Positions 1 through 64,000 of a stretch of DNA of 64,000 bases are shown here, piece by piece. The position numbers were made by a program, and so were the translations under genes. Numbering within the stretch: the first letter of the stretch is position 1; each line of letters starts with the position of its first letter. This DNA is from Kiritimatiellia bacterium (GTDB lineage Bacteria; Verrucomicrobiota; Kiritimatiellia; JAAZAB01). Under the pieces are notes generated by a model. The model was not told the DNA's origin, made no database searches, and saw nothing but the letters and a program-made list of their open reading frames with translations. The stretch spans positions 10,066-74,065 of the forward strand of contig JAQUQV010000003.1 of assembly GCA_028715905.1 (NCBI GenBank). The letters are read 5' to 3'.

Positions 1-146
1 ATCCTCTGCGAGATCATTGAAACGCGGCTCTTCAAGCCCGCGCGGTCTTGATTGGCGTTTGCTGTCTTTTTCCGTAAAATATACGGAGGAATCATAAAAC
101 GCCATGCTCAATGCTGGGATAAAAAAATAATTTATCGCAAGCCAAT

Positions 147-180
147 GGGCGCAGTTTATAAACTGCGCCCATCGGGTTTT
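147..180. terminator. GC hairpin (gggcgcagt / actgcgccc, 9 bp stem) followed by GGGTTTT; possible terminator downstream of the porin gene or of an off-window gene
   Basis: Perfect inverted repeat at 147-170 with a short T run at 177-180. No U run immediately 3' on the minus strand. Confidence 0.25.
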
Positions 181-247
181 GGATACAATGATGGTCAATC
201 GGGGCGGGCCTGGAGAACAGGCAAGTTTCGGATAACGGCCGGCCGTT

Positions 248-1045
248 TTAAAATTGATATGAAATTCCGACCGCCAGAACAGGGTAAAACCTGAATTTAT
301 CGGCCTCGTCCTGGACATTCCCTTCCTCTTGGGCCAGGTCGGCCTGAAAAACGGGGTCGCCGGATTTTGAGCCGTCCGCCGTCAGGCTGATGTCGGGGGA
401 GCCCTGAAACATAACGCCCAGGTCAAAGACAAAATTCCATGAAGTATGCGGTCCGACCGCGTTGCCGAAACCGATTCCGGCATAGGGCGCGAATTTTTTA
501 AAATTCACGCTCCCGCTGAGCGTGCCGATCTCCTCGGGCGTGTAATCATGGCCGCCGATTTTCTGGGTCTCGTTCAGTTTCGCGTCCAAACCGGGGCGGT
601 TGTGGTTCAAAATAAATCCGCCGGTAATCCTGAAATTATTGCAAAAGGGATGGCAGTCCAGCAGCAGCGGCACCGAGGCCATGTTGAGGTCAACGCCGTA
701 ATCAACGTCCTTTATCTTTCCGCTGAATCTCAGATGCAGGTAATTCCCTCCCGCCCGCACGTTCAACACGTCTTCCAGCACGCCCAGCGTTATTTCGGCG
801 CCGGCCCCCAGTGTGCCGGCCTTGATTCCCAGGGCGATATAGGGCGGGATATAAGATGGTTCTTCTTCCGCATCCGGCAGTTCCCGGGGGGGCGGAACGG
901 TTTGCGCCTGCGGCGCTCTGGCGGCAACTGCTTTTCCGCGGGCCGGATAGGAGGCCGCCCGCGCGCCCGGGGGGATCAGCGCGAACACGGTCAGGAATAG
1001 TATGGCCGCGAATAATATGCCGGCGGACGGACATTTGTTTTGCAT
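248..1045 (-). CDS. outer-membrane beta-barrel protein (OmpA/OmpW-like porin) with signal peptide
   Basis: ORF 248..1084 trimmed to the internal Met (MQNKCPSAGILFAAILFLTVFALIPPGARA signal peptide). Alternating beta-strand pattern, C-terminal aromatic residue (..ISYQF). AAGGAGA Shine-Dalgarno 9 nt upstream. Start lies 14 nt after the obg stop. Confidence 0.6.
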   Translation of the reverse strand: MQNKCPSAGILFAAILFLTVFALIPPGARAASYPARGKAVAARAPQAQTVPPPRELPDAEEEPSYIPPYIALGIKAGTLGAGAEITLGVLEDVLNVRAGGNYLHLRFSGKIKDVDYGVDLNMASVPLLLDCHPFCNNFRITGGFILNHNRPGLDAKLNETQKIGGHDYTPEEIGTLSGSVNFKKFAPYAGIGFGNAVGPHTSWNFVFDLGVMFQGSPDISLTADGSKSGDPVFQADLAQEEGNVQDEADKFRFYPVLAVGISYQF

Positions 1046-1058
1046 TGAAAGATTCTCC

Positions 1059-2144
1059 TTAACCGTTTTTTGTATCCAGGCCATTGCAATTCATGCGGGT
1101 TGTTTCCGGCCGGACTTTGTTCCTCTTGCGCGCGGCATGACTGCGCCGGACGAGCCCGGCCATGGCATTTTTCAGGGCGTCAATGCCGTCGCCGCTCAGC
1201 GCGCTTATTTTCAGGGGTTTGATTCCGGTGCGTCTGACGAATTCCTTCAGCAGTCCGGCGCTTTCCGGCAGGTCCATCTTGTTGGCCGCCGCCACGAATG
1301 GCCGCGTAAGCAGTTCCGCCTTGTAGCGTTTTATTTCATCCCGCAGGACGAGATAATCATCGGCCGGGTGGCGGCCGTCGGTCCCGGCCATGTCCAGGAT
1401 AAAAACCAGCGCGCGCGTGCGCTCCACGTGCCGCAGAAAATCGTGTCCCAGCCCTACGCCGGCGTGGGCGTTCTTGATCAGGCCGGGAATATCCACCACT
1501 TTGAATTCATGATCGCTGAAAGGGCCGTCTTGCACCGTGCCGATGACCGGATAAAGAGTGGTAAAAGGGTAGGGCGCTATTTTCGGGTGCGCATGGCTGA
1601 TGGCGCTGATCAGGGTTGATTTGCCGGCGTTGGGAAATCCGATCAGGCCGATATCGGCCACGATTTTCAAATCCAGTTTCAGTTTCCTGGCTTCGCCCGC
1701 TTCCCCGGGGGTGTGTTCGGTGGGGGCGCGGTGGGTGCTGGTAAGCCAGTGGCAGTTTCCCATGCCCCCCTTGCCGCCGCGGGCCGCGAGAAACATTTCC
1801 CCGTCGGCAACAAGGTCGGCAAACTGCTCCCCGGTTTCAAAGTCATTGACAACCGTGCCGCAGGGGACGTTGAGCGTGAGGTCGGCGCCGTTCCGGCCGT
1901 GCATCTTTTTGCCGCGGCCGTGTCCGCCGTCGGGCGCGCGCCGTTCGGGGCGGTAATAAAAAGCGAGGAGCGAATCGGTGTTTTTATCGGCGCGCAGGAT
2001 GATGTTTCCGCCGCGGCCGCCGTCGCCGCCGTCGGGGCCGCCCATCGGCACGTATTTTTCGCGGCGGAAACTGCGGCAGCCGTCGCCCCCCTTGCCGGCG
2101 AAGATTTTCACCTTCGCCGTTTCAATAAAGCGGTGGCCTTTCAC
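1059..2144 (-). CDS. obg: GTPase Obg/CgtA
   Basis: Gly-rich Obg fold at the N-terminus ([12 protein letters not shown]), GTPase motifs [19 protein letters not shown]. Classic position after rpmA. Confidence 0.93.
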
Positions 2145-2395
2145 TTAGCGGCGGCGGTCTCTTCCACTTTGACGAGCTTGCTGTTCCTGACGAACCGCAC
2201 GACGCCCGGCTTGAGCGCAAAAAGGGTATCATCGCGGCCGCGCTTGACGTTTGCGCCCGGCATTAATTTTGTGCCGCGCTGGCGGGTGATGATGGATCCC
2301 GCCTTTACGAACTGTCCGTCAAAACATTTCACGCCCAGCCGCTTGCCGCAACTGTCGCGCCCGTTTACCGCATGACTGCCGCCTTTTTCCGCCAT
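2141..2395 (-). CDS. rpmA: 50S ribosomal protein L27
   Basis: 84 aa; [24 protein letters not shown] matches L27 throughout. Confidence 0.93.
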
Positions 2396-2532
2396 AATTT
2401 CCTTTCAGCAGATCCGGTAGTCAGTAGTCAACAATAGCCGTTCGGAATTTGAAAACAAAATTCAAAATCACGATTGCTGGCCGCTGAACCATTTTGTTTC
2501 TGCGTTCTGACTGCTGTCTCCTGAATTCCGAT

Positions 2533-2850
2533 TCAGATTGTAATTTCCTTGATCTTCAGCACGGTCAATTCCTGCCGGTGGCCTTTCTTGCGGTGGTATC
2601 CCTTGCGGCGTTTCATTTTGAAAGACACAACTTTCGGGCCGCGGATGTGTTTGACGACAACGGCGTTGACCGCGGCGTTGTCAAGGCGGGGTTGGCCTAT
2701 TTTTAAAATTGTTCCATCGGAGACGGCGAGGACCGGAGTCAGTTCAACTTCGGCGCCGGCGGCGGCGTCCAGGAGTTCAACCTGCAGGACATCTTCCTGA
2801 TGAACCAGATATTGTTTTCCGCCGGTTTCAATTACCGCATAAGCGCTCAT
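2533..2850 (-). CDS. rplU: 50S ribosomal protein L21
   Basis: 105 aa; MSAYAVIETGGKQY..VSFKMKRRKGYHRKKGHRQ is the L21 signature. Confidence 0.93.
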   Translation of the reverse strand: MSAYAVIETGGKQYLVHQEDVLQVELLDAAAGAEVELTPVLAVSDGTILKIGQPRLDNAAVNAVVVKHIRGPKVVSFKMKRRKGYHRKKGHRQELTVLKIKEITI

Positions 2851-3053
2851 AATGGCCTTTTCAAATATGATTCAGTTCGTATTAAGTTCGCGCAACGAGG
2901 GAAATAAGATAATGGATGCGCGTTTTAAGTCAAATAAAAAAAAAATTTGTTTTGGACGCGCCCGGGATGACGGGGGTTGGGCAGGCTTGGCCGGTTTTTT
3001 ATCTCCGCGGGAAGCTGTTGTCCTTGGGACGGGGGGGGATGCGGCGGGGGAAC

Positions 3054-3082
3054 TTGACTTTTGCCTTTAAATGCCATAAATT
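3054..3082 (+). promoter_or_regulatory. sigma70-like promoter candidate for gspE (TTGACT, 17 nt spacer, TAAATT); predicted transcript nearly leaderless
   Basis: -35 at 3054-3059 and -10 at 3077-3082 with a 17 nt spacer. ATG of gspE at 3089, only 6 nt after the -10 element. Confidence 0.3.
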
Positions 3083-3088
3083 GAAAAC

Positions 3089-4828
<1,740 letters not shown>

Positions 4829-4843
4829 AAGTCAGGAGAAACC

Positions 4844-4901
4844 CGAATATTGCACGAATTTCGTGCAATGTTCGCTTTCGCTCAGGCGGGCATTGTCCGC
4901 C
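4844..4901 (+). repeat. intergenic repeat family C, copy 1: 13 bp-arm hairpin GAATATTGCACGAATTTCGTGCAATGTTC plus a second hairpin GCGGGCATTGTCCGC
   Basis: About 85% identical to the reverse complement of 25593-25650. Ends 22 nt before the gspF ATG. Confidence 0.5.
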
Positions 4902-4922
4902 GAATTCTACTGAAAGGATAGC

Positions 4923-6164
4923 ATGCCTGCCTTTATGTATATTGCGCGGACGCGGTCCGGCGAAAAAGTTGAAGGGGTGATTGAGGCGGCCGACCGCCGC
5001 GCGGCCCTGCTGCAGATTGAGCGCCAGGGACAGGTGCCGGTCACCGTTGAAGAAAAAGACGCGGCCGACCGGGAACAGGCTTCCGCCGGCTGGCGGAGCC
5101 GTTTGTTGTGGCGCCGCCGCCGGGAGCGCATGGCCGCGCGGGAGATGCTCGTCTTTACCACGGAATTGAGCGATTTGCTGGCCTCCGGCATGAAACTCGG
5201 CAATGCGCTCAATACCTTGTCCCATCGCCGCACCGGACAATCCTGCGATAAAATTATTAAATCGCTCCGGGACGACATCATCCGCGGCACGAGTCTTTCC
5301 CAGGCCTGTGAAAAATTTCCGGAAAGCTTTCCTTCGCTTTATTGCAGTCTTATCCGCGCCGGCGAAGCAGGCGGTAATCTGGCGGAAGTCATGCAGAGAA
5401 TTGTGCGCCATTATGAGCGTTTGCAGGAGGTTAAGGAAAAGGTTGTCATGGCGCTGGTCTATCCCGGCATAGTGATCACGGTCGGCATCGCCACCCTGAT
5501 CTTCAGCATGGTGTTTGTGATCCCGAGATTTTCCATGATCTTCCGCGACCTGGGCAGCACGTTGCCCCTGCCGACCCGCATCCTGATCGGTGTCAGCACA
5601 TTGATGATCAAATACGGCTGGCTGCTGCTCATTCTGGTTGTCATCCTGGCCGTTATTTTCAAGCGCTACCTGCGCACGGAAAGCGGGAGGAGGATGTGGG
5701 ACGGGTTGTATTTGAAAACCCCGTTGATCAGGGATATCACCACGGCCAATGCGTTCAGCCAGTTTGCGCGCACGCTCGGCATGCTTATCGGCAACGGCGT
5801 GCCGGTGCTGGACGCGCTGTCAATCGGCGAGAAAACCGTGCAGAATTCGGTCATTGCCGCCGAAATCCGCAATGCCCGCGACCGGGTTACCGACGGCACC
5901 ACCATTTCGGGGCCGCTCGCGGCCGGCCGGGTTTTCCCGCAGATGCTGACCGACATGCTGGCGATCGGCGAGGAGACCGGCGACATGAACGGCGCCCTGA
6001 CCCACATCGCCCGCCGGTATGAAAACAACCTTGACCGGAGCATAAAAATTTTCACCACGGTGCTGGAGCCGGTGCTGATTGTTTTGATGGCCTTTGTGGT
6101 CGGCTTCGTGGCCATCAGCATCCTGCTGGCGGTCTTTGAAGTGACCAACGGGTTGAACGCATAA
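4923..6164 (+). CDS. gspF: type II secretion inner-membrane platform protein GspF
   Basis: Two T2SSF repeats, three TM segments. AAAGGA Shine-Dalgarno 5 nt upstream. Confidence 0.92.
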   Translation: MPAFMYIARTRSGEKVEGVIEAADRRAALLQIERQGQVPVTVEEKDAADREQASAGWRSRLLWRRRRERMAAREMLVFTTELSDLLASGMKLGNALNTLSHRRTGQSCDKIIKSLRDDIIRGTSLSQACEKFPESFPSLYCSLIRAGEAGGNLAEVMQRIVRHYERLQEVKEKVVMALVYPGIVITVGIATLIFSMVFVIPRFSMIFRDLGSTLPLPTRILIGVSTLMIKYGWLLLILVVILAVIFKRYLRTESGRRMWDGLYLKTPLIRDITTANAFSQFARTLGMLIGNGVPVLDALSIGEKTVQNSVIAAEIRNARDRVTDGTTISGPLAAGRVFPQMLTDMLAIGEETGDMNGALTHIARRYENNLDRSIKIFTTVLEPVLIVLMAFVVGFVAISILLAVFEVTNGLNA

Positions 6165-6263
6165 GCGGTGAATAAATGTTCGCCGCCCGCTTCGTTGGAC
6201 GTGTGGAGGAGGCAGAGACAGGGAGTCCGGTTGGTTTAAAATTTCAGAAAAAGATGAAAAAAT

Positions 6264-6304
6264 TTTGTTTTACCTCGGCGCCCTCCGCGTCTGCGGTAAA
6301 ATAA
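6264..6304 (+). repeat. repeat family D, copy 1 (TTTGTTTTACCTCGGCG..CCTCCGCG..CGGTAAAA)
   Basis: Shares a 36-40 nt core with 8632-8668. Lies about 20 nt upstream of the gspG ATG. Confidence 0.45.
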
Positions 6305-6321
6305 CCTAAAAATCAAATAAG

Positions 6322-6753
6322 ATGGGAAATACAGCGATGATAAAAAAACGGCGTCACAATGAAAAGCATGTTGCCGGGCGGGATTCCGGTTTCACCCTGA
6401 TTGAAGTTCTGCTGGTGGTGGTCATTATCGGCATCCTGGCCGCCGTGGTTTTGCCGCGCATGACGGGCCGCGGCAAGGAGGCCCAGATTGCGGCCGCCAA
6501 GGCCAGTATTGAGAATATCAGCCTGGCGCTGGACATGTATGAGGTTGACAACGGCGTTTATCCGGCCAGCCTGCAGTCCCTTCTTACCAAGGGGGCGGAA
6601 CTGAACTGGAAAGGGCCTTACCTTAAAAAAGATGAAATCCCTCTTGATCCGTGGGGCAAGGCGTTTGTCTATACGCCGCGGGACAACGGTTATGAAATCA
6701 AGTCCTACGGTCCGAACGGAGCCGACGGCGGCGGGGACGATATTACCAATTGA
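6322..6753 (+). CDS. gspG: major pseudopilin GspG
   Basis: Prepilin motif G|FTLIEVLLVVVIIGILAAVV, conserved GspG body. The start could instead be the ATG at 6337. Confidence 0.88.
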   Translation: MGNTAMIKKRRHNEKHVAGRDSGFTLIEVLLVVVIIGILAAVVLPRMTGRGKEAQIAAAKASIENISLALDMYEVDNGVYPASLQSLLTKGAELNWKGPYLKKDEIPLDPWGKAFVYTPRDNGYEIKSYGPNGADGGGDDITN

Positions 6754-6778
6754 AGAAATGCAGAATTAAGAATGCAGG

Positions 6779-7312
6779 ATGAAAAATAAAGAATATTGTT
6801 CCGCCCCGGGCGGAAAGCCTTCTGCGTTCTGCCTTCTGCCTTCTGCCTTTCCGCGCGGCTTCACAATGATTGAACTTTTGCTGGTTGTCGTGATTATCGG
6901 CATCGCCCTCGGTGTAACCATGCCCGCCCTGGTGAGTTCCATCCGGGGCCAGCGCCTGAAAACGGCGGCGCGCACTTTTGTGTCCGTAGCCCGTTACGCG
7001 CGCAGCATGGCCGTGCTGAAGCAGACCGATTTGACGTTGACTTTTAATACGGAGACCGGCCAGATTGACCTGATTTCAACCAACGCCGCCTTGCCGCGTT
7101 TTACCCGCATGATTGAAAACGTCAGGGTGGCTTCCGTTCAAATTGAGGGCCGTAACGGAAATGCCGATGAGGATGTCAGCGCGGTTGAATTCAGGCGCAA
7201 CGGAGTTTGCCGGCCGTTTGCGGTTAAAATTGTTGACCGGCGCGGAAATTACGTCGTGGTCAAAGTTGACGCGCTGGCCGGCGTGCGGGCAACCGAATAT
7301 GGACAGGAATAA
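6779..7312 (+). CDS. gspH: minor pseudopilin GspH-like
   Basis: Prepilin cleavage motif RG|FTMIELLLVVVIIGI after a long 27 aa leader. Sits between gspG and gspI. Confidence 0.72.
   Translation: MKNKEYCSAPGGKPSAFCLLPSAFPRGFTMIELLLVVVIIGIALGVTMPALVSSIRGQRLKTAARTFVSVARYARSMAVLKQTDLTLTFNTETGQIDLISTNAALPRFTRMIENVRVASVQIEGRNGNADEDVSAVEFRRNGVCRPFAVKIVDRRGNYVVVKVDALAGVRATEYGQE
6820..6847 (+). repeat. heptanucleotide tandem repeat (TTCTGCS) x4 inside the gspH leader-coding region
   Basis: ttctgcg ttctgcc ttctgcc ttctgcc read directly. The unit is not a multiple of 3. Confidence 0.6.
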
Positions 7313-7730
7313 AAAAATTTCAAATTGCAAATTTCAAATTGCAAATTTCAAACGCCCGGCGCGGCAGACCGGCATGACCCTGGTGGAAGCCGTCCTGGCG
7401 CTGGCTATTTTGAGCATCGGCATTTTTATTCTTATTGAAGCCACGGCCCGCTGTCTGGCCGTGGTGCGTCTCTCGCGCAATTATCAGACCGCGCGCGCCG
7501 TGCTTGCCCGCGGCGAGAGCGAGCATCCCCTGCGCGGCACCAATGAATTGCAGAAGAACATCGTGGAAGGCGCGGAATACGACGGCTTTGTCTTTTCGCG
7601 CGAACTGCGTCCCGTGGACGGCGTGGAGAAACTTTTTATGGTTGTCACGAGGGTCGCCCGGCCGGAAGCCGGCCGTGAATCCGGGGAGGAACTGGTCAGT
7701 TATGTCTATTGCCCGAACGAGGAAGAGTGA
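7299..7730 (+). CDS. gspI: minor pseudopilin GspI-like
   Basis: Cleavage motif QTG|MTLVEAVLALAILSIG with Glu at +5. The only in-frame ATG gives a 25 aa leader and overlaps the gspH end by 14 nt. Confidence 0.68.
   Translation: MDRNKKISNCKFQIANFKRPARQTGMTLVEAVLALAILSIGIFILIEATARCLAVVRLSRNYQTARAVLARGESEHPLRGTNELQKNIVEGAEYDGFVFSRELRPVDGVEKLFMVVTRVARPEAGRESGEELVSYVYCPNEEE
7318..7352 (+). repeat. 14 nt tandem repeat (TTTCAAATTGCAAA) x2.5 inside the gspI leader-coding region
   Basis: tttcaaattgcaaa tttcaaattgcaaa tttcaaa; each unit is near-palindromic. Confidence 0.6.
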
Positions 7731-8511
7731 AACTCCCCCGCGGCTTGCCGCGGGGGGGTTCACTTTAATAGAACTTTTGGTTGCTATGGCGTTGATGGTG
7801 ATAGCGCTCGGGATCACCTTCAGCACCTTTTACAGCATTTCCAAGGCCTGGCAGCGGGGACAGGGCATGGCCGACAGTCTTAACCGCGGCGAATTTGTCA
7901 TGGAACAGGTCGTGGACGGCCTGCGCTCGGCCTTTTTTCCGGTCCGGCAGCCGTCCCAGGATCAGGCCGCCGGCGTCCAGACCAACGCCACAAACACTTC
8001 CGCAACCGGCGCGGCCGCGGCCGTCTCTTCCTCCAGCGACTACGGTTTTATGCTTGAAGATGACGGCGAGGGCGCCGAGGCGCGCGACGCGATCGGCTGG
8101 GTAAAGACCGGCATTGCCCTGCTGGGGAACGAGAATCCGCTCTGGCGCGGCCTGCATCGCGTCCGGATTTCGGTTGAAGAGGATGAAGACGGACGTCTGG
8201 CGCTGGCCTCGCGCGCCTGGCGGCCTTACGGTAACGCCGTTGATTTTGCCCCCGAAGAGGTGGCACCGTTTTTTATTTCCGAAAAAATCCTGGGGATGAA
8301 TTGCCGCGTCGCCCGCGAGCCGGATGACGACGAGGGGTGGAAATGGGAGGACGAATGGGAAGGCATGGAACGCACAAATCGTCTGCCGCTGGCGGTTGAA
8401 ATCGTGCTCTATCTGGCGCCGCCGGAAAAAAACGGGGAGACCGTGGAGATCAGGCGGGTGGTTGAAATTCCGGTGGCGCCGCTTTCCTGGAGCGCGGGAA
8501 AAACAAAATAG
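7702..8511 (+). CDS. gspJ: minor pseudopilin GspJ-like
   Basis: Leader MSIARTRKSETPPRLAAGG|FTLIELLVAMALMVIALGI. Size and position match GspJ. Overlaps the gspI 3' end. Confidence 0.7.
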   Translation: MSIARTRKSETPPRLAAGGFTLIELLVAMALMVIALGITFSTFYSISKAWQRGQGMADSLNRGEFVMEQVVDGLRSAFFPVRQPSQDQAAGVQTNATNTSATGAAAAVSSSSDYGFMLEDDGEGAEARDAIGWVKTGIALLGNENPLWRGLHRVRISVEEDEDGRLALASRAWRPYGNAVDFAPEEVAPFFISEKILGMNCRVAREPDDDEGWKWEDEWEGMERTNRLPLAVEIVLYLAPPEKNGETVEIRRVVEIPVAPLSWSAGKTK

Positions 8512-8593
8512 CGCCGATGATTTGACCGGGAAAAGCCTTTTTTTCCGCCCGCTTCTCATGGAAGGCGCAGAGAACGCGGAGATATGAAAGCAA

Positions 8594-9739
8594 ATGCGAT
8601 TGAATATTCAGAAAATAAATAAAAAACTGGATTTGTTTTACCTCGGCGGCCTCCGCGCGGTAAAAAAAAACATTGCAAATCCGGAATCAAAAAAGAGCGG
8701 GTCGGTGCTCATCATCGTGCTCTGGGTGATAGGGTTGCTTTCCATGTTTGTCGCGGCGTTTGCCTTTGATATGCACATTGAGGCGAGGATTGTGTCCGCC
8801 TGGCGCAAGAAATTGAAGGCCGAATACCTGTCAAGGGCCGGCATTGAGCTGGCGCGCATGGCCCTTCTGGAAACCGCGGACCCCGAGGTAACCAATCCGG
8901 AAATATCCGGTTATATTTCCGAGGGGGTGGATTCCGACCGCCGCGCCGCCACCGTTTCCCTCGCGCACGGCGGCGGCGCGGAATTATCGCGGCGGCTGGG
9001 CGAAGGCGCCGTCACGGTCCGCATCCGCCCCGAAAACGCCCGCATCAACCTGAACAGCATTGTCAACGCGAACAACCGCGACGAAACTTTCGTCCTCTGG
9101 GAGCCCATTTTTGAAACCGCCGGCGTGCCCTTTGAAGAGCGCGACGCCCTCATTGACTGCCTCATGGATTGGGTTGATGCGGACGAGTTGACGCACCTGA
9201 ACGGAGCGGAATCCGAGTATTATGAAACATTGACTCCGCCCTATAAGTCCAAAAACGCCCCCATCGACACGGTGGATGAACTCGCGCTCGTCAAGGGTTT
9301 CAACGACAAGCCGATTGCCCAGACGACCCAGACGGTTTACGCGGCCGTGGCCCGGTTCCTGACGACTTACGCCGAGGACCGGACGATCAACATCAATGCC
9401 GTTGACCACGACACGTTGATGGCGTATCTCGGCGTTGATTCGCCCATGGCCGAGGAAATTATTTTCCAGCGGAGCGGGCTGGACGGCGAATACGGCACGG
9501 AAGACGACACCCCGTTCAAGGATTTAGGCGACCTCCTGGCGCGCGTGCCGGGCCTTGATCAATCTATCGCGCCCTATGTTTCCTTCACCTCCAGGGGGCG
9601 TTTTTACATCCAGTCCTCCGGCAAGGTCGGCGACGTGGAGCGGGTGTGCGCCTGTGTCGTCCTGCTGGCGGAAAACAATCTTACCATTTTGAGCTGGATT
9701 GAGGGCGACTCCGCCTCGGCCGACCTGATAACGCGTTGA
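8594..9739 (+). CDS. gspK: minor pseudopilin GspK-like
   Basis: GspK-type N-terminus SGSVLIIVLWVIGLLSMF, which lacks the Glu at +5; about 340 aa periplasmic domain. The true start is uncertain because repeat D copy 2 lies inside the annotated 5' end. Confidence 0.72.
   Translation: MRLNIQKINKKLDLFYLGGLRAVKKNIANPESKKSGSVLIIVLWVIGLLSMFVAAFAFDMHIEARIVSAWRKKLKAEYLSRAGIELARMALLETADPEVTNPEISGYISEGVDSDRRAATVSLAHGGGAELSRRLGEGAVTVRIRPENARINLNSIVNANNRDETFVLWEPIFETAGVPFEERDALIDCLMDWVDADELTHLNGAESEYYETLTPPYKSKNAPIDTVDELALVKGFNDKPIAQTTQTVYAAVARFLTTYAEDRTININAVDHDTLMAYLGVDSPMAEEIIFQRSGLDGEYGTEDDTPFKDLGDLLARVPGLDQSIAPYVSFTSRGRFYIQSSGKVGDVERVCACVVLLAENNLTILSWIEGDSASADLITR
8632..8668 (+). repeat. repeat family D, copy 2
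   Basis: TTTGTTTTACCTCGGCGGCCTCCGCGCGGTAAAA, read as matching 6264-6304 with one short indel. Confidence 0.45.
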
Positions 9740-9755
9740 CAAATCGGAACGCACA

Positions 9756-11327
9756 ATGCAGAATGCGAAACGCGGCATGAATAACAGGAAAGACATGATA
9801 AAAGCGCTCCGGCAAAACTGGCGCCGCCTGCGGAAAAAAATGCCGGCCTTTCGCGCGCTTTTCCGGAGAAATGCCTCCGCCGGCCGCAACCCCGTAACCG
9901 GCTTGAGGATCGCGGACGATTTGCCCTCCGCCGGCGAAGGGTTGACCGGCTTTATTGAATGGACAACGTTGCGCGAGACAAAATCCGGCGTTGAAATACT
10001 GGCGGTGAACAACGTTTCTCTGCCCGGCGATTCCGCCGGTCAGTCCGAGGGGGAGGGGCGCGGCGGGCGGCTCAAAATGCACTGCGCCGAAATAAACGGC
10101 GCGGTATCGCTGGGCATTACGCCCGACAAAATGCTGATGCGCGTGGCGGAATTGCCGACGACCGATCCGGCGGAAATGAACAGCATGATCCGGCTCCAGG
10201 TGGATGCTTCCTCTCCGTTTCCGGACGACCGGATCGTGGTTTCGCATGAAATATTGCGCAGGGACGAGTCCGGGACGCGCGTCCTGATTGTGGCGGCGAC
10301 CAAGGATTTGATTGAAAAAACAGGTTTGCTTTTTAAAAACGCCGGGCTTGATGTGCAGAGGATTGACGCCCAGGTTATGGCCTGGTGGCATCTGATTTCG
10401 GAGCATGTGCGCACATACGGCGGCGGGCGCTGCCTGTTTCTGGTTCTGGAGCCGTGGGGCGGTGTATGGATCGCCGCGCAGGGCGGCGCCCCGCTGGCTT
10501 TCCGCGCGGTGAGCCCCGCCGGCGATATGCCGTTTGCCGAATTTGCCCGCGAGGTGGCGCGGGACGGAGGGGCGCTCGTTCTCTCGCTTGATTCGGAATA
10601 CGGCGGCGCGCCGCTTGTCGGATTGGAGGCGTGGGGGCGGGGACTGGAGACCGGCGTTTTGTCCTCGGCCCTCAGCGAAGAACTGGCGCACGAAGCCAAA
10701 GTCAATTCCCTGGACTCTTTGCCGCCGCTCAGCGAGGGATTGGCGCGGCGGTTTCTGGGGACAAACCTGTCGCCGGTCTTGACCCGCGCCGGGGACGGCG
10801 GACAGCCGGTTATTGATTTAGTTCCGGAAACATGGCGTTCCGCCGTGATTGCGCAGCGGATGCGGCGGAGACTGCTCGTCTCAACGGTGGGCGTTCTGGC
10901 GGTCTGGCTGGCGGCGTTCGCCGGTTTTTTCGGCGCCTATCAATACCAGCATTACCGCCTGGCGAAACTTGAGGAAAAACAGAACGCCTTGCATCAACCC
11001 GCTGAAGAAGTGCGCATGATGCAGAACCAGACCAGGGCCTTTGAGCGGTACCTTGACCGGAAAAATTCCGCGCTGGAATGCCTCCGGGAAATCAGCCAGC
11101 ACCTGCCGAACGGCGTTTTGCTGACTTCTTTTCAATTCAAGAAAGGGAAAACCGTCGCTATCCGCGGCGAGGCGATTGCCGTGGACGCCATTTATGATTA
11201 CAAGCAGGCGCTGGATAAATCCCCGATGTTCGCCCGGATTGAAATGGGCAGCATCCAGCCCGGCAAGCGCAAAAACACCAGCGTGAACACATTTCAAATG
11301 ACGCTTCACTTGAAGGAGCAACCGTGA
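9756..11327 (+). CDS. gspL: GspL-like assembly protein (PilM-like actin-fold cytoplasmic domain fused to a PilN-like TM and periplasmic domain)
   Basis: N-terminal part resembles PilM/GspL cyto domain. C-terminal third has one TM (LLVSTVGVLAVWLAAFAGFF) plus a PilN-like coiled-coil/ferredoxin-like region. Lies between gspK and gspM. Confidence 0.65.
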   Translation: MQNAKRGMNNRKDMIKALRQNWRRLRKKMPAFRALFRRNASAGRNPVTGLRIADDLPSAGEGLTGFIEWTTLRETKSGVEILAVNNVSLPGDSAGQSEGEGRGGRLKMHCAEINGAVSLGITPDKMLMRVAELPTTDPAEMNSMIRLQVDASSPFPDDRIVVSHEILRRDESGTRVLIVAATKDLIEKTGLLFKNAGLDVQRIDAQVMAWWHLISEHVRTYGGGRCLFLVLEPWGGVWIAAQGGAPLAFRAVSPAGDMPFAEFAREVARDGGALVLSLDSEYGGAPLVGLEAWGRGLETGVLSSALSEELAHEAKVNSLDSLPPLSEGLARRFLGTNLSPVLTRAGDGGQPVIDLVPETWRSAVIAQRMRRRLLVSTVGVLAVWLAAFAGFFGAYQYQHYRLAKLEEKQNALHQPAEEVRMMQNQTRAFERYLDRKNSALECLREISQHLPNGVLLTSFQFKKGKTVAIRGEAIAVDAIYDYKQALDKSPMFARIEMGSIQPGKRKNTSVNTFQMTLHLKEQP

Positions 11328-11899
11328 AAATAACATCAAGGGAAATGCTGCTCGGCTGGTTGGCCGGTTTCGTGATGCTCACGGCCGTCTCGCTCTGGAT
11401 CTGCGGGCCGAAGGTGAAAATCTGGAGGGAATTGAACGGCCGTTCCGGAACGGTCGCGCGCCGGATTGAGGTGGCGGAACATCTTGTGGCGCAGAAGGCG
11501 GAGTGGAACAAGCGCTTGCGGGATGTGGCGCAGAAGCTGACCAAATACCCGCCGGATCAGGATGTTACCGCCGATTATCTGAAAATCCTTGAAAATATTG
11601 TCAAGGAAAACAACGTCACTCTTTCACAGCGCGTGCCTCAGAAGGAAAAAAGACACGACATCCTTTACAGTTTGACGATTAATTGCACCTGGGAGGCGGA
11701 ACTGGGCGATCTGGTGCGTTTTCTGTACGCGCTTGGACAGCAGAAAACCACCATGGATGTTGACGATCTGAACATATCGCTCGTGGGCGGCGGCAAGAAC
11801 AGATTGAAGGGTAATTTTGCCTTTGTCGGCCTTTACACCAGAACGGGCGCGCCATCCGCGCAGCAGAAAAAGGAAGAGATTCCGCGGAAAAACAATTAG
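11324..11899 (+). CDS. gspM: GspM/PilO-like assembly protein
   Basis: GTG start with GAAGGAG Shine-Dalgarno, overlapping the gspL stop. Single N-terminal TM, coiled coil, then PilO-like fold (about 190 aa). Confidence 0.62.
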   Translation: MKITSREMLLGWLAGFVMLTAVSLWICGPKVKIWRELNGRSGTVARRIEVAEHLVAQKAEWNKRLRDVAQKLTKYPPDQDVTADYLKILENIVKENNVTLSQRVPQKEKRHDILYSLTINCTWEAELGDLVRFLYALGQQKTTMDVDDLNISLVGGGKNRLKGNFAFVGLYTRTGAPSAQQKKEEIPRKNN

Positions 11900-11909
11900 A
11901 CTGTTCCAG

Positions 11910-11944
11910 TTAAACATGATACACTTTTGCGTAGAAGTTTAAAA
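11910..11944 (+). repeat. repeat family A, partial copy (first 35 nt only): TTAAACATGATACACTTTTGCGTAGAAGTTTAAAA
   Basis: Identical to the 5' part of the gene-facing orientation of the family A copies at 15215-15309, 22368-22460 and 34571-34670. Ends 14 nt before the gspD ATG. Confidence 0.55.
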
Positions 11945-11958
11945 GAGTAAAACAAGAG

Positions 11959-14574
11959 ATGGGCGGAATGATTTGTAACCCTGAAATTTGGCGCGCAATC
12001 AATTGCCTTCTTAAGCTTTTAAAGCGGGCTGAAGACCGCAATCCAAAGGGCCGGGCCGCCCAAACCGCGTGGCCGCGGCGGAAAAACCTGTTCCGTCCCG
12101 GCCGAAGCCTGCCTGCGGCCGCCCGGCTGTTTGCCGTTTTGATGTTGATTTTGGCCGTTCTGCCATTGATTTGCCGCGCTCAAATTGTTGCCGAGGAGGA
12201 GGAGGAGGAGGAGGAGGTGGCGACGGCGGTGCCGGGAAAAGCCGGCGTGGCAGTCCCCGCCCCGGAGTTGCCGCCGATTATGCCCCGTACGCCGGACACG
12301 GTTCAGACCGACCTGCCGGTCGGCTTGAAATATGAAAACATTGATTCGGACGAGGTCATCAAGCAATACAGCGACTGGACCGGCCTGGCCCTGATGAAAT
12401 CCCCCGATGTTCCCACCGTAAAGATTACGCTCAAATGTCCGAAACGCCTGCCGAAACGCGAGGCCCTGCTGGCCATTGAAGGAGTGCTGGCCATGAACGG
12501 CATTGCCCTGGTGCCGATGGGCGACAAGTTTTTAAAAGTCGTCAAGATTGAGACGGCCCGCCAGCATGGCATGAAAACAGGCACCGGGCCGCTTGAAAAG
12601 GATATTGCCACGGCCGACCATCTCGTGAGCCGGATTGTGGAATTAAAGCACCTTGACATTGCCGAGGCGCAGAACGCCATTCAGTCTTTCCTCCATCCCT
12701 ACGCCAAAGTCATTCCGATGGAAAGGGTCAATTGCATCCTGATCACCGAGACCGCCAACAATCTCAAGCGCATCTTGGAAATATTTGAAATCATAGACCA
12801 GCCGATTGAAAGCCGCGAGGACATGCGCATTTTCCAGATAAAATACGCGAAAGCTTCGGAGATCCAGAGCAAAATAGAGTCAATTATCGCCGATGTTCAG
12901 ACGAAGGACACCAAAAGCGCCCTCATCACCCGGCAATTGGCCACCGCGCGCATGCCCTTCCAGCCGGTGCGAGCCGGCCCCCCGGCGCAGCCCGCCCAGG
13001 CCGCCATGGATTCCGAAACTACCGGAACCGCCTTTGACCGCAGTTTGATCCAGAGCAAGGTGAAAATGGTGGCGGACGACCGCATAAATTCGCTCATTGT
13101 CATCACCCGCGTGGAACAGTTCCGCTTCATAGAAAATATCATTAAAGCCCTGGACCAGAAGATTGAACCGGATGTTACCATCAAGGTTCTTACGCTTGAG
13201 TATGCGGATGCCAAGGAGGTCGTTTCGCTCCTGAACACGTTTATTACGGCCGCATCCTCCAGCTCAAAGTCGGCGCAGACCCCGCCCTTGCTGCCGGTTC
13301 CGGAGCGGCCCGCAGAACAGCCGAAACAGGAAGGGCGGAAAGAAGGCGAAACAACCGATGCCGGTGAAAATCAGATCAGCGGAAAACTTTCTTCCGATGT
13401 GAAAATTATTGCCGACAGCCGGATCAACGCCCTGCTCATCATGGCCTGCAAGGCGGACCTGGAAATCATTGAGGAGGTCGTCGCCAAGGTTGACATCATG
13501 CTTTCCCAGGTGCTGATTGAAGTGGTGATTATTGAGGTGTCCCTGACCGACAAGTTTAAAATGGGAATTGACTGGCTGCAGCGTTCAATGATCGCCTACA
13601 ATGAAAAGCAGGGCGGCGGCCGGCGCGCATTCCTCGGTTTTTCCGGCGCCGGACGCGTCGGCGCGGACGGCGCCATCAAAGACGGCGCGGGCATCAATAC
13701 AATCGCCGACAACACCACCAGCGCCGGCTCCGGGCTGACGTATTATTTCACTTTCTTTGACTATAATATTGACGCGGTCCTCAACATGCTGGCCACGACC
13801 GATGACGCCAAAATCCTTGCCACGCCGGTCATTTTAACCACGGACAATACCGAGGCTAAAATCCTGGTCGGCGAGAAAAGGCCGGTGGTGACCGGCACCA
13901 GCATTTCCAGCGCCACCCAGCAATCCACCTACCAGTACGTTGATATCGGTATTGACCTGGAGGTTACCCCCCATATCAACAAGAACGGTTTTGTGATTAT
14001 GGACGTGAAGCAGAAAGTTGACAACACGCCCGGCAACGTAACGATTGACGGCAATCCGGTCCCGATCATCACCACCCGCGATTTTACCGCTTCCATTTCG
14101 GTCAATGACGGCCGGACGGTTATCATCGGCGGAATCGTGAATGAGCAAAACACCAAAGCCAGGACAAAAATCCCCTTCCTGGGCGATATCCCCCTGCTGG
14201 GGCTGCTTTTCCGCAGCGACAGTGACGAATTGAAGCGCACCGAGCTTATGGTGATGCTTACGCCGTACGTGCTTGACACGCCCGCCGAGGCTTACGCGGA
14301 GACGGCCCGGCGGCACGCCAACCTGAAAGGCATTTCCAACCTCTGGGTCCAGGGCTGGTCGCCCAGCGATTTGGCTGCCCCGTCGCAAGAGAAAGTCCGG
14401 GGGCAGGAGCAGGAGGAGAGAAAAAGGACAGAACCCGGCGAGCCGGTGGAAGTTTATCCGCTCGGAGAAAACGCCGTGAATGCCATTCTCCCCGGGAAGT
14501 CTGCGCCGCATCCGGAAAATCAACCGGCGGCGGATTATCAAATGCCCGCTTCCAACTCGCCCGCCGTAAAATAA
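11959..14574 (+). CDS. gspD: type II secretion secretin GspD
   Basis: Several N-domains, secretin domain (..GIVNEQNTKARTKIPFLGDIPLLGLLFRSDSDELKRTELMVMLTPYVL), signal peptide. The start could be a few codons downstream. Confidence 0.9.
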   Translation: MGGMICNPEIWRAINCLLKLLKRAEDRNPKGRAAQTAWPRRKNLFRPGRSLPAAARLFAVLMLILAVLPLICRAQIVAEEEEEEEEVATAVPGKAGVAVPAPELPPIMPRTPDTVQTDLPVGLKYENIDSDEVIKQYSDWTGLALMKSPDVPTVKITLKCPKRLPKREALLAIEGVLAMNGIALVPMGDKFLKVVKIETARQHGMKTGTGPLEKDIATADHLVSRIVELKHLDIAEAQNAIQSFLHPYAKVIPMERVNCILITETANNLKRILEIFEIIDQPIESREDMRIFQIKYAKASEIQSKIESIIADVQTKDTKSALITRQLATARMPFQPVRAGPPAQPAQAAMDSETTGTAFDRSLIQSKVKMVADDRINSLIVITRVEQFRFIENIIKALDQKIEPDVTIKVLTLEYADAKEVVSLLNTFITAASSSSKSAQTPPLLPVPERPAEQPKQEGRKEGETTDAGENQISGKLSSDVKIIADSRINALLIMACKADLEIIEEVVAKVDIMLSQVLIEVVIIEVSLTDKFKMGIDWLQRSMIAYNEKQGGGRRAFLGFSGAGRVGADGAIKDGAGINTIADNTTSAGSGLTYYFTFFDYNIDAVLNMLATTDDAKILATPVILTTDNTEAKILVGEKRPVVTGTSISSATQQSTYQYVDIGIDLEVTPHINKNGFVIMDVKQKVDNTPGNVTIDGNPVPIITTRDFTASISVNDGRTVIIGGIVNEQNTKARTKIPFLGDIPLLGLLFRSDSDELKRTELMVMLTPYVLDTPAEAYAETARRHANLKGISNLWVQGWSPSDLAAPSQEKVRGQEQEERKRTEPGEPVEVYPLGENAVNAILPGKSAPHPENQPAADYQMPASNSPAVK
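12194..12217 (+). repeat. (GAG)8 trinucleotide repeat encoding a poly-Glu tract just after the secretin signal peptide
   Basis: gaggaggaggaggaggaggaggag in frame gives EEEEEEEE. Confidence 0.7.
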
Positions 14575-14651
14575 AAGCGAGGGGCGCGGGGCAAAAACGA
14601 TTTGCGGCGCGTTGCTTGCGCGCTTGTTCCGTTTCGGATGGAATCCTGCCC

Positions 14652-15206
14652 CTAATTTGAGCTGGTGAGTTGTTTCAGTTCGTCGCGCAGCTTGGCGGCG
14701 TCCTCGTAACGCTCCTCGGCCACGGCCTTGGCGAGCCGCTGTTTCAGTTTTTCAACCGGAGATATTTTCTGCTGGAGTTCCCCGTCTTTCTGCAGGACGG
14801 AATCTTCGTTTTCCTTGAGGATTACCCCGGCGTTTTCCATGACCGCTTCGGCCGCAAAAATCGGCGCCGAAAAACGCAGGGCCAGCGCGATGGCGTCGCT
14901 CGGGCGCGAATCAAGCTCTATTTCCATGCCGTTCCACTCCAGGAACAGTTTTGCGTAAAAAGTGTTGTCCCGCAGGTCGCAGATTTCAATCCGCTTCATG
15001 CGGCATTCAAGATTATCCATCAGGTCTTTCAGGAGATCGTGGGTTAAAGGCCGCGGCGGCCGGATGTTTTCCAGCACGAAGGCGATGGCCTGGGCCTCGG
15101 CCGCGCCGATGAAAATCGGCAGGGTGCGGTTGTTGCCTTCTGCCTTCAGGAAAACAACAAATCCCATATTGGAAAGCGAAATCTGGCTGACTTTTACCGC
15201 AATCAT
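14652..15206 (-). CDS. bifunctional nuclease (BFN/DUF151) with C-terminal UVR domain
   Basis: DUF151-like core, C-terminal UvrB/UvrC-type motif EERYEDAAKLRDELKQL. Confidence 0.8.
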   Translation of the reverse strand: MIAVKVSQISLSNMGFVVFLKAEGNNRTLPIFIGAAEAQAIAFVLENIRPPRPLTHDLLKDLMDNLECRMKRIEICDLRDNTFYAKLFLEWNGMEIELDSRPSDAIALALRFSAPIFAAEAVMENAGVILKENEDSVLQKDGELQQKISPVEKLKQRLAKAVAEERYEDAAKLRDELKQLTSSN

Positions 15207-15214
15207 GTTTCCCG

Positions 15215-15309
15215 CCTAAGGCGGCAGTGCCGCCATCCAAAACTTTCCCGGCTGGCGATCCGCCGGTTTTATTTAAACTTCTACGCAAAAGTGTATCATG
15301 TTTAAATGG
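15215..15309 (-). repeat. repeat family A, copy 1 (about 95 nt), facing the BFN gene start
   Basis: About 90% identical to 22368-22460 and to the reverse complement of 34571-34670. Contains hairpin GGCGGCAGTGCCGCC. Ends 9 nt before the BFN ATG. Confidence 0.6.
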
Positions 15310-15320
15310 AACGGTCTAAA

Positions 15321-15704
15321 TTATTCGGTCAGCTGTTTTTCATACTCGGAAGCTGCCAGCAGTTTTTCAGCGTCCTGCGGGTCGTCGGGCTTGATTTTGA
15401 CCAGCCAGCCCTCGCCGTAGGGGTCGGCGTTGATCGCATCCGGCTTGTCGGCCAGGTTTTCATTGACTTCCACAATGGTGCCGGCGACCGGCATGTAGAC
15501 GTCGGCCGCCGCCTTTATTGATTCCACCACGGCCATTTCCTCGCCGGCTGAAATATGCCGGTTGGCCGCCGGCAGTTCCACATAGGTGATGTCGGAAAGC
15601 TGGTGCTGGGCGAAATCGGTTATGCCGGTTTTGAGCAGGTCGCCCTCAACCTGCGTCCATTCGTGCGTTTTGGTGTATTTGCGGTCAGACGGTGTAACGG
15701 CCAT
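15321..15704 (-). CDS. gcvH: glycine cleavage system H protein
   Basis: 127 aa; KYTKTHEW..lipoyl-lysine motif region ESIKAAADVYMPV. Confidence 0.9.
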   Translation of the reverse strand: MAVTPSDRKYTKTHEWTQVEGDLLKTGITDFAQHQLSDITYVELPAANRHISAGEEMAVVESIKAAADVYMPVAGTIVEVNENLADKPDAINADPYGEGWLVKIKPDDPQDAEKLLAASEYEKQLTE

Positions 15705-15771
15705 TTTTATCTCCGTGATTTTTTTGTTGCTGTTTCACACATGTATCTTAAACACTTTACCGCTTTAAGAT

Positions 15772-16722
15772 TTATTTGGCCAGAATTTTTTCTATTTCGG
15801 ACAGGGTATCCGCGGATAGATTGATTTCGGCGGCCGGCGCAACCTGCCGGATTTGTTCCGGGCGGCGCGCGCCGGAGATGGCCGCGGTTACTTCCGGCCG
15901 GCGCAGAATCCAGGCGATGGCCAGCTGGGCCGGGGTGATTTTGTTCCCGGCGGCTGTTTTTTTCAGCGCCTCAACTTTTGAAGCAATGCGCGAAAAGGCG
16001 GGCCCGTTGAACATGGGGTCGCGCCGGCGGTGGTCATCCTCGCCGAGCCCGGCGATGTATTCCGCCGTGATTTTGCCGGTCAGCAGGCCTTTCTGGAGGG
16101 GGCTGTAACAGATGACGCCGATGCCGTTTGCAGCGCAAAACTCCAGCAGGCCGTCTTCAACGTTTCTTTTCAGCATGGAGTAGGGGGGCTGGAGCGAGGC
16201 GACCGGATGGATCGGCAGGATGCGTCTGATCTGTTCCTCGGAGAAATTTGAGACGCCGCCGTAACGCACTTTGCCCTCCCTGATAAGCGCGGCGATGGTT
16301 TCCCATCCTTCTTCAATTTGTTCGTCGGGGTCATTCCAGTGAATCTGGTAGAGATCAATCGTGTCCAGTTGCAGGCGGCGCAAACTCGCCTCGCATTCCG
16401 CGCGCACGCTTTTGGCGCGGAGGTTGTTGCCGACCTGTCCGGAACTGTCCCATGTCCGGCCGCATTTTGTTGCGACAAACGGCTTTTGTTTGAGCTCTTT
16501 CAGGGCGCGGCCCAGCACTTCCTCGGCGTGTCCCAGGCCGTAGACGGCGGCGGTGTCAATCCAGTTTATGCCCGTTTCCAGGGCGGCCCTGATGGCGGCG
16601 ATGGATTCGTTGTCATCCTGTTTCCCCCAGCCGAAGGCCCATTTCCCGCCGCCGTGCGCCCAGGTTCCCAGACCGATCACGGTCAGGTCAATTCCGGTTG
16701 CGCCGAGTTTGCGTGTTTTCAT
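15772..16722 (-). CDS. aldo/keto reductase family oxidoreductase
   Basis: AKR signatures (GTWAHGG.., IDTAAVYG, GVSNFS). ORF trimmed to Met at 16722 (MKTRKLGATGI). Confidence 0.85.
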   Translation of the reverse strand: MKTRKLGATGIDLTVIGLGTWAHGGGKWAFGWGKQDDNESIAAIRAALETGINWIDTAAVYGLGHAEEVLGRALKELKQKPFVATKCGRTWDSSGQVGNNLRAKSVRAECEASLRRLQLDTIDLYQIHWNDPDEQIEEGWETIAALIREGKVRYGGVSNFSEEQIRRILPIHPVASLQPPYSMLKRNVEDGLLEFCAANGIGVICYSPLQKGLLTGKITAEYIAGLGEDDHRRRDPMFNGPAFSRIASKVEALKKTAAGNKITPAQLAIAWILRRPEVTAAISGARRPEQIRQVAPAAEINLSADTLSEIEKILAK

Positions 16723-16810
16723 GTTTTCCCCCGATTGAATATACGTTAATATGCAACCGTATTCATTATGCAAGCTAAATGGAAAAAGTCCACCGGGAAA
16801 GGATAAAGAA

Positions 16811-17359
16811 ATGCAACAGGCGCTTATGGCTCTGATCAATGAAAGAAAAAGCGTGCGCACGTATCAAAACCGGCCCGTGCCCAGGGAAAAGATTGATAAA
16901 TGCCTTGAGGCGGCCCGGCTGGCGCCCTCGGCCTGCAACAGCCAGCCCTGGTCTTTTGTAATCGCGGACCGGGAACCCCTGCGTGCCAAACTGGCGCAGG
17001 CGGCTTTTTCCGGGGTCTATGCCATGAACGATTTTGCGGCGCGGGCCCCGGTCTTGATTGCGGTTGTGACGGAACGCTCAAAATTCATGGCCGCGCTCGC
17101 CGGGAAATTCCGCGGTGTGCAATACAGCCTGATTGATATCGGCATTGCCTGCGCTTTTCTTTCGCTGGCGGCGGAAGCGGAGGGGGTGGGCGCCTGCCTG
17201 CTGGGCTGGTTTGATGAACGCGCCGTAAAAAAAACGCTCGGTTTGCCCGGAAACAGCAGGATTGATATTATGCTGAGCATGGGATATAGTGCCGGGAACA
17301 GGACGCCGGGTAAGGCAAGAAAAGCGCTTGATGAAATCCGGCATTACGGTATAAAATAA
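16811..17359 (+). CDS. nitroreductase family protein
   Basis: Nitroreductase fold motifs (RKSVRTY, SACNSQPW). AAGGATAAAGAA ATG. Stop overlaps the next start (TAATG). Confidence 0.8.
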   Translation: MQQALMALINERKSVRTYQNRPVPREKIDKCLEAARLAPSACNSQPWSFVIADREPLRAKLAQAAFSGVYAMNDFAARAPVLIAVVTERSKFMAALAGKFRGVQYSLIDIGIACAFLSLAAEAEGVGACLLGWFDERAVKKTLGLPGNSRIDIMLSMGYSAGNRTPGKARKALDEIRHYGIK

Positions 17360-19089
17360 TGAGTTTGCGCGTCAAGATGCTTATTCTGCTCGCGTTGGTC
17401 TGCGCGTTCGGTCTTTTTGACCATTCGCTCTGGTCCGGGAACGACACGCGCGAAGGCGCCATGATCAGCGAAATGGTGCGCACCGGCACCTGGGTCGCGC
17501 CGGTTTTTAACGGAACTTGTTATCTTGAAAAGCCGCCGCTCCTGCACTGGACCGGAGTTGTTTTCTGCCGCCTGTTCGGCGCCGTCAACGAGGGGCTGGT
17601 GCGTTTGCCCGCGGCCGTTTACGCGTTTGGGACACTGCTGGTTGTGCTGGCCTGGGCGCGTTCCATGGGGCGGGAGGGGGCCGGATTTGCCGCCGCTTTC
17701 ATGTGCGCCACCTCGGCCCTGTTTTTTGAATACGCGCGCATTGTCCTGACCGATTCCGCGCTCACGTTCATGTTCGTTTTTTCGCTCTGGGTTTTTTGGC
17801 GCGCGCAGGCGGCGGAAAAATGGTTTTTCGGCCGCTGCCTGCTCTTTCTCTTTGTTTCGGCTTTTTCGTTTTATGCCAAGGGGCTGATCGGTCCCGGCAT
17901 GGTCTGGCTTTCGGTCATGGCCTGGCTGTTTATCCGTAAAAAATTCCGGTTTGCCCTGCTGCTTGCGCTTGCGTTTCTTCCGGTGTTTGCGCTTGTTCTC
18001 TCGCCCTGGGTCTTTGCGCTCTGGAAAACGGGCGGCTATCCTTACCTGCAGACGGTTTTCTGGGACAATCAATTCGGACGTTTCCTCTATTTTAACGATC
18101 CGGCTCTGCCGCTGGATCCGTACCAGGTGCACAAGGAGCCGGTTTATTTTTATCTCCTGAGCCTGCCCGTGCGCCTTTTACCATGGACTTTGCTGGTGAT
18201 ACCCGCGCTTTACCACTGGTTCCGGCGGGAAAGTCCTGTCCGGGACAGCCTGGCTGTTTTTTTAAAAACGAGCCTGCTGGCCAGCGCGTTTTTGCTGCAT
18301 GTTTCATCCGCCAAGGCGGCCTGTTATGCCCTGCCGCTTTTCCCGATGATATTTTTAATGACCGCCGTCTGGCTGGAAGACGCGGCCATGAAATGGCCTG
18401 CCGCGGCCGCCGCCGCGCGGCCCTCTCCGGCGGAATGGTTTGACCGGCTTGAACGCGGTTTGATCAGGATGACGTTCATAACAATGTGGATAGCCGTCAT
18501 TGCCGCGCCGGTTGCCTATTTGCTGTCCTTTTCCCTGGGAATAAAACCGGTACGGACGCCGTGCACGGGGGCAAACGCGGTTTGTATAACAAGCGCCCTG
18601 CTCGCGGTCTTGGCCGGTCTTTTCCTGGGCAACCGCCTCCGGGCGGCATTCCGGGAAGGCCGGCGGCGGTCGGCGCTTCTGACCGCCCCCGTGCTGGCGG
18701 CCATCATCGGCCTGGTGGGCGGGGCCGTGTTTGTCCCCGCCGTTGATTATTACCGGACTTATGTGCCTTTTACCCGCATGGTCCGGGGGGAAATCAAGGA
18801 TGCCCGGCGGATCGCCTTTGCCTCCGACTCGGAACGGGACATCGGCGCCTTCATGTTTTATCTTGATTCGCGTCTCGCGGTTGTTTCAGCCACAAACACG
18901 GCCTCCCTGGAAAATTTTTTAAACGGAAAAGAGCGGGCGGGAATTATTGTCCCGGTTGATAAATTGCGGTTTGTGCTCCATAACCTGCGGGGGTATCCCT
19001 GCCGGGTGAAAAGAGCGGATCATTCCGGCAAAAAATCGGATTCTTTCCGCCTGATGATTGTCAATCCGGACGGCGGAAGGTTGCCGTGA
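17359..19089 (+). CDS. ArnT/PMT-like GT-C glycosyltransferase (GT83/GT39 family)
   Basis: Periplasmic-loop signature DTREGAMISEMV..YLEKPPLLHW, more than 10 TM helices. Confidence 0.8.
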   Translation: MSLRVKMLILLALVCAFGLFDHSLWSGNDTREGAMISEMVRTGTWVAPVFNGTCYLEKPPLLHWTGVVFCRLFGAVNEGLVRLPAAVYAFGTLLVVLAWARSMGREGAGFAAAFMCATSALFFEYARIVLTDSALTFMFVFSLWVFWRAQAAEKWFFGRCLLFLFVSAFSFYAKGLIGPGMVWLSVMAWLFIRKKFRFALLLALAFLPVFALVLSPWVFALWKTGGYPYLQTVFWDNQFGRFLYFNDPALPLDPYQVHKEPVYFYLLSLPVRLLPWTLLVIPALYHWFRRESPVRDSLAVFLKTSLLASAFLLHVSSAKAACYALPLFPMIFLMTAVWLEDAAMKWPAAAAAARPSPAEWFDRLERGLIRMTFITMWIAVIAAPVAYLLSFSLGIKPVRTPCTGANAVCITSALLAVLAGLFLGNRLRAAFREGRRRSALLTAPVLAAIIGLVGGAVFVPAVDYYRTYVPFTRMVRGEIKDARRIAFASDSERDIGAFMFYLDSRLAVVSATNTASLENFLNGKERAGIIVPVDKLRFVLHNLRGYPCRVKRADHSGKKSDSFRLMIVNPDGGRLP

Positions 19090-19222
19090 GGACAACCAAG
19101 CGGGCGCGCGGTGATTTGAAAGCATTGAACATTTTTAAAAACGGTTGGCGGCCGGCCTGAAAATCGTGTCTGAAATAAACACCATTTCCGAAAAATTCCG
19201 CTCGTGTGCAGCCGGCGGAGCA

Positions 19223-19846
19223 ATGCGCCTGAAAAGACATGCCGCGGCGTTTTCCGTGGTTTTAGTCCTTTCCCTTGTCTTCGGCGCCTGGGAAATATGG
19301 AAATATCAGTTTGTGCCCAAGCGCTTCGGCATCGTGGAGCAAGGGAAAATCTTCCGGAGCGGGCGCATCGCGCCGCGCCTGGCTGATAAAACCATTCAGA
19401 AGCGCGGTATAAAAGTCATTGTTGATCTTACGGACGATTTTAATCCGCATGCCCCCGTCTGCCTGGCCGAGACGGAAGCGGCGGAAAAATACGGCATTAC
19501 CCGGCACAATTTTCCTTTACGCGGCGACGGCACCGGCAATATCACCAATTACGCCAAGGCGATTGCCGTTATCATGCAAAGCCGGAAAGAAGGCAAGCCG
19601 GTACTGGTGCATTGCGCCGCCGGCGTCCAGCGTACCGGCGGGGTGATGGCCGCCTACCGTCTTCTGGTTGAAAAACAGCTTCCCGCGACCGCTTACGCCG
19701 AACTGGTCCGCTACGGGTGGAAAGCCAGGAAAGACAAAATTCTGCTGGAATATCTGAACGCCCGCCTGCCGGAATTAAACGCTCTCCTCCAGGACATGGG
19801 GGTAATCCGCCGTGAAAGGCGCGCGATCCCTGAAATTAAGCCGTGA
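19223..19846 (+). CDS. Cys-X5-Arg protein phosphatase (dual-specificity/tyrosine phosphatase family)
   Basis: Catalytic P-loop VHCAAGVQRTGG. Trimmed to MRLKRH with an N-terminal TM/signal. Confidence 0.7.
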   Translation: MRLKRHAAAFSVVLVLSLVFGAWEIWKYQFVPKRFGIVEQGKIFRSGRIAPRLADKTIQKRGIKVIVDLTDDFNPHAPVCLAETEAAEKYGITRHNFPLRGDGTGNITNYAKAIAVIMQSRKEGKPVLVHCAAGVQRTGGVMAAYRLLVEKQLPATAYAELVRYGWKARKDKILLEYLNARLPELNALLQDMGVIRRERRAIPEIKP

Positions 19847-20082
19847 TTCGGGCGGGGCCGCCCGGCCTGTTTTCGGTTTCAATTCTCTTCAATGGCGCCC
19901 TTGAAATCCTCGGCCAGGGGCCGCGGCGTTGAGCGCCTCATAATCGTGGTAGCCCTGAAGCACGGTCTGAATCACTCCGTTCCTGTCCGCAAAGATGGGG
20001 GTGGGGATTGCGCGGATATCCTCGTAGGGCGACGGCATTATCAGTTGTGTCCGTCATGCTTTGTCCTTTCGGTTGCTGATCC

Positions 20083-21366
20083 TCAAAAGTTTTGGTTGAT
20101 TTTCACGGGCGATTGTTCGCGTTTGCCCCGGACAATGATGGCCCGCGCGGGCAGGGCCGGGCATTGGCTCTCGCAGGCGCCGCATCCGCGGCATATTTCC
20201 TCTCTTACCTCCGGACAGTTCACCCCCTCGTGTTTAACAATGGAGACGGCCTGGTAGGGGCAGAATTCCTGGCAGACCATACAGTCCTGCCGGTCGTTCC
20301 AGGCCAGGCACAATGATTTGTCAATATGCGCCGTGCCGATTGCAAGCAGACGTTTCTGCTCGGGCGAAAAACGGCGGATGGCGGATGTCGGACACGCCCG
20401 CAGGCATTTCGCGCACCATTCGTTGCAATAATGCCCGCGATCGTATTTTAAAACAGGCGTCAGCAGCCCGCGCAGGCCGCTTGCGCCGAAATCCGGGACA
20501 ATGATGTTTTCGGGGCAGACGTTTATGCAATTGCCGCAGCGCGCGCAGAGGCCGGTGAAAATATCTTCGCGCACGGCGCCCGGCGGACGGACAACCGCCG
20601 CCCTCGTTTTCCTGGCGGTAAAAGCCCAGCCCGCGATTCCGCCCAGGCAGGTCATCAGGAAAACGCGGCGCTGGATGCCTTTTGCGGGGGGCGCGGGCTT
20701 AATTTCATTTGTTTGCGCAATATCTTCGGCCAGTCCGGAAGAATTGGTTTTTCCGCAGGCTTGCGAAGCGGGGCGGCAGCAATCCAAATGATGATATAAG
20801 GTGCTCCCGGCTGTGCCGAGGAATTGCTGGGCCGCCCCGAGCGGACACAGCCAGCGGCACCACACGTTCGGCCGGAGGAAATTGAGGATAAGCAGGGCGA
20901 GAAATGGAATCGCCGCGGCGAAAACTTTCCATTCGTTGGGTTTCCATCGCAGGGCGTTGAAAAAACCGCTCAATATTTGCAGGGGATCCAGGATTGTCAG
21001 CAGGGGATAACCGGCCGCGGCCATGCCGATGCCGGTTATGAGCAGCCATTTGCCGATATGCGGACAGCCGGCCGGCGGTTGTTGCCCGGCCCGCCGGCGG
21101 AAAGCGGCAAGTTCCAGGATGAACCCGGTGGGGCACAGGTGCCAGCAGAACCAGCGGCGCTTGAAAATGGCAAGAATGACAAGCGGCAGGCCCAGCAGCC
21201 CCAGCCATGCCGGATGACGGCTTCCCATGGCCGCACTCAATGACACAAAAGGGCTGATGGCGGAAATGCCGGCCATGATTGTCGGCCATTGCGCGAAAGG
21301 AAGAAAAGGCAACGCAACCCCGGCCAGCGCCAGGCTTCGCATGCTTAATCGTAAATATGTCCGCAT
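20083..21366 (-). CDS. membrane-bound polyferredoxin (NapH/MauN-like; four 4Fe-4S CxxCxxCxxxCP motifs)
   Basis: N-terminal TM helices with Cys pairs, internal RRVFLMTCLGG twin-arginine-like segment, four ferredoxin motifs. Confidence 0.78.
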   Translation of the reverse strand: MRTYLRLSMRSLALAGVALPFLPFAQWPTIMAGISAISPFVSLSAAMGSRHPAWLGLLGLPLVILAIFKRRWFCWHLCPTGFILELAAFRRRAGQQPPAGCPHIGKWLLITGIGMAAAGYPLLTILDPLQILSGFFNALRWKPNEWKVFAAAIPFLALLILNFLRPNVWCRWLCPLGAAQQFLGTAGSTLYHHLDCCRPASQACGKTNSSGLAEDIAQTNEIKPAPPAKGIQRRVFLMTCLGGIAGWAFTARKTRAAVVRPPGAVREDIFTGLCARCGNCINVCPENIIVPDFGASGLRGLLTPVLKYDRGHYCNEWCAKCLRACPTSAIRRFSPEQKRLLAIGTAHIDKSLCLAWNDRQDCMVCQEFCPYQAVSIVKHEGVNCPEVREEICRGCGACESQCPALPARAIIVRGKREQSPVKINQNF

Positions 21367-21374
21367 TTATTGAT

Positions 21375-22283
21375 TCAAACGTTGCCGTGTTCAATCCTGA
21401 CCTGGCTCAGGTCGCCGCAGCCTATGCCCATTTCGTGGGCGATTTTTATATGGCGGATGGAAAACGGTTCTTTTTTAAAAAGCGTGGCCGCGTAGGCGTC
21501 CACGGCCACGGGATCCGTTCCGAAAATAATCTGGTCCGGATAAGCCAGCTTGCCCGGCCCCCGCGGCCCATTGGTCAGCAGAATCCGGGTGGCATCCACA
21601 ATGATCAATTTCGGTTTTATCAGGGTGCTGCAATCGGCTATGCATTGATGCAGGTTGTTGCGGTGCCAGAAACCCCGGTCATTTACCGACCCCATCCAGT
21701 TTTTCATGGAAATGGTCAGTCCCGCGCCGCCGTGGCTTTTTGCGACCGGCATGTTGATCAGGCATTCGGCGTCCAGCACTTCTCCGACCGCTTCAATCTC
21801 TTTCAGCGACACCCCTTTTGATATTTTCACCCGGCGAAAGTCCCGCGGCGCCGGGGCATAAAGTTTTCCGCCGGATTTTTCGGCCGCCGCGGCGAGGCCG
21901 CTGCGGCGGAATGATTCCTTCGCCGGAGAACAGGTTTTTTCGGGGAGAAGCACCTCGCGGGCGCCGTTCAGGCGGCACTGCCGGATGCATTCCTCCGCCA
22001 AGGCCGGGTTGGTATTGCCTCCCTCTTCCGGCGAACTGGCCCAGGCCGCGTTTACTTTCAACACAACGCGCCCCCCCGGTTTTACAAATGATTTCCATCC
22101 GCCCATCCTGGCGATGCCGGCGGCCAGCATGCCGGCGATATTCTTGCCGTGGATCACGTAAAGCGCCGGTTTTGCGTCCGGCTGCAGGACTTGCGCCCGG
22201 ATGACGCCCGGCAGGCAGATAATGCCGGCCGTGCCGGCGCAGGCGCGCGCGATAAATTCCCGGCGGGTTATGCTGTTTTTCAT
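21375..22283 (-). CDS. DUF362 domain protein with Tat signal peptide
   Basis: Trimmed to MKNSITRREFIARACAGTAGI (twin-arginine). DUF362 proteins often partner with ferredoxins. Stop lies 9 nt before the polyferredoxin start. Confidence 0.7.
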   Translation of the reverse strand: MKNSITRREFIARACAGTAGIICLPGVIRAQVLQPDAKPALYVIHGKNIAGMLAAGIARMGGWKSFVKPGGRVVLKVNAAWASSPEEGGNTNPALAEECIRQCRLNGAREVLLPEKTCSPAKESFRRSGLAAAAEKSGGKLYAPAPRDFRRVKISKGVSLKEIEAVGEVLDAECLINMPVAKSHGGAGLTISMKNWMGSVNDRGFWHRNNLHQCIADCSTLIKPKLIIVDATRILLTNGPRGPGKLAYPDQIIFGTDPVAVDAYAATLFKKEPFSIRHIKIAHEMGIGCGDLSQVRIEHGNV

Positions 22284-22367
22284 AATTAAATGAAAACGCG
22301 CAATTATTTGATTTAAGCGTACCTGAAGAACGGCCGTCAGGCAAGTAGAAATCAATGCGATTCCCGT

Positions 22368-22460
22368 CTAAGGGGCAGTGCCGCCATCCAAAACTTTCCC
22401 GGCTGGCGATCCGCCGGTCTTATTTAAACTTCTACGCAAAAGTGTATCATGTTTAAATGG
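22368..22460 (-). repeat. repeat family A, copy 2, facing the DUF362 gene
   Basis: Near-identical to 15215-15309. Lies about 85 nt upstream of the DUF362 ATG. Confidence 0.6.
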
Positions 22461-22496
22461 CGCTAAAATCGGGCGGCGGGGGGCGGGGGAGACCGG

Positions 22497-23645
22497 CTAC
22501 GGCAAAAAGGCGCCTTTTTTGATTTTTACAGGCAAATATTTTTCCAGCACGTAATTGAGGCCGTGTTTGGCAAAGGCCTGCTGCTCAATGCGCACGCCCA
22601 TGGAAAGCATCTGCTCCAGCGCGGCCTGCCATTCCTTGTGGTGTTTAATGAAGGGATCGTTTTTCAGCGCGTCCCTGGCGCGTTTAATGTCGTTTTCCTC
22701 CAGCGGGTGGGTGGCGTCCTTGAGGTCAAAGTCAATGATGTCCTGCGGGGTGACGCCGAGATAGTGGACCTGCGGCACGCAGAAGAACTGGTTGATGTGC
22801 GCGGCCTGGCCCGAGCCGACCTTGAGCGTCCGGTAGATGTTGCAGTAGCCGTACGGGTCGCCGTCGGTGAATGCCAGCACCGGCAGGCGGCGGTCGTCGC
22901 AGAGGCGGCGGATGAACCGGCGGCAGGCGCGGGTCGGAACTCCGCTCATTGAAATCAGGATGCAGTTCGCCTTTTCATAGTAGCGGTGGTGCACCAGACG
23001 TTGAAAGAGCGAGGCAGTCTCAATTACCAGCACGAATTTCGCCTTTGTCTCAAAACGCAGGTGCTCAACCTGGGAGGGAATGCTCCATGCGCCGGTGCCG
23101 AGCCGTTCGCAGTTGATCCTGATTTCGTCCCGCGTGCCGGGATCAACATCAATGACCGTGAGCGGACCGGTAACTTCGCCGCCGCGCTCCTCGGGAATAT
23201 AACCGAGTTGTTCGCGGTTGACGGCGAGCATGGCTTCCATGTCGTCCAACAGCGAGTCGCTTTCCGGCTGTTCGTTGAACCGGCATTCGCCCCAGCTTTT
23301 GCTGTTGTAATAAATTTCGCGCTTCCCGGCGATGTCGTTCTTGTCCAGCAGGTCGTTCTTGGTGGTGGCCAGCAGGCGCATGGACTGGGCGAAAGTTTTG
23401 ACCGTGTTGTAGGAGAGCGTGCGCGTCGCCGTTTTGTTGAGGATTTCAAAATGGCCCTTGCGCGGGTCGTACTTGACGTTGCTCAGGGAGCGGATCGGGA
23501 AACGCATTTTTGGGCGGGTGTTTTTTTTGACAATATCCGCGTAAATATCGCCGGCCGTCCGCGTGATTTTAGCGGCGGCGTCTTTTTTGGAGACGATATT
23601 GTATTTTGCTGTGTTTAATTTTACGGTGTCTGACGTCTTTGCCAT
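22497..23645 (-). CDS. top6A: DNA topoisomerase VI subunit A (Spo11/Top6A family)
   Basis: CAP domain with catalytic-Tyr motif GKREIYY, Toprim Glu (VLVIETASLF) and DxD (FTDGDPYGY). GAGGAAAAAC ATG Shine-Dalgarno. Confidence 0.85.
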   Translation of the reverse strand: MAKTSDTVKLNTAKYNIVSKKDAAAKITRTAGDIYADIVKKNTRPKMRFPIRSLSNVKYDPRKGHFEILNKTATRTLSYNTVKTFAQSMRLLATTKNDLLDKNDIAGKREIYYNSKSWGECRFNEQPESDSLLDDMEAMLAVNREQLGYIPEERGGEVTGPLTVIDVDPGTRDEIRINCERLGTGAWSIPSQVEHLRFETKAKFVLVIETASLFQRLVHHRYYEKANCILISMSGVPTRACRRFIRRLCDDRRLPVLAFTDGDPYGYCNIYRTLKVGSGQAAHINQFFCVPQVHYLGVTPQDIIDFDLKDATHPLEENDIKRARDALKNDPFIKHHKEWQAALEQMLSMGVRIEQQAFAKHGLNYVLEKYLPVKIKKGAFLP

Positions 23646-23759
23646 GTTTTTCCTCAAGTGCTGAATCTTTCTGATTTTCGGATATTTCTCGCCTGCTCTC
23701 CCGGCCTCCCGGAGAATCGGGAAGCGCAAGGCGTTCGCTTTTCTGTGAGGGTCATTCTG

Positions 23760-25505
23760 CTATTGTTCCAGATGCGTCCTTTCCAGCATCTTTTGCAGTT
23801 TGTGCAACACGGCTTTTTCCTGCCGGTCGTCAAATTCCAGGATTTGTTTCAGACCCAGCGCCAGATGGGGCAGGTAGAGCTCAATGTAATTCCGCTTGCG
23901 CTCCAGTTCCGCCTGGCGCCGCCGCCGGCTCAAATAGACCGCCAGCCGCCGGCCGCATTCCTGAAGGGCAAAAACTATTTCGCGGATGATTTCCGGGTAA
24001 TGCGCGATGGCCTCCTTGCTTTCGCTGGTGAAGGGCACCCAAACGCTGGCGATATGGACCATGATCACCAGCGGTCCCAGCGGCAGAGAGCCGGAAGGCT
24101 GGGCGAGGTGATAGCTTTTCCAATTGATGGCGGAGACCGCCTTGGTGATGGCGCAGGCGCCGCCCATGTAAAGCATCGGAACCTTGTTGGCGAAACGCAG
24201 GACGCGGGCCGGCTCTTCCGCGCCGAGTCCCTGGGCGGCGTCCGGCTTGGCGTAGGCGATTCCCGCCTCAATCTGGAAGGGATTGCCGCGGTAGACCTCC
24301 GGACTGCGCGTGACGGACGTGTAGAAATCGGCCTTGATTTCCTTCTCCAGCCCGGCGATTATTTCCTTTTCGCCGATCGGCGAGAGGCAGTCGGTCGGCG
24401 GCCGCATCAACTTGGTTTCGCCGATGGCCTTGAAGAGCGCCTCGCTTTCGCGGTGCGCGATCTGGGCCGGCCGCTCCTTAGGGGCTAATCCGGCCCGCTC
24501 GCAGATTTCCTTCGCCACGCGGTCGCTGATCCGCGAGAAATCGTGCTGCAGGGCGGCCTTGAGGGATTTATGGGGGGTGTCTTTCAGCATCTGGATAAGC
24601 ATGCCCAGCTCAACGCCGTGGGGATGCGGCTTGATTTCAAAGGGCTGGACCGGGGTTTTGTGCGTGGCCCGCGCAAAGGTGGTCCACGGCGCCGTCCCTT
24701 TTTCCCCGGGAACGTCCTTTTCCTTTCCCGGCTCAGCCGCGCTGATGCGGTAATGCAGTTGAAGGTGGGGGTTGACGATGGCGCATTGTTTCAGGTATTC
24801 ATCCACGGAAAGTTTGCCGCGCGCGTAGGCCGCCTCCATTTCAATGGCCACGCAGGTGCCGTGCCTGGCGGTTGCCGCCCCGCCCGTTTCGCCGCCGGCG
24901 AATTCCGGCGTCCATTCCAGTTCCTGGTCCTTGAGGATGACCGGCTTGTTCTGGCGCGTGTCAATCTGCACTTCAAGGTGGTGGCCGGTTTTTGAATTTT
25001 TTGTCCGGGACTTTATGACGGTCGGCTTGCCGGTGGTCAACTGCCCGTACATTCCGGCGGCGCTGATGCCGATGCCCTGCTGGCCGCGCGACATGCGCAG
25101 GCGGTGGAACTTTGAGCCGTAAAGCAGCTTGGCGAATATTTTCGGGATCTGGTTGCGCAGGATGCCCGGTCCATTGTCGGTAACCGATACCACGAAACGT
25201 TTGGCGGCGGTCTGCCGGATTTCAACGCCGATTTCCGGCAGGATGCCGGCTTCGTCGCAGGCGTCCAGGGAATTGTCAACCGCTTCCTTGACGGCGGTCA
25301 GGAGCGCCTTGCGCGGGTTGTCAAAACCCAGCAGGTGGCGGTTTTTGAGAAAAAATTCGGAGACCGATATTTCCCGCTGGCTGGCGGCCATGCTTTCGGC
25401 GGTGGCGCCGGAGTCCGCCGGCGGCCGGGCACGGCCGGATTGGCGGCCGGCATTGTTTTTTACGTTTTTGCCGGGCGCGGTTTGCCTGAAAGTTTTTTTC
25501 CTCAT
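23760..25505 (-). CDS. top6B: DNA topoisomerase VI subunit B (GHKL ATPase plus transducer)
   Basis: Bergerat-fold motifs (EAVDNSLDA.., DNGPGI, GxxGxG-like QGIGISAAGMYG). N-terminus ..EISVSEFF.. is typical of Top6B. The start may instead be the Met at 25391. Confidence 0.85.
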   Translation of the reverse strand: MRKKTFRQTAPGKNVKNNAGRQSGRARPPADSGATAESMAASQREISVSEFFLKNRHLLGFDNPRKALLTAVKEAVDNSLDACDEAGILPEIGVEIRQTAAKRFVVSVTDNGPGILRNQIPKIFAKLLYGSKFHRLRMSRGQQGIGISAAGMYGQLTTGKPTVIKSRTKNSKTGHHLEVQIDTRQNKPVILKDQELEWTPEFAGGETGGAATARHGTCVAIEMEAAYARGKLSVDEYLKQCAIVNPHLQLHYRISAAEPGKEKDVPGEKGTAPWTTFARATHKTPVQPFEIKPHPHGVELGMLIQMLKDTPHKSLKAALQHDFSRISDRVAKEICERAGLAPKERPAQIAHRESEALFKAIGETKLMRPPTDCLSPIGEKEIIAGLEKEIKADFYTSVTRSPEVYRGNPFQIEAGIAYAKPDAAQGLGAEEPARVLRFANKVPMLYMGGACAITKAVSAINWKSYHLAQPSGSLPLGPLVIMVHIASVWVPFTSESKEAIAHYPEIIREIVFALQECGRRLAVYLSRRRRQAELERKRNYIELYLPHLALGLKQILEFDDRQEKAVLHKLQKMLERTHLEQ

Positions 25506-25592
25506 AAGCGGAAGGAAACGATAAGGAAAATACGCAAAAAAACAATTAAAAATTGACAATAAAACGCGAATATATAACAATAATTTTTTACC

Positions 25593-25650
25593 AGCGGGCA
25601 ATGCCCGCTTGAGTGAAAGCGAATATTGCACGATTCTCTTGCAATATTCA
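25593..25650 (-). repeat. repeat family C, copy 2 (reverse orientation on the plus strand; faces top6B)
   Basis: GCGGGCAATGCCCGC..linker..GAATATTGCACGATTCTCTTGCAATATTC; the linker is the reverse complement of the copy 1 linker. Confidence 0.5.
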
Positions 25651-25659
25651 GGCATTAAC

Positions 25660-25881
25660 ATGTTTATTTCCGGATTAACTTCGGTAACATTCCGCAAACT
25701 TTCCTGCCGGAAAGTGGCCGCCCTGGTGAAAAAAGCCGGTTTGGCCGCCATTGAGTGGGGCGGGGAAGTGCACGTGCCGCACGGCGATATTGCCCGCGGG
25801 AAGTGTTTTTTATTGCCTTTCGGGTCTTGTTTGGCGATATTACTTCCCTGTGTTGCCTCAAGGCCGCCCGGAAAGGGATAG
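25660..25881 (+). pseudogene. probable N-terminal remnant (about 48 aa) of a xylose-isomerase-like TIM-barrel (sugar phosphate isomerase/epimerase) gene
   Basis: MFISGLTSVTFRKLSCRKVAALVKKAGLAAIEWGGEVHVP resembles the N-terminus of that family (compare the intact paralog at 29071-29868). Similarity stops after about 50 aa, and the ORF ends 3 nt before lpxA. Confidence 0.3.
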
Positions 25882-25884
25882 TGT

Positions 25885-26685
25885 ATGACCCAAATTCATC
25901 AGACCGCCGTAGTGCATAAAAACTCCGAAATAGGCGAAAACGTTGTCATCGGCCCTTACGCGGTCATTGACGAGCAGACGCAGATTGCCGACGGGGTTAA
26001 AATCGGCCCGCACGTTGTTGTTCATAAACATGTTTCGCTTGGCGGAAACTGCGTCGTGCATGCCCATGCGGTTCTCGGCGACCTGCCCCAGGATCTTGTT
26101 TATCAAGACGTTGTGAGTTATGTCCGGGTCGGAGCGGGAACAACCATTCGCGAAGGCGTTACCATCCACCGCGGCACAAAGGCCGAAACGACCACCGCGG
26201 TCGGAGAAAATTGTTACCTGATGGCCAACTCGCATCTGGCGCACAATGTGCGGCTTGGCGATAACGTCGTTTTGGCAAACGGAGCCCTTCTGGCCGGTTA
26301 TGTTGAAGTCGGCGAACGCGCATTCATCAGCGGGAACTGCGTCATTCATCAGTTCGTGCGGATTGGCCGTCTGGCCATGCTGGGGGGCAACAGCGGCCTC
26401 AGCCAGGACGTGCCGCCGTTCTGCACCGCGGCCAGCGTGCATTTGAACGCGCTGGCCGGGATCAACGTGGTCGGTCTGCGCCGGGCCGGCATTTCCGCCC
26501 CCGACCGCCTGATTATCAAGCGCGTTTTTGCGGTTCTTTTCCGCTCGGGCCTTAATGTTTCCCAGGCGGTTGAGAAAATCCGGCGGGAGGAACAATCTCC
26601 GTACGCGCGCGAAATATGCGATTTTATCGCCGCCTCCAAAAGGGGCGTATGCGCCGCCAGGATTTCCGGCGAAAACGGCGAATAG
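25885..26685 (+). CDS. lpxA: acyl-ACP--UDP-N-acetylglucosamine O-acyltransferase
   Basis: Left-handed beta-helix hexapeptide repeats plus the LpxA C-terminal helical domain; 266 aa. Confidence 0.9.
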   Translation: MTQIHQTAVVHKNSEIGENVVIGPYAVIDEQTQIADGVKIGPHVVVHKHVSLGGNCVVHAHAVLGDLPQDLVYQDVVSYVRVGAGTTIREGVTIHRGTKAETTTAVGENCYLMANSHLAHNVRLGDNVVLANGALLAGYVEVGERAFISGNCVIHQFVRIGRLAMLGGNSGLSQDVPPFCTAASVHLNALAGINVVGLRRAGISAPDRLIIKRVFAVLFRSGLNVSQAVEKIRREEQSPYAREICDFIAASKRGVCAARISGENGE

Positions 26686-26782
26686 ATTTTAGAGCGGCCA
26701 TGCCGCCAGGCGGATATGTTCTGCCTTCTTTCCTTTTTGCCGGTTGCGGCCGTCTTGTTTTGATCCCGTTCCGCGCCGGCGG

Positions 26783-27556
26783 CTAAAAATTGATTGTTGA
26801 AGCTTTCTTTTTGTACTGGCCGGGGGTTTGGCCGGTGTGCTTTTTAAAGAAGCGATAGAAACTCTCAACGTTTTCAAATCCGCATTGATAACTGATTTCC
26901 TTGATATTGCCGCTCCCCTTTACCAGCAGCTGCTTGCTTTCGGTCAGGCGGAACGCATTCAAATAAGCGTGCGGACTGTTTGCCAGATGTTTTTTGAACA
27001 GCAGGAAGAGATGCGCTTCGCTTACGCCTGAATATTCCGCGACCTCCGCCACGGAGATGGCCGCGTGATAGTTGTTTCTGATATATTCCAGGGCTTTGTT
27101 CAGGGCGGGAGGCAGCCGGTTGTCCGTTTCCGTTTCATGGCTGGACAAGGCCTCCCACCGGAGGCGGGAATAGGCATAAATGCCCAACAGTTTGTGCGGG
27201 ACGGTTTTTCCGAGAAAAGCCCTGAGTATGGTGAAGGCGAATTTCCTTACTTCGTAATTGTCGGACCAATATGAACATCTTGCCGTATGCCGCTGCCCGG
27301 TATTGCCGGTTTTGAAAAGCAGCGCCAGGCATTGGTAAGGAAACTCCGGGTTGTTGTCATAGACCGAGAAGTCGCCGGGAATATGCCAGAACATATGGCC
27401 GCATCCGTGTGCCGCGCGGCCGGCGCCTTCGCCAAAATACACTTCCCCGTCAGTCAGCAGTTCAATGTACTCATGCTTTACCGGAATCTTTACCGGCGTG
27501 ATGCGCTTATGATGCGGCGCTTTATAATAAAACACCCGTTTGAGAATAATATCCAT
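26783..27556 (-). CDS. AraC family transcriptional regulator (cupin sensor plus HTH)
   Basis: C-terminal AraC HTH (..ISYQCGFENVESFYRFFKKHTGQTPGQY..). Confidence 0.85.
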   Translation of the reverse strand: MDIILKRVFYYKAPHHKRITPVKIPVKHEYIELLTDGEVYFGEGAGRAAHGCGHMFWHIPGDFSVYDNNPEFPYQCLALLFKTGNTGQRHTARCSYWSDNYEVRKFAFTILRAFLGKTVPHKLLGIYAYSRLRWEALSSHETETDNRLPPALNKALEYIRNNYHAAISVAEVAEYSGVSEAHLFLLFKKHLANSPHAYLNAFRLTESKQLLVKGSGNIKEISYQCGFENVESFYRFFKKHTGQTPGQYKKKASTINF

Positions 27557-27786
27557 GCTCGTTGCCATCCCGTGTAAAATTCGCGGCTTAACGGCAACAA
27601 ATAATGGTTTTGTTCAATTATGTCAAGGCATAGGAATTTTCCGCCGGAGGCGGATCCGCCTACGGCGGAAAATCTTGCCGCAAAAAAGCACAAAATCGGG
27701 GTGGGCGCCGAACTTCTGTTCGGCGATTGCGCGCCGTGGCAGGCAGGAGCCGAACCCCTGTTCGGCGATGTATATTTTATTATCCG

Positions 27787-27870
27787 GAATCGCCGCATGG
27801 GGATGCGGCTACCGCGCCGCTCAAAAGTTGCTGTCTTTGGCGGGCCCAATCCGGGGCGGATATTCAGGGG
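27787..27870. repeat. repeat family B, copy 1 (GAATCGCCGCATGGGGATGCGG...CTTTGGCGG...ATTCAGGGG), immediately 3' of the Gfo/Idh/MocA gene
   Basis: Shares a 24 nt near-identical head, CTCAAA, GTTGC, CTTTGGCGG and an ATTCAGGGG tail with 37339-37411. Confidence 0.5.
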
Positions 27871-27917
27871 CGGCAAACGAATGAATTGAACGCAAGACAG
27901 GGCGGCGCGCGGGTTTT

Positions 27918-29012
27918 TTACTCGTCAAGCATGCCATGTTCCAATCCCAGGGGGAGCGGGACTGGCCGCGTGCAGGTGGTGGTCATTTTTACTTTCCTGC
28001 CCAGTTTGCTGGATTCGTCAAAAGCGAGCATAATTTCCAGAACATGGCTGGCGAGTTCGGCGTTTGCGCGGTGCTTGCGGCCGCTTTGCAGGGCATAAAC
28101 CATGTCGGCCGCGCCGATGCTGCGGGAGTTTTCAGCGTAAATGTGCGCAAGCGGCGCGCATTCAAAATCATGATATCCATTGCGAAAGATTCGCACGGGG
28201 CCGCCGAAGGTGTTTGGATTCGGAACCTGCAGGGTGCCTTCGGAACCGTAAAGCTCAATTGGCCAGTGGCTGTGTTTGTGAACTTCAAAGCTGGTGATAA
28301 CCGTTATGATTGCGCCGCAATGGAACTCAACCATGCCGCTCAGGTGCGTCGTAACGTTCACCGGATAGGTGCGGGGAACCGTATCCGGACCGCCGCGGCG
28401 GGTTTCAGTTCCCTTGCAGGTTACGGCCGTAACGCTTGCCGCCGGTCCCAGCAGGTTGACCAGCGCGGTGATATAGTAGGGCCCCAGGTCCAGCATCGGT
28501 CCGGCGCCAATATCGTAGAAGAAAGGCGCCTGCGGCCATTTTTCAGGCCCCCGGCCCATGACAATGGCGGTTCCGGCAATGGGTTTGCCAATCCAGCCGT
28601 CATCAAGCATCTTGCGGGCGGTTTGCTGTCCGCCGCCGAGAAAGGTGTCCGGCGCGCAGCCGACCATGAGTCCTTTTGCGTTTGCCGTTTTAGTGATTTG
28701 GCATGCCTCTTCAAAACTGACGCCCAGCGGCTTTTCCGAATAGCAGTGCTTTCCGGCGTTGAGCGCGGCCATAGTGATTTCATAGTGGGCCTTGGGAGGA
28801 GTCAGGTTAATGACGATCTCAATCCCGGGCGCCGCGAGCAGTTCGGCCGTGGTCATGCTCCGCAGGTTATAGAGCTCGCTCTTGGCTTTGGCGCGCGCCG
28901 GCAGTTGGTCGGCGCAGGCAACCGTTTCAAGGATTTCAAAAGTCTGCGCAGCCTTGAAATAGGTGTCGCTGATCATGCCGCAGCCAATAATGCCGATTTT
29001 TGACTTTTTCAT
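27918..29012 (-). CDS. Gfo/Idh/MocA family oxidoreductase
   Basis: N-terminal Rossmann MKKSKIGIIGCGMIS, GFO_IDH_MocA C-terminal domain. Confidence 0.88.
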   Translation of the reverse strand: MKKSKIGIIGCGMISDTYFKAAQTFEILETVACADQLPARAKAKSELYNLRSMTTAELLAAPGIEIVINLTPPKAHYEITMAALNAGKHCYSEKPLGVSFEEACQITKTANAKGLMVGCAPDTFLGGGQQTARKMLDDGWIGKPIAGTAIVMGRGPEKWPQAPFFYDIGAGPMLDLGPYYITALVNLLGPAASVTAVTCKGTETRRGGPDTVPRTYPVNVTTHLSGMVEFHCGAIITVITSFEVHKHSHWPIELYGSEGTLQVPNPNTFGGPVRIFRNGYHDFECAPLAHIYAENSRSIGAADMVYALQSGRKHRANAELASHVLEIMLAFDESSKLGRKVKMTTTCTRPVPLPLGLEHGMLDE

Positions 29013-29070
29013 TTCAATAATCCTTGTTGTTCGCGGATTGCGTCGGCGGCGGAAACCGCCGCGGGGTGCT

Positions 29071-29868
29071 TCATTTATTGCCCGCGGCCAGTCCGTTTTG
29101 CGTCATGTATTTATAGCTCATTTCAATGGCCCGGAACATATCCATGTTGCAGTAGTCCAGCTCCACGACGATGCTGTTGACCTGTTCCGGCAGGTTGGCG
29201 ATCAGCGCTTTGATATCCAGCTGGCCGCTGCCGAGCGGACACAGGTCCAGTTTGCGGTCCAGGATGCCCCGGGTAACTTTGAACTTCCGCCGGGGCTGTT
29301 TCAGGATTCCGTCCTTGACGTGGATCAGGATGGTGCGCTTCGCAAATATTTTCAGTATTTCCACGGCATCCTCTTTGCCCAAATTGGTGGACCAGAAAGA
29401 GTCAATTTCAAATTTAACCTTCGGGCAAAGCTCGGCGTAGATCTGGTATTTGAGCCTGCCATTCAGGCGTTGAAATTCAAAAGCATGATTATGCTGGAAG
29501 AGGGTAAAATTGTTTTTGGCGAGGATGGTCTGCATCGTGTTGGTGGTCTCGGCGGTGCGTTTGATCGCGTCCATGTCCTTGAATTGATCCGGGCCGTAGC
29601 CGCAGACAATCTTGTCAAGGCCGAGGATGTCGGCGATTTCCATCACTTCGCCGAGATTGCGCTCATTGGCCCAGGGGGAGTGGGAGGAATACAGTTCCAG
29701 CCCCAGATCGGCGATGATCTTCTTGAATTCCCCGGGGCGCAGGTTCCAGAACCCGGCGGGCTCCACCCCTTTGTAACCGATTCGGGCGACTTTTTTGAGC
29801 ACGGAAACAAAATTCTTTTGAGCGGCTTCCCGCAAGGAATACAATTGAACCGACAATGGCTTTAACAT
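29071..29868 (-). CDS. sugar phosphate isomerase/epimerase (xylose isomerase-like TIM barrel)
   Basis: AP_endonuc_2 family pattern. Trimmed to MLKPLSVQLYSL with GGAAGGAG Shine-Dalgarno. Confidence 0.8.
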   Translation of the reverse strand: MLKPLSVQLYSLREAAQKNFVSVLKKVARIGYKGVEPAGFWNLRPGEFKKIIADLGLELYSSHSPWANERNLGEVMEIADILGLDKIVCGYGPDQFKDMDAIKRTAETTNTMQTILAKNNFTLFQHNHAFEFQRLNGRLKYQIYAELCPKVKFEIDSFWSTNLGKEDAVEILKIFAKRTILIHVKDGILKQPRRKFKVTRGILDRKLDLCPLGSGQLDIKALIANLPEQVNSIVVELDYCNMDMFRAIEMSYKYMTQNGLAAGNK

Positions 29869-30158
29869 GTTTTTGCTCCTTCCCGTGATGTTATTCTTGA
29901 GCGGCCTTGATTTCTGCATGGCAACGTGCGCAATCCGCGCTATGTGAAAAATTATTAAAGAAGCCCGGGAAAAAGGCAATTGACAAAAAGTATTATTTGT
30001 TGACGAGAAGCATGATCATGATTTGTTCCGGCCCCATCCCGGTTTCGGCGTAAAAATATGGTTGATATCGGCGAAAGATAATGTAAATTCAGGCACAACC
30101 GCATCGGCGGGCGGAATATAATGAAAGAACAGCGCTTTTTTTAAGGAGGAGGGCGGAT

Positions 30159-32258
30159 ATGGAATCAAGAGAAGACGGCAATGTGCTGAAACCGGCGGTT
30201 GCGCGGGTTATGCGGTTGAGCATTGGTTTTTTGGCATTGATTTCCTGTTTTATTTTGGCGGAGTCTTGCGCCGATGGCGCCCCTATATGTAATCTGGATA
30301 ACGCCGATAAATTCAAGATTCCGGAGCGCTGGGCGGCGCGTCCGGTTGGAGCGCGCGATTTTTACATTGAGAGTCCGTTGGAAATCCAGAATCAAGAGGT
30401 CCGGGTCGGGAATGAAACGCGGCTTTTCGGGGAAGTGCCCTGCTGGAAACAGGGGGTTTTACGCGTGTCCTATGGCGCGATGAGAGACCCGGACGGCACG
30501 TATTATAAAGAAGTATTGAGCCAAAGGGATAATCCGATCATCATATACGGACGTCCGAAGACCATGGATACCAATGCGCTGATGCGGATCAAGCGGGATT
30601 TCGGGAAACGATTTCTCGGGGTTTACGCGCTTGAGTGGTATAGTCATCCGTTCCTTGGCAACAGGGGGGTGGAAGGGGTGAAAACGGTATGCGAAGAATA
30701 CAAGATTCCACTGGTGCGGAACCGGGACGAGGCCTTTCATCTCTTTGAATTGCATTTTAAAAACACGTGGGGCGGACTGCAGGCGGCCGGCATTCCCGTC
30801 TATGCCGGCCAGGCCACGTTTATGAATCACTGGGAATGCCGGATGGGTGTGAGCATAACCGGGGAGGAAATCGGCGGCAACGAGCGTTGCACGCCTATGC
30901 AGCTGGCGTTTTCGCGCGGCGCCAGCCGGCAATATGACGTGCCCTGGGTGGTGTATATTGCGAGTTGGGGCGGGGGAGTGGTGGGCGATGCGGAGACCCG
31001 TTATTTATTTGTGCGGCCGGATGAACGGCGGCTGAACTCCACCAGATCCGGAGGCACCTATGACGTCGGTCCTTACAGCGGCACTTCCTGGTCGTTGATG
31101 AAGCGCATGTTATACGCATCGTACATGGCGGGAACAGGTGTCGCGAGAAAAGAAGGCGATAAGAATGCTTTTTTCGCGAACTTTGACGCGGATACCGTGG
31201 ATTCAATTCCGCCCTGCACACTCGCGCTGCAGGATCGGAAGACATATCTCTCGCCGCTGGGCCGGATATATGAAAGGTTTTATGACACGGTGACTGCCGG
31301 GCATGAGCGGGGGATTCCATACGCGCCGATCGCCCTGGTGTTTGACAAGAACCACGGCTGTATCCTGGAATATAGCCAGATCCATACCATATCTTGCGTC
31401 CCGTACGGGCCTGGCGAATGGCAGACGCGGGCGATAATCAACACTGTGTTTCCGTGGGAAGAAAGGCGCAAGGAGACCAAGTCGTTTGAATCCAATACGC
31501 TGGTGACCGGTCCTTTCGGGGATATATTTGACGTGTTGACCAGCGACGCCGGGGGCGAGGTGTTAAGCAGTTACCGGTGTCTTGCTTTGGTTGGGAATGT
31601 GCGGATGAATGAGGGGCTGGAAGACCGGATAAAAGAGCATGTCAAGGGCGGCGGAGTGGTCTTTATGGCAGTCGCGCAGATGACGCCGGCATTATGGGAG
31701 GCGGCCGGGCTGGAAGACGGCCGGGCGGACCTGCAGGCAAAGGTTTGGCGGGTGGAGGGGGAAGACAAGCGGGTGGAGGAAGACCAAAGCTGCACCTATC
31801 GGAAAGCAGGGTTAAAAGGCGCGGAGGCGCTGATCAGGACCGAAAACGGCGACCCGCTGGTGACCATTAAACGGGAAGGCAAAGGGGCGATCGTGGTTGG
31901 CCTTGCGGGCTGGATGACGATTGACGGGCCGAAGCCGAACCGGATGTTGAAAGTTTATTCGGAAGTGATGGGGAGGATAGCGGATGAATTGTCGCCCGTG
32001 AAAGTGAGCGGGAATGTGGAAAAACTTTATAACCGGAACGGCAAGGGATGGGTGGTAACCTTGATCAATAATGACGGCATTTATAAATATCCGGGCAAGA
32101 AGGAAGTGTTAAAGCCGGAAGAAGCGGTTGAGGTCAGTCTGGAACCGCGGTTTGCCCATGGCGCCGTCCGCGAATGGGTCACGGGGGCGGAGATGAAGGA
32201 ATTGAAATTGACGGTCCCGCCGGGGGACGTGCGGATTGTTGAAATTGAGGAAAAATGA
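30159..32258 (+). CDS. hypothetical secreted protein (699 aa), possibly a glycan-active enzyme of unassigned family
   Basis: AAGGAGG Shine-Dalgarno 9 nt upstream, N-terminal signal-anchor MRLSIGFLALISCFILAES. No family recognised. Confidence 0.55.
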   Translation: MESREDGNVLKPAVARVMRLSIGFLALISCFILAESCADGAPICNLDNADKFKIPERWAARPVGARDFYIESPLEIQNQEVRVGNETRLFGEVPCWKQGVLRVSYGAMRDPDGTYYKEVLSQRDNPIIIYGRPKTMDTNALMRIKRDFGKRFLGVYALEWYSHPFLGNRGVEGVKTVCEEYKIPLVRNRDEAFHLFELHFKNTWGGLQAAGIPVYAGQATFMNHWECRMGVSITGEEIGGNERCTPMQLAFSRGASRQYDVPWVVYIASWGGGVVGDAETRYLFVRPDERRLNSTRSGGTYDVGPYSGTSWSLMKRMLYASYMAGTGVARKEGDKNAFFANFDADTVDSIPPCTLALQDRKTYLSPLGRIYERFYDTVTAGHERGIPYAPIALVFDKNHGCILEYSQIHTISCVPYGPGEWQTRAIINTVFPWEERRKETKSFESNTLVTGPFGDIFDVLTSDAGGEVLSSYRCLALVGNVRMNEGLEDRIKEHVKGGGVVFMAVAQMTPALWEAAGLEDGRADLQAKVWRVEGEDKRVEEDQSCTYRKAGLKGAEALIRTENGDPLVTIKREGKGAIVVGLAGWMTIDGPKPNRMLKVYSEVMGRIADELSPVKVSGNVEKLYNRNGKGWVVTLINNDGIYKYPGKKEVLKPEEAVEVSLEPRFAHGAVREWVTGAEMKELKLTVPPGDVRIVEIEEK

Positions 32259-32282
32259 GCCGGGAGGGGGAATATTTAACCG

Positions 32283-33398
32283 ATGAAAAAAATAATATTG
32301 CTGGCGATAGGCATAGCGGCCGGGGCCGCGGCGGGAAGCGCGGAGCAAGCGGCCGGGAAGGTTATTCTGGACGAAATGTTTGACCGTCCGGAAATCGGCG
32401 CGAACTGGGTGGTAAAGGAAGGATATTGGACGATCAAAAACGGCAGTTTATGCAACACGGACGGCGGGGTGATCCTGGCGGCCAAACCGATGGAAGGCGA
32501 TTTTGCGCTGGAATGCGAGGTTCGGGTGGCAAAATGGAACGCGCAATATCCATGGGTTGATATTATCGTCGGTTATGATGATCCGGAGAATTACATGTCT
32601 TTAATGTTCACGCCCGGAGAACGTTATTATTATTTGAGGGCGACGGCTGATGCCGCGAATCAGATGTCAGGCGGCAATATTCCATTTGATCAAGACGTGT
32701 TTCACAAGGTCAGGCTGGAAAGCCGCGGGCTGATGGTAAAGTTTTTTTGGGACGGCGTCTATATTCGGCAGCACCGGTTCAGCCAGATTCTGCCGGCCAT
32801 GGTTGGCTTTATGGGGAACAAGTCCGGCGCGGAATATGAAATCAGGGCGGTAAGGATAAGCGAGATTCAGGAGAGCGGGCGGCAGGTCGGTGAGTTGACG
32901 GTCAATGAAATCATGCGCGCGCAAGCATGGGAAGATGCCGGGAATAACAACGTGAAACGGGGCCGGGGCTGCGAAGAGAAGGATAATGCGGCCTGGCTGG
33001 AATATGATTTCAAGGAAACCGGCGAATACGCGGGGGTCTTCGTGCGGATGCCGGCGCGTATCGGCAATTCCGAAAAGGTTTTAATGGAAATAGCCGGGGA
33101 CGGGTCCGCGAACAAAGCGTATCTGATCGCGCGGGACGCCGGAGATGAGGAACACTTAATCGGCACGGTCAGTCTGAACTGGGACGGGTGGCGTAAAATA
33201 TCGTTGAATTACGAAATATTTTTGAAGCCTCCGGGGCGGGAGATATATGCGACCCATTGGGGCGGAGACGGGAACCAGACGATTGATTTTCCGATCAAGC
33301 AGATTGAAGTGGGCGTGGTCCGGTCCGATAAAGCCGTGAAACGCGCGGGTAGAATCGGCGTGCGCAACATCCGGTTTATGAAGGATGAAGGGGGATAG
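32283..33398 (+). CDS. secreted DUF1080 (3-keto-disaccharide-hydrolase-like jelly-roll) protein with a C-terminal CBM-like domain
   Basis: Signal peptide; DUF1080 signature region (VILDEMFDRPEIGANWVVKEGYWTIKNGSL). C-terminal roughly 110 aa are homologous to the C-terminus of the next protein. Confidence 0.72.
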   Translation: MKKIILLAIGIAAGAAAGSAEQAAGKVILDEMFDRPEIGANWVVKEGYWTIKNGSLCNTDGGVILAAKPMEGDFALECEVRVAKWNAQYPWVDIIVGYDDPENYMSLMFTPGERYYYLRATADAANQMSGGNIPFDQDVFHKVRLESRGLMVKFFWDGVYIRQHRFSQILPAMVGFMGNKSGAEYEIRAVRISEIQESGRQVGELTVNEIMRAQAWEDAGNNNVKRGRGCEEKDNAAWLEYDFKETGEYAGVFVRMPARIGNSEKVLMEIAGDGSANKAYLIARDAGDEEHLIGTVSLNWDGWRKISLNYEIFLKPPGREIYATHWGGDGNQTIDFPIKQIEVGVVRSDKAVKRAGRIGVRNIRFMKDEGG

Positions 33399-33405
33399 TT
33401 ATCAT

Positions 33406-34575
33406 ATGACATTGACGCGCATGTTCTTGTTGATCGCGCCGGCGGCAGGCTTGATGCTGGTTGGATGTCATTTGATTGACGCTGCCGGCCGGAAAACCGG
33501 AGGCGAAAATCAAAAAACTGACGGCGCGCCGCCGAATTTCCTGCGGAACGGGAATTTTGAAAAAACAGACCGGCTCACCGGAAAGCCGGCGGACTGGTCT
33601 TGTCACGAGAAAATGGCTGGGAGCAATGTTATTGAGTGGGGGGTTACCCCGGAAAATGGCCGCGCGGGGCGGAATTGCCTGCGTTTAAGCTCGGAGAGGG
33701 AGGGATATCACGGCGGTATTTTTCAAAAAGTGGCGCTGGAACCCGATATGACTTATAAATTCAGCGCGTGGATCAAGGCGGACGTCGCGACCAATGACGG
33801 CAAGGTGGTATGCTTGTATTATGATGGCTATAATGAAGAGGATGGCAAAAAACAATGGTGGGGCGGGTCGTTAAAAACTCTGCGGCAGAGCGCGGACTGG
33901 CAATACGTGGAAAAGGTGATTGTTGCGACATCGCGCACGCCGGAAACGGTGAATTTTTATCCGTGCTTGTTTTACGGCGCGACGCGCGTATGGCTGGATG
34001 ATGTGCGGCTGGTTGAGGAGGGGTATGCCGGCCAGCCGGGGAGGAGCGTATTTCAGATCAAGGCGCCCGCGGCGGACTGGGAGATTTTTTGCGACCAGGG
34101 GGAAAGGTATGGGGTTAAAACGCGGGCGGCGCGGGTGAAACGGGAACAGGTGGAAGGCCGGGATTGCCTGCGGCTTGATTATCGCTTTGAGACGGCCGGA
34201 CATGATTGCGTGATGATACGCGCGGCGGCGAATGCCGGCGAAAAGGCCGGCCTGGCGGCCGTAACAATGTACGGGGACGGATCAGGGCATGAATTGTTTC
34301 TTATCCTGGAGGATAACGGCGGAGAGAATCATTATTTGCCGATTACCCCGGTTTATTGGAAAGGCTGGCGGACGGTTTATCGTGCCATGGATAAACTGTA
34401 TCGGCCGCCCAGGAAGCATGAAATACATGCGACGTGTTGGGGCGGGGACAGCAACCAGGTTGTTGATTTGCCGCTCAAGCGGATTACGGTCGGAATGAAC
34501 GACTGGCCCGATGAATACCGCGGGCGTGGGCGGGTCTGGCTGGAAAAGGCGGTTTTTTTAGACCGTTCCTTTTAA
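33406..34575 (+). CDS. lipoprotein with CBM4/9-like domain (NGNFE..) and the same C-terminal domain as the preceding protein
   Basis: Lipobox LMLVGC, NGNFEKTD CBM_4_9-like start. The C-terminus ..IHATCWGGDSNQVVDLPLKRITVG.. is paralogous to ..IYATHWGGDGNQTIDFPIKQIEVG.. Confidence 0.65.
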   Translation: MTLTRMFLLIAPAAGLMLVGCHLIDAAGRKTGGENQKTDGAPPNFLRNGNFEKTDRLTGKPADWSCHEKMAGSNVIEWGVTPENGRAGRNCLRLSSEREGYHGGIFQKVALEPDMTYKFSAWIKADVATNDGKVVCLYYDGYNEEDGKKQWWGGSLKTLRQSADWQYVEKVIVATSRTPETVNFYPCLFYGATRVWLDDVRLVEEGYAGQPGRSVFQIKAPAADWEIFCDQGERYGVKTRAARVKREQVEGRDCLRLDYRFETAGHDCVMIRAAANAGEKAGLAAVTMYGDGSGHELFLILEDNGGENHYLPITPVYWKGWRTVYRAMDKLYRPPRKHEIHATCWGGDSNQVVDLPLKRITVGMNDWPDEYRGRGRVWLEKAVFLDRSF

Positions 34576-34670
34576 ACATGATACACCTTTGCGTAGAATT
34601 TTAAATAAGGCCGGCGAATCGCCACCCGGGAAAGTTTTTAATGGCGGCGCTGCCGCCTTGGATTGGAATG
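34571..34670 (+). repeat. repeat family A, copy 3, facing the downstream plus-strand gene
   Basis: TTTAAACATGATACACCTTTGCGTAGAATTTTAAATAAGGCCGGCGAATCGCC...GGCGGCGCTGCCGCC. Ends about 20 nt before AGGAGG ... ATG at 34691. Confidence 0.6.
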
Positions 34671-34690
34671 AGAGCATGAGCAGGAGGTGC

Positions 34691-35137
34691 ATGATGAGAC
34701 GAATATTGAGCGGATTAGTCGCTGTCCTGGCGATCTCGGGATCATATGCGGATGACCTGGTTTTGGATGGCGGCGTAATTTATACCAATGACGCCGGGAC
34801 GTCCAATTACGTTTGCTTTGTGGTCGGGAGCAACACGGCCGATAACGGATATATCCTGACCAACGGCGCGGTCTTGAATACGACCACGGCGGTTGTGGGT
34901 TATGCCGGATCTGCCACCAACAATTTTGTGCTGGTGGACGGGGCAACATGGCATAATGCCACCAACGTGTACATGGGCTACAGCGGCAGCGCCGGATTTA
35001 ACCGCATCATCATCACCAACGGCGGTCTCTGGTCGCTTGGCAAAGACGCCATTGTTTTTGTCGGCAAAGCATCAAATCCCACCCGTATAAGCGAGGGTAA
35101 ATACGTGTATTTTCTTGCCTCCCCGGTAAAATTTTGA
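34691..35137 (+). CDS. secreted autotransporter-associated beta-strand-repeat (PATR-like) protein, short and possibly truncated
   Basis: Signal peptide MMRRILSGLVAVLAISGSYA followed by G/N/T-rich beta-helix repeats; only 148 aa, whereas this class is usually very large. Confidence 0.5.
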   Translation: MMRRILSGLVAVLAISGSYADDLVLDGGVIYTNDAGTSNYVCFVVGSNTADNGYILTNGAVLNTTTAVVGYAGSATNNFVLVDGATWHNATNVYMGYSGSAGFNRIIITNGGLWSLGKDAIVFVGKASNPTRISEGKYVYFLASPVKF

Positions 35138-35149
35138 TAGTAAAAAAAC

Positions 35150-36160
35150 ATGAATGCATCCGGCAACGAAATAAACCTCAAGGGGCGCAGTCTTCTGAAA
35201 CTTGTGGATTTGAGCGATGAGGAGTTGCTTTACCTCATTGACCTGGCCGGCCGCCTCAAGGAAATGAAAAAGCGCCGCGCCCACGGCAATTCCCTTTTCC
35301 GCCGGAACATTGCCTTGATTTTTGAAAAACCTTCAACCCGCACCCGTTCGGCCTGCACGGTTGCGGCGGTGGACGAGGGCGCGAGCGTGGAATATATGGA
35401 CATGAAAGACCTGCATCTGGGTAAAAAGGAATCCATCAAGGATTCGGCGCGCGTGCTCGGCCGGATGTTTGACGGCATAATGTTTCGCGGTTTCAGCCAG
35501 GCGACCATGGAGACGCTGGCCAAATACGCCGGCATTCCGGTCTGGAACGGCTTGACCGACGAAAGCCATCCCACCCAGACCCTGGCCGATCTCATGACGA
35601 TCCGTGAATGTTTTAAAGGTTTGCGCGGCTTGAAGGTGGTTTATGTCGGCGATGGCCGCAACAACGTGTGTCTTTCGCTGATGGTGGGCTGTGCCAAGAC
35701 CGGCATCAATTTCGTTGACTGCACTCCGCGGGAACTTATGCCCGACGCGGCGGTTCTCGCGCAGGTTTCCGCGCTGGCGCGCGCGCACGGCTGCACGCTT
35801 GAAATCAGCCACGATCTCAACGCGGCCGTCCGGAATGCCCAGGTGATTTACACCGATGTCTGGATTTCCATGGGCGAGGAAAAGAAATTTGAGGAGCGCC
35901 ACCGTCTCCTGAAGCCCTATCAGGTCAGCATGGACCTCATGCGTAAAACCGGCAAATTGGAAAACGGCGGGGTGATTTTCCTGCATTGCCTGCCGGCTTT
36001 CCACAACCATGAGACGGAAGCGACCCGCGCGACAGGCGCCCTGGAAGTTACCGACGAGGTCTTTGAAGCGCCATTTTCAAGGGTTTTTGACCAGGCCGAA
36101 AACCGCCTGCATACTATCAAGGCCATCATGGTTGCGACATTGGCCGGAGGGGGGATATAA
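35150..36160 (+). CDS. argF: ornithine carbamoyltransferase
   Basis: STRTR carbamoyl-phosphate motif, HCLPA ornithine motif, 336 aa. Confidence 0.88.
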   Translation: MNASGNEINLKGRSLLKLVDLSDEELLYLIDLAGRLKEMKKRRAHGNSLFRRNIALIFEKPSTRTRSACTVAAVDEGASVEYMDMKDLHLGKKESIKDSARVLGRMFDGIMFRGFSQATMETLAKYAGIPVWNGLTDESHPTQTLADLMTIRECFKGLRGLKVVYVGDGRNNVCLSLMVGCAKTGINFVDCTPRELMPDAAVLAQVSALARAHGCTLEISHDLNAAVRNAQVIYTDVWISMGEEKKFEERHRLLKPYQVSMDLMRKTGKLENGGVIFLHCLPAFHNHETEATRATGALEVTDEVFEAPFSRVFDQAENRLHTIKAIMVATLAGGGI

Positions 36161-36163
36161 GCC

Positions 36164-37246
36164 GTGAATGCCCCGCAAACTGTTCTGAGGGAGTTGGCGT
36201 GGGGCGAGTTTCAGAAGCTTGATTTGAAGCAAAAGGCGGACTGTTTCAACCTTGACGGACAGCCTTATCACGTTCTGGTCGCCCAGCAGTTTGACCGGCG
36301 GCTTCTTGAGGAACTGGGCGACCTGGCCACCAATATTCGTTATATCGCCAAAACCAAGTCCGGCATGGATTTTCTGCACGCGTTGTTATCCCATAAAACC
36401 GCCATGCTTTATTTCACCCAGCCGAGCACCCGCACTTTTCTTTCGTTTCATTCCGCCTGCCAGATTCTGGGCATGCGCACGGTTGAAGTGCGCGATACGG
36501 CCACTTCCAGCGAAATGAAGGGCGAAACCCAGGAAGATTCGGTGCGGACTTTCAGTTCTTTTTCCGATGCCATCATCATGCGCAGCGCCATTCCCGGTCT
36601 GGCCGAGAAAATGGCCTGGGTTCTTTCCAACACCGAGCGCCCGGTACCGATTCTCAACGCCGGGTCCGGAAAGGACCAGCACCCCACTCAGGCCCTGCTT
36701 GATATCTATACCTTGCGTCGCAGTTTTGAAAAAAGAGGCGGCATAGACCGCAAGAAAATAGTTTTTGTGGGCGATCTGGCGCGCGGCCGGACGGTGCGCT
36801 CGCTCGCCTATCTCCTCAGCAATTACGCCGGCGTCCGGCAGTATTTTATCGCTCCGCCGCAGCTCCAGATTGGCCGGGACATCCTGGAAATCCTGGGCCG
36901 GGCCGGGGTTGATTACGAGCTGGATTCCGATTTTGAAAAGTATATTCCCGAGGCCGACGCGGTCTACATGACGCGCATCCAGGACGAGTGGGATGAGAAA
37001 AAAGGCCAGAGCGAGAAAATCAAAGCCGCAAAATTTCATTTCACGGCCGGCCATCTGAAAAAACTGTCGGCGCAGGCGGTTATTATGCATCCCCTCCCGC
37101 GCCGCGGGGAAATCGCCGTTGAAGTGGACAGCGATCCGCGCGCCGTCTACTGGCGTCAGGTGCGCAACGGCATGTGGATCAGGGTCGCCCTCCTTGCCAG
37201 TATTTTCGGGTGCGGCCCGGCGATCAGCGGTTTTCACGGCGGATAG
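36164..37246 (+). CDS. aspartate carbamoyltransferase catalytic-chain-like transcarbamylase
   Basis: STRTF and HPLPR motifs characteristic of ATCase; about 40 aa N-terminal extension. Exact substrate is uncertain. Confidence 0.72.
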   Translation: MNAPQTVLRELAWGEFQKLDLKQKADCFNLDGQPYHVLVAQQFDRRLLEELGDLATNIRYIAKTKSGMDFLHALLSHKTAMLYFTQPSTRTFLSFHSACQILGMRTVEVRDTATSSEMKGETQEDSVRTFSSFSDAIIMRSAIPGLAEKMAWVLSNTERPVPILNAGSGKDQHPTQALLDIYTLRRSFEKRGGIDRKKIVFVGDLARGRTVRSLAYLLSNYAGVRQYFIAPPQLQIGRDILEILGRAGVDYELDSDFEKYIPEADAVYMTRIQDEWDEKKGQSEKIKAAKFHFTAGHLKKLSAQAVIMHPLPRRGEIAVEVDSDPRAVYWRQVRNGMWIRVALLASIFGCGPAISGFHGG

Positions 37247-37338
37247 GCGTTGAACCGGCGCGCGCCCTATTTCGGTGCGGGAAAAATGCGGGTCTTTTCT
37301 GGGGGCGCAAATTCCTCACGCTTCACTTCTCCGCCCCT

Positions 37339-37411
37339 GAATCGCCGCATGGGGCTGCGGCTCCTACGTCTCTCAAATACAGTTGCAGCCTTTGGCGGCT
37401 TAATTCAGGGG
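37339..37411. repeat. repeat family B, copy 2, overlapping the last codons of the thioredoxin-like gene
   Basis: GAATCGCCGCATGGGGCTGCGG..CTCAAA..GTTGC..CTTTGGCGG..ATTCAGGGG, flanked by the inverted pair CCCCTGAAT/ATTCAGGGG. Confidence 0.5.
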
Positions 37412-37839
37412 ATTAGTTTTTTCAGATGCTCCACGTATGCCCCGGGGCCGCCCGGTATATACCCGGTGCGCGCCAGGACCTTGCCCTTGGCATCCAGCAA
37501 AAGCACCGTGGGAAAACCGCGCACCCCGTATTGTTTGGAAAGTGCGGCGTTCTGTTTCTTGATCGCGTCGTCCTGCGGTTTATTGCGCGGGAAATCGGCG
37601 AGGAAGAGCACCAGCCTGTCCTTGGCGAATTCCTGGAATTCTTTCCGGGAAAACACTTCCTTGTCCAGCCGGATGCACCAGCCGCACCAGTCCGATCCGG
37701 AAAAATCGGCCAGGATGGGCAATTGTCTTTCGGCGGCCGTTTTTTTTGCAGCTTCAAAATCTGTCAGCCAGTTGTCGGCGCCGCGCAGATTGGCGGAAAA
37801 CGCCGCGGCCAGGACGATTGACAGCAATATTTTTTGCAT
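37405..37839 (-). CDS. secreted thioredoxin-fold protein (CGWC active site)
   Basis: Signal peptide, WCGWC motif, thioredoxin-like fold length. Confidence 0.75.
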   Translation of the reverse strand: MQKILLSIVLAAAFSANLRGADNWLTDFEAAKKTAAERQLPILADFSGSDWCGWCIRLDKEVFSRKEFQEFAKDRLVLFLADFPRNKPQDDAIKKQNAALSKQYGVRGFPTVLLLDAKGKVLARTGYIPGGPGAYVEHLKKLIP

Positions 37840-37947
37840 TCTTATCCTCCTTGTAGTATTGTTTCAGGCGTTGGATTCATGCAAGCCTTTTTGCCGGAGC
37901 ATGTCAAGCAGGAACATGACAAGCATATTGATGAAAGGATTGAATCT

Positions 37948-38865
37948 ATGGAACAGGTAGTCATTATCGGGGCCGGGCCGGCCGGTTACACCGCCGCGAT
38001 CTATTGCGCCCGGGCGAATCTCAGGCCGCTGGTTGTTGAAGGCGCGCAGCCGGGCGGCCAATTGACCACCACGACTGAAATTGAAAATTTTCCGGGTTTT
38101 CCCGATGGGATCGGCGGCGTGGAATTGATGGGGGTGATGCGCGGACAGGCCGAGCGGTTCGGCGCGCGCATCAGGGCGGGCGCGGTAACCGGCGCCGATT
38201 TCAAACGCCGGCCTTTCACGGTTAACCTGGAACAGGGTGTTCCGGTTGAAGCGGAATCCGTGATCATCGCCACCGGCGCCAGCGCCGTTTATCTGGGGCT
38301 GGATTCCGAGCAAAAGCTCATCGGCCGCGGCGTTTCGGGGTGCGCCACCTGCGACGGTGCCCTTTACCGCAACAAGGCCGTGGCGGTGGTCGGCGGCGGC
38401 GACACCGCCATGGAGGACGCCCTGTTCCTGACGCGGTTTGCCGCGGCGGTAACCCTCATCCACCGGCGGGATAAATTCCGCGCCTCAAAAATCATGGCCG
38501 AACGGGTAACGACCCATCCCAAAATAAAAGTGCTCTGGAACAGCGTTGTTGCGGAAGTGCGCGATGTTTCCAAGATGAGCGTGGATGCTTTGCAGATAAG
38601 GAATACGCTTACGGGGGAGATCAGCGTTCTGCCGGTGGCCGGCCTTTTCGTCGCCATCGGCCACAAACCGAACACGGATATTTTCAAAGGGCAGGTCGCC
38701 ATGGATGAGAAGGGATATATCATCGCTGAAAACACCCGCACAAATGTGCCCGGGGTTTTCGCGGCCGGAGACGTGCAGGACCATTCCTACCGGCAGGCGG
38801 TTACCGCGGCCGGCTCGGGATGCATGGCCGCGATTGAGGCGGAAAGGTTCCTGGGGAATGGATAA
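37948..38865 (+). CDS. trxB: thioredoxin-disulfide reductase
   Basis: FAD motif GAGPAGYTAA, redox-active CATC, NADPH GGGDTA. AAAGGA Shine-Dalgarno. Confidence 0.9.
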   Translation: MEQVVIIGAGPAGYTAAIYCARANLRPLVVEGAQPGGQLTTTTEIENFPGFPDGIGGVELMGVMRGQAERFGARIRAGAVTGADFKRRPFTVNLEQGVPVEAESVIIATGASAVYLGLDSEQKLIGRGVSGCATCDGALYRNKAVAVVGGGDTAMEDALFLTRFAAAVTLIHRRDKFRASKIMAERVTTHPKIKVLWNSVVAEVRDVSKMSVDALQIRNTLTGEISVLPVAGLFVAIGHKPNTDIFKGQVAMDEKGYIIAENTRTNVPGVFAAGDVQDHSYRQAVTAAGSGCMAAIEAERFLGNG

Positions 38866-38926
38866 GGAAAGATATCTCTGGCGGGTTTTGAGAGCGGGTA
38901 AGAAACGCTTTTGCGATTAATATCAA

Positions 38927-40681
38927 ATGAAAAACTGGATAAAAGAGTGGCAGACCTATAAGCGCTTGGTCGGCTATGCCCGTCCGTATTTATGGCGTTT
39001 GATCATCGGCGGGGGGTGCGGCGTGCTTTTTGCCGGCTCCACGACGGGTATGCTGGTGGCCGCGCGCAACACGCTGCGCGAAGTATTCCAGAACGCGCCT
39101 TTTTACCAGGTGTTTTTGATCGCCGTTTTCCTGCCCTTGCTGGCGCTTGGGCGCAGCGTCGGGCAGTTTTTAAGCGATTATTATATTCAATGGGTCGGCA
39201 ACCGCGTGGTAATGGATTTGCGCATTCTGACCTTTGCGCATTTGCAGGAGCTCTCGGTCCGTTTTTTTACAAAGAGCAGGACGGGCGAACTGATTTCGCG
39301 CACCATCAACGATTCCATGATGGTGGAAAGGGCGGTGTCGGTCGTGCTCGGGGACCTGGTCAAGGAGCCGTTCGTTTTCATCGGCGCGGCGGGATTTCTT
39401 TTCTGGCTTGATCCGTTGCTGGCTTTTGGCAGCCTGGTGCTGTTCCCTGTCTGCATATTGCCGATTGCCCTCTTCGGCCGGCGGGTGCGCCGTTACGCCC
39501 GCCACAGCCAGGAGCGCCTGGCTTCCCTTGTGTCAATCATGCAGGAAACCCTCTCCGGCATCCGCATTGTCAAGGCATTCGGCATGGAAAAATATGAAAT
39601 AGTAAGATTTGCGGATCAATGCCGTCTTTTCTTCAACCGCATCATGCGCGTGGCGCGCGACAAGGCCGTCATTGAGCCGCTGATCGTTTTCGTTTCCATT
39701 ATCGGGCTGGCCCTGGTGCTGGTTTACGCCCGCTGGACTAAAATGCCGGCCGAGAATTTTATAACCTTTGCCATCGCCATGGTTGCGCTTTACGAGCCGG
39801 TCAAAAAACTGAGCAAGGTGCACCTCAATATTCAGCAGACTTCGGCCTCCGCCGACCGGATTTTTGAAATCATGGATTCGCCGGTCCTGATTCACGATTC
39901 ACCCGCCGCAATTGAACTCAAAGGCGATGTGGATTCAATCCTGTTTGACAATGTCAGTTTTGCCTACGACGGGCCTTTTGTGCTGCGCAATATCCGCCTT
40001 GACGTCAGGGCCGGGGAAATGGTGGCGATTGTCGGCGGGTCCGGGGCCGGCAAGACCTCGCTGGTCAATCTGATCCCCCGGTTTTATGATGTCAGCTCCG
40101 GCGCATTGCGGATCAACGGAGCCGATATCCGCGGTTTTACGGTCAAATCCCTGCGCGCAAAAATCGGCATGGTTACCCAGGAAACGATTCTTTTCAACGA
40201 CACAATCGCGGCCAACATCGCCTACGGCCACACGGAAGCTTCGCGCGCTTCCATTGAGGAGGCGGCCGGCCGGGCCCACGCCCACGAGTTTATCCGGGAG
40301 ATGCCGGAGGGGTATGAAACCGTTATCGGCGAGAGGGGGGTGCGCCTTTCGGGCGGGCAGTGCCAGCGCCTGGCGATTGCCCGCGCCATCCTGCGCAACC
40401 CGCCAATCCTGATCCTGGACGAGGCCACCAGCGCCCTGGACACCGAGTCGGAACGTCTCGTCCAGGCCGCGCTGGACGAATTGATGCGGGGCCGGACCGT
40501 TTTCGCCATTGCCCACCGTCTTTCCACGATCATGCATTGCGATAAAATAATCGTGCTGGAAAACGGCGGGATTGTTGAAATGGGCGCGCACGAAGAACTG
40601 CTGGGGTTGAACGGCGTCTATCGCCGGCTCTATGACCTGCAGTTTGCCAATCTCCAGCCGAATGGCGTTGCGCGCGAATAA
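38927..40681 (+). CDS. msbA: ABC transporter permease/ATPase, MsbA-like lipid exporter
   Basis: Six-TM ABC exporter domain plus NBD (GGSGAGKTS, LSGGQCQRLAIARA, ILILDEATSALD). Confidence 0.85.
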   Translation: MKNWIKEWQTYKRLVGYARPYLWRLIIGGGCGVLFAGSTTGMLVAARNTLREVFQNAPFYQVFLIAVFLPLLALGRSVGQFLSDYYIQWVGNRVVMDLRILTFAHLQELSVRFFTKSRTGELISRTINDSMMVERAVSVVLGDLVKEPFVFIGAAGFLFWLDPLLAFGSLVLFPVCILPIALFGRRVRRYARHSQERLASLVSIMQETLSGIRIVKAFGMEKYEIVRFADQCRLFFNRIMRVARDKAVIEPLIVFVSIIGLALVLVYARWTKMPAENFITFAIAMVALYEPVKKLSKVHLNIQQTSASADRIFEIMDSPVLIHDSPAAIELKGDVDSILFDNVSFAYDGPFVLRNIRLDVRAGEMVAIVGGSGAGKTSLVNLIPRFYDVSSGALRINGADIRGFTVKSLRAKIGMVTQETILFNDTIAANIAYGHTEASRASIEEAAGRAHAHEFIREMPEGYETVIGERGVRLSGGQCQRLAIARAILRNPPILILDEATSALDTESERLVQAALDELMRGRTVFAIAHRLSTIMHCDKIIVLENGGIVEMGAHEELLGLNGVYRRLYDLQFANLQPNGVARE

Positions 40682-40772
40682 CTCCAAGCAGGTCCCTTTC
40701 CTGTATACATCCGTAAACGGTTTCGGTCTGCGGCATTATGCCCGTTTTGCGGGCCGGATACGGCCGCGCGGC

Positions 40773-41318
40773 TCACCGTCGGCGCAGGCGGGCGAGGATG
40801 TCGCGCACATAGCGTTTTGTAGCGGGATAAGTGATGCCATCCCAGAATTTATTCGCGTCGCCGCCGTCGTTTGCCGCCCAGCGCACGGCGTTTGACCGGC
40901 CGGCATTGTATTCCGCGAGGGCATAGGGCAGGGGATTGGGCTTGTTTGTCCAGCGTGCCATTGACCGTTGCAGATACCATGACCCGGCCTGGATGTTCGT
41001 TTCCGGATTAAAGAGATCGTTTTTTTTGAAATTGACTATTCCGGATGATTGCGCCCATTCCCGGGCGGCGTTCTCGGTTACCTGCATCAGGCCGATTTCG
41101 CCGTGTCCGCCGCGGCAATTGTGCTTAAATCCGCTTTCGCGCCAGATAACCGCCCGGATTAATTCCGGGGCAAGATTGTGTTCGGCGGCGGCTTTTGCGA
41201 TAATCTTGTCGTAGGCGTGCATCCGGCGCCAGCGATTGATGCCAAAGGCGGTTACAAGCGCGAGCGCCGTTATGAGGATAATCAGGCAATAAAGCCTCAT
41301 TTTCTGCGTGTTTTGCAT
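40773..41318 (-). CDS. lytic transglycosylase (Slt domain)
   Basis: SLT motif ..ELIRAVIWRESGF..GEIGLMQV..AGSWYL. Start lies 2 nt after the stop of the upstream membrane-protein gene; the exact start is uncertain. Confidence 0.78.
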   Translation of the reverse strand: MQNTQKMRLYCLIILITALALVTAFGINRWRRMHAYDKIIAKAAAEHNLAPELIRAVIWRESGFKHNCRGGHGEIGLMQVTENAAREWAQSSGIVNFKKNDLFNPETNIQAGSWYLQRSMARWTNKPNPLPYALAEYNAGRSNAVRWAANDGGDANKFWDGITYPATKRYVRDILARLRRR

Positions 41319-41319
41319 T

Positions 41320-43692
41320 TTAAGCACACGGCTGATATTTGCGCAGCAACGCCAGATAGGCGGCCAGGGAGAGGAGCGCCATGACGAGCATTCCGGGGTC
41401 AATATCGCGGAGCCATATTTGCGGCGAAGATGGATGAATATAAAGCGGCGCATAAACCGCGGCAGATAATACGATCTGCATAACCAGCAATGCAATCCCG
41501 AACGGGCGCGAGAACCAGAACGCGAGCAGGGCCAGTCCCGCCGAGAAAACGAGCGGGGTAAAAAGCGTGCCCTGGTGGATGAACGTGTCGGCGAACATAA
41601 TCAGACACCACGCCGCAGTCGTGGCGGCGCCGGCCAGCAGACACTTGAAACCGCCCGCGGAAAGCGATGTGCGGGGGACACGCCGTGCCGCCGCAAGCAA
41701 GAGAGCGGGCAGAACCAGAAGAAGCGGCCCGAGCGAGGGGATCAGATGAAAGAACAAAGTCAGCCGCATCCAGGCCAGAAAAGAGGACACATCCATGGCA
41801 GCGGGGTGGGGCATGATAAATGGCAGGCGGGCGAGGAGGGTAACCAGGTTCATCAGTTTCTTTTTTGCGATCTCGCCGAGCGGGAGGCGTGCATAAGAAT
41901 CCATGATGGTGGCGGTGATGGAACGCCCGTCCCACGGTGTTAAAGAGCCGCCGATATGCATTTTGATCAAGGCGTCGCCCGGGGGATCGTAAACTTTTTG
42001 AAATATCGTCCAGGAGAGAAGGAGAACGGCAAAAGGGACCAGCGCGGCGGCAATGATCCGGGCTGAAGGCCAGCGGCGGCAAAGGAGCGCCGCCGCCGCG
42101 ATGCCGGCCAAACCAAAAAAACTGCCGCCGTGCGCGAGCATGGCCAGGCCGGAGCTGGCGCCGATGATAAGGCCGGTGGCCAGATTGTCCCGCCGGTCAT
42201 CGCAACAATCCCGGAACAACAGCTCCGTCATCACAATAAACAGGAAGGGAACCGCCAGCAGTTTCGGCCAGACGAAGAAAGCGTTGACGATAAACACGGG
42301 GGCAAGGACGGCGAACGACAAAACGCCGAAAGCGGCAAGCCGTCCTGTTTTCAGTTGCCGCAAAAGTATCCATAATCCCGCCAGGGCCAGGCATTGCAGC
42401 GGAACCGCCAGGCATAAATAATGCAGATCAACGCAGTCGTTTTTTTCAGTGTCCATGAAGAGAGGCGATTGCAGGAGGACAATCCCGGTCTGCAGCGGCG
42501 GCCGGTCGCTGAAGCGCCATGTGTCCCGCCATGTTTCCACGATGGTGCGGCCGTTGTATATCTTTATCGCGCCCCAGAGCGGCAGGCATTGATCAACCGG
42601 GAGCGCGTGCGAAAAGCGATTGGTGGAGGTTCTTAACGGTTTTTCCGTCCCCCCGTATAAAAAACCGAACGAAAGAACGAAAATGCCGATGCTGGCGACA
42701 ATCGCCAGCGGCCAGACCAGTTCCAGCCGCATGGGCGGTGAAAAAAGACGGCGCCGCTCTTTCACTGCGGCGAAGACCGCCAGGCCGGCGCACGCGGCTG
42801 AAAATATTTTTCCGCACAAGGGATTCGCAAAATATATCCAGAATGCAAGGTATCCGCAGAAACAGGCGAGGATTAATACCGCCGCCAGAAACCGGCCCGG
42901 CTTTTGAAAACAAGCCGGCGGCAAGAAGAGCGCCAGCGCCAGACCCGGCAGAACGAAAAGGAAAAAATGCAGACAGATCAGCCCCGCGGTAAAAAACGGG
43001 CGGTTCATGAAAACATACCAGGGTGGCGGCTCATAATTCAAAAGGGGCGCGCTGACGCCCAACCATCCTTTATCCGGTCGGGCCGAGTTGTCGCCGGCAG
43101 TCAGGCGGACCGCGCGGCCGATCCAATTCGTCTCCAGCCGCCATTGAACCAGGCGCCAGGCGGCGCCCGGGTCTTTCACGGGGCAAAATTCAATTCTTTC
43201 CCCCGTGGCTGCGTCGGCAAGCATTATGCGATTGCCCGGATGCCGGGGATAGCCGGAGATGTAAAAGAACAATTTCGGGGGAGTCGTGAATTCTGCGGAA
43301 ACGAAAGCTCCCGTGGCCGCCGGCGTTGCCAGGGATGTCCATAACGGGGGCTTGCTGTCCGGATAAACGGCCGGCCAGTGAATGGCGGGATTGCCGTTGT
43401 TATCCGCAAAGGCGCCGTGGCAGAAAACGCGCTCCCGGTATTCGCGGCTGTTGCGGATTTCAGCGCGCAGTTCCCGTTCGTCCAGCCCGGCTCCGGCCAT
43501 GCGTCCGGCATAAAAATCCAGACCGCTTTCGTCGGGCGCGCGGTTTAGCAGTTCCGCGTAAACATTGGAAACAATGGATTCATAACCGGCGGTTGTGGCA
43601 TTTTCTTTTGAGAGCGCCGCGGGAGAAACGCACCCAAGGTAAAGCATGGCGCCGAAAAGCCCGGCAAAACAGATAAAACTCCGGCTCATCAA
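41320..43692 (-). CDS. large polytopic membrane protein with N-terminal extracytoplasmic DUF4214-like domain
   Basis: N-terminal signal/lipobox-like LYLGC, DUF4214-like segment (YAELLNRAPDESGLDFYAGRMAGAGLDERELRAEIRNSREY), then more than 12 predicted TM helices; 790 aa. Confidence 0.6.
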   Translation of the reverse strand: MMSRSFICFAGLFGAMLYLGCVSPAALSKENATTAGYESIVSNVYAELLNRAPDESGLDFYAGRMAGAGLDERELRAEIRNSREYRERVFCHGAFADNNGNPAIHWPAVYPDSKPPLWTSLATPAATGAFVSAEFTTPPKLFFYISGYPRHPGNRIMLADAATGERIEFCPVKDPGAAWRLVQWRLETNWIGRAVRLTAGDNSARPDKGWLGVSAPLLNYEPPPWYVFMNRPFFTAGLICLHFFLFVLPGLALALFLPPACFQKPGRFLAAVLILACFCGYLAFWIYFANPLCGKIFSAACAGLAVFAAVKERRRLFSPPMRLELVWPLAIVASIGIFVLSFGFLYGGTEKPLRTSTNRFSHALPVDQCLPLWGAIKIYNGRTIVETWRDTWRFSDRPPLQTGIVLLQSPLFMDTEKNDCVDLHYLCLAVPLQCLALAGLWILLRQLKTGRLAAFGVLSFAVLAPVFIVNAFFVWPKLLAVPFLFIVMTELLFRDCCDDRRDNLATGLIIGASSGLAMLAHGGSFFGLAGIAAAALLCRRWPSARIIAAALVPFAVLLLSWTIFQKVYDPPGDALIKMHIGGSLTPWDGRSITATIMDSYARLPLGEIAKKKLMNLVTLLARLPFIMPHPAAMDVSSFLAWMRLTLFFHLIPSLGPLLLVLPALLLAAARRVPRTSLSAGGFKCLLAGAATTAAWCLIMFADTFIHQGTLFTPLVFSAGLALLAFWFSRPFGIALLVMQIVLSAAVYAPLYIHPSSPQIWLRDIDPGMLVMALLSLAAYLALLRKYQPCA

Positions 43693-43695
43693 TTT

Positions 43696-44718
43696 TCACC
43701 AGGGGGCGGGAGAATAAAGGGCCAGAGCGTAGATGGTTGAGTAAATATTGGCGGGAACGGCGTTTGGTCCGCCGAGCGTGAATTCTGTTTTTGCCCGGCT
43801 GGCAATGTCGTCCCCGCGTCCGCTGTTGAAAACGATTGACCACATGCCGGTTTCATAATTATACACGGCCTGGTCGTCGTATCCGTTGCCGTCGTAATCC
43901 CCGGCTGCCACCGGCAGGGTCTGTCCGAATATTCCCAGCTGGAATAAATCCATGTAAGGGACAAAGCAGTCGGTTGTCGTCAGTTTGTAAACGCAAATGC
44001 CGCGCGGCACGTCAAACGTGCGCGAGCGGTAATTACCCGGCGCCGGCAGGGAACCGGAGGATCCCCAGACATAATAATCAACATAATCACTTTTGCCGGC
44101 CATATACAGTATGGACCAGGCGGAACTTTCCATATTCGTTCCCCGGTAATAATAACACAGGTCGTCCAGACCGTCCTGGTCATAATCAAAAGGCATGGGC
44201 AGTACCGTGTAGGTCCGGGGGGTTTCCCATGGCCGGAAATCGCCAAGATATCCCCACTTGACGCTGCCCTCGGCCTGATAACTGCTTAAAAAGGCGGTCC
44301 AATAGCCGGTTTGCGGATCATAAACGGCCAAATCCGTTGTCCGGTCGCCGTCATAATCGGCCGGCACCGGCCAGCAACCCGGCCGGCCGAATATGCCGGA
44401 ACCTTCCCAGCCGCTGCTGAGCTTGCCGCGCCACGTTGCGGTGGTTGTGTCAAAAACTCCGATGTCGGCTTTGCCGTCGCCGTCATAATCACCCGGCACC
44501 GGCCGGCATGCGCCGGAACCGAGGTATTCGGTGCGGATAGTGCCGCTCAATGTCTGGAAAATTTCCCATTTGCCGGAATCCGGGTAATAGACGGCGGGAT
44601 CCGTGCATCCATCGCCGTCAAAATCGTTGTTGACTTTCCGCAATTCATCCGCCGATACCCGCAAAAGTCCCGGCATAATAATTACCGCGCATGCTGCCGC
44701 CAAAATCCTTGTTTTCAT
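43696..44718 (-). CDS. secreted FG-GAP/VCBS repeat protein
   Basis: Four DxDGDGxxD-type repeats (FDGDGCTD, GDYDGDGKAD, ADYDGDRTTD, GDYDGNGYDD), signal peptide, GGAGACAAAA ATG Shine-Dalgarno. Confidence 0.7.
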   Translation of the reverse strand: MKTRILAAACAVIIMPGLLRVSADELRKVNNDFDGDGCTDPAVYYPDSGKWEIFQTLSGTIRTEYLGSGACRPVPGDYDGDGKADIGVFDTTTATWRGKLSSGWEGSGIFGRPGCWPVPADYDGDRTTDLAVYDPQTGYWTAFLSSYQAEGSVKWGYLGDFRPWETPRTYTVLPMPFDYDQDGLDDLCYYYRGTNMESSAWSILYMAGKSDYVDYYVWGSSGSLPAPGNYRSRTFDVPRGICVYKLTTTDCFVPYMDLFQLGIFGQTLPVAAGDYDGNGYDDQAVYNYETGMWSIVFNSGRGDDIASRAKTEFTLGGPNAVPANIYSTIYALALYSPAPW

Positions 44719-45053
44719 TTTTGTCTCCATTTCTTGCAATGCCCTTCCACTACATTAAATTAAGCATAATCCGTGCCAGGCGGCTCGTCTGATTCATATT
44801 GCATGGCCGGGCGCGCCTGAAATGTTATGCCATACTGTCTTCATCCGAATCCTGAGTGCCTTAAGAACAGCCCGTCGCCTTATGAAAGTTTCAAGCCTGT
44901 GCTTTTCGTGCGCTTAAGTTATCATTTTCTCAAAACATAGACAACAGAAAATTGGTTTAAGATTGCACAAAAGGGCAGGTTGTGATTATAGTTCTCCGAT
45001 TTCCATCCGGGAGGAAAAACGCGGTTGGAAACATAAGAATGGGAGGGACGAAC

Positions 45054-45908
45054 ATGCCAGGCCGATTTATGAAGATTTTTTTTGTCCGTTATGTGCCCAC
45101 GCGTTTTTACCGCGTGTTCAAACGCCATGTATTGCGGCTGGCGGATTTCCGCGCGGGCCGTTCGGGCGGGCGCAATCCTCTCATTCCCCCGGCCAGCAAG
45201 ACTTTCGTCTATGGCGTTGATCCCGATTTCAAGGTCATCGGCGGCGAATTTCTCAGGCATTTCATTGAACTGGGCGGGCTCAAGCCGGAACATAAGGTGC
45301 TTGATATCGGCTGCGGGATCGGCCGGATCGCGCTTTCCCTGACCGGATACCTTTCGCCCCGCGGCGAATACCGGGGTTTTGACATAATACGCGAGGGCAT
45401 CGTCTGGTGCCGGGAAAATATCACGCCGCGCTGCCCTAATTTCCATTTTGAAGCGGCGGACATTTTCAATCGGACTTACAATCCGGGCGGGAAATATTCC
45501 GCCGCGGATTTCAGTTTCCCATACCGCGACAACTATTTTGATTTTGTCTACACGACTTCCGTTTTTACGCACATGCTTCCGGCGGACATGGAGCATTACC
45601 TGGCCGAATCGGCGCGCGTGATGAAGCCCGGCGGCCGATGCATGCACACGTTTTTTATCGCCACCGCCGAGGCGCTCTCCCTCATGGCGCAGGGCCGGGC
45701 GGCTTTCAATTTTATATATGAACGCAAAGGTTATCGCACCGTGAGCAGACTGGAGCCGGAAAAAGCCGTGGCCTATGATGAGGCCGTCGTGCGCGCCCTT
45801 TACGAAAAACACGGGCTGACAATTCTTGAGCCGATCCGCTTCGGGAACTGGTGCGGACGGGAAAACTGCATCAGCGGGCAGGATGTTGTCGTGGCCGCGA
45901 AAAACTGA
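45054..45908 (+). CDS. class I SAM-dependent methyltransferase
   Basis: Motif I VLDIGCGIGR, post-I acidic residue. GGGAGGG Shine-Dalgarno. Confidence 0.8.
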   Translation: MPGRFMKIFFVRYVPTRFYRVFKRHVLRLADFRAGRSGGRNPLIPPASKTFVYGVDPDFKVIGGEFLRHFIELGGLKPEHKVLDIGCGIGRIALSLTGYLSPRGEYRGFDIIREGIVWCRENITPRCPNFHFEAADIFNRTYNPGGKYSAADFSFPYRDNYFDFVYTTSVFTHMLPADMEHYLAESARVMKPGGRCMHTFFIATAEALSLMAQGRAAFNFIYERKGYRTVSRLEPEKAVAYDEAVVRALYEKHGLTILEPIRFGNWCGRENCISGQDVVVAAKN

Positions 45909-45950
45909 TTCAATGCGGCCGCCCGGCCGGCTGATGGTCCACGGGGCGCT

Positions 45951-46823
45951 TCACTTTTCCGCAATTCCGCGGCAGGTTATGAATTGGCGGGGGCCGATCC
46001 CCATTACTTTGCGGAACTGGCGCGAAAAATAATTGCTGTCGTTAAAACCGGTTTGCAGAGCCGCTTCGGTAACGTTCATTTCTCCCTGGCGGAGCAGTTC
46101 CGCGCCGCGCATCACGCGCAAACGGATAAGATATTTAACCGGGGATAGTCCCGTGGCGGCATTGAAATGTCTGTGGAAATTGCGCGCCGACATGTGAACC
46201 GTTGCGGGCAAATCCGCCGGGCATATCGGCTTGGCGTAATTTTGCTCCATATATGCGATGGCCTCGGAGATTTTCGCCAGGGGGGGCTGGAAGTTTGCCC
46301 GGCGGTCCTCGTAATACCGGGCGAGGGAAGCGGCAATCAGCATCAAAAGCGCCTTGGCGGTGAAGGCGAACCCGGCCTTTCTTTCCTGCAATTCCCGTTC
46401 CAGGAAGCCGGTTAGATTTTGAATGTATGCCAGTTGTTTCAGGTTAAGATGCAGATGGGGCTTAAATCCGTAAAAAATTTTGGCCGGCCGGCGCGTTTCA
46501 AAGAGGGCGTGATAGCCCGGCAGGTCTTCCAGTTCCTTCAGCGGCAGGCGCAGGGGGCCCGGATAAAAAAGAACGTTGATCAGCCGGAGATTTTCAGTGT
46601 TGGAGTATCCGTGCGCGTTGTGTTTCCGGATTACAAAGACGTCGCCGGACGCGATCGGATACGATTCGTTTTCCGTGAAGTGAATGCCCCGGCCGCTTTC
46701 AATGACAACCAGCTCCATGAATTCGTGGTAATGAAAGTTTGCGGTGATCTGGCGGCTGATCCGCATGACCGCCAGGGGGAAATCGCCGAACCGCCATTGC
46801 AACAATGCCGCTTTTTTTGTCAT
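45951..46823 (-). CDS. AraC family transcriptional regulator (cupin plus HTH)
   Basis: Cupin N-domain, C-terminal AraC HTH. Confidence 0.85.
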   Translation of the reverse strand: MTKKAALLQWRFGDFPLAVMRISRQITANFHYHEFMELVVIESGRGIHFTENESYPIASGDVFVIRKHNAHGYSNTENLRLINVLFYPGPLRLPLKELEDLPGYHALFETRRPAKIFYGFKPHLHLNLKQLAYIQNLTGFLERELQERKAGFAFTAKALLMLIAASLARYYEDRRANFQPPLAKISEAIAYMEQNYAKPICPADLPATVHMSARNFHRHFNAATGLSPVKYLIRLRVMRGAELLRQGEMNVTEAALQTGFNDSNYFSRQFRKVMGIGPRQFITCRGIAEK

Positions 46824-46947
46824 GATTTTTTAAAACTCTCTGGCGGAATTGTGCTTGTTTTTGGCGGAATAATCAAGGCGGTATTTTTTATTTTTGCTAT
46901 ATTTGCTTCCGGGTTTTAAGAAAAAATCGTTTTTCGCGGGGCAAACC

Positions 46948-47967
46948 ATGAACACGCGCGAGCGTTTCCAGGCCGTTATGAATTTTCGTCCCTTTGACCG
47001 GCTCCCGATTCTTGAGTGGGCGCCGTGGTGGGATAAAACCCTTGCGCGCTGGCGTTCCGAGGGGTTGCCGGAAAATGCGGCCGACCGTTATGCCATCTGC
47101 CGTCATTTCGGCCTGGATGTTTATTGCCAGGATTGGTTCAGAATTTACTCGCCCGGTTGTCCCGCTCCGGCCAGCCATGGCGCGGGCATCATTTCCGATG
47201 AAAATGATTATGAACGGGTCCGGCCGTATCTTTATCCCGCCAACGCCGTGGATTTGGGGATGTGGAAAAAATGGGCGGATGAGCAAAAAACAGGCCGGGT
47301 TGTCCTGTGGTTTACGGTGGATGGCTTTTTCTGGTTTCCAAGGCAGTTGCTGGGCATAGAAAGGCATCTCTACGCCTTTTACGATCAGGCCGGCCTGATG
47401 CATCGGATTAACGCCGACCTTGTGGAATGGATGTCGCGCATGATTGACGATGTCTGCTCCGTCTGCGAGCCCGACTTCATGACCTTTGCCGAGGACATGA
47501 GCTACAACAAGGGCCCGATGCTTTCAAAAGAGCATTTTGAACAGTTCGTGGCGCCGTATTACGCGCGGATCATTCCAAAACTGAAGAAACATAACGTCAT
47601 TCCCATCGTGGATTCGGACGGCGATGTTTCCGTCCCGGCGGCCTGGTTTGAAGCGGCCGGCATAGAAGGCATTCTTCCCCTGGAACGGCAGGCGGGGGTT
47701 GACGTTTCGCAGTTGCGGCGGGAACATCCGGAAATGAGGTTCATCGGCCACTTTGATAAAATGACCATGAACAAGGGCGAGGCGGCCATGCGCGCGGAGT
47801 TTGAACGTTTGCTTCCCGTGGCGGCCAAAGGCGGATTCCTGCCGGCGTGCGACCACCAGACCCCGCCCGGCGTTTCCTGCAATGATTATCGGCTCTATAT
47901 TTCGCTTTTCAACGAGTACGCGCGCGAGGCGGGGCTTATGTCGCAGAGCGCGGCCGGGTTGTCTTGA
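46948..47967 (+). CDS. uroporphyrinogen decarboxylase (URO-D) family protein, MtaA/CmuA-like
   Basis: URO-D fold length and motifs. Trimmed to MNTRERFQAVMNF. Confidence 0.78.
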   Translation: MNTRERFQAVMNFRPFDRLPILEWAPWWDKTLARWRSEGLPENAADRYAICRHFGLDVYCQDWFRIYSPGCPAPASHGAGIISDENDYERVRPYLYPANAVDLGMWKKWADEQKTGRVVLWFTVDGFFWFPRQLLGIERHLYAFYDQAGLMHRINADLVEWMSRMIDDVCSVCEPDFMTFAEDMSYNKGPMLSKEHFEQFVAPYYARIIPKLKKHNVIPIVDSDGDVSVPAAWFEAAGIEGILPLERQAGVDVSQLRREHPEMRFIGHFDKMTMNKGEAAMRAEFERLLPVAAKGGFLPACDHQTPPGVSCNDYRLYISLFNEYAREAGLMSQSAAGLS

Positions 47968-47970
47968 AAC

Positions 47971-49047
47971 TTGAATATGACGTCAAAAGAAAGAGTGTTG
48001 ACGGCGTTCGCGAGTCAGGAGCCTGATCGCGTGCCTGTCAATTATCTTGCCAACGCCGGCATAGACCGGCGCTTGAAGGAACATTTCGGACTGGGAGAGA
48101 ATGACGGCGAGGGGTTGCGCCATGCGCTCGGCGTTGATTTTCGCGGGGCAGGTGCGCCGTATAAAGGCCCCAGACTGCACGCGGATATTCCTGAACGCAG
48201 CATCAAGGTGGATGATTGGGGAATTCGCCGGCGATGGATTGAGCACGAAACAGGCGGTTACTGGGATTATTGCGAATTTCCGCTGCAAAGCGCCACGGAA
48301 GATGAGGTGGCCCGATGGTCCATGCCGTCGCCGGATGATTTTGATTACAGCGTTGTGGCGGGAAATTGCCGGAAAAACCGGGAATATGCGGTCTCTGCCG
48401 GTGGACCCGGGGTCGGCGACATCATCAACAGCAACGGCATGCTGCGCGGCATGGAACAGACGCTGGTGGACCTGATAACGGACGATCCTGCGGGAATGCT
48501 GCTGGCCCGGCGCCGGACCGATATTTATCTTGAAATCATTCGCCGCACTCTTGAAGCCGCAGAAGGCGGGATTGATTTTTTATGGATGGGCGAGGATTTG
48601 GGCACGCAGATAGCGCCCATTATCAGCCTGGACTTTTATCGCCGGCAAATCCGTCCGTTGCATCAGAAGTTCGTTGATCTGGCAAAGAGCTTTGGCCTGC
48701 CGGTGATGATCCACACCTGCGGTTCCAGCAGTTGGGCGTATGAAGATTTTATCCAAATTGGCATTAAAGTTGTGGATACCCTCCAGCCGGAGGCAAAAGA
48801 CATGGCTCCGGAATATCTGAAGAAAAAATTCGGCGGCCGGCTGGCGTTTCACGGCTGCATTTCCACGGCCGGTCCCGTTGCCACGGGAACAGTGGAGGAT
48901 ACCGCAGCCTATTGCAGGCACACGCTTGAAATCATGATGCCGGCCGGCGGGTATTGTTTTGCGCCCACGCATTCCCTGCAGGACAACTCTCCTGCGGAAA
49001 ACGTGGTTGCCATGTATGAAACCGCAAAAAAGTATGGAAAATATTAA
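47971..49047 (+). CDS. URO-D family protein (paralog of the preceding gene)
   Basis: MNMTSKERVLTAF..; URO-D-like throughout. Confidence 0.78.
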   Translation: MNMTSKERVLTAFASQEPDRVPVNYLANAGIDRRLKEHFGLGENDGEGLRHALGVDFRGAGAPYKGPRLHADIPERSIKVDDWGIRRRWIEHETGGYWDYCEFPLQSATEDEVARWSMPSPDDFDYSVVAGNCRKNREYAVSAGGPGVGDIINSNGMLRGMEQTLVDLITDDPAGMLLARRRTDIYLEIIRRTLEAAEGGIDFLWMGEDLGTQIAPIISLDFYRRQIRPLHQKFVDLAKSFGLPVMIHTCGSSSWAYEDFIQIGIKVVDTLQPEAKDMAPEYLKKKFGGRLAFHGCISTAGPVATGTVEDTAAYCRHTLEIMMPAGGYCFAPTHSLQDNSPAENVVAMYETAKKYGKY

Positions 49048-51442
49048 TGGTGAAACCGCTGCAAAATACATGAATAAAACGTCATTGATGGAACAGGCCT
49101 GCTGGATCTGGCCCGGCGCTCTTCATGAAAATGGCAGGAACGTGTATGCTGATTTCCGGCACGATTTCCAGGTCAAGCGCCGGAAGGGAAAAGCCCGGCT
49201 GTTCATTACGGCCGACCAGTGTTACATGTTGTATTTCAACGGCGAATATGCGGGGCGCGGTCCGGCGCGCGGCTATCAGGCAAGCTGGCCATGCGATGAA
49301 TTTGACCTTTCAGAATATGTCAGGCCCGGGCACAACTGGATCAGCGTGCGGGTTTACAATGCCGGTTGCAGCACCTTTCAGTATCTTCATCAGAGCGCCT
49401 GCGGCCTGATCTGCGCGGGCGAAGCGGGCGGGGTTGAAATTTTGAGCGGTGAAAAATGGCGGGGAAGACTTTCGCCCGCCAATCGCCGGGATACGGCCAG
49501 ATTGAGCGTGCAGCTTAATTACCAGGAATGGATTGACGCGCGTCTTGATGATCAGGCCTGGATTAATTCGGCCCGCCGGCCCGCCGGCTGGAAATCTCCC
49601 GCGGTCAAACGCCCGTTTGGATGTATGCCCTGGCATTCCCTGGAGCCGCGCGGGATACCAAATTTAGGCCATGAAGTATTGGCATATCAGCGCCTTGCCG
49701 CGCGCGGCCTGGGCCGGGCTGATGCCCGCTCCGAAAATGACGCCAATTTGACCCTGCCCTGGTTCCGGGAGCTTGCCCGCATAAGATGGGAACGGCTGAA
49801 CGCCGCCGGAGATTTTACCATTCTGCCGGCCCTCGCGAACGATGGGTTGCAGGCGGTTGTTTTTGACATGGGCCGGCCGGCTGTCGGAACGTTAATCGTG
49901 GATGCGGCGGGCGCGCGCGGCGGCGAGATTCTGGACTTTTTTTATTGCGAAGTTCTTTCGGCCGCCGGCGCGCCCGTTCTGGCCGATCCCGAAAAAGGAA
50001 GCGCTATGGCAATGTCAGGCCGGCTCATTTTACGCAAGGGAAGAACACGGCATGAGTTTTTCCAGATGATGGGGCATCGTTATGTAACGGTAATCGCGCG
50101 GAGGAACGCCGCGGCGTTGAAAATCGGCCTCCGGCTGCGGGAGACGATTTATCCGATGGCGGTCAGAGCCTTTTTTTATTCGGGCGATGAGAAACTGAAC
50201 GCGATTTACGGGATTTGCAGACAGACCCAGCGGGTCTGCGCGCTGGATAGTTACGTTGACACGCCGTGGCGCGAACAGGCGCAATGGTGGGGCGACGCGC
50301 GCGTGCAGGCTCAGAACACCTTCCATTTGAGCGCCGATACCCGTCTGCTGGCCAGGGGCATTCGTTCAATCGCCCGCCAGGAGGTTCCGAACGGCCTGAC
50401 TTACGGCCATGCTCCGACCGCGGCGCATGGCTGTATTCTTCCGGATTTTTCGCTGACCTGGCTCCTCACGATCTGGGATTATTATTTTCAGTCCGGAAAC
50501 GTCTCGCTCTTCCATGAACAATACGCGCGGATTGAAAAAGTGCTGGATTATTTCCGCGGTGAAGGACGCTCCGCGAACGGATTGCTTCGGTTTGACCGGC
50601 GTTACTGGCTGTTTCTGGACTGGAGCGATCTTGACAAGGCCGGCAATCCGGCGCTTTTGAACTTGTGGTACGTCCTGGCGCTTGAAAAAACGGCAAAACT
50701 GGCCGGCCTCGCCAAAATGCCCGCTGAACAGCGAAAACTGGCCCGCGAATATGACGGGTTTTGCCGGAAAGTTATTGGCGCGTTCTGGGACGGCAAACTG
50801 GAAATGTTCTGCGACGGTTTGGACGAAAAAGGCCGGCGGGTTGGAAAATATTCTGTTCATGCCCAGACTTTGGCGATATTGTGCGGCCTGAAAAAGCGGC
50901 GGCACAAGGCAATGTTTGAAAAACTGCTCCTGCCTTATGCGCGCGGTAAAAATATTCCCGGATCAAAACCTTCCAGCTACTGGGTGAATTATGTGTATGA
51001 AGTTTTGAAGCGGGCCGGTTATGGCGCGGAAGCGGTGCGGCATATCCGCAAGAACTGGACGCCGATGATTCCCTCCGGCGGAACATGGGAGGTGTTTGCA
51101 AGCCGATCCGGCGTGCATTCGGTCACGCATGCCTGGGCGGCGCATCCCTTGTATCACCTGGCCGGAACCCTGGGGGGAATTCTGCAGAAAAGCGCCGGTT
51201 GGAAGGAAATAATCTTCCGGCCGGTCATTATGCCGGAATACGGGTTCATTGATTGCGCCGTGCCGACGCCGCTCGGGATAATTAAATCACGATGGGAAGC
51301 GAGCCGTAACAAAGCCGAAGTCGCGTTGGAATTGCCCGCCGGTGTCAGGGCCGGCGTGTTTCTGCCGGGCATAAAAGAACAATGCGGCGGAAAAAACAAG
51401 TGGCGGGTTGCGCTTGATAAACAGGCGTTCCCTTTTGCATAG
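49034..51442 (+). CDS. GH78 alpha-L-rhamnosidase family glycoside hydrolase
   Basis: Rhamnosidase N-domain (WIWPG.., QCYMLYFNGEY) and (alpha/alpha)6 domain (DTPWREQAQWWGDA). Confidence 0.8.
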   Translation: MENINGETAAKYMNKTSLMEQACWIWPGALHENGRNVYADFRHDFQVKRRKGKARLFITADQCYMLYFNGEYAGRGPARGYQASWPCDEFDLSEYVRPGHNWISVRVYNAGCSTFQYLHQSACGLICAGEAGGVEILSGEKWRGRLSPANRRDTARLSVQLNYQEWIDARLDDQAWINSARRPAGWKSPAVKRPFGCMPWHSLEPRGIPNLGHEVLAYQRLAARGLGRADARSENDANLTLPWFRELARIRWERLNAAGDFTILPALANDGLQAVVFDMGRPAVGTLIVDAAGARGGEILDFFYCEVLSAAGAPVLADPEKGSAMAMSGRLILRKGRTRHEFFQMMGHRYVTVIARRNAAALKIGLRLRETIYPMAVRAFFYSGDEKLNAIYGICRQTQRVCALDSYVDTPWREQAQWWGDARVQAQNTFHLSADTRLLARGIRSIARQEVPNGLTYGHAPTAAHGCILPDFSLTWLLTIWDYYFQSGNVSLFHEQYARIEKVLDYFRGEGRSANGLLRFDRRYWLFLDWSDLDKAGNPALLNLWYVLALEKTAKLAGLAKMPAEQRKLAREYDGFCRKVIGAFWDGKLEMFCDGLDEKGRRVGKYSVHAQTLAILCGLKKRRHKAMFEKLLLPYARGKNIPGSKPSSYWVNYVYEVLKRAGYGAEAVRHIRKNWTPMIPSGGTWEVFASRSGVHSVTHAWAAHPLYHLAGTLGGILQKSAGWKEIIFRPVIMPEYGFIDCAVPTPLGIIKSRWEASRNKAEVALELPAGVRAGVFLPGIKEQCGGKNKWRVALDKQAFPFA

Positions 51443-51611
51443 CGCAGACTTCCGCGCGGGGCCGGGCCGATTTGCCGCGGAAGGCGGCTTGCGGCGCGGT
51501 TATTCTTTCCTGGCCTGTCCCTCTCCCTGAAATTTAGCTTGCGCCGGACCGGGCACGGTGCTAAACAATTTCCCGGTCGTTACATCGCAAATTGCAGGAA
51601 AGGCGGCGCGT

Positions 51612-52994
51612 ATGGCGCATAATTTGATTGCCCGGAATATTGATTCGTTCAATCCGCAAAACCGCCTCGCGGCGCTGGCGGATATTTTGCGTGATTTGAA
51701 TCTGCAACCGAATGCTTCCGCCGGTCCTGGCAGACTCGTTCCCGGCCTGATAAACATGCACATTCATTCCTTTTATTCCTACAATGCCCGGGGCTATTCT
51801 CCGGCGCATATCGCCCTGGAATGCCGGAGGAATAATTTTTATGCGGCCGGTCTGTGCGATTTTGACGTTCTGGACGGTCTGGAGGAGTTTTTCACGGCCG
51901 GTGAAAAGCTCGGCCTGCGCGTCGCTGTGCATCTTGAAACCCGCGCGTTTTTGCGGGAATACGCGGAAATGGATATCAATTCTCCCGGAGAGCCGGGCGT
52001 CGCTTATATCATGGGCGCCGGGTTCGGCTCGTTGCCGCCCGGAAATTCGCCGGCCGGGGAGTTTTTGCGGGAATTGCGCCGGCGGGCCAACGCGCGCAAC
52101 CGCGCGCTGGTCGGAAGAATCAACGCCCGCCTGCCGGAAATAATGATTGATTATGACGCGCAAGTCCTGCCCCTTTCGCCCGGCGGATGCCCTACCGAGC
52201 GGCACATCGTGCAGGCCTACCGCGCGAAAGCGCAAGACGTTTTCGCAGACCGCGAAAAATTAACCGCATTTTGGTCAAAACTGATGCGTAAAACCGCGCC
52301 GGAAACCGCGGCGCTCCTCAATGATCCGCCGGTTATGGATGATAAAATCCGATCGCTCCTTGCAAAATCCGGCGGCATTGGATACGCGCAGCCGGATGAA
52401 AAAACGTTTCCTCCGGCCGATGATTTTATCCGCTGGGTCCTGCAGTGCGGCGCCGTTCCCATGGCAACCTGGCTGGATGGAACCAGCCGGGGCGAAACAA
52501 ACATGCTGAAAATACTTGAATGTCTCCAGGCCAAAGGCGCGGCCGCGCTCAATATCATACCGGATCGAAACCACAATATAAAAAATCAGGACGAACGCCG
52601 CGTCAAACTGCAAAAATTGAACGAAGTGATATCGGCTGCCCGTAAATTGCAGTTTCCCGTAAACATCGGCACTGAAATGAACAAAAACGGACAGCTGTTT
52701 GCCGACGATCTGGATTGCGCCGCCCTGGCCGATTACCGGCATGATTTTCTGGAAGGGGCCGCGATCATGGTCGGGCAGGGCGTTTTGACCCGTTACGCCG
52801 GCTTTTCCTATTGCGGACCATCGGCGCAAAGCGAATTCGGCCGCGATACCGCGCGCAAAAACAGATTTTTTGCCCAGGCTGGTAATTTGCCGCCCTTGTC
52901 CGTCCGGCAAGCGGATTGCCTCCGGAATATGCCCCGCGAAAAGGCCTTCCTGGCCATCCGCGATTCGGCAAACCAGGGAAAGTGGCAGGTATAG
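51612..52994 (+). CDS. PHP-domain metal-dependent phosphoesterase
   Basis: PHP N-terminal motif INMHIHSFYSYNARGYSP. Confidence 0.68.
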   Translation: MAHNLIARNIDSFNPQNRLAALADILRDLNLQPNASAGPGRLVPGLINMHIHSFYSYNARGYSPAHIALECRRNNFYAAGLCDFDVLDGLEEFFTAGEKLGLRVAVHLETRAFLREYAEMDINSPGEPGVAYIMGAGFGSLPPGNSPAGEFLRELRRRANARNRALVGRINARLPEIMIDYDAQVLPLSPGGCPTERHIVQAYRAKAQDVFADREKLTAFWSKLMRKTAPETAALLNDPPVMDDKIRSLLAKSGGIGYAQPDEKTFPPADDFIRWVLQCGAVPMATWLDGTSRGETNMLKILECLQAKGAAALNIIPDRNHNIKNQDERRVKLQKLNEVISAARKLQFPVNIGTEMNKNGQLFADDLDCAALADYRHDFLEGAAIMVGQGVLTRYAGFSYCGPSAQSEFGRDTARKNRFFAQAGNLPPLSVRQADCLRNMPREKAFLAIRDSANQGKWQV

Positions 52995-53236
52995 CCCGCA
53001 TATATGTGCGGCGTAATGTCTCTCTTGTTTTGGCCAGAGAGCGGCATATTGCCTCGCTTTCTGGTTTCCAAGCAAGCGTATTGTTATTTCCTGAATTTTG
53101 CGCGCAAAATTCAGGTGATATCTATATTGATGGACGGTTAATATTTTTTGGCATATAATCTGCTCTTTTTACAATTGAAATAAATTCTTTCCCTGCCGGA
53201 TTGTTTTTTGATGGAAGTCTCAGAAGGAAAACCGAA

Positions 53237-55888
<2,652 letters not shown>

Positions 55889-56012
55889 TTGCGCCGCGGC
55901 TGAATTGGCCCGCCTTGCAGTTTGAGTTTGATTTTCATAATGCGGGGAGTATTCTTGAACAGGCCAAAATCAATGAAAGCCCGTTTTTTCAAATGGGCAT
56001 AAACGCCTGGTC

Positions 56013-59000
56013 ATGAGTCTCCTGTTTAAAAACGGCGGGAAACGCGTTCTGAAGCCGTCCTTTGAAGAGTTGCGGCAAATTTGTCCGGATGTTCCGGATG
56101 GTTTGTTGCGCGCTCATCTGGAAAGGCTGGGTGAAAATTATTACGGCATTTTTACACCGGCGCAGGCGGGGCGCCACCTCCGGGCGCTGGCCGGGTTGAA
56201 CAGCGAAAATCCGGTCCATGTTTTGTTTGAAAACGAATCGGACGGAAAAACGGTGTGCACTGTTCTGGCCTGCGATTATCCGTCCGAATTTTCCCTGATC
56301 AGCGGGGTTTTAGCCGGCATGGGCGGCAACATTCTTGCCGGCAATGTTTTTACTTACCGTCCTCTTCTGCCGGAGGAGCGCGATAATCCGCAGTCGGCCG
56401 TTATCCGGAGGATGATCATTGACCGTTTTGTCATCGCGGTGCAATCCGATTTGCCAGCGGCGGTCTGGCGGGAAAAAATCAGCGCTGTCCTCGGCGAGGT
56501 CATTCGCAATCTGGAAATGGGCGGCGGCGGGTTGGAAAACGCGCGCCGGATGGTGAACGAAATGGTGGCCGCCCGCTTGGCCGTCTTGAAACTTCAGGCC
56601 GGGACGGTGTTGTATCCGGTGGCCATTGAAGTAACCGACACGCCGGAATACACCCGTTTGACGGTTATTTCGCAGGATACGCCGGCTTTCCTTTACACTT
56701 TGAGCGCCGCCCTGGCGCTCCAAAACCTATCCATTGAGCAGGTGAAAATAAGCACCGCTGCGGGAAAAATCCAGGATGAAATTGACATTCTTGACAAACA
56801 TGGCCTGAAAATCAGCGACGCGGCGCGGCTGGACACCGTCAAAATCGCCATCCTGCTGACCAAGCAATTCACCTGCTTCCTCGGCATATCGCCCGATCCA
56901 TACGCGGCCCTCTGCCGCTTTGACAACATGCTGAAATCGGTGCTTGCCGTCCCGAACAGGGAAGAATGGATAAAACTGCTTTCCACCCCGCAGGCTTTGC
57001 AGAATTTGGCCCGCCTTCTGGGAGCCAGCGACTATGTCTGGGAGGACTTCGTCCGTTTGCAGTACGAGACGCTTCTCCCCATTCTCAATGCGGGGGCGGA
57101 TCCGAAAATCAAAAACAAAACCTTCGCCACGCCGCCGGAAGGACTTGAAGGCAAGCTTGCCCGGAAACTGAAAAAGGCGGAAGGGATGGATGAAGAGCGC
57201 CGTATTTTGAACGAGTTCAAGAATGACGAGCTTTACCTGATTGACCTGGAACAGATTCTCAATCCGGCGATTGACGTCAAGATGTTTTCGCGGCGGCTGA
57301 CCCGTCTGGCCGAGGCGGTGGTGCGCGCCGCGGCTGAAATCATATTCCGCAATCTGCGGGAAAAACACGGCTTGCCCCGCACCATCGCCGGCTTTGAGGT
57401 CCAGTGGGCGATTTTCGGCCTGGGCAAATTCGGCGGCGAAGCGCTGGGCTACGCCTCGGATATTGAACTCCTGCTGGTTTTCGGCGATAACGGCAAAACC
57501 GATGGCGCGCGCGGCGTCGCAAATTCTGATTATTTCTGCGCGGCGGCGGGGATGCTTTCGGACGTCATTGCCGCGAAGCGCGAGGGCATCTTCCGGGTTG
57601 ACACCCGTTTGCGGCCGTACGGCGAGAGCGGTCCGCGCGCCTGCAGTCTGGAAAGTTTCTGCCGCTATTACGGATCCAATGGCAAAGCCCATTCCTACGA
57701 GCGCCTGGCGCTGGTCCGGTTGCGCGCGGTGGCGGGCGACGCCGAAATGGGCGCCAGGGTCGCGCGCCTGCGGGATGAATTTGTTTACGGCGCTTCAAAC
57801 ATCAAGTTTGACGAATTGCGGGCCTTGCGCGAAAAACAGCTTGCCGAAAAAATTTCCGGCGGACGTTGCAACGCCAAGTTCAGTCCGGGCGCCCTGGTTG
57901 ACCTTGAATATGACATCCAGCTGCTCCAGGTCATGCACGGCCGGCATGACGCGCGCCTGCGCACGCCCCGCATTCACGAGGCCCTGGAGGAACTTTCCGC
58001 GCTCGGTGTGCTTGGACGGGAGGAGAGCCGGCAGTTGACGGAAGCCTATTATTTTTTCCGGAGATTGATCAACGGTTTGCGGATGCTGCGCGGTTCGGCG
58101 CGCGATCTTTTCCTGCCCCCGGTTGGTTCGCCCGAGTTCGTCCATCTGGCCCGGCGCATGGGGTACCAGCGCGACGGACGGCTGGAGCCGGAACAGAGCT
58201 TGCGGGTTGAGTTTGAAACCCGCACGGCGGCGGTGCGCGCATTTGTTGAACGGCATTTCGGACGCGATTCCCTGCCCGGCAAGCCGCAGGGGAATATGGC
58301 CGACCTCGTCCTTTCCGATTTGGTTCCGGCGCCGCTGCGGGAAAGAATTCTCGCGCCCGTCGGCTTCAAGAACGCGGAACGGGCGTATTTGAACCTGCGC
58401 AAACTCCGGTCGGGTGAAACAGACGGGGGGGGCGGAGGGCAGGAGTTTGCCGTCTTGGCGGTTCTGGCGGGCGATCATCTCAGGCGCTCGGTTGATCCCG
58501 ACCGCGCGTTGAACAACTGGGAACGCTACGCGCGCGCCGCCGGCGGTGGCGGGAACCATTTCAAGCTTCTTCTGGCGCAGCCCAAACGGCTGGAAATATT
58601 GCTGAACATTTTCGCGGCGAGCCAGTTTCTGGCCGATACGCTTGTTGCCAATCCTGAATTCCTGAACTGGGTGACGGCCGCGGAGGTGATCAACGGGGCG
58701 CGCCCGCGGGGGGCGCTTGAATCGGATCTCCGGGATTTCAGCGGCGGCCGCAATCTCCGCGACTGGCTGAACGCGGTCCGGCGCTTTCGGTCCCGGGAAA
58801 TATTGCGGATCGGCACGCGCGATATCTGCCTGCACGCGCCGATTTCCGGGATTACCGCGGATTTATCGTCGCTGGCCGAGGTGATGATCCGGGCGGCCAT
58901 GGAACGATTCGGCCTGGAAACGGGGCTAAACCTGTCCGCTGATTTTTGCGTCGTGGCTTTTGGCAAGTTGGGCGGGCGCGAATTAAATTACAGCTCCGAT

Positions 59001-59792
59001 ATTGATTTGCTGGGGATTTTCAACGCGGCGGAGCCGGCCGCCGGCGATATGTTTTGCCGGGCGATGCGGCAGGTCGGCAAATATCTTTCCGGCCATACCG
59101 AGGAAGGCCACGCCTATCGCGTTGACTTCCGTCTGCGCCCCTATGGCCGCGCCGGACAGGTCGCTTGTTCTCTGCCGGCCCTGGCGGATTATTACTGCAA
59201 GCGGTCGGCGCCCTGGGAAATCCAGGCCCTGTTAAAAGCCAGACCGGTCGCCGGCAGCGAAGAGCTGGGCGGGCGTTTTGTTGAAATGGCGCGCCGGGTC
59301 ATCCGGGAAAGAAAGGACAATAAGGAAATCATCGCTTCCATTGAAAAAACGCGCCGCGCCGCCGTCGGGGAGGCGCGGAACAACGGTTTGCTCGCGCGCG
59401 ACATCAAAAACGGGCAGGGCGGTATCCGTGACATTGAATTTCTGGCCCAGGGTCTCCAGCTTGTCCATGCTTCCGCAATTCCGGAACTGATCAACGGCAA
59501 CACTTTGGACGCCTTGACCGTTTTGGGCCGGCGCGGGCTCATCCCCCCCGAAGCGGCCGAGCAACTGAAACGCGATTATGAGTTTTTAAGGCGCGTTGAG
59601 CATTGCCTGCAAATCTTTGAGGACCGCCAGGTCCATGTTTTGCCCGGGCCGGGGCCGGAGCTTGAGGGGCTTGCCCGGCGGGTCATGGGGTACACGGCTT
59701 CTCCCGGAGAATTGCTGAACGAATTGGCGGTCTGCCGCGCGCGCGCGGAAAATTATCTGAAAACACACCTGACGCTCCGGGCGGCCGGCTGA
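56013..59792 (+). CDS. glnE: glutamine-synthetase adenylyltransferase GlnE-like protein with an N-terminal ACT-domain extension of about 350 aa
   Basis: Two GlnE nucleotidyltransferase modules (GLGKFGGEALGYASDIELLLVF .. RLRPYGESGP, and GKLGGRELNYSSDIDLLGIF .. RLRPYGRAGQ). N-terminal ACT-like segments (TVCTVLACDYPSEFSLISGVLAGMGGNI, RLTVISQDTPAFLYTLSAALALQNLSI). Confidence 0.78.
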   Translation: MSLLFKNGGKRVLKPSFEELRQICPDVPDGLLRAHLERLGENYYGIFTPAQAGRHLRALAGLNSENPVHVLFENESDGKTVCTVLACDYPSEFSLISGVLAGMGGNILAGNVFTYRPLLPEERDNPQSAVIRRMIIDRFVIAVQSDLPAAVWREKISAVLGEVIRNLEMGGGGLENARRMVNEMVAARLAVLKLQAGTVLYPVAIEVTDTPEYTRLTVISQDTPAFLYTLSAALALQNLSIEQVKISTAAGKIQDEIDILDKHGLKISDAARLDTVKIAILLTKQFTCFLGISPDPYAALCRFDNMLKSVLAVPNREEWIKLLSTPQALQNLARLLGASDYVWEDFVRLQYETLLPILNAGADPKIKNKTFATPPEGLEGKLARKLKKAEGMDEERRILNEFKNDELYLIDLEQILNPAIDVKMFSRRLTRLAEAVVRAAAEIIFRNLREKHGLPRTIAGFEVQWAIFGLGKFGGEALGYASDIELLLVFGDNGKTDGARGVANSDYFCAAAGMLSDVIAAKREGIFRVDTRLRPYGESGPRACSLESFCRYYGSNGKAHSYERLALVRLRAVAGDAEMGARVARLRDEFVYGASNIKFDELRALREKQLAEKISGGRCNAKFSPGALVDLEYDIQLLQVMHGRHDARLRTPRIHEALEELSALGVLGREESRQLTEAYYFFRRLINGLRMLRGSARDLFLPPVGSPEFVHLARRMGYQRDGRLEPEQSLRVEFETRTAAVRAFVERHFGRDSLPGKPQGNMADLVLSDLVPAPLRERILAPVGFKNAERAYLNLRKLRSGETDGGGGGQEFAVLAVLAGDHLRRSVDPDRALNNWERYARAAGGGGNHFKLLLAQPKRLEILLNIFAASQFLADTLVANPEFLNWVTAAEVINGARPRGALESDLRDFSGGRNLRDWLNAVRRFRSREILRIGTRDICLHAPISGITADLSSLAEVMIRAAMERFGLETGLNLSADFCVVAFGKLGGRELNYSSDIDLLGIFNAAEPAAGDMFCRAMRQVGKYLSGHTEEGHAYRVDFRLRPYGRAGQVACSLPALADYYCKRSAPWEIQALLKARPVAGSEELGGRFVEMARRVIRERKDNKEIIASIEKTRRAAVGEARNNGLLARDIKNGQGGIRDIEFLAQGLQLVHASAIPELINGNTLDALTVLGRRGLIPPEAAEQLKRDYEFLRRVEHCLQIFEDRQVHVLPGPGPELEGLARRVMGYTASPGELLNELAVCRARAENYLKTHLTLRAAG

Positions 59793-59901
59793 AAGCTTTG
59801 TCTCCCGCCGGCGGCGCCGCGGAAAAAAAACAGCAAAATCGCTTCCTGCGTTTTGCATTTCCGGGCTTTGGTTTTTCATCCCAACCATGTAAGCTGTCCT
59901 T

Positions 59902-62436
59902 ATGACGGACCAAAACATTCCCTGCCGGAACGGCCCGATGCGCCGGCCGTTGATTGGCATTGCGTTCTGTTACCTGGCTGGCGTCTTGTCCGGCGCCGGT
60001 TTTGGCGGTTTCCATTTCCCGATCGTCATGGCGCTGTCCGGCGCGGTGTTGCTCGTTGCCCTTGTTTTGCATTGCCTTTGCCAATCTGCCGGCGATATGT
60101 CCGGTTTTATTCCCGTCCGGCCAATCTCTCGTTTCCAATCTGGGTGTGCGGCCGGCCTCGTTTATTTTGCCGTTTTCCTGACGGGATGGCTTACGGTCTG
60201 CCTGCGCCTCCAAAATCCTTCCGGCCGCGCCCTGGCCGCCTTGATGGACCGGCCACGGGAAGGGGTTGAAATCATTGGCGTAATCGCGGACGATCCGGCG
60301 TTGCGCAAGAACCCGGCCGGCGATCGCCGGTATTGGTCGTTTGTTATGGAAATTGAGGCCGTGCGCAGAACGGGAGCTTTTCAGAGGGCGCGCGGCAAAG
60401 TCATGGCGCGGGCGCCGGCCGATGCGCTTGGGCAGCCGCATTACGGGGAACGTTGGCGGGCGGGCGGGGTTTTAATTGACAATCTCCGCCTCGCGGACGT
60501 TTCCGGGCCGGAGGCCGTTCAACACCTTTTGCCGCGCCGGTTTGTATTCCAGTTTGACGGGCCGTCTCCGCCCGTCCTGCTGGACGGGGCGCCGCGTTGG
60601 AACTTGTTCAGCGCGTGTTTTTCCCTGAGGCAGAAATGTGCCGACCTGCTCGCGCGCGGCATAAATCATCGTCCCGAGGCGGCGGGCATTATTCAGGCGC
60701 TGCTGCTCGGCCGCCGGTATGAACTGCATGAGGAACTGCGCGCGGCGTTTATGGCCACCGGCACTTACCATATTTTCGCCATTTCCGGCCATCACGTCGC
60801 CGTGATTGCCATTTTTGTCGTGGCCGTTCTGCAGGTATATGGCGCCTCGCGCATGTGCTGGTTTTATTATCTGGCGCCGGCCTTGATTGTTTTTACCATC
60901 ATGTCCGGCATGAGCGCCAGCGCGCTGCGCGGCTGCATTATGGCGTTGGTTTGTTTTCTCGGTCCGCTGTTCAAACGCAAAACCGATATCGCCTCCGCGA
61001 TGGCCCTGGCCGCCCTGCTGATTGTCGGCGCGGACCCCCTCCAGTTGTTTCAGGCCGGTTTCATAATGTCTTTCGGGATCGTGGCGGGACTGATTGTGTT
61101 TTGTCCGCCGCTGGTTGCGGTGATTGAAAAAGCGCTGGAGTCCGACCCTTTCCGGCTGGAACCCGAAAGCCGCCTGAAGCGGAACGCGCGCGGCGCGCTC
61201 CGCTGGATTCTCTTCATTATGGCCGCTTCGCTGACCGCGTGGCTGGTGTCAATGCCGTTGACGGCGCGCTGGTTTAACATGGTTTCGCTGATCGCCCTGC
61301 CCGCCAATTTGCTCGTGATCCCCATGGCGACCCTTATCCTTCTGACGGGGTGCCTTTCCCTTGTTTTTGGGTGGCTCCTGCCGCTGGCCGGCGAAGCCTT
61401 CAATTTTGCCAATGTTTTTTTTGTTGCGCTGACAACCGGCGCGATAAAATCGCTGGCACAGTCGCCCGGCGGGCATGTTTTCGTCAGATCGCCGCCGCTT
61501 TGGTTTGTTTTTGCGTGGCTCGCCGCCCTGGTGGCGTGGCGCGGCATTTGCGCGCAAAACAACGTAAGTTGCAAGCGCATGGCGGTCCGGCTGGTCGCGG
61601 TCCTGGCCTTGCTGTTCTTGGGCGGCGCGCTTTTATGGCGCGCGCAAAGCAATCCGTGGGAAATCCACGCGGTTAATGCCGGCAATAGGGCGGTATGTTT
61701 CCTCAATACGGACGAAGGCGCGGTTTTGATCAATGCCGGGGATGAATATCAAAGCCGTTATGTCTTGAAATACCTGCGCCGGCAGGGCGTCAACCGTCTG
61801 CAACGTCTGGCGTTGGTTTTCCCCGGTCCCGAAGACTTCAGCGGGGCAAACCGCCTGATCGCCTCGCTGCCCGTCAAAGAAATAATCCTGGCCGGCGCAG
61901 GGGGGGGATCAAGCGCGGAAAAGGCGTTAATGCGCACGGCCCGGAAACAGGGGATAACCGTGCGCGCCCTGAAAACGGCGCCGGCCGATTTGTTGTTTTC
62001 TTCAAGGCAGGTTGATGTTTATGTCCGGGAAAATCCAGCGGCTCCGCCCGGCTTTGCCCGGGACTTGCGGCGGAAAACCCGGCTTGGAACGATCCGCGCC
62101 GTCGTGCATGCCGCCGCCTTTGCCGAAGCGTTCCCGGGGCTCATGCTTGCGGCAAGCCCCGAAAGCCGCGCGGAAATTTCCGGCAGGATGTTTGAATGTA
62201 TAATCACGGAAGGAAATTACGGTCCGGAGCAAAATGCCCTTGCGGCTGTTTCCGATCCGGCGCCTTGCCGGATTGTTTGCCTTCCTTTTTCGGCCGCCCG
62301 CGACCGCCGGCCGCGTTCTATTCCGGAAACATTGCCGGTTGAGCGCCGATTTGCCTTGGGGCCCGGGCAGGGCATTTTTTTTACACCCGGCCGGAGAAAA
62401 ACAAAAATACAGCCGGTCCATTTGTATTTGCGTTAG
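59902..62436 (+). CDS. comEC: DNA internalization-related competence protein ComEC/Rec2
   Basis: DUF4131 N-terminus, Competence domain (GTYHIFAISGHHVAV), C-terminal metallo-beta-lactamase-like region. Confidence 0.85.
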   Translation: MTDQNIPCRNGPMRRPLIGIAFCYLAGVLSGAGFGGFHFPIVMALSGAVLLVALVLHCLCQSAGDMSGFIPVRPISRFQSGCAAGLVYFAVFLTGWLTVCLRLQNPSGRALAALMDRPREGVEIIGVIADDPALRKNPAGDRRYWSFVMEIEAVRRTGAFQRARGKVMARAPADALGQPHYGERWRAGGVLIDNLRLADVSGPEAVQHLLPRRFVFQFDGPSPPVLLDGAPRWNLFSACFSLRQKCADLLARGINHRPEAAGIIQALLLGRRYELHEELRAAFMATGTYHIFAISGHHVAVIAIFVVAVLQVYGASRMCWFYYLAPALIVFTIMSGMSASALRGCIMALVCFLGPLFKRKTDIASAMALAALLIVGADPLQLFQAGFIMSFGIVAGLIVFCPPLVAVIEKALESDPFRLEPESRLKRNARGALRWILFIMAASLTAWLVSMPLTARWFNMVSLIALPANLLVIPMATLILLTGCLSLVFGWLLPLAGEAFNFANVFFVALTTGAIKSLAQSPGGHVFVRSPPLWFVFAWLAALVAWRGICAQNNVSCKRMAVRLVAVLALLFLGGALLWRAQSNPWEIHAVNAGNRAVCFLNTDEGAVLINAGDEYQSRYVLKYLRRQGVNRLQRLALVFPGPEDFSGANRLIASLPVKEIILAGAGGGSSAEKALMRTARKQGITVRALKTAPADLLFSSRQVDVYVRENPAAPPGFARDLRRKTRLGTIRAVVHAAAFAEAFPGLMLAASPESRAEISGRMFECIITEGNYGPEQNALAAVSDPAPCRIVCLPFSAARDRRPRSIPETLPVERRFALGPGQGIFFTPGRRKTKIQPVHLYLR

Positions 62437-62519
62437 GCAAAGGCGGGAAAGTTCTTCGCAGAACCGCTCAGTTTTCCCCGTGAACGATCTGGAAAAAGCG
62501 CGGCTTGTGTGGTATTACT

Positions 62520-62547
62520 AATTTTGCGCATGCGAGTGCGCAAAATT
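62520..62547 (+). promoter_or_regulatory. perfect 11 bp inverted repeat AATTTTGCGCA-N6-TGCGCAAAATT, about 105 nt upstream of hypF; candidate operator
   Basis: Read directly; arms are exact reverse complements. Confidence 0.3.
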
Positions 62548-62652
62548 AACCCGCAGGGCTGCCACGTGAGTCGCGTTCCGCGGGCCGGTCACCGTGATGA
62601 TGCCCGCGTTTTTACGCGGCCAAACGGCGTGCATCACGCATGGAAAATTAAT

Positions 62653-64000
62653 ATGGCTGAGAAGTTTGACGAGGATGCAGGTCGGGCGCTTTTCCCTCCG
62701 TTGAATCGGGTGTGGAACGGCGGAACGCGGGAGACTGCGCCCTGTTTTCCGAAAATAAACAATGCCGCCCGCCGCAAAGCGGCAAAACCTGATCTGCGGC
62801 GCGTGCGCTTGCGGGTTGAAGGGCGGGTGCAGGGGGTCGGTTTCCGGCCTTGCGTTTACCGCCTGGCCCGGCGTTGCGGTCTGACCGGTTTTGTCAGAAA
62901 CACCGGCTTCGGAGTTCTGATTGAAGCGCAGGGCGCTTCCGGCAATGTGAACCGGTTCATTTCCGCCCTGCAATCTGAAAAACCGTCCCAGGCCGTCATA
63001 GAGGTTTTGAACTCAGAGGAAATCAATCTTTGGGAAGCGGAAAAAGGTTTTGTGATAACAAAAAGCGTCCGGTCGGGCGATATGCGCGCCGGAATGCCGC
63101 CGGACCTGGCCGTTTGCGCCTTGTGCCGCCGGGATGTTTTTGATGCCAAAAACCGGCGTCGGCGGTACCCGTTCACCAATTGCACCGATTGCGGCCCGCG
63201 TTTTTCCATCATCCGCGCCCTGCCTTATGACCGGCAAAGGACAACCATGGCGTCTTTCAAAATGTGTCCGGAATGTCTGGCTGAATTCCGCGATCCAGGT
63301 AACCGGCGCTTTGAAGCCCAGCCCAATGCCTGCCCGGTCTGCGGGCCGCGGCTCCGCCTGCTGGATGCGCAAGGCAACCCGGTTGAAGGCGAGGCGCTGG
63401 ATGCGGCCGTCCAGCTGTTGAAAGCGGGGAAAATACTGGCGGTCAAGGGGATTGGCGGCTATCACCTCTGTTGCGGCGCTTTGAATGAAAAAGCCGTCCG
63501 CCTTCTGCGAGAACGCAAAAACCGCCCCGACAAATCGTTTGCGGTCATGTTCAATTCGCTTCGGCAGGTCCGGAAATATTGCCGGGTGACCCCCGCGGAG
63601 GAGGCCGAGCTGCAAAGTGTTACCGCCCCCATTGTTGTCCTGAAAAAAAGGAAGGGAAAAAAACTGGCCGGTAATATTTCGCCAGACACGGCCGATCTCG
63701 GCGTTTTCCTGCCCTATGCGCCTCTCCATTGCCTCTTGCTTGAGGAAATTTCGCCGTTGATAATGACCAGCGGCAACCGGCGCGACGAGCCCATTGCAAT
63801 CAAGGAGGAGGATTTGAAGGGCATACTCGGCGGCATTGCGGATGCGGTCCTGGTTCATGACCGTGAAATTATCCGGCGCTGCGACGATTCCGTCCTGAAA
63901 TTATCCGGCGGGGAAAGGATTATGTTCAGGCGTTCGCGCGGCTTTGTGCCGGCCGCGCTTCCGCTGCCGGTTGATGGTCCGCCGGTCCTGGCCTGCGGCG
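62653..64000 (+). CDS. hypF: [NiFe]-hydrogenase maturation carbamoyltransferase HypF (3' end beyond the window)
   Basis: Acylphosphatase domain, two zinc-finger pairs (CALCRRD..CTDCGPRF; CPECLAEF..CPVCGPRL), YrdC-like domain. No stop before position 64000. Confidence 0.88.
   Translation, partial: MAEKFDEDAGRALFPPLNRVWNGGTRETAPCFPKINNAARRKAAKPDLRRVRLRVEGRVQGVGFRPCVYRLARRCGLTGFVRNTGFGVLIEAQGASGNVNRFISALQSEKPSQAVIEVLNSEEINLWEAEKGFVITKSVRSGDMRAGMPPDLAVCALCRRDVFDAKNRRRRYPFTNCTDCGPRFSIIRALPYDRQRTTMASFKMCPECLAEFRDPGNRRFEAQPNACPVCGPRLRLLDAQGNPVEGEALDAAVQLLKAGKILAVKGIGGYHLCCGALNEKAVRLLRERKNRPDKSFAVMFNSLRQVRKYCRVTPAEEAELQSVTAPIVVLKKRKGKKLAGNISPDTADLGVFLPYAPLHCLLLEEISPLIMTSGNRRDEPIAIKEEDLKGILGGIADAVLVHDREIIRRCDDSVLKLSGGERIMFRRSRGFVPAALPLPVDGPPVLACG

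Follow-up and report, generated by a model that had tools for sequence, protein, structure and literature searches.

The window, that is, the whole 64-kb stretch of DNA that was analysed, comes from an uncultured Kiritimatiellae bacterium and contains a non-coding repeat of ~112 nt in four places, where three full copies and one 5' fragment were found (Table 1). Pfam matches of the neighbouring genes placed the fragment, c1, between a gspM-like gene and the secretin gene gspD. The full copies lie between gcvH and the gene of a BFN nuclease (c2), between the genes of topoisomerase VI-A and a DUF362 protein, the latter accompanied by a polyferredoxin gene (c3), and between the gene of a CBM_4_9 protein and that of a 148-aa PATR-like protein with a signal peptide, after which OTCase follows (c4). 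All four copies are located between co-directional genes and have the same orientation as these genes, with TTTAAACATG... reading toward the next start codon. This orientation, seen in four of four copies, agrees with the original prediction, as does the functional unrelatedness of the downstream genes (gspD, BFN nuclease, DUF362 and PATR-like).

We made some additional observations on these genes. The 148-aa protein (34691-35137, + strand) contains PATR-like repeats and showed no Pfam match. Its gene is followed, after 12 nt, by a pair of adjacent carbamoyltransferase genes (35150-36160 and 36164-37246), and the protein may be the truncated remnant of a larger secreted protein. Both subunits of topoisomerase VI (A and B, of the archaeal/plant type) are encoded at 22497-25751 on the minus strand of this bacterial contig. 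The annotated gspD open reading frame (11959-12270, + strand) begins with MGGMICNPEIW... and carries no signal peptide. Because the tblastn matches of gspD in relatives start at query residues 58-111, its true start is probably downstream of 11959.

Architecture and conservation of the repeat

The extents of the copies were defined by repeat finding and by nhmmer with an HMM built on the three full copies (c2, c3 and c4). The 35-nt core TTTAAACATGATACACTTTTGCGTAGAAGTTTAAA gave four matches with up to 3 mismatches in the window, compared with none in 100 shuffles, which confirmed that the copies are real. The four places proposed originally were right, while the proposed length of 95 nt was too short: c2 spans 112 nt, the element length is ~112-117 nt, and the c1 fragment is 48 nt rather than 35 nt. 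In particular, 11-14 additional 5' bases (TTAGACCGTTCC) are common to c1, c2 and c4, and the similarity at the 3' end extends through TTAG-nnGGGAA.

Table 1. Positions of the repeat copies and of their component features in the window.
Feature	Positions	Strand	Description
Copy c1	11896-11943	+	48-nt 5' module alone; 96% identical to c2 over 48 nt
Copy c2	15209-15320	-	Full length, 112 nt; nhmmer score 129.7 bits
Copy c3	22361-22468	-	High identity from CCATTTAAAC, 22460
Copy c4	34557-34668	+	Full length
AT-rich 35-nt module, c2	15272-15306	-	7-nt inverted repeat TTTAAAC/GTTTAAA enclosing the stem TACAC-TTTT-GCGTA
AT-rich module, c3	22423-22457		Equivalent of the c2 module
AT-rich module, c4	34571-34605		Equivalent of the c2 module
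AT-rich module, c1	11909-11943		Equivalent of the c2 module
GC hairpin 2, c2	15248-15266	-	CCGGCGGATCGCCAGCCGG
GC hairpin 2, c3	~22399-22417		Equivalent of c2 hairpin 2
GC hairpin 2, c4	~34611-34629		Equivalent of c2 hairpin 2, degraded
GC hairpin 3, c2	15220-15234	-	GGCGGCACTGCCGCC, then TTAG-GCGGGAA
GC hairpin 3, c3	~22372-22385		Equivalent of c2 hairpin 3
GC hairpin 3, c4	~34643-34657		Equivalent of c2 hairpin 3
Terminator-like site, c2	15250-15268	+	Consensus scan
Terminator-like site, c3	22401-22419	+	Consensus scan
Terminator-like site, c4	34624-34612	-	Consensus scan; degraded

Pairwise comparison of the copies revealed 99% identity between c2 and c3 over 87 nt (22374-22460 in c3) with unrelated flanks, and 88-90% identity of c4 to c2 and c3. 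The identity of about 90% given earlier thus describes c4 against the other two and falls short of the value for c2 and c3. The 5' end of c3 reads TTTTAGCG where the c2 type has TTAGACCGTT, and hairpin 3 of c3 carries a 1-nt deletion.

From left to right, the element consists of the left end TTAGACCGTTCC, a palindromic AT-rich module of 35 nt, a pair of GC hairpins and the right end TTAG-nnGGGAA. When read toward the downstream gene, c2 has the layout TTAGACCGTTCC-ATTTAAACATGATACACTTTTGCGTAGAAGTTTAAAT-AAAA-CCGGCGGATCGCCAGCCGG-GAAAGTTTTGGAT-GGCGGCACTGCCGCC-TTAGGCGGGAA. The AT-rich module is the best-conserved part of the element, above the hairpins; GC hairpins 2 and 3 differ from each other in sequence and are arranged in tandem, not inverted. 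The tetranucleotide TTAG at both ends is invariant across the copies, and it may represent a target preference or simply be part of the element sequence.

The forward strand of the element contains stop codons in all three frames. Translations of the frames without early stops, taken from both strands and compared with a protein database, matched no predicted protein. An 8-codon open reading frame (MIHFCVEV) was considered as a leader peptide and rejected, as it has no ribosome-binding site and both c4 substitutions in it are non-synonymous.

Two further repeats were found in the window. A second small family occupies two intergenic sites (27784-27825 and 37336-37377) that are 83% identical over 42 nt and contain the hairpin GCCGCATGGGGATGCGGC. 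Additionally, a palindromic, operator-like 30-mer, CGAATATTGCACGAATTTCGTGCAATGTTC, occurs at 4844-4873 and 25620-25649 with 87% identity; one of its sites lies between gspE and gspF, and the other is close to the 5' end of the gene for topoisomerase VI-B.

Junctions of the repeat with the neighbouring genes

The left end of the element (TTAGAC...) lies on the natural stop codon of the upstream gene, or within a few bases of it, in three of the four copies. In c1, the TAG within TTAGAC (11897-11899) is itself the stop codon of the gspM-like gene, and the protein ends in the same alignment column as three orthologues. In c2, the TAA of gcvH precedes the element by 1 nt. In c4, the open reading frame of the CBM_4_9 protein enters the element and stops at the TAA of the element (34573-34575), so that its last 5 codons and the stop are element-derived; the protein is nevertheless full length, as its homologues align up to residue ~393 of 396 and continue for a further 3-14 residues. 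The fourth copy, c3, starts 29-36 nt past the stop codon of topoisomerase VI-A (22497). Every left junction reads T-TAG or TTTAG: TTAG stands immediately 5' of c1, c2 and c4, and c3 has TTTTAG upstream of it. Gene remnants had been suspected beside two of the copies; the complete CBM protein and the orthologue-like end of the gspM-like protein lend no support to this suggestion for these two genes, and the short PATR-like gene after c4 may be a remnant.

On the downstream side, c1 ends 15 nt before the annotated gspD start (11959), a distance that would be longer if gspD starts later, as discussed above. The distance from c2 to the BFN ATG (15206) is 2 nt, or 8 nt from the shorter end at 15215 given originally, and c2 occupies nearly the whole 114-nt gap between the gcvH stop codon (15321-15323) and the BFN start. 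The DUF362 ATG (22282) is 78 nt from c3 and is the real start; it opens the TAT signal MKNSITRREFI. The ATG after c4 (34691) is 22 nt away and is preceded by an AGGAGG ribosome-binding site. With the enlarged extents, distances of 15, 2, 78 and 22 nt replace the earlier range of 9-90 nt. The view that the copies lie directly upstream of a gene holds insofar as each faces a start codon; however, they lie equally directly after the previous stop codon, and the gene after c3 is far enough away to have room for its own promoter.

The co-orientation of all four copies corresponds to a one-sided p of 0.0625 (n=4). In a crude gene map of the window, 36 of the 51 intergenic regions are of the tandem type, so a tandem location of the copies is to be expected. 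The polarity is real and, with only four copies, statistically weak, as is the adjacency to stop codons.

Promoter-like motifs and RNA structure on the two strands

The 5' part of the element contains the pair TTTAAA-17-TAGAAG, which was originally taken for a sigma-70-like shared promoter. We found that in c1, c2 and c3 this forward pair has no T at the last -10 position and fails the minimal sigma-70 rule, which it passes in c4 only (TTTAAA-17-TAGAAT). In contrast, all four copies pass this rule on the reverse strand, with TTTAAA-16-TATCAT. The sequences do not support a shared forward promoter. On both strands the matches score 9 of 12, the lowest value accepted, and matches of this score occur 15-19 times per 20 kb in the window versus 8-11 times in shuffles. 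The real-looking promoters of the clade have the form TTGGCA/TTGACN-16/17-TATnnT; examples from the window are TTGACT-17-TAAATT before gspE and TTGGCA-16-TACAAT before clpB. The BFN orthologues of four relatives (L006, L007, L025 and L031) share a conserved CTTGGCAAA-N14-TATWWT promoter. At c2 this native promoter is gone and the element takes up the gap. With the ancestral BFN promoter lost, a contribution of the element at c2 is plausible, and read-through from gcvH would be equally sufficient. Promoter activity of the element in either direction is possible.

RNA folding gave z-scores of -1.9, -1.2 and -0.5 for the forward strands of the three full copies, which are not unusually stable. 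The reverse strands folded better (-3.5, -2.3 and -0.9) because their inner stem forms G-U pairs in place of the A-C of the forward strand. No compensatory base changes were observed on either strand among the three sequences, which are too few for a proper covariation test. The c4 substitutions disrupt pairing in the outer stem of the AT-rich hairpin and abolish two of the pairs in hairpin 2. Over the whole window, Rfam gave no matches at the gathering thresholds, and in E-value mode the best score for c2 was 18.9 bits against a 55-bit threshold, to an animal microRNA model, which is noise. The structured 5' leader of the original prediction consequently found no support in forward folding, in compensatory changes or among the Rfam covariance models.

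These results bear directly on the idea that the element is a mobile promoter with a structured 5' leader, in which the AT-rich module would fire downstream and the GC hairpins would form a stabilising 5' UTR. Its strengths are that four of four copies face a start codon, that c2 fills the gap from which the BFN promoter of the relatives has disappeared, and that the c4 pair passes the sigma-70 rule; additionally, the element fits the definition of putative mobile promoters (PMC3488235) and Correia elements offer a precedent (PMC10969869). Nevertheless, the -10 hexamer of c1-c3 lacks the final T, the -35 hexamer TTTAAA is unlike the TTGnCA of the clade, the match on the reverse strand is equal or better in all copies, and the forward RNA folds unremarkably without covariation. 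The contexts do not demand a new promoter either: c1 is internal to the T2SS operon, c2 follows gcvH at a distance of 1 nt and read-through suffices there, and the gene after c3 is 78 nt off and has its own candidate promoter, TTGCCT-17-TACGCT, which was seen by eye and was not listed by the automated scan. We therefore consider a promoter-and-leader function unlikely.

A terminator-like hairpin, GGCTGGCGATCCGCCGG followed by the T-run TTTTATTT, was confined to the strand that opposes the flanking genes. The scan that located these sites used a lax consensus, which gave 46-50 sites per 20 kb compared with 31-33 in shuffles, and the U-run is degraded in c3 and c4. If the reverse strand were the functional one, this terminator would be followed by an outward promoter, TTTAAA-16-TATCAT, from which an antisense RNA would run into the 3' end of the upstream gene, as from the outward promoter of an IS end. 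The sigma-70 rule is passed by four of four copies with the hairpin and T-run just 5' of the promoter, and this strand folds better (z of -3.5 and -2.3), with G-U in the inner stem in place of the forward A-C mismatch. On the other hand, a score of 9 of 12 is the minimum and is frequent by chance, the T-run has decayed in c3 and c4, covariation is absent, and antisense RNAs against four unrelated genes have no evident conserved target or purpose. A functional reverse strand is accordingly very unlikely.

The hairpins on the transcribed strand could alternatively act in cis on the RNA, as in REP/BIME sequences, where post-stop hairpins would shield the upstream mRNA from 3' exonucleases or tune intercistronic translation or decay. 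In three of the four copies the left end is placed at, or a few nt away from, the stop codon of the upstream gene, which is in line with such a role, as are the two GC-rich hairpins on the transcribed strand and the co-directional gene pair found in every context. However, the hairpins have not been maintained, given the deletion in c3 and the pair-breaking, uncompensated substitutions in c4; c1 contains no hairpins at all; conservation peaks in the AT-rich module instead; the element does not form an inverted REP pair; and a RAYT gene was not found in the window. We regard this role as distinctly improbable.

The AT-rich module itself might be the shared operator of a single DNA-binding regulator, with TTTAAAC-N21-GTTTAAA defining a regulon. 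In favour of this, the perfect 7-nt inverted repeat is kept in c2 and c3 and nearly kept in c1 and c4. Operators, however, do not hold 99% identity over 87 nt including spacers and flanking hairpins, and c4 breaks both ends of the inverted repeat. Moreover, the genes concerned have no functional relation to each other, and in relatives these genes were not seen to carry the element. An operator thus has hardly any likelihood.

Several other site types were examined and rejected. A dif/Xer site consists of two 11-nt arms (XerC and XerD consensus) around a centre of ~6 nt. The AT-rich module suggests such a site by eye, but it was outside the top sites of the window in a weighted scan with the consensus arms and spacers of 5-8 nt; the dif-like sites that overlap the element, two of them at hairpin 2, had scores within the shuffled range. 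An integron attC core, a -1 frameshift site (UUUAAAC) and sigma-54 and ECF sigma motifs, all judged by eye, were discarded owing to misfits in spacing or frame.

Probable dispersal of the repeat and its preferred interpretation

Logan contigs, which are short-read De Bruijn assemblies from the same species, have breaks within the element. At the gcvH-side end, the contigs L002 and L003 of two samples stop 1 nt apart, at 15287 and 15286, respectively; at the BFN-side end, L004 and L005, again from two samples, both begin at 15243. L004 also ends inside c1. With k=31 and the window copies alone, contig ends would be predicted at 15280 and 15252, and the observed breaks are 6-9 nt earlier. Because the contigs end early and at positions that agree to within 1 nt between samples, this assembly behaviour implies at least one further c2-type copy elsewhere in the genome. 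The c2 locus is identical in a JGI contig (L001).

To assess the distribution of the element, we searched DNA of relatives and larger collections. nhmmer did not find the element in ~90 kb of DNA of relatives whose BFN is 72-84% identical. The exact 20-mer of the 5' core had 0 matches in 185,579 species-representative genomes, JGI metagenomes and viral contigs. The 21-mer of the 3' module had four metagenome matches, all by chance and with unrelated flanks, and 0 viral matches, and BLASTN in its distant mode did not match the element among plasmids and phages. A full-text literature search found no description of a small interspersed repeat in Kiritimatiellae. The element was not found in the DNA of the relatives that was examined, and an empty site of sufficient identity was not found among them either; at the c1 junction their DNA sequences have diverged too far for such a comparison. 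In consequence, insertion, target and boundaries are inferred rather than observed.

Upon comparison of gene order, the four relatives with enough flanking sequence (L007, L025, L030 and L031) had hflX, BFN and then gspD on the opposite strand, and two other relatives had different BFN neighbours. In the window (14652-15704), gcvH and an aldo-keto reductase gene are present instead of hflX, and c2 is located exactly at the synteny breakpoint. No transposase or other mobility gene was found within the 64-kb window, which fits a non-autonomous element. A recent dispersal of the element fits the evidence and would correspond to the small mobile cassette that the original prediction held as its fallback. 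Of the mobile promoter cassette, the mobile-like behaviour is in line with the 99% identity of c2 and c3 amid unrelated flanks and with the truncation of c1, and the forward promoter is the part that the sequence does not support. Possibly, the copies were homogenised by gene conversion and not by transposition.

We favour, with confidence a little better than even, the interpretation of the element as a lineage-specific, recently amplified, non-autonomous and non-coding interspersed repeat that is passively transcribed and whose polarity would come from its target, from selection or from both. We infer that the element is mobile, that it chooses its target, that selection acts on it and that transcription runs through it, and these steps would be linked as follows. 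The element would insert beside a non-palindromic, TA-rich target (T-TAG or TTTAG). In a genome of 57% GC, such targets would be tolerated mostly at stop codons on the coding strand, so that the orientation would be locked to the upstream gene with no need for a function. In addition or instead, there may be selection against the opposite orientation: in it, a GC hairpin with a U-run, which has the shape of an intrinsic terminator, would come to lie on the mRNA between co-transcribed genes and would be polar. Croucher et al. reasoned in this way on the places where SPRITE repeats are tolerated (PMC3049150). The element would then travel passively within polycistronic transcripts or 5' UTRs, and such carriage would be almost unavoidable at c2, since the element ends 2 nt before the BFN ATG. 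Promoter activity, if any, would be incidental, as it is in Correia elements, and not the reason for the existence of the element.

A more far-reaching scenario would invoke an orientation-specific transposase acting in trans, either of the HUH single-strand type or undescribed, that targets T-TAG or TTTAG at gene ends and deposits a cassette of bidirectional promoter and hairpins at stop codons, thereby rewiring the next gene. We regard this as a long shot. If true, it would represent a mobile regulatory cassette that targets stop codons, in a phylum that has been little studied. On present evidence, the element is an ordinary repeat family.

The preferred interpretation, that of a recently amplified and passively transcribed repeat, would mean that Kiritimatiellae genomes carry recently active non-coding repeats. 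Such repeats fragment metagenome assemblies, as seen from the contigs that end in the element, and can mark points of rearrangement, as does c2, where gcvH has taken the place of hflX beside BFN. If the polarity and the stop-codon adjacency hold genome-wide, the family would provide a natural test of target choice versus selection against transcriptional polarity, and it would be a candidate source of portable promoters.

Comparison with known repeat classes

MITEs are small (<~500 bp), non-coding elements with terminal inverted repeats (TIRs), a copy-specific target-site duplication and a parent insertion sequence. The element resembles them in its length of 112 nt, its non-coding nature and its four copies of 88-99% identity with unrelated flanks, but it has no TIRs. 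When the left end was aligned with the reverse-complemented right end, the local score was 10-14, compared with a mean of ~10-11 and a 95th percentile of 13-15 in shuffles. The test for a target-site duplication revealed TTAG at both ends, identical in all copies.

REP/BIME sequences are GC-rich imperfect palindromes of 20-40 nt that form inverted doublets of one unit and have an associated RAYT gene. IS200/IS605-type elements have no TIRs and cause no duplication, insert 3' of a fixed tetra- or pentanucleotide and have similar subterminal hairpins at both ends. The element shares with these two classes the lack of TIRs, the GC-rich hairpins, the intergenic site after a stop codon, the adjacent tetranucleotide (TTAG) and an orientation-specific behaviour. 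In contrast to REP/BIME, its three hairpins are mutually unlike, no inverted REP doublet is formed and the AT-rich module is dominant; moreover, both orientations of the element occur within 23 kb and track the direction of the genes, not that of replication. Domains of Y1_Tnp, RAYT and TnpA transposases were not found within the 64-kb window. Unlike those of IS200/IS605-type elements, the hairpins on the left and on the right have no sequence relation to each other. The absence of TIRs and the constant TTAG are compatible with an IS200/IS605-type origin, while hairpin similarity and the search for a transposase in the window give it no support.

Putative mobile promoters were defined by Matus-Garcia, Nijveen and van Passel (2012) as sequences of 50-100 nt with at least 80% identity that lie upstream of non-homologous genes in one genome (PMC3488235). 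The element falls within this operational definition, which sets a class by position only; its own forward promoter evidence is weak and consists of consensus scans.

The distribution of SPRITE was ascribed by Croucher et al. to selection against the disruption of transcription, as this repeat is found preferentially between convergent genes, where termination does no harm (PMC3049150). Both SPRITE and the element are small and species-restricted, have a terminator-like hairpin with a T-run and lie near the ends of coding sequences, and neither has yielded empty sites from which a target duplication could be read. The two have no sequence similarity, and the element differs in its location between co-directional genes, where its terminator-like side falls on the non-coding strand.

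Correia elements (CREE/NEMIS) of Neisseria are 100-155 nt long, intergenic, often just upstream of genes and co-transcribed with them, and they contain sigma-70-like hexamers and have TA-containing targets (PMC10969869). They differ from the element in their 26-nt TIRs, TA duplication and hundreds of copies, whereas TIRs were undetected in the element and its polarity is seemingly fixed. The likeness lies in the size class of ~100 nt, the intergenic location, the presumed co-transcription with neighbouring genes, the sigma-70-like hexamers and the presumed TA-containing target, which the element has in common with them.

Follow-up and report, generated by a model that had tools for sequence, protein, structure and literature searches.

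On the minus strand of the 64-kb stretch of DNA analysed here (the window), the chromosome of an uncultured Kiritimatiellia bacterium of the PVC group very probably carries a genuine type IIB DNA topoisomerase VI (topo VI), with its B and A subunits encoded by two adjacent genes. HMM, solved-structure and fold searches all agree on the Top6A/Top6B identity of the proteins, as proposed in a previous sequence-only reading. Neither the enzyme family nor its scattered occurrence in bacteria is new, and the two proteins themselves have been deposited in GenBank; a modest novelty is that the 2024 survey of bacterial topo VI (PMC11302465) does not include the Kiritimatiellia-type lineage in which the enzyme is present here.

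Gene organization and start codons

The gene for subunit B, top6B (23760-25505, minus strand), codes for a protein of 581 aa in which a GHKL ATPase, an H2TH region and a transducer were recognized from Pfam, NCBIfam, PDB and Foldseek searches. The gene for subunit A, top6A (22497-23645, minus strand), codes for a protein of 382 aa with winged-helix (5Y-CAP), all-beta and Toprim domains (Pfam, PDB). Both genes are located in intact open reading frames (ORFs), listed at 23760..25751 for top6B and 22497..23729 for top6A, of which the ATG codons at 25505 and 23645 give proteins that start with MRKKTF and MAKTSD, respectively. The ORF listing, with the stop of top6B at 23760 and the start of top6A at 23645, agrees with the earlier description of adjacent minus-strand genes separated by 114 nt. 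This spacer (23646-23759, minus strand), as read from the sequence, contains a Shine-Dalgarno-like GAGGA at 23651-23655, 5 nt ahead of the top6A ATG, and no terminator-like site was found within its 114 nt on the minus strand. The two genes are probably co-transcribed from an A+T-rich region that is shared divergently with lpxA.

Longer ORFs, of 663 aa for top6B from an ATG at 25751 and of 410 aa for top6A from a TTG at 23729, were rejected because relatives have stops in these segments and GenBank uses the shorter starts; the extra N-terminal stretches are unconserved and span A+T-rich intergenic DNA. The start codons selected by PGAP for both genes are identical to those chosen here. An internal start at Met39 of Top6B was also rejected: the ATAESMA segment upstream of Met39 is conserved as protein and two relatives have no Met39, so that translation must begin further upstream, and an upstream Met is present in relatives.

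The A+T-rich DNA that separates top6B from the divergent lpxA gene (25506-25884), as read from the sequence, is the presumed promoter region. A 29-nt palindrome, GAATATTGCACGA-TTC-TCTTGCAATATTC (25621-25649), lies 116-144 nt upstream of the top6B ATG and has one further copy in the window (4844-4873). It is absent from 43 related loci, and no regulatory claim is therefore made for it. No other repeat was found in a 13-mer search of positions 23700-25800 against the whole window, in which a GC-rich hairpin in the tail-coding region of top6B is unique. The sequence-only reading had placed a copy of a repeat, "repeat C", in the 5' region of top6B. This could not be matched completely: no 5' coding stretch is repeated in the window, and the sole nearby repeat is the palindrome, which is located outside the interval given for the gene pair in that reading (22497-25505). 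Rfam produced no match at gathering score in the whole window, and a relaxed search for RNA families in positions 22300-25950 returned only DicF at chance level (E 0.36). For a repeat located downstream of top6A, predicted folding was not better than that of shuffled controls (z = -0.86).

Domains and active site of the A subunit

The winged-helix (5Y-CAP) domain of Top6A is present, as indicated by the Pfam profile TP6A_N (PF04406; 46.9 bits, cut-off 26), and is followed by an all-beta linker between the winged helix and the Toprim domain (Topo_VI_alpha, PF20768; 51.8 bits, cut-off 23.6). The Toprim domain matched TOP6A-Spo11_Toprim (PF21180) at profile positions 1-170 of 170 (191.6 bits, E 1e-56). 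A sequence search of the PDB aligned the protein to Top6A of M. jannaschii (1d3y) over 298 columns with 55% identity (E 1e-104).

The catalytic segment, R109-E-I-Y-Y113 (23307-23321, minus strand), aligns with R99 and Y103 in M. jannaschii, where residue numbers are based on an offset derived from the 1d3y construct. Y113, with the codon at 23307-23309, is the predicted catalytic tyrosine. The Toprim metal-binding residues E209, D261 and D263 (22857-23021, minus strand; codons at 23019-23021, 22863-22865 and 22857-22859), the latter two in a D261-G-D263 arrangement, align with E197, D249 and D251. The codons were checked for both sets of residues. Thus, the REIYY and E..DxD motifs that were noted previously could be located residue by residue (R109, Y113, E209, D261 and D263).

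None of the six NCBIfam sub-models, each specific to a narrow lineage, was matched by Top6A above its trusted cut-off; the best score was obtained for NF003337 (452.7 bits versus 675). The thresholds of these sub-models are very high and represent a classification cut-off rather than a biological feature. Top6A is identical to GenBank MDD5482313.1, and Top6B is 100% identical to MDD5482314.1, both from a Kiritimatiellae MAG. The name given by PGAP to MDD5482313.1, "DNA topoisomerase IV subunit A", derives from the NCBIfam model family of NF003337 despite the sub-cut-off scores, and is a misnomer. Such a wrong name can hide topo VI and fake ParC when genomes are surveyed for type II topoisomerases.

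Domains and functional residues of the B subunit

Top6B had been described from the sequence as a full-length protein with a GHKL ATPase and a transducer, and both domains were matched by Pfam profiles. These were HATPase_c (39.4 bits) and Topo-VIb_trans (PF09239; 194.7 bits, profile positions 1-159 of 159, E 1e-57). Two NCBIfam equivalog models scored above their cut-offs, NF003218 with 642.2 bits versus 274 and TIGR01052 with 503.2 versus 380.7. The PDB sequence search aligned residues 35-570 to Top6B of M. mazei (2q2e_B; E 5e-139). For both proteins, archaeal topo VI subunits were the best matches among solved structures.

Motif I of the Bergerat fold, from E74 to N78 in KEAVDN (25272-25286, minus strand; codons checked), aligns with S. 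shibatae E38 and N42 and M. mazei E44, with E74 corresponding to the general base and N78 to the Mg2+ ligand. The segments D110-N-G-P-G and G141-G146 align with GHKL motifs of the S. shibatae and M. mazei proteins and do not vary within the clade of close relatives described below. Also invariant is K497, the "switch" lysine of the transducer, in SESKEAIA (24015-24017, minus strand; codon checked), which aligns with S. shibatae K427. The catalytic residues, including motif I of Top6B, are invariant in 36 clade members. A WKxY motif, W462-K463-S464-Y465 (24111-24122, minus strand), aligns with WKQY in M. mazei, where the motif is essential for strand passage (PMC5922973), and neither W462 nor Y465 varies among the aligned clade members. 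The KGRR loop, which is also essential in M. mazei topo VI (PMC5922973), corresponds to A-R229-G-K231 with a one-residue deletion, resulting in two basic residues as compared to three in M. mazei.

The H2TH region, residues ~290-365, aligns continuously with the H2TH domain of M. mazei; the structure model predicts a helical bundle at 297-363, and residues 299-361 gave a weak Pfam match to NFACT_N, an H2TH-type profile. A long C-terminal helix of the transducer is predicted at residues 503-555. In Foldseek, the model matched Top6B structures with E-values of 2e-44 to 1e-27, as compared to ~1e-9 for the ATPases of GyrB and ParE, which are matched only at the level of the GHKL-transducer fold with 10-14% identity. 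The model is of moderate quality (mean pLDDT 71.7, pTM 0.48), and, owing to a poorly predicted arrangement of the domains, its global TM-scores are only 0.35-0.37.

We compared these results to what would be expected for other Toprim/GHKL systems, such as a defence module (Wadjet JetD) or a mobile type IIB enzyme (topo VIII, Mini-A). Searches of PHROGs and PADLOC gave only weak, domain-level matches: Top6A matched JetD in PADLOC over the Toprim domain only (E 2e-5 to 6e-4, 17-22 bits), with no PADLOC match to Top6B, and a Pfam match of Top6A to DUF2399 was below threshold. The topo VI models, on the other hand, matched over the full length with 190-640 bits. Given the 17-22 bits for A and the lack of a match for B, the defence-family alternative is not upheld. 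There were no JetABC, integrase or plasmid genes nearby, no viral or bacterial-plasmid relatives were found, and the two subunits are encoded as individual polypeptides, which is the case in topo VI and argues against topo VIII. The assignment of the pair to another Toprim/GHKL system, and with it to the defence or partition families against which the sequence-only reading suggested an HMM check, is very improbable, the HMM and structure searches having in effect refuted it.

Equally improbable is a decaying or inactive relic, or a Spo11/TopoVIB-like complex that breaks DNA without ATP-driven strand passage. The KGRR loop is only partly conserved, and some relatives (L032, L036 and L038) have a frame change in top6B, as such a reading would have it. 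Against it, both ORFs are intact here, and all residues for ATP binding and cleavage are retained together with the H2TH region, without variation within the clade. An identity of 78-92% among the Top6A proteins of the clade points to strong purifying selection. The TopoVIB-like proteins, moreover, have no H2TH and degenerate GHKL motifs (PMC11302465).

The N-terminal tail of the B subunit

Codons 1-38 of top6B (25392-25505, minus strand) encode a basic, low-complexity extension, MRKKTFRQTAPGKNVKNNAGRQSGRARPPADSGATAES, with 9 K/R versus 2 D/E. The extension had been suggested on the condition that the upstream Met is used; residues 1-38 are indeed basic, and the ATG at 25505 is backed by the relatives. 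The closest relatives have variable K/R-rich tails of 16-50 aa beyond the conserved ATAESMA segment, as compared to 33 aa here, while most of the clade has only about 8 aa ahead of this segment. Residues 1-40 have a pLDDT below 50 in the predicted model. The basic tail is thus real, variable and confined to the closest relatives; it is a fast-evolving appendage and is predicted to be disordered.

Genomic context, relatives and phylogeny

The gene pair is located in an ordinary bacterial chromosome. The lpxA gene is divergent from the pair, 380 nt upstream of top6B, and a DUF362 gene and an Fe-S gene are located downstream. The same sequence contains type II secretion (T2SS) genes, including the secretin, as well as clpB, glnE and comEC, which is consistent with the bacterial host assumed previously. 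The GC content, GC3 and codon usage of the top6 genes are within the range of the host genes. No mobile-element genes were identified within 10 kb or more of the pair, no viral relatives in a scan of viral contigs, and no bacterial plasmid relatives in a tblastn search of plasmids, which gave only three haloarchaeal matches with 33% identity. There is no shared synteny beyond the pair, as judged from tblastn searches with seven window neighbours against 43 loci, and lpxA was found nearby in only one of these (L003).

More than 8000 database matches were obtained, of which the best 120, with at least 79% identity for A and at least 66% for B, carry Kiritimatiellia, Lentisphaerae or Verrucomicrobia MAG names. 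Hundreds of relatives with at least 80% identity are present in Kiritimatiellia-type MAGs, and the same pair recurs on many independent long contigs of up to 1.5 Mb. In 20 of 23 loci of the Kiritimatiellia type, top6B is followed by top6A, as is also the case in the nearest archaeal loci; no top6A was seen in the other three Kiritimatiellia-type loci, two of which are truncated after top6B. Among the relatives, L032, L036 and L038 have a frame change within top6B, and L019 is located on a 2.2-kb contig in a bin named Acetobacteraceae, probably as the result of a binning error.

Neighbour-joining trees of both subunits, based on a sample picked by a pattern-based search, were inferred as had been recommended earlier. 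The Kiritimatiellia-type clade is monophyletic with 100/100 bootstraps for A and for B, with congruent sub-groups. The nearest relatives outside the clade are DPANN-type and methanogen sequences with 50-63% identity. Such relatives, and the probable binning error for L019, could be taken to mean that an assembly or binning error placed archaeal DNA in a bacterial MAG and that the bacterial topo VI is an artefact. This is extremely unlikely, considering that bacterial-only genes (including lpxA and the T2SS secretin) flank the pair on one continuous sequence, that GC3 and codon usage fit the neighbours, that the pair recurs on the long independent contigs and that identity to the archaeal proteins is no higher than stated. 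The pair very probably descends from one old archaeal-to-bacterial transfer, followed by inheritance within the Kiritimatiellia-type clade.

Proposed mechanism and cellular role

Judging from the homologous enzymes of M. mazei and S. shibatae, Top6A and Top6B would form an A2B2 heterotetramer. Top6B would bind ATP in the Bergerat fold (E74, N78, D110-N-G-P-G), dimerize and capture the transported duplex, with K497 of the transducer sensing the gamma-phosphate, while the WKxY/stalk surface and the H2TH region would engage the gate duplex. Top6A would cleave the gate duplex through Y113 and the Mg2+-binding residues E209, D261 and D263, pass the second duplex through and reseal the break.

Decatenation and relaxation of positive supercoils is the job of topo IV in most bacteria. 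In the host considered here, topo VI would most likely decatenate the daughter chromosomes and relax positive supercoils. ParC/ParE is absent from all five PVC representatives with topo VI that have been surveyed to date, and topo VI from M. mazei was reported, as unpublished data, to complement a parE(ts) mutant of E. coli (PMC11302465). Based on these other PVC bacteria, topo VI may have replaced topo IV. It is rather unlikely that the enzyme is a real topo VI with a specialized or redundant role in a genome that also contains ParC/ParE. The 64-kb window contains neither gyrase nor topo IV genes and so favours neither reading; the five PVC representatives speak against a specialized or redundant role, as does the fact that both subunits are strongly conserved within the clade (78-92% identity for A), which fits an essential housekeeping role.

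A broader scenario, which we put forward tentatively, is that a single transfer from a DPANN- or Methanococcales-like archaeon brought topo VI into the class Kiritimatiellia as a whole, separately from its acquisition by the Planctomycetota, that the enzyme may serve as the sole dedicated decatenase of the class in place of topo IV, and that the Top6B tail may bind DNA as an additional arm at the ATP gate in the sub-lineage of the window. If topo VI is the sole decatenase, this would be the largest bacterial lineage to rely on an archaeal-type topoisomerase for chromosome segregation. If these bacteria do lack topo IV, they would offer a convenient bacterial setting for studies of topo VI as a decatenase and as an inhibitor target (radicicol).

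Comparison with known systems

The sporadic occurrence of topo VI in bacteria, also pointed out in the sequence-only reading, agrees with previous studies (PMC2647321, PMC11302465). Allen & Maxwell (2024) identified bacterial topo VI in 17 families, including the PVC Planctomycetota (Pirellulales and Sedimentisphaerales) (PMC11302465). Kiritimatiellia, Verrucomicrobiota and Lentisphaerota are absent from these 17 families and from the supplementary table of that study, and our literature search found no paper linking topo VI with Kiritimatiellia. An abundant PVC lineage is thus omitted from the most recent published census (PMC11302465), which therefore understates the distribution of topo VI. 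The pair resembles the previously described bacterial enzymes in being an archaeal-derived A and B pair in a Gram-negative bacterium, in the lack of an Ig-like C-terminal domain in B, and in that the A subunit is placed near Methanococcales/DPANN sequences, like one of the two bacterial clusters (PMC11302465). In the sampled Phycisphaerales and cyanobacterial loci, by contrast, Top6A is only 32-33% identical to the protein studied here and is not adjoined by top6B; these grouped with the Kiritimatiellia clade in 0/100 replicates in the A tree and weakly, in 64/100, in the B tree.

We also compared the pair to archaeal topo VI (M. mazei 2Q2E, S. shibatae 2ZBK and M. jannaschii Top6A 1D3Y). As in these enzymes, the subunits are separate and their genes adjacent, and both proteins have their domains in the same order; the WKxY motif and the switch lysine are shared, as are all catalytic residues. 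The host here is a bacterium. Top6B differs by a basic tail of 38 aa at the N-terminus, by short insertions at two places of the GHKL region (~200-215 and ~255-272) and by an R-G-K loop in place of KGRR, and it has no C-terminal Ig-like domain, the alignment ending at residue 508 of 621 in M. mazei.

Bacterial topo IV (ParC/ParE) would perform the same presumed task of ATP-dependent decatenation and relaxation, as deduced from published data (PMC11302465), but has an unrelated type IIA architecture. Topo VIII and Mini-A have the Toprim and winged-helix core in common with the pair, and topo VIII also the GHKL ATPase, but each of these enzymes is a single protein, fused or truncated, that is carried by mobile elements (PMC9665070), as compared to two full-length, separate subunit genes in a housekeeping chromosomal setting. 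Unlike the Wadjet JetABCD system, the pair has no adjoining SMC-like JetA/B/C genes, its neighbours being lpxA and the DUF362 and Fe-S protein genes. As for topo VIII, Gadelle et al. reportedly described it in 2014 as a fused B-A protein on plasmids. The meiotic-type complex of Spo11 and a TopoVIB-like protein is also unlike the enzyme described here, in which Top6B has intact GHKL motifs and an H2TH region.

Identity and organization of the gene pair

The two proteins encoded at 22497-25505 on the minus strand were identified as subunits A and B of topoisomerase VI (topo VI). The 382-aa protein (22497-23645) matched the Pfam TP6A_N, topo VI all-beta and Top6A/Spo11 Toprim domains (E 1.4e-56, full profile), and the 581-aa protein (23760-25505) the HATPase_c and topo VI-B transducer domains (E 1.1e-57, full profile). 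Top6B scored above the trusted cut-offs of two NCBIfam topo VI-B equivalogs (642 bits vs 274; 503 vs 380.7), while Top6A scored strongly against six narrow NCBIfam Top6A sub-models (best 453 bits), yet remained under their very high cut-offs. Among solved structures, sequence comparison ranked Top6A of M. jannaschii (55% identity across 298 columns, E 1e-104) and Top6B of M. mazei (aligned to query residues 35-570, E 5e-139) first. The AlphaFold prediction for Top6B was of moderate quality (mean pLDDT 71.7, pTM 0.48); its top Foldseek matches were Top6B structures (E 2e-44 to 1e-27), with the ATPase domains of GyrB and ParE far behind (E about 1e-9). Since the prediction arranged the domains poorly relative to one another, the global TM-scores of the model were low, at 0.35-0.37. 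The sequence-only reading of a bacterial topo VI pair was correct in both observation and interpretation.

Both frames are intact. The top6B frame extends from 25751 to 23760 and opens with MRKKTF from the ATG at 25505; that of top6A extends from 23729 to 22497 and opens with MAKTSD from the ATG at 23645. With these starts the genes are 114 nt apart, the same gap as in the earlier reading. The spacer contains a GAGGA (23651-23655) five bases ahead of the top6A ATG and lacks any minus-strand site resembling a terminator, for which reason co-transcription of top6B and top6A is likely.

Start and basic tail of Top6B

The sequence-only reading also described a basic N-terminal extension of Top6B, dependent on the use of an upstream Met. 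The segment ATAESMA-x-x-QREISVSEFF, upstream of the internal candidate Met39, is conserved as protein, and an in-frame Met precedes it in 27 of 29 related loci, the two exceptions being L034, which is cut at a contig end, and L038, which has no in-frame start. Since the segment ahead of Met39 is conserved and two relatives show Leu or no residue at that position, translation begins further upstream, where ATG 25505 is the sole candidate ahead of the A+T-rich intergenic DNA. Across 120 database homologs the extension beyond the conserved segment has a median length of 9 residues; in the nearest relatives, at 80% identity or more, the tails are K/R-rich, 16-50 residues long and poorly conserved in sequence. 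The tail in the window has 9 K/R vs 2 D/E and a predicted pLDDT below 50. These features show that the extension is real, confined to a narrow sub-lineage and fast-evolving, and the model suggests that it is probably disordered. A role in DNA binding is speculation.

Relatives and phylogeny

At least 8000 candidates for each subunit were recovered from a large protein collection. The best 120 matches shared at least 79% (A) and at least 66% (B) identity with the window proteins and had source names of Kiritimatiellia, Kiritimatiellae, Lentisphaerae and Verrucomicrobia MAGs. Species-representative genomes yielded 23 Kiritimatiellia-type loci, as well as archaeal loci of DPANN type or labelled as methanogens, for which identity was 50-56% in B and 55-63% in A. 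The B-then-A order was found in 20 of the 23 loci, with no top6A seen in the other three, and also in the nearest archaeal loci; the genes flanking the pair are not conserved among related loci.

Neighbor-joining analysis of both subunits, which the earlier reading had proposed, placed the Kiritimatiellia-type sequences in one clade with 100/100 bootstraps for A and B alike. The two trees show the same inner groups, with the window beside loci L001 and L002. Among the sampled loci, those from Phycisphaerales and Cyanobacteria encode a Top6A that is just 32-33% identical to that of the window and not adjacent to top6B; these A sequences joined the Kiritimatiellia clade in 0/100 bootstraps of the A tree, and in the B tree the loci joined it weakly, in 64/100. 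This is consistent with a single old transfer into the Kiritimatiellia lineage and vertical inheritance thereafter, with the transfer of at least the A subunit separate from the acquisition of the Planctomycetota type. As these are distance trees of a sample picked by peptide patterns, such deeper evolutionary statements are provisional.

Several of the related loci deserve separate mention. In L034 and L040, from Cyanobacteria and Phycisphaerales MAGs, Top6B is 48-50% identical to that of the window and the sole Top6A-like gene lies 5-6 kb off on the opposite strand; they represent a differently organized bacterial topo VI type. A 2.2-kb contig (L019) from a bin named Acetobacteraceae has a top6B-top6A pair of the Kiritimatiellia type (63% and 79% identity) that is nested in the Kiritimatiellia clade, and is most likely a binning error rather than an alphaproteobacterial topo VI. 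In three related MAG contigs (L032 10365, L036 10610, L038 10963) top6B is broken into two reading frames, reflecting either assembly errors or pseudogenes. Five Kiritimatiellia-type loci have a conserved ORF between top6B and top6A (L006 1898-2438, L010 1909-2448, L011 2863-3783, L013 11665-12254, L043 6306-6908), which is absent from the window. It opens with MTENELS..IIGAAIEVH..LGGPGLLE..YEEAL, as seen in the first 120 residues per frame, and presumably resembles the "GxxExxY"/PD-(D/E)xK-like small proteins.

Genomic context

The window represents an unremarkable stretch of bacterial chromosome. The lpxA gene lies 380 nt upstream of top6B in divergent orientation, and genes for a DUF362 protein and a 4Fe-4S protein are located downstream. 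Elsewhere are clpB, glnE, comEC, genes for carbohydrate-active enzymes and a type II secretion cluster (3089-14574) with genes for GspE, GspF, three pseudopilins, a PilN-like protein and the GspD secretin. With these bacterial neighbors on the same stretch, and GC, GC3 and codon usage of top6A and top6B inside the range of the other window genes, contamination was rejected. A mobile-element origin was likewise rejected: among the window genes no integrase, transposase or plasmid gene is near the pair, a viral-contig scan found no relative, and among 72,556 plasmids Top6A was recovered only from three haloarchaeal replicons, at 33% identity. The sequence-only reading had named a Toprim/GHKL defence or partition family as the rival assignment. 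PADLOC matched Top6A to JetD, at the Toprim level only (17-22 bits), and gave no match for Top6B, while the profiles are those of topo VI; assignment to a defence system was therefore rejected as well.

The three pseudopilin genes share a prepilin N-terminal motif (repeat at 6387/6856/7370). At 30001-34000 the GC skew is unusually strong (0.22-0.28 vs about 0.05 elsewhere); this region holds three plus-strand ORFs (30159-32258, 32283-33398, 33385-34575), two without a Pfam match and the third with a CBM_4_9 carbohydrate-binding domain.

Repeats in the window

An interspersed repeat of about 110 nt has four copies in the window (11896-11943 and 34557-34668 on the plus strand, 15209-15320 and 22374-22460 on the minus strand). 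Its 32-nt core, AAACATGATACACTTTTGCGTAGAAGTTTAAA, recurs with 0-2 mismatches; chance would not be expected to produce any copy. Oriented as the core, every copy is directly 5' of an unrelated gene, namely the gspD secretin gene, an ORF with a BFN/UVR nuclease domain, the DUF362 gene and an ORF for a small secreted protein. The DUF362 gene is the one just downstream of top6A, and the copy at 22374-22460 starts 37 nt past the top6A stop. The repeat had no Rfam match and folded no better than shuffles; it looks like a shared promoter and leader module.

A palindrome, GAATATTGCACGA-N3-TCTTGCAATATTC (ATATTGCA-N9-TGCAATAT), has two sites, upstream of top6B (25621-25649) and between gspE and gspF (4844-4873), where chance would give about 0.14 copies. 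None of 43 related loci has it, and it may be an operator-like site. This is probably the "repeat C" of the earlier reading.

Annotation and published surveys

GenBank has entries identical to both window proteins, which come from a single contig (117,690 bp) of a Kiritimatiellae MAG. The Top6B entry, MDD5482314.1, bears the name "DNA topoisomerase VI subunit B", and the Top6A entry, MDD5482313.1, is called "DNA topoisomerase IV subunit A". For this protein, which is topo VI subunit A, and its relatives the latter name is wrong; it was taken over from the descriptions of the NCBIfam models (NF003332-NF003337) and could mislead surveys of ParC/topo IV.

Bacterial topo VI has been on record since at least 2009, then from three genomes (PMC2647321). 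A 2024 survey found it across 17 families, all with gyrase, and those outside Pseudomonadota and Terrabacteria without topo IV; the bacterial sequences formed two clusters, near Methanococcales and near DPANN/Euryarchaeota (PMC11302465). Kiritimatiellia, Verrucomicrobiota and Lentisphaerota are not mentioned in its text or supplementary table, and no report linking them with topo VI was found in the literature searched. The pair belongs to a known enzyme family, has been annotated before and comes from a lineage in which the enzyme is common; what is still of interest is the census gap, the wrong name of Top6A and the basic tail specific to the sub-lineage.

Functional residues and comparison with known topo VI

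The window proteins have the residues and domain architecture of topo VI. Alignments to the solved-structure relatives, followed by a check at the codon level, identified R109 and the catalytic Y113 (REIYY) and the Toprim residues E209, D261 and D263 in Top6A, so that the motifs noted earlier from the sequence alone were recovered. In Top6B, the same procedure identified the ATP-site motifs (E74 and N78 in KEAVDN, D110-N-G-P-G, the glycine-rich lid), the transducer switch lysine K497 and the WKxY motif (W462-K-S-Y465). None of these residues varied in an alignment of 36 clade members. By homology, the pair would assemble into an A2B2 type IIB topoisomerase, in which ATP-driven dimerization of Top6B would lead to passage of one duplex through a break made by Top6A. 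Its probable role, judged from other PVC bacteria, is that of a decatenase and relaxase of positive supercoils that replaces topo IV.

The sole departure found from the archaeal functional blueprint is in the KGRR loop of Top6B, which is essential in M. mazei topo VI (PMC5922973) and is reduced here to R229-G-K231, with a one-residue deletion. Top6B stops right after the transducer helix and therefore, unlike M. mazei Top6B, has no Ig-like C-terminal domain, which is likewise missing from the bacterial topo VI-B proteins modelled previously (PMC11302465).

Follow-up and report, generated by a model that had tools for sequence, protein, structure and literature searches.

The locus at positions 26783-34575 of the window, which is the whole 64,000-nucleotide stretch of Kiritimatiellia bacterium DNA analysed here, is of the polysaccharide-utilisation type and is made of uncharacterised families of known kinds. 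With a probability of about 0.58, it combines an exported cassette of three proteins (P699, P5 and P6) with a cytoplasmic pair, the xylose-isomerase-like TIM barrel (TIM) and the Gfo/Idh/MocA oxidoreductase (Gfo), and their AraC regulator. The analysis shows the folds, the domain family shared by P5 and P6, the conservation of a gene pair and the conservation of the TIM active-site residues. In the proposed scheme, P699 would hydrolyse the glycosidic bond of a glycan, while P5 (a CBM66-like domain plus the shared domain) and P6 (CBM4_9 plus the shared domain), which are predicted to be non-catalytic and consist of two beta-sandwiches each, are likely to share that glycan as ligand and to keep or offer it at the cell envelope for attack by P699. 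Gfo and TIM, the latter resembling the Mn/Co eliminases AtOGE and AL1, would probably process the imported product in the cytoplasm, likely by oxidation to a keto-sugar and subsequent beta-elimination, and AraC probably controls the divergent promoters. We infer the glycan substrate, its binding and hydrolysis, and the link between the exported and cytoplasmic parts.

All six open reading frames of the initial annotation are present at the positions it gave. They form a minus-strand group (TIM, Gfo, AraC) and a plus-strand group (P699, P5, P6), separated by a divergent intergenic region with a 290-bp spacer (29869-30158). Promoter-like hexamers occur in this region on both strands, at 30062-30089 (plus) and at 30144-30115 and 29979-29951 (minus), with a frequency not above that in shuffled sequence, and a GGAGG lies 8 nt upstream of the P699 ATG. 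The final gene of the minus-strand group (26783-27568, minus strand, 261 aa) encodes an AraC/XylS-family regulator as annotated, with a C-terminal double helix-turn-helix (PF12833, HTH_18; 80 bits, cut-off 33.6) and an HTH_AraC match of 45 bits. A transporter gene is absent from the locus.

P699 (30159-32258, plus strand, 699 aa) is predicted to be exported and has a hydrophobic N-terminus (helix 13-35). It had been described as a protein of unassigned family, which holds in that no Pfam or NCBIfam family fits; the Pfam scan returned nothing but a weak DUF7408 match, and no match to the GH42 models PF02449 and PF08532. Its fold, however, is recognisable as GH42/GH164-like. The AF2 model (pLDDT 89, pTM 0.90) runs from a TIM barrel through an alpha/beta "trimerisation" domain to a beta-sandwich, and Foldseek matches it to the GH42 structure 4oif (E 1e-17), the GH35-like 7vl3 and the GH164 structure 6t7g, all at E ~1e-17, with a TM score of ~0.5 and an identity of ~10% to the GH42 and GH164 structures. 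The family profile also reaches the trimerisation (middle) domains of GH42, weakly, at E 0.005-0.4. Judged by its model, P699 belongs to an uncharacterised family whose three domains are arranged as in GH42, GH164 and similar enzymes of clan GH-A, and related loci number at least 531 in species-representative genomes. Five residues, E159, H224, E237, Y266 and E332, are invariant among 30 relatives; each of the three glutamates lies where a predicted strand ends, and H224 and Y266 fall between E159 and E332 in the sequence. E159 would be the likely acid/base and E332 the likely nucleophile. P699 is most likely a hydrolase of glycosidic bonds.

Downstream of P699, the locus carries two further genes for exported proteins. 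P5 (32283-33398, plus strand, 371 aa) has a Sec signal peptide at residues 1-21 and two beta-sandwich domains in its AF2 model (pLDDT 90.6). P6 (33385-34575, plus strand, 396 aa; likely start Met8 at 33406) is a CBM4/9 lipoprotein as proposed, with an LVGC lipobox and a CBM_4_9 domain (PF02018, residues 51-192, nt 33535-33960) that scores 39 bits against a cut-off of 25.9. Both proteins end in a homologous domain, at residues 232-368 of P5 (32976-33386, plus strand) and 257-392 of P6 (34153-34560, plus strand). The initial annotation had noticed this domain and quoted its motif, ATHWGGDxNQ..D.P.K.I.VG, which is indeed present; the homology is real (P5 239-366 against P6 264-392, 34% identity over 130 aa, BLASTP E 2e-20), but the domain measures ~130-140 aa and not 110. 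In the P5 family, the strongest residue conservation sits in this domain, whose conserved polar residues in the P5 copy are D273, S275, D285, E289, H291, W326, D329, N331, Q332 and D335.

The family stands well above chance: when 1.84 billion cluster representatives are scanned with a profile built from the two copies, 161 proteins match at E<=1e-3, 73 of them at E<=1e-10. The domain behaves as a module: among 148 proteins that carry it, 37 consist of it alone, 40 have it at the C-terminus of proteins of 300-480 aa, and 60 are multi-domain, with barrels resembling GH5, GH10, GH39, GH42 or Glyco_hydro_cc, with CBM9 or with CBM11, and with one to four copies of the domain. Pfam matches at E<=1 among 40 members are to FlaA (19/40), CIA30 (6/40) and CBM_11 (4/40), and the family profile reaches spirochete FlaA chains at E 0.015-0.1. 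The two window copies stay below the FlaA cut-off of 25 bits (PF04620; 21.2 bits and E 2.5e-4 for P6, 12.3-12.9 bits for P5), while distant members exceed it in the same region with 45-75 bits (e.g., 74.8). On the strength of these profile matches, the domain, which had been considered a new module that could not be assigned, is unannotated and module-like but assignable, as a divergent and distant branch of the galactose-binding-like sandwiches that include FlaA, CBM11 and CIA30. The Asp/Glu/His/Trp/Asn cluster conserved in it is a probable Ca2+ and sugar site.

The genomic distribution ties the domain to P699. In 19 of 84 P699-seeded loci, among them 16 of the 22 closest, an open reading frame with the domain lies on the same strand as the P699 relative, at a distance of 0-180 bp; the paired loci span Planctomycetota, Verrucomicrobiia, Lentisphaeria/Victivallales and Armatimonadia. 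Conversely, a P699 relative lies near the shared-domain gene in 15/24 domain-seeded metagenome loci, where the contigs of most remaining loci are too short for a decision, and in 3/3 domain-seeded look-ups, abutting in two and separated by one gene (~1 kb) in the third. P5 relatives directly adjoin P699 relatives in L001-L006, L008, L009 and L015, and in two of these loci (L001 and L002) a P6 ortholog with 48% identity adjoins the P5 and P699 orthologs. An acidobacterial branch of the P699 family (~55 loci) has no adjoining domain gene, and in one locus (L107) the shared-domain gene is paired with a true GH42 instead (PF02449, E 2e-93). P699-type enzymes thus have the shared domain as their conserved partner.

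Such a partnership could also be one of protein with protein. The shared domain might be a docking or anchoring module, which tethers P5 and P6 to P699, or P699 to the envelope via P6, much as the FlaA sheath sits on the flagellar core. Its sole named sequence relatives are the FlaA sheath proteins, which assemble via beta-sandwich interfaces and bind Ca2+, and the strict gene pairing with one enzyme architecture, the true GH42 included, fits docking, as does the location of the most conserved P5-family residues. Since FlaA is a protein-binding sheath component, homology alone is no proof of sugar binding. Larger proteins, however, join one to four domain copies to CBM9, CBM11 or various barrels of the GH-A type, as is typical of carbohydrate-binding modules, and members also match CBM_11 and CIA30. 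Docking appears unlikely, and binding of the glycan by P5 and P6 is preferred.

On the minus strand, the assignments of the two enzyme genes were borne out. Gfo (27918-29012, 364 aa) is a Gfo/Idh/MocA NAD-dependent sugar oxidoreductase by PF01408 (E 1.2e-18) and PF22725 (E 7e-18), and is taken to have no signal peptide because its Rossmann GxGxxG motif begins at residue 9. Among solved structures, DgpA (7xr9, E 6.5e-18) and DgpA1 (9m3d) come closest to it, in each case over no more than residues 1-184, and its NCBIfam scores for levoglucosan dehydrogenase (5e-14) and IolG (8e-14) are nearly equal and both far below cut-offs. TIM (29071-29868, 265 aa from an ATG, with the open reading frame reaching 29979 from a TTG) matches the xylose-isomerase-like PF01261 at E 1.5e-9, has no signal peptide by inspection, and matches IolE alone in NCBIfam. 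Only six solved relatives of TIM were found: AtOGE (8bvk), 8tct, 8tcs, 8tcd, 3l23 and 3obe, two of which are structural-genomics proteins. The 8tc entries are presumably AL1/BT1, as the adjacent PDB code 8tdi is named P2B11 glucuronide-3-dehydrogenase and P2B11 appears in the preprint on the AL/BT system. In the alignment to 8bvk and 8tcs/8tcd, TIM keeps H-N-H, E-x-D-x-x-W, I-H-x-K-D and V-E; it retains His132, His134, Glu161, Asp163 and His189 of AtOGE, an Agrobacterium O-glycoside beta-eliminase (PMC10628242), as well as the AL1/BT1 residues His, His, Asp, Trp, His and Glu. By these residues, TIM is a candidate 3-keto-glycoside beta-eliminase.

The initial annotation had gone further and combined Gfo, TIM and P5, labelled a DUF1080 protein, into the enzyme trio of the 3-keto-glycoside routes. 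In such a single oxidative pathway, Gfo would oxidise C3, the TIM lyase and P5 as a DUF1080-type lyase/hydratase would cleave and hydrate, and P699 and P6 would be accessory. The first two members do resemble 3-keto-glycoside enzymes, Gfo being closest to DgpA and TIM, its active-site residues all intact, to AtOGE and lyases of the AL1/BT1 type, but the third falls away. P5 has no Pfam match, even with its N-terminal domain scanned alone and at E<=10, and among 28 P5 relatives only five touch PF06439 at E<=1 (best E 1.3e-7), which favours the single pathway but suggests a remote relationship only. The N-terminal domain (about residues 26-195, 32358-32867, plus strand) is a ConA-like sandwich of the CBM66/DUF1080 superfamily, which at fold level is generic and compact (~170 aa), dominates the matches of whole-model searches, fits the non-catalytic CBM66 best and conserves structural residues only. 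Location and synteny separate P5 from the other two as well. By inspection, P5 carries its Sec signal and P6 its lipobox, while Gfo and TIM have neither, whereas the oxidase, lyase and DUF1080 protein of the AL/BT system (AL1, AL2 and AL3) all have export signals (bioRxiv 10.1101/2024.03.25.586180); and the syntenic partner of P5 relatives is P699 rather than Gfo or TIM. The BT_2158-type model NF058561, with a cut-off of 750 bits, matches Gfo at only 22.6 bits (E 3.5e-5). A single pathway through P5 is very improbable.

A more serious, if doubtful, alternative is that Gfo, TIM and AraC are mere neighbours of the P699 cassette and serve a cytoplasmic pathway of their own, of keto-sugar or inositol type. 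Pairs of this sort abound in PVC genomes, the window-type TIM occurs in none of the 84 P699-seeded loci, where Gfo finds weak family-level matches only, and both the inositol-type NCBIfam matches (IolG on a par with levoglucosan dehydrogenase, and IolE) and the confinement of the DgpA similarity to the N-terminal half of Gfo are consistent with it. Against it stand the divergent arrangement over the 290-bp spacer with the AraC gene attached, and four Victivallales loci (L017, L068, L086 and L087) in which a Gfo, TIM and AraC group is collinear with a domain gene and a P699 relative. The Gfo and TIM of these loci belong to other subfamilies than those of the window, and that TIM is AsbF-like; the AraC that adjoins the cassette in L086 matches the window AraC along its full length, with 243 aa aligned (24% identity, E 7e-12), and AraC genes are also found close to P699 cassettes in L003, L010, L017, L058 and L068. 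A functional link between cassette and cytoplasmic pair remains the preferred reading. Its most far-reaching form is held tentatively, at somewhat less than even odds: the P699 family would be a new clan GH-A-like glycoside hydrolase family and the HWGGDxNQ domain a new CBM family, the two would form an obligate two-gene unit across PVC phyla and Armatimonadota, and Gfo and TIM would finish the imported product by oxidative, non-Koshland cleavage.

Several known systems share parts of this arrangement. As in the AL/BT2156-2160 pathway and with AtOGE, a Gfo/Idh/MocA gene stands beside a xylose-isomerase-like TIM barrel, and the window TIM has retained the metal site (His/Asp/His), the Trp, the second His and the Glu or His of catalysis. 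The AL/BT oxidase (with a TAT signal) and lyase are exported, in contrast to Gfo and TIM; the AL/BT pathway includes a DUF1080 lyase/hydratase, whereas the window has no recognisable DUF1080 enzyme; the window proteins stay far below the cut-offs of the BT_2158 and BT_2159 NCBIfam models, and the other genes of the locus do not have the Gfo/TIM pair as a conserved neighbour. For the N-terminal domain of P5, sequence identity is 14-16% to CBM66 (the levan-binding module of B. subtilis SacC, 4b1m) and the DUF1080/PF06439 superfamily, whose likeness to P5 lies at fold level, with CBM66 the better fit.

P699 has its three-domain order in common with the GH42 beta-galactosidases (Gan42B, 4oif) and the GH164 beta-mannosidase (Bs164, 6t7g), and its likely catalytic glutamates are 173 residues apart, a spacing similar to that of the GH42 catalytic pair. 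In clan GH-A, an Asn precedes the acid/base Glu on strand 4, and the nucleophile Glu is on strand 7; this Asn-Glu motif is missing from P699, which has Leu158-Glu159 instead. GH42 enzymes are usually cytoplasmic, while P699 is predicted to be exported and has an obligate-looking sandwich-protein neighbour. The shared domain, all-beta in its model, has the central motif GDGS..L.v.l.D..GE.H....i.w.GW in common with CBM11, CIA30 and the Ca2+-binding FlaA (PF04620) of the spirochete flagellar sheath. The FlaA alignment covers profile positions ~113-169 of 230 only, the C-terminal HWGGDxNQxxDxP motif lies outside it, and the genomic context of the domain is glycan degradation rather than flagella. 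Lastly, although the window locus has no SusC/SusD pair, comes from another phylum and uses unrelated domain families, P5 and P6 may be compared with the surface glycan-binding proteins (SGBPs) of Bacteroidota PULs, which are likewise non-catalytic proteins of several sandwich domains, exported or anchored by a lipid, with genes next to that of the glycosidase they serve.

The locus at 26783-34575 of the Kiritimatiellia MAG (locus tags PHP98_015xx) comprises six genes in two divergent groups with a 290-bp spacer between them. The minus strand carries an AraC regulator (26783-27568), a Gfo/Idh/MocA oxidoreductase (Gfo, 27918-29012) and a xylose-isomerase-like TIM barrel (TIM, 29071-29868; PF01261, E 1.5e-9), and the plus strand carries a 699-aa protein (P699, 30159-32258), a 371-aa secreted protein (P5, 32283-33398) and a 396-aa lipoprotein with an N-terminal CBM_4_9 domain (P6, 33385-34575). 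The initial annotation of AraC, Gfo, TIM and the CBM_4_9 domain is upheld throughout by Pfam, whereas neither Pfam nor NCBIfam offers a family for P699 or P5. At the core of what is conserved are an exported GH42-like enzyme and sandwich proteins bearing a shared C-terminal domain with the motif HWGGDxNQ.

The P699 sequence has no match in the PDB, and its predicted enzymatic character comes from the structural model, which was built from a 30-sequence alignment (pLDDT 89, pTM 0.90). Foldseek placed this model with GH42 beta-galactosidases, the GH35-like glucosyltransferase 7vl3 and a GH164 beta-mannosidase (E ~1e-17, TM ~0.5, identity ~10%), and the P699 family profile gave weak matches to GH42 middle domains. 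Five residues, E159, H224, E237, Y266 and E332, are invariant in the alignment, with E159 and E332 at predicted strand ends and the invariant His and Tyr between them. This Glu ... His/Tyr ... Glu order is typical of clan GH-A. P699 lacks the Asn that in this clan normally stands just before the acid/base residue. The hydrophobic N-terminus of P699 is consistent with export, judging from the sequence. A paralog, P0021, is encoded in the same MAG.

The C-terminal domain that had been proposed as common to P5 and P6 is real, since residues 239-366 of P5 and 264-392 of P6 align with 34% identity (E 2e-20). A word-indexed homology search with P5 retrieved P5 alone, and one with the domain profile returned only stand-alone proteins with no name in any source and no precomputed Pfam domain; after these searches fell short, an exhaustive HMMER search was used, in which the two-copy profile found 161 proteins at E<=1e-3 (73 at E<=1e-10) among 1.84 billion cluster representatives. 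Among 148 of the listed proteins, 37 consist of a signal peptide and the domain alone, 40 are proteins of 300-480 aa that end in it, and 60 are multi-domain proteins with one to four copies. A Pfam scan of nine of the larger proteins (>480 aa) showed weak GH5, GH10, GH39, GH42 or Glyco_hydro_cc barrels in several, as well as CBM9, CBM11 and GH2_N domains. Across 40 members, Pfam matches were to FlaA (PF04620, E<=1; 19/40), CIA30 (6/40) and CBM_11 (4/40); more distant members clear the FlaA cut-off in the corresponding region with 45-75 bits, and in the PDB the family profile retrieved FlaA chains of spirochetes with E-values of 0.015-0.1. FlaA proteins are themselves beta-sandwiches and bind Ca2+. 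Because members match FlaA, CIA30 and CBM_11 while the P5 and P6 copies score only 12-21 bits against PF04620, below the cut-off of 25, the shared domain is read from these profile matches as a divergent, unannotated branch of the FlaA/CIA30/CBM_11 sandwich group, and not as a new fold.

P5 had been labelled a DUF1080 protein, and this label was not confirmed, as P5 matches no Pfam or NCBIfam family and fails the family test. No PDB match was obtained with its sequence. The confident P5 model (pLDDT 90.6) shows an N-terminal domain predicted to be a compact ConA-like sandwich with a Foldseek TM of 0.8 to CBM66. PF06439 is touched by five of 28 P5 relatives (best E 1.3e-7), and a remote relationship of P5 to the PF06439 superfamily is plausible. 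Conserved polar residues of the P5 family cluster in the shared domain (D273, S275, D285, E289, H291, W326, D329, N331, Q332, D335), and conservation in the N-terminal domain is limited to core residues.

With each species represented by a single genome, at least 531 loci were found to encode relatives of P699; they come from Planctomycetota, Verrucomicrobiota, Lentisphaerota, Armatimonadia, Acidobacteriota, Hydrogenedentota and Omnitrophota. When the ORFs of 84 P699-seeded loci were scanned with HMMs, 19 loci, among them 16 of the 22 closest, had an ORF with the domain at 0-180 bp from the P699 relative and in the same orientation. Starting from the domain, look-ups found a P699 relative nearby in 3/3 cases (abutting in two; in the third, one gene lies between them and the distance is ~1 kb), and an adjoining P699 relative was present in 15 of 24 domain-seeded metagenome loci, most exceptions being very short contigs. 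Orthologs of P5, P6 and P699 occur together, in a different gene order, in loci L001 and L002 (45%, 48% and 60% identity, respectively). Upstream of these orthologs in L001 (706-5693) lie an MTTB-family methyltransferase gene and a URO-D-like gene, which might point to the removal of methyl groups from sugars. None of the acidobacterial P699 loci (L023-L084, Acidobacteriota/Pyrinomonadaceae) has a neighbouring shared-domain gene; proteins of this branch are ~850-950 aa long with a conserved N-terminal extension, which may replace the separate partner protein. In locus L107 (5719-8426), the place of the P699 relative is taken by a canonical GH42 beta-galactosidase (PF02449, E 2e-93), with a shared-domain protein immediately upstream; this independently ties the domain to GH42-type enzyme architecture. 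P0221, which resembled a fusion of P699 with the shared domain, was set aside as evidence, since its junction truncates both parts and the protein may be chimeric. The idea that CBM9-carrying P699 relatives contain the shared domain was rejected, as the domain HMM found no match in them. The exported cassette most likely acts as a glycosidase assisted by glycan-binding proteins.

The locus is flanked by housekeeping genes, namely those for topoisomerase VI A and B, LpxA and two carbamoyltransferases. Both topoisomerase VI genes lie just upstream (window 22497-25751, minus strand), with TP6A_N and Toprim matches in subunit A (E 1.5e-56) and a transducer domain in subunit B (E 6.6e-58); this is an archaeal/eukaryotic-type type IIB topoisomerase, here in a Kiritimatiellia bacterium. 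The adjoining carbamoyltransferase genes, of ornithine/aspartate type (OTCace_N and OTCace), follow the locus at 35150-37246 on the plus strand. Directly 3' of P6, a 182-aa ORF (34589-35137, plus strand) has no match in a Pfam scan. It contains repeats rich in Gly, Asn and Thr and, internally, a stretch resembling a signal peptide (MRRILSGLVAVLAISGSYA), and may be the operon's fourth exported member. GC skew over the P699, P5 and P6 genes (window 30001-34000) is 0.22-0.28 vs <=~0.12 almost everywhere else in the window, and GC content there is slightly lower (0.53-0.55 vs ~0.57), which may be a sign of horizontal acquisition of the cassette. In addition, the 350-bp spacer from the Gfo stop to the AraC start holds two structured elements, a near-perfect 19+19-nt palindrome (27636-27673) and two 24-nt direct repeats 42 nt apart, each a hairpin (GCCGAACnnCTGTTCGGC; 27704-27769). 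The latter motif is absent from the rest of the window, with 0.13 matches expected by chance. These elements may represent terminators, sites bound by a regulator, or a small repeat element. Promoter and terminator scans did no better than on shuffled sequence, and the window gave no hits in Rfam or tRNA scans.

Among solved structures, Gfo is closest to the C-glycoside 3-oxidoreductase DgpA (E 6.5e-18, alignment over residues 1-184 only), and in NCBIfam it scores equally against levoglucosan dehydrogenase and IolG, far under the cut-off of each. TIM is the more informative of the two, with only six solved relatives, namely the O-glycoside beta-eliminase AtOGE (8bvk, PMC10628242), 8tct, 8tcs, 8tcd and two structural-genomics proteins. 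Its alignment keeps AtOGE His132, His134, Glu161, Asp163 and His189, and it also retains the metal and substrate residues of AL1/BT1 from the AL/BT 3-keto-glycoside pathway. The literature gave no confirmation of the identity of 8TCD, 8TCS and 8TCT, and NCBIfam calls their fragments only IolE-like; we infer their tie to the AL/BT paper from 8tdi, named P2B11, and matching residue numbering. None of the 84 P699 loci contains a TIM of the window type, and the Gfo type gives weak family-level matches only in these loci. Four Victivallales loci (L017, L068, L086, L087) carry on one strand Gfo, TIM, AraC, a prepilin-type, pseudopilin-like N_methyl gene, a stand-alone shared-domain gene and a P699 relative. 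Their AraC aligns over its full length with that of the window, whereas their Gfo and AsbF-like TIM belong to other subfamilies than the window pair, and this suggests that a Gfo/TIM/AraC trio was recruited to the cassette repeatedly with non-orthologous genes. The link of the Gfo/TIM pair to the P699 cassette is tentative; the pair would plausibly perform a cytoplasmic oxidise-then-eliminate step on an imported product under AraC control.

PVC-group bacteria (Kiritimatiellia, Planctomycetota, Verrucomicrobiota) degrade complex glycans with many unannotated genes, and a widespread uncharacterised GH42-like enzyme family and its dedicated partner domain, which has no database name, are defined here. 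This gene pair is a concrete, testable target for CAZy-type discovery. The proposed trio of Gfo, TIM and P5 is unsupported because P5 fails the family, compartment and synteny tests. In the AL/BT pathway, the oxidase, lyase and DUF1080 protein all carry export signals (bioRxiv 10.1101/2024.03.25.586180), whereas the window Gfo and TIM sequences have no signal peptide, and the present analysis corrects a tempting, wrong extension of this newly described 3-keto-glycoside route to every ConA-like protein encoded close to Gfo and TIM genes.
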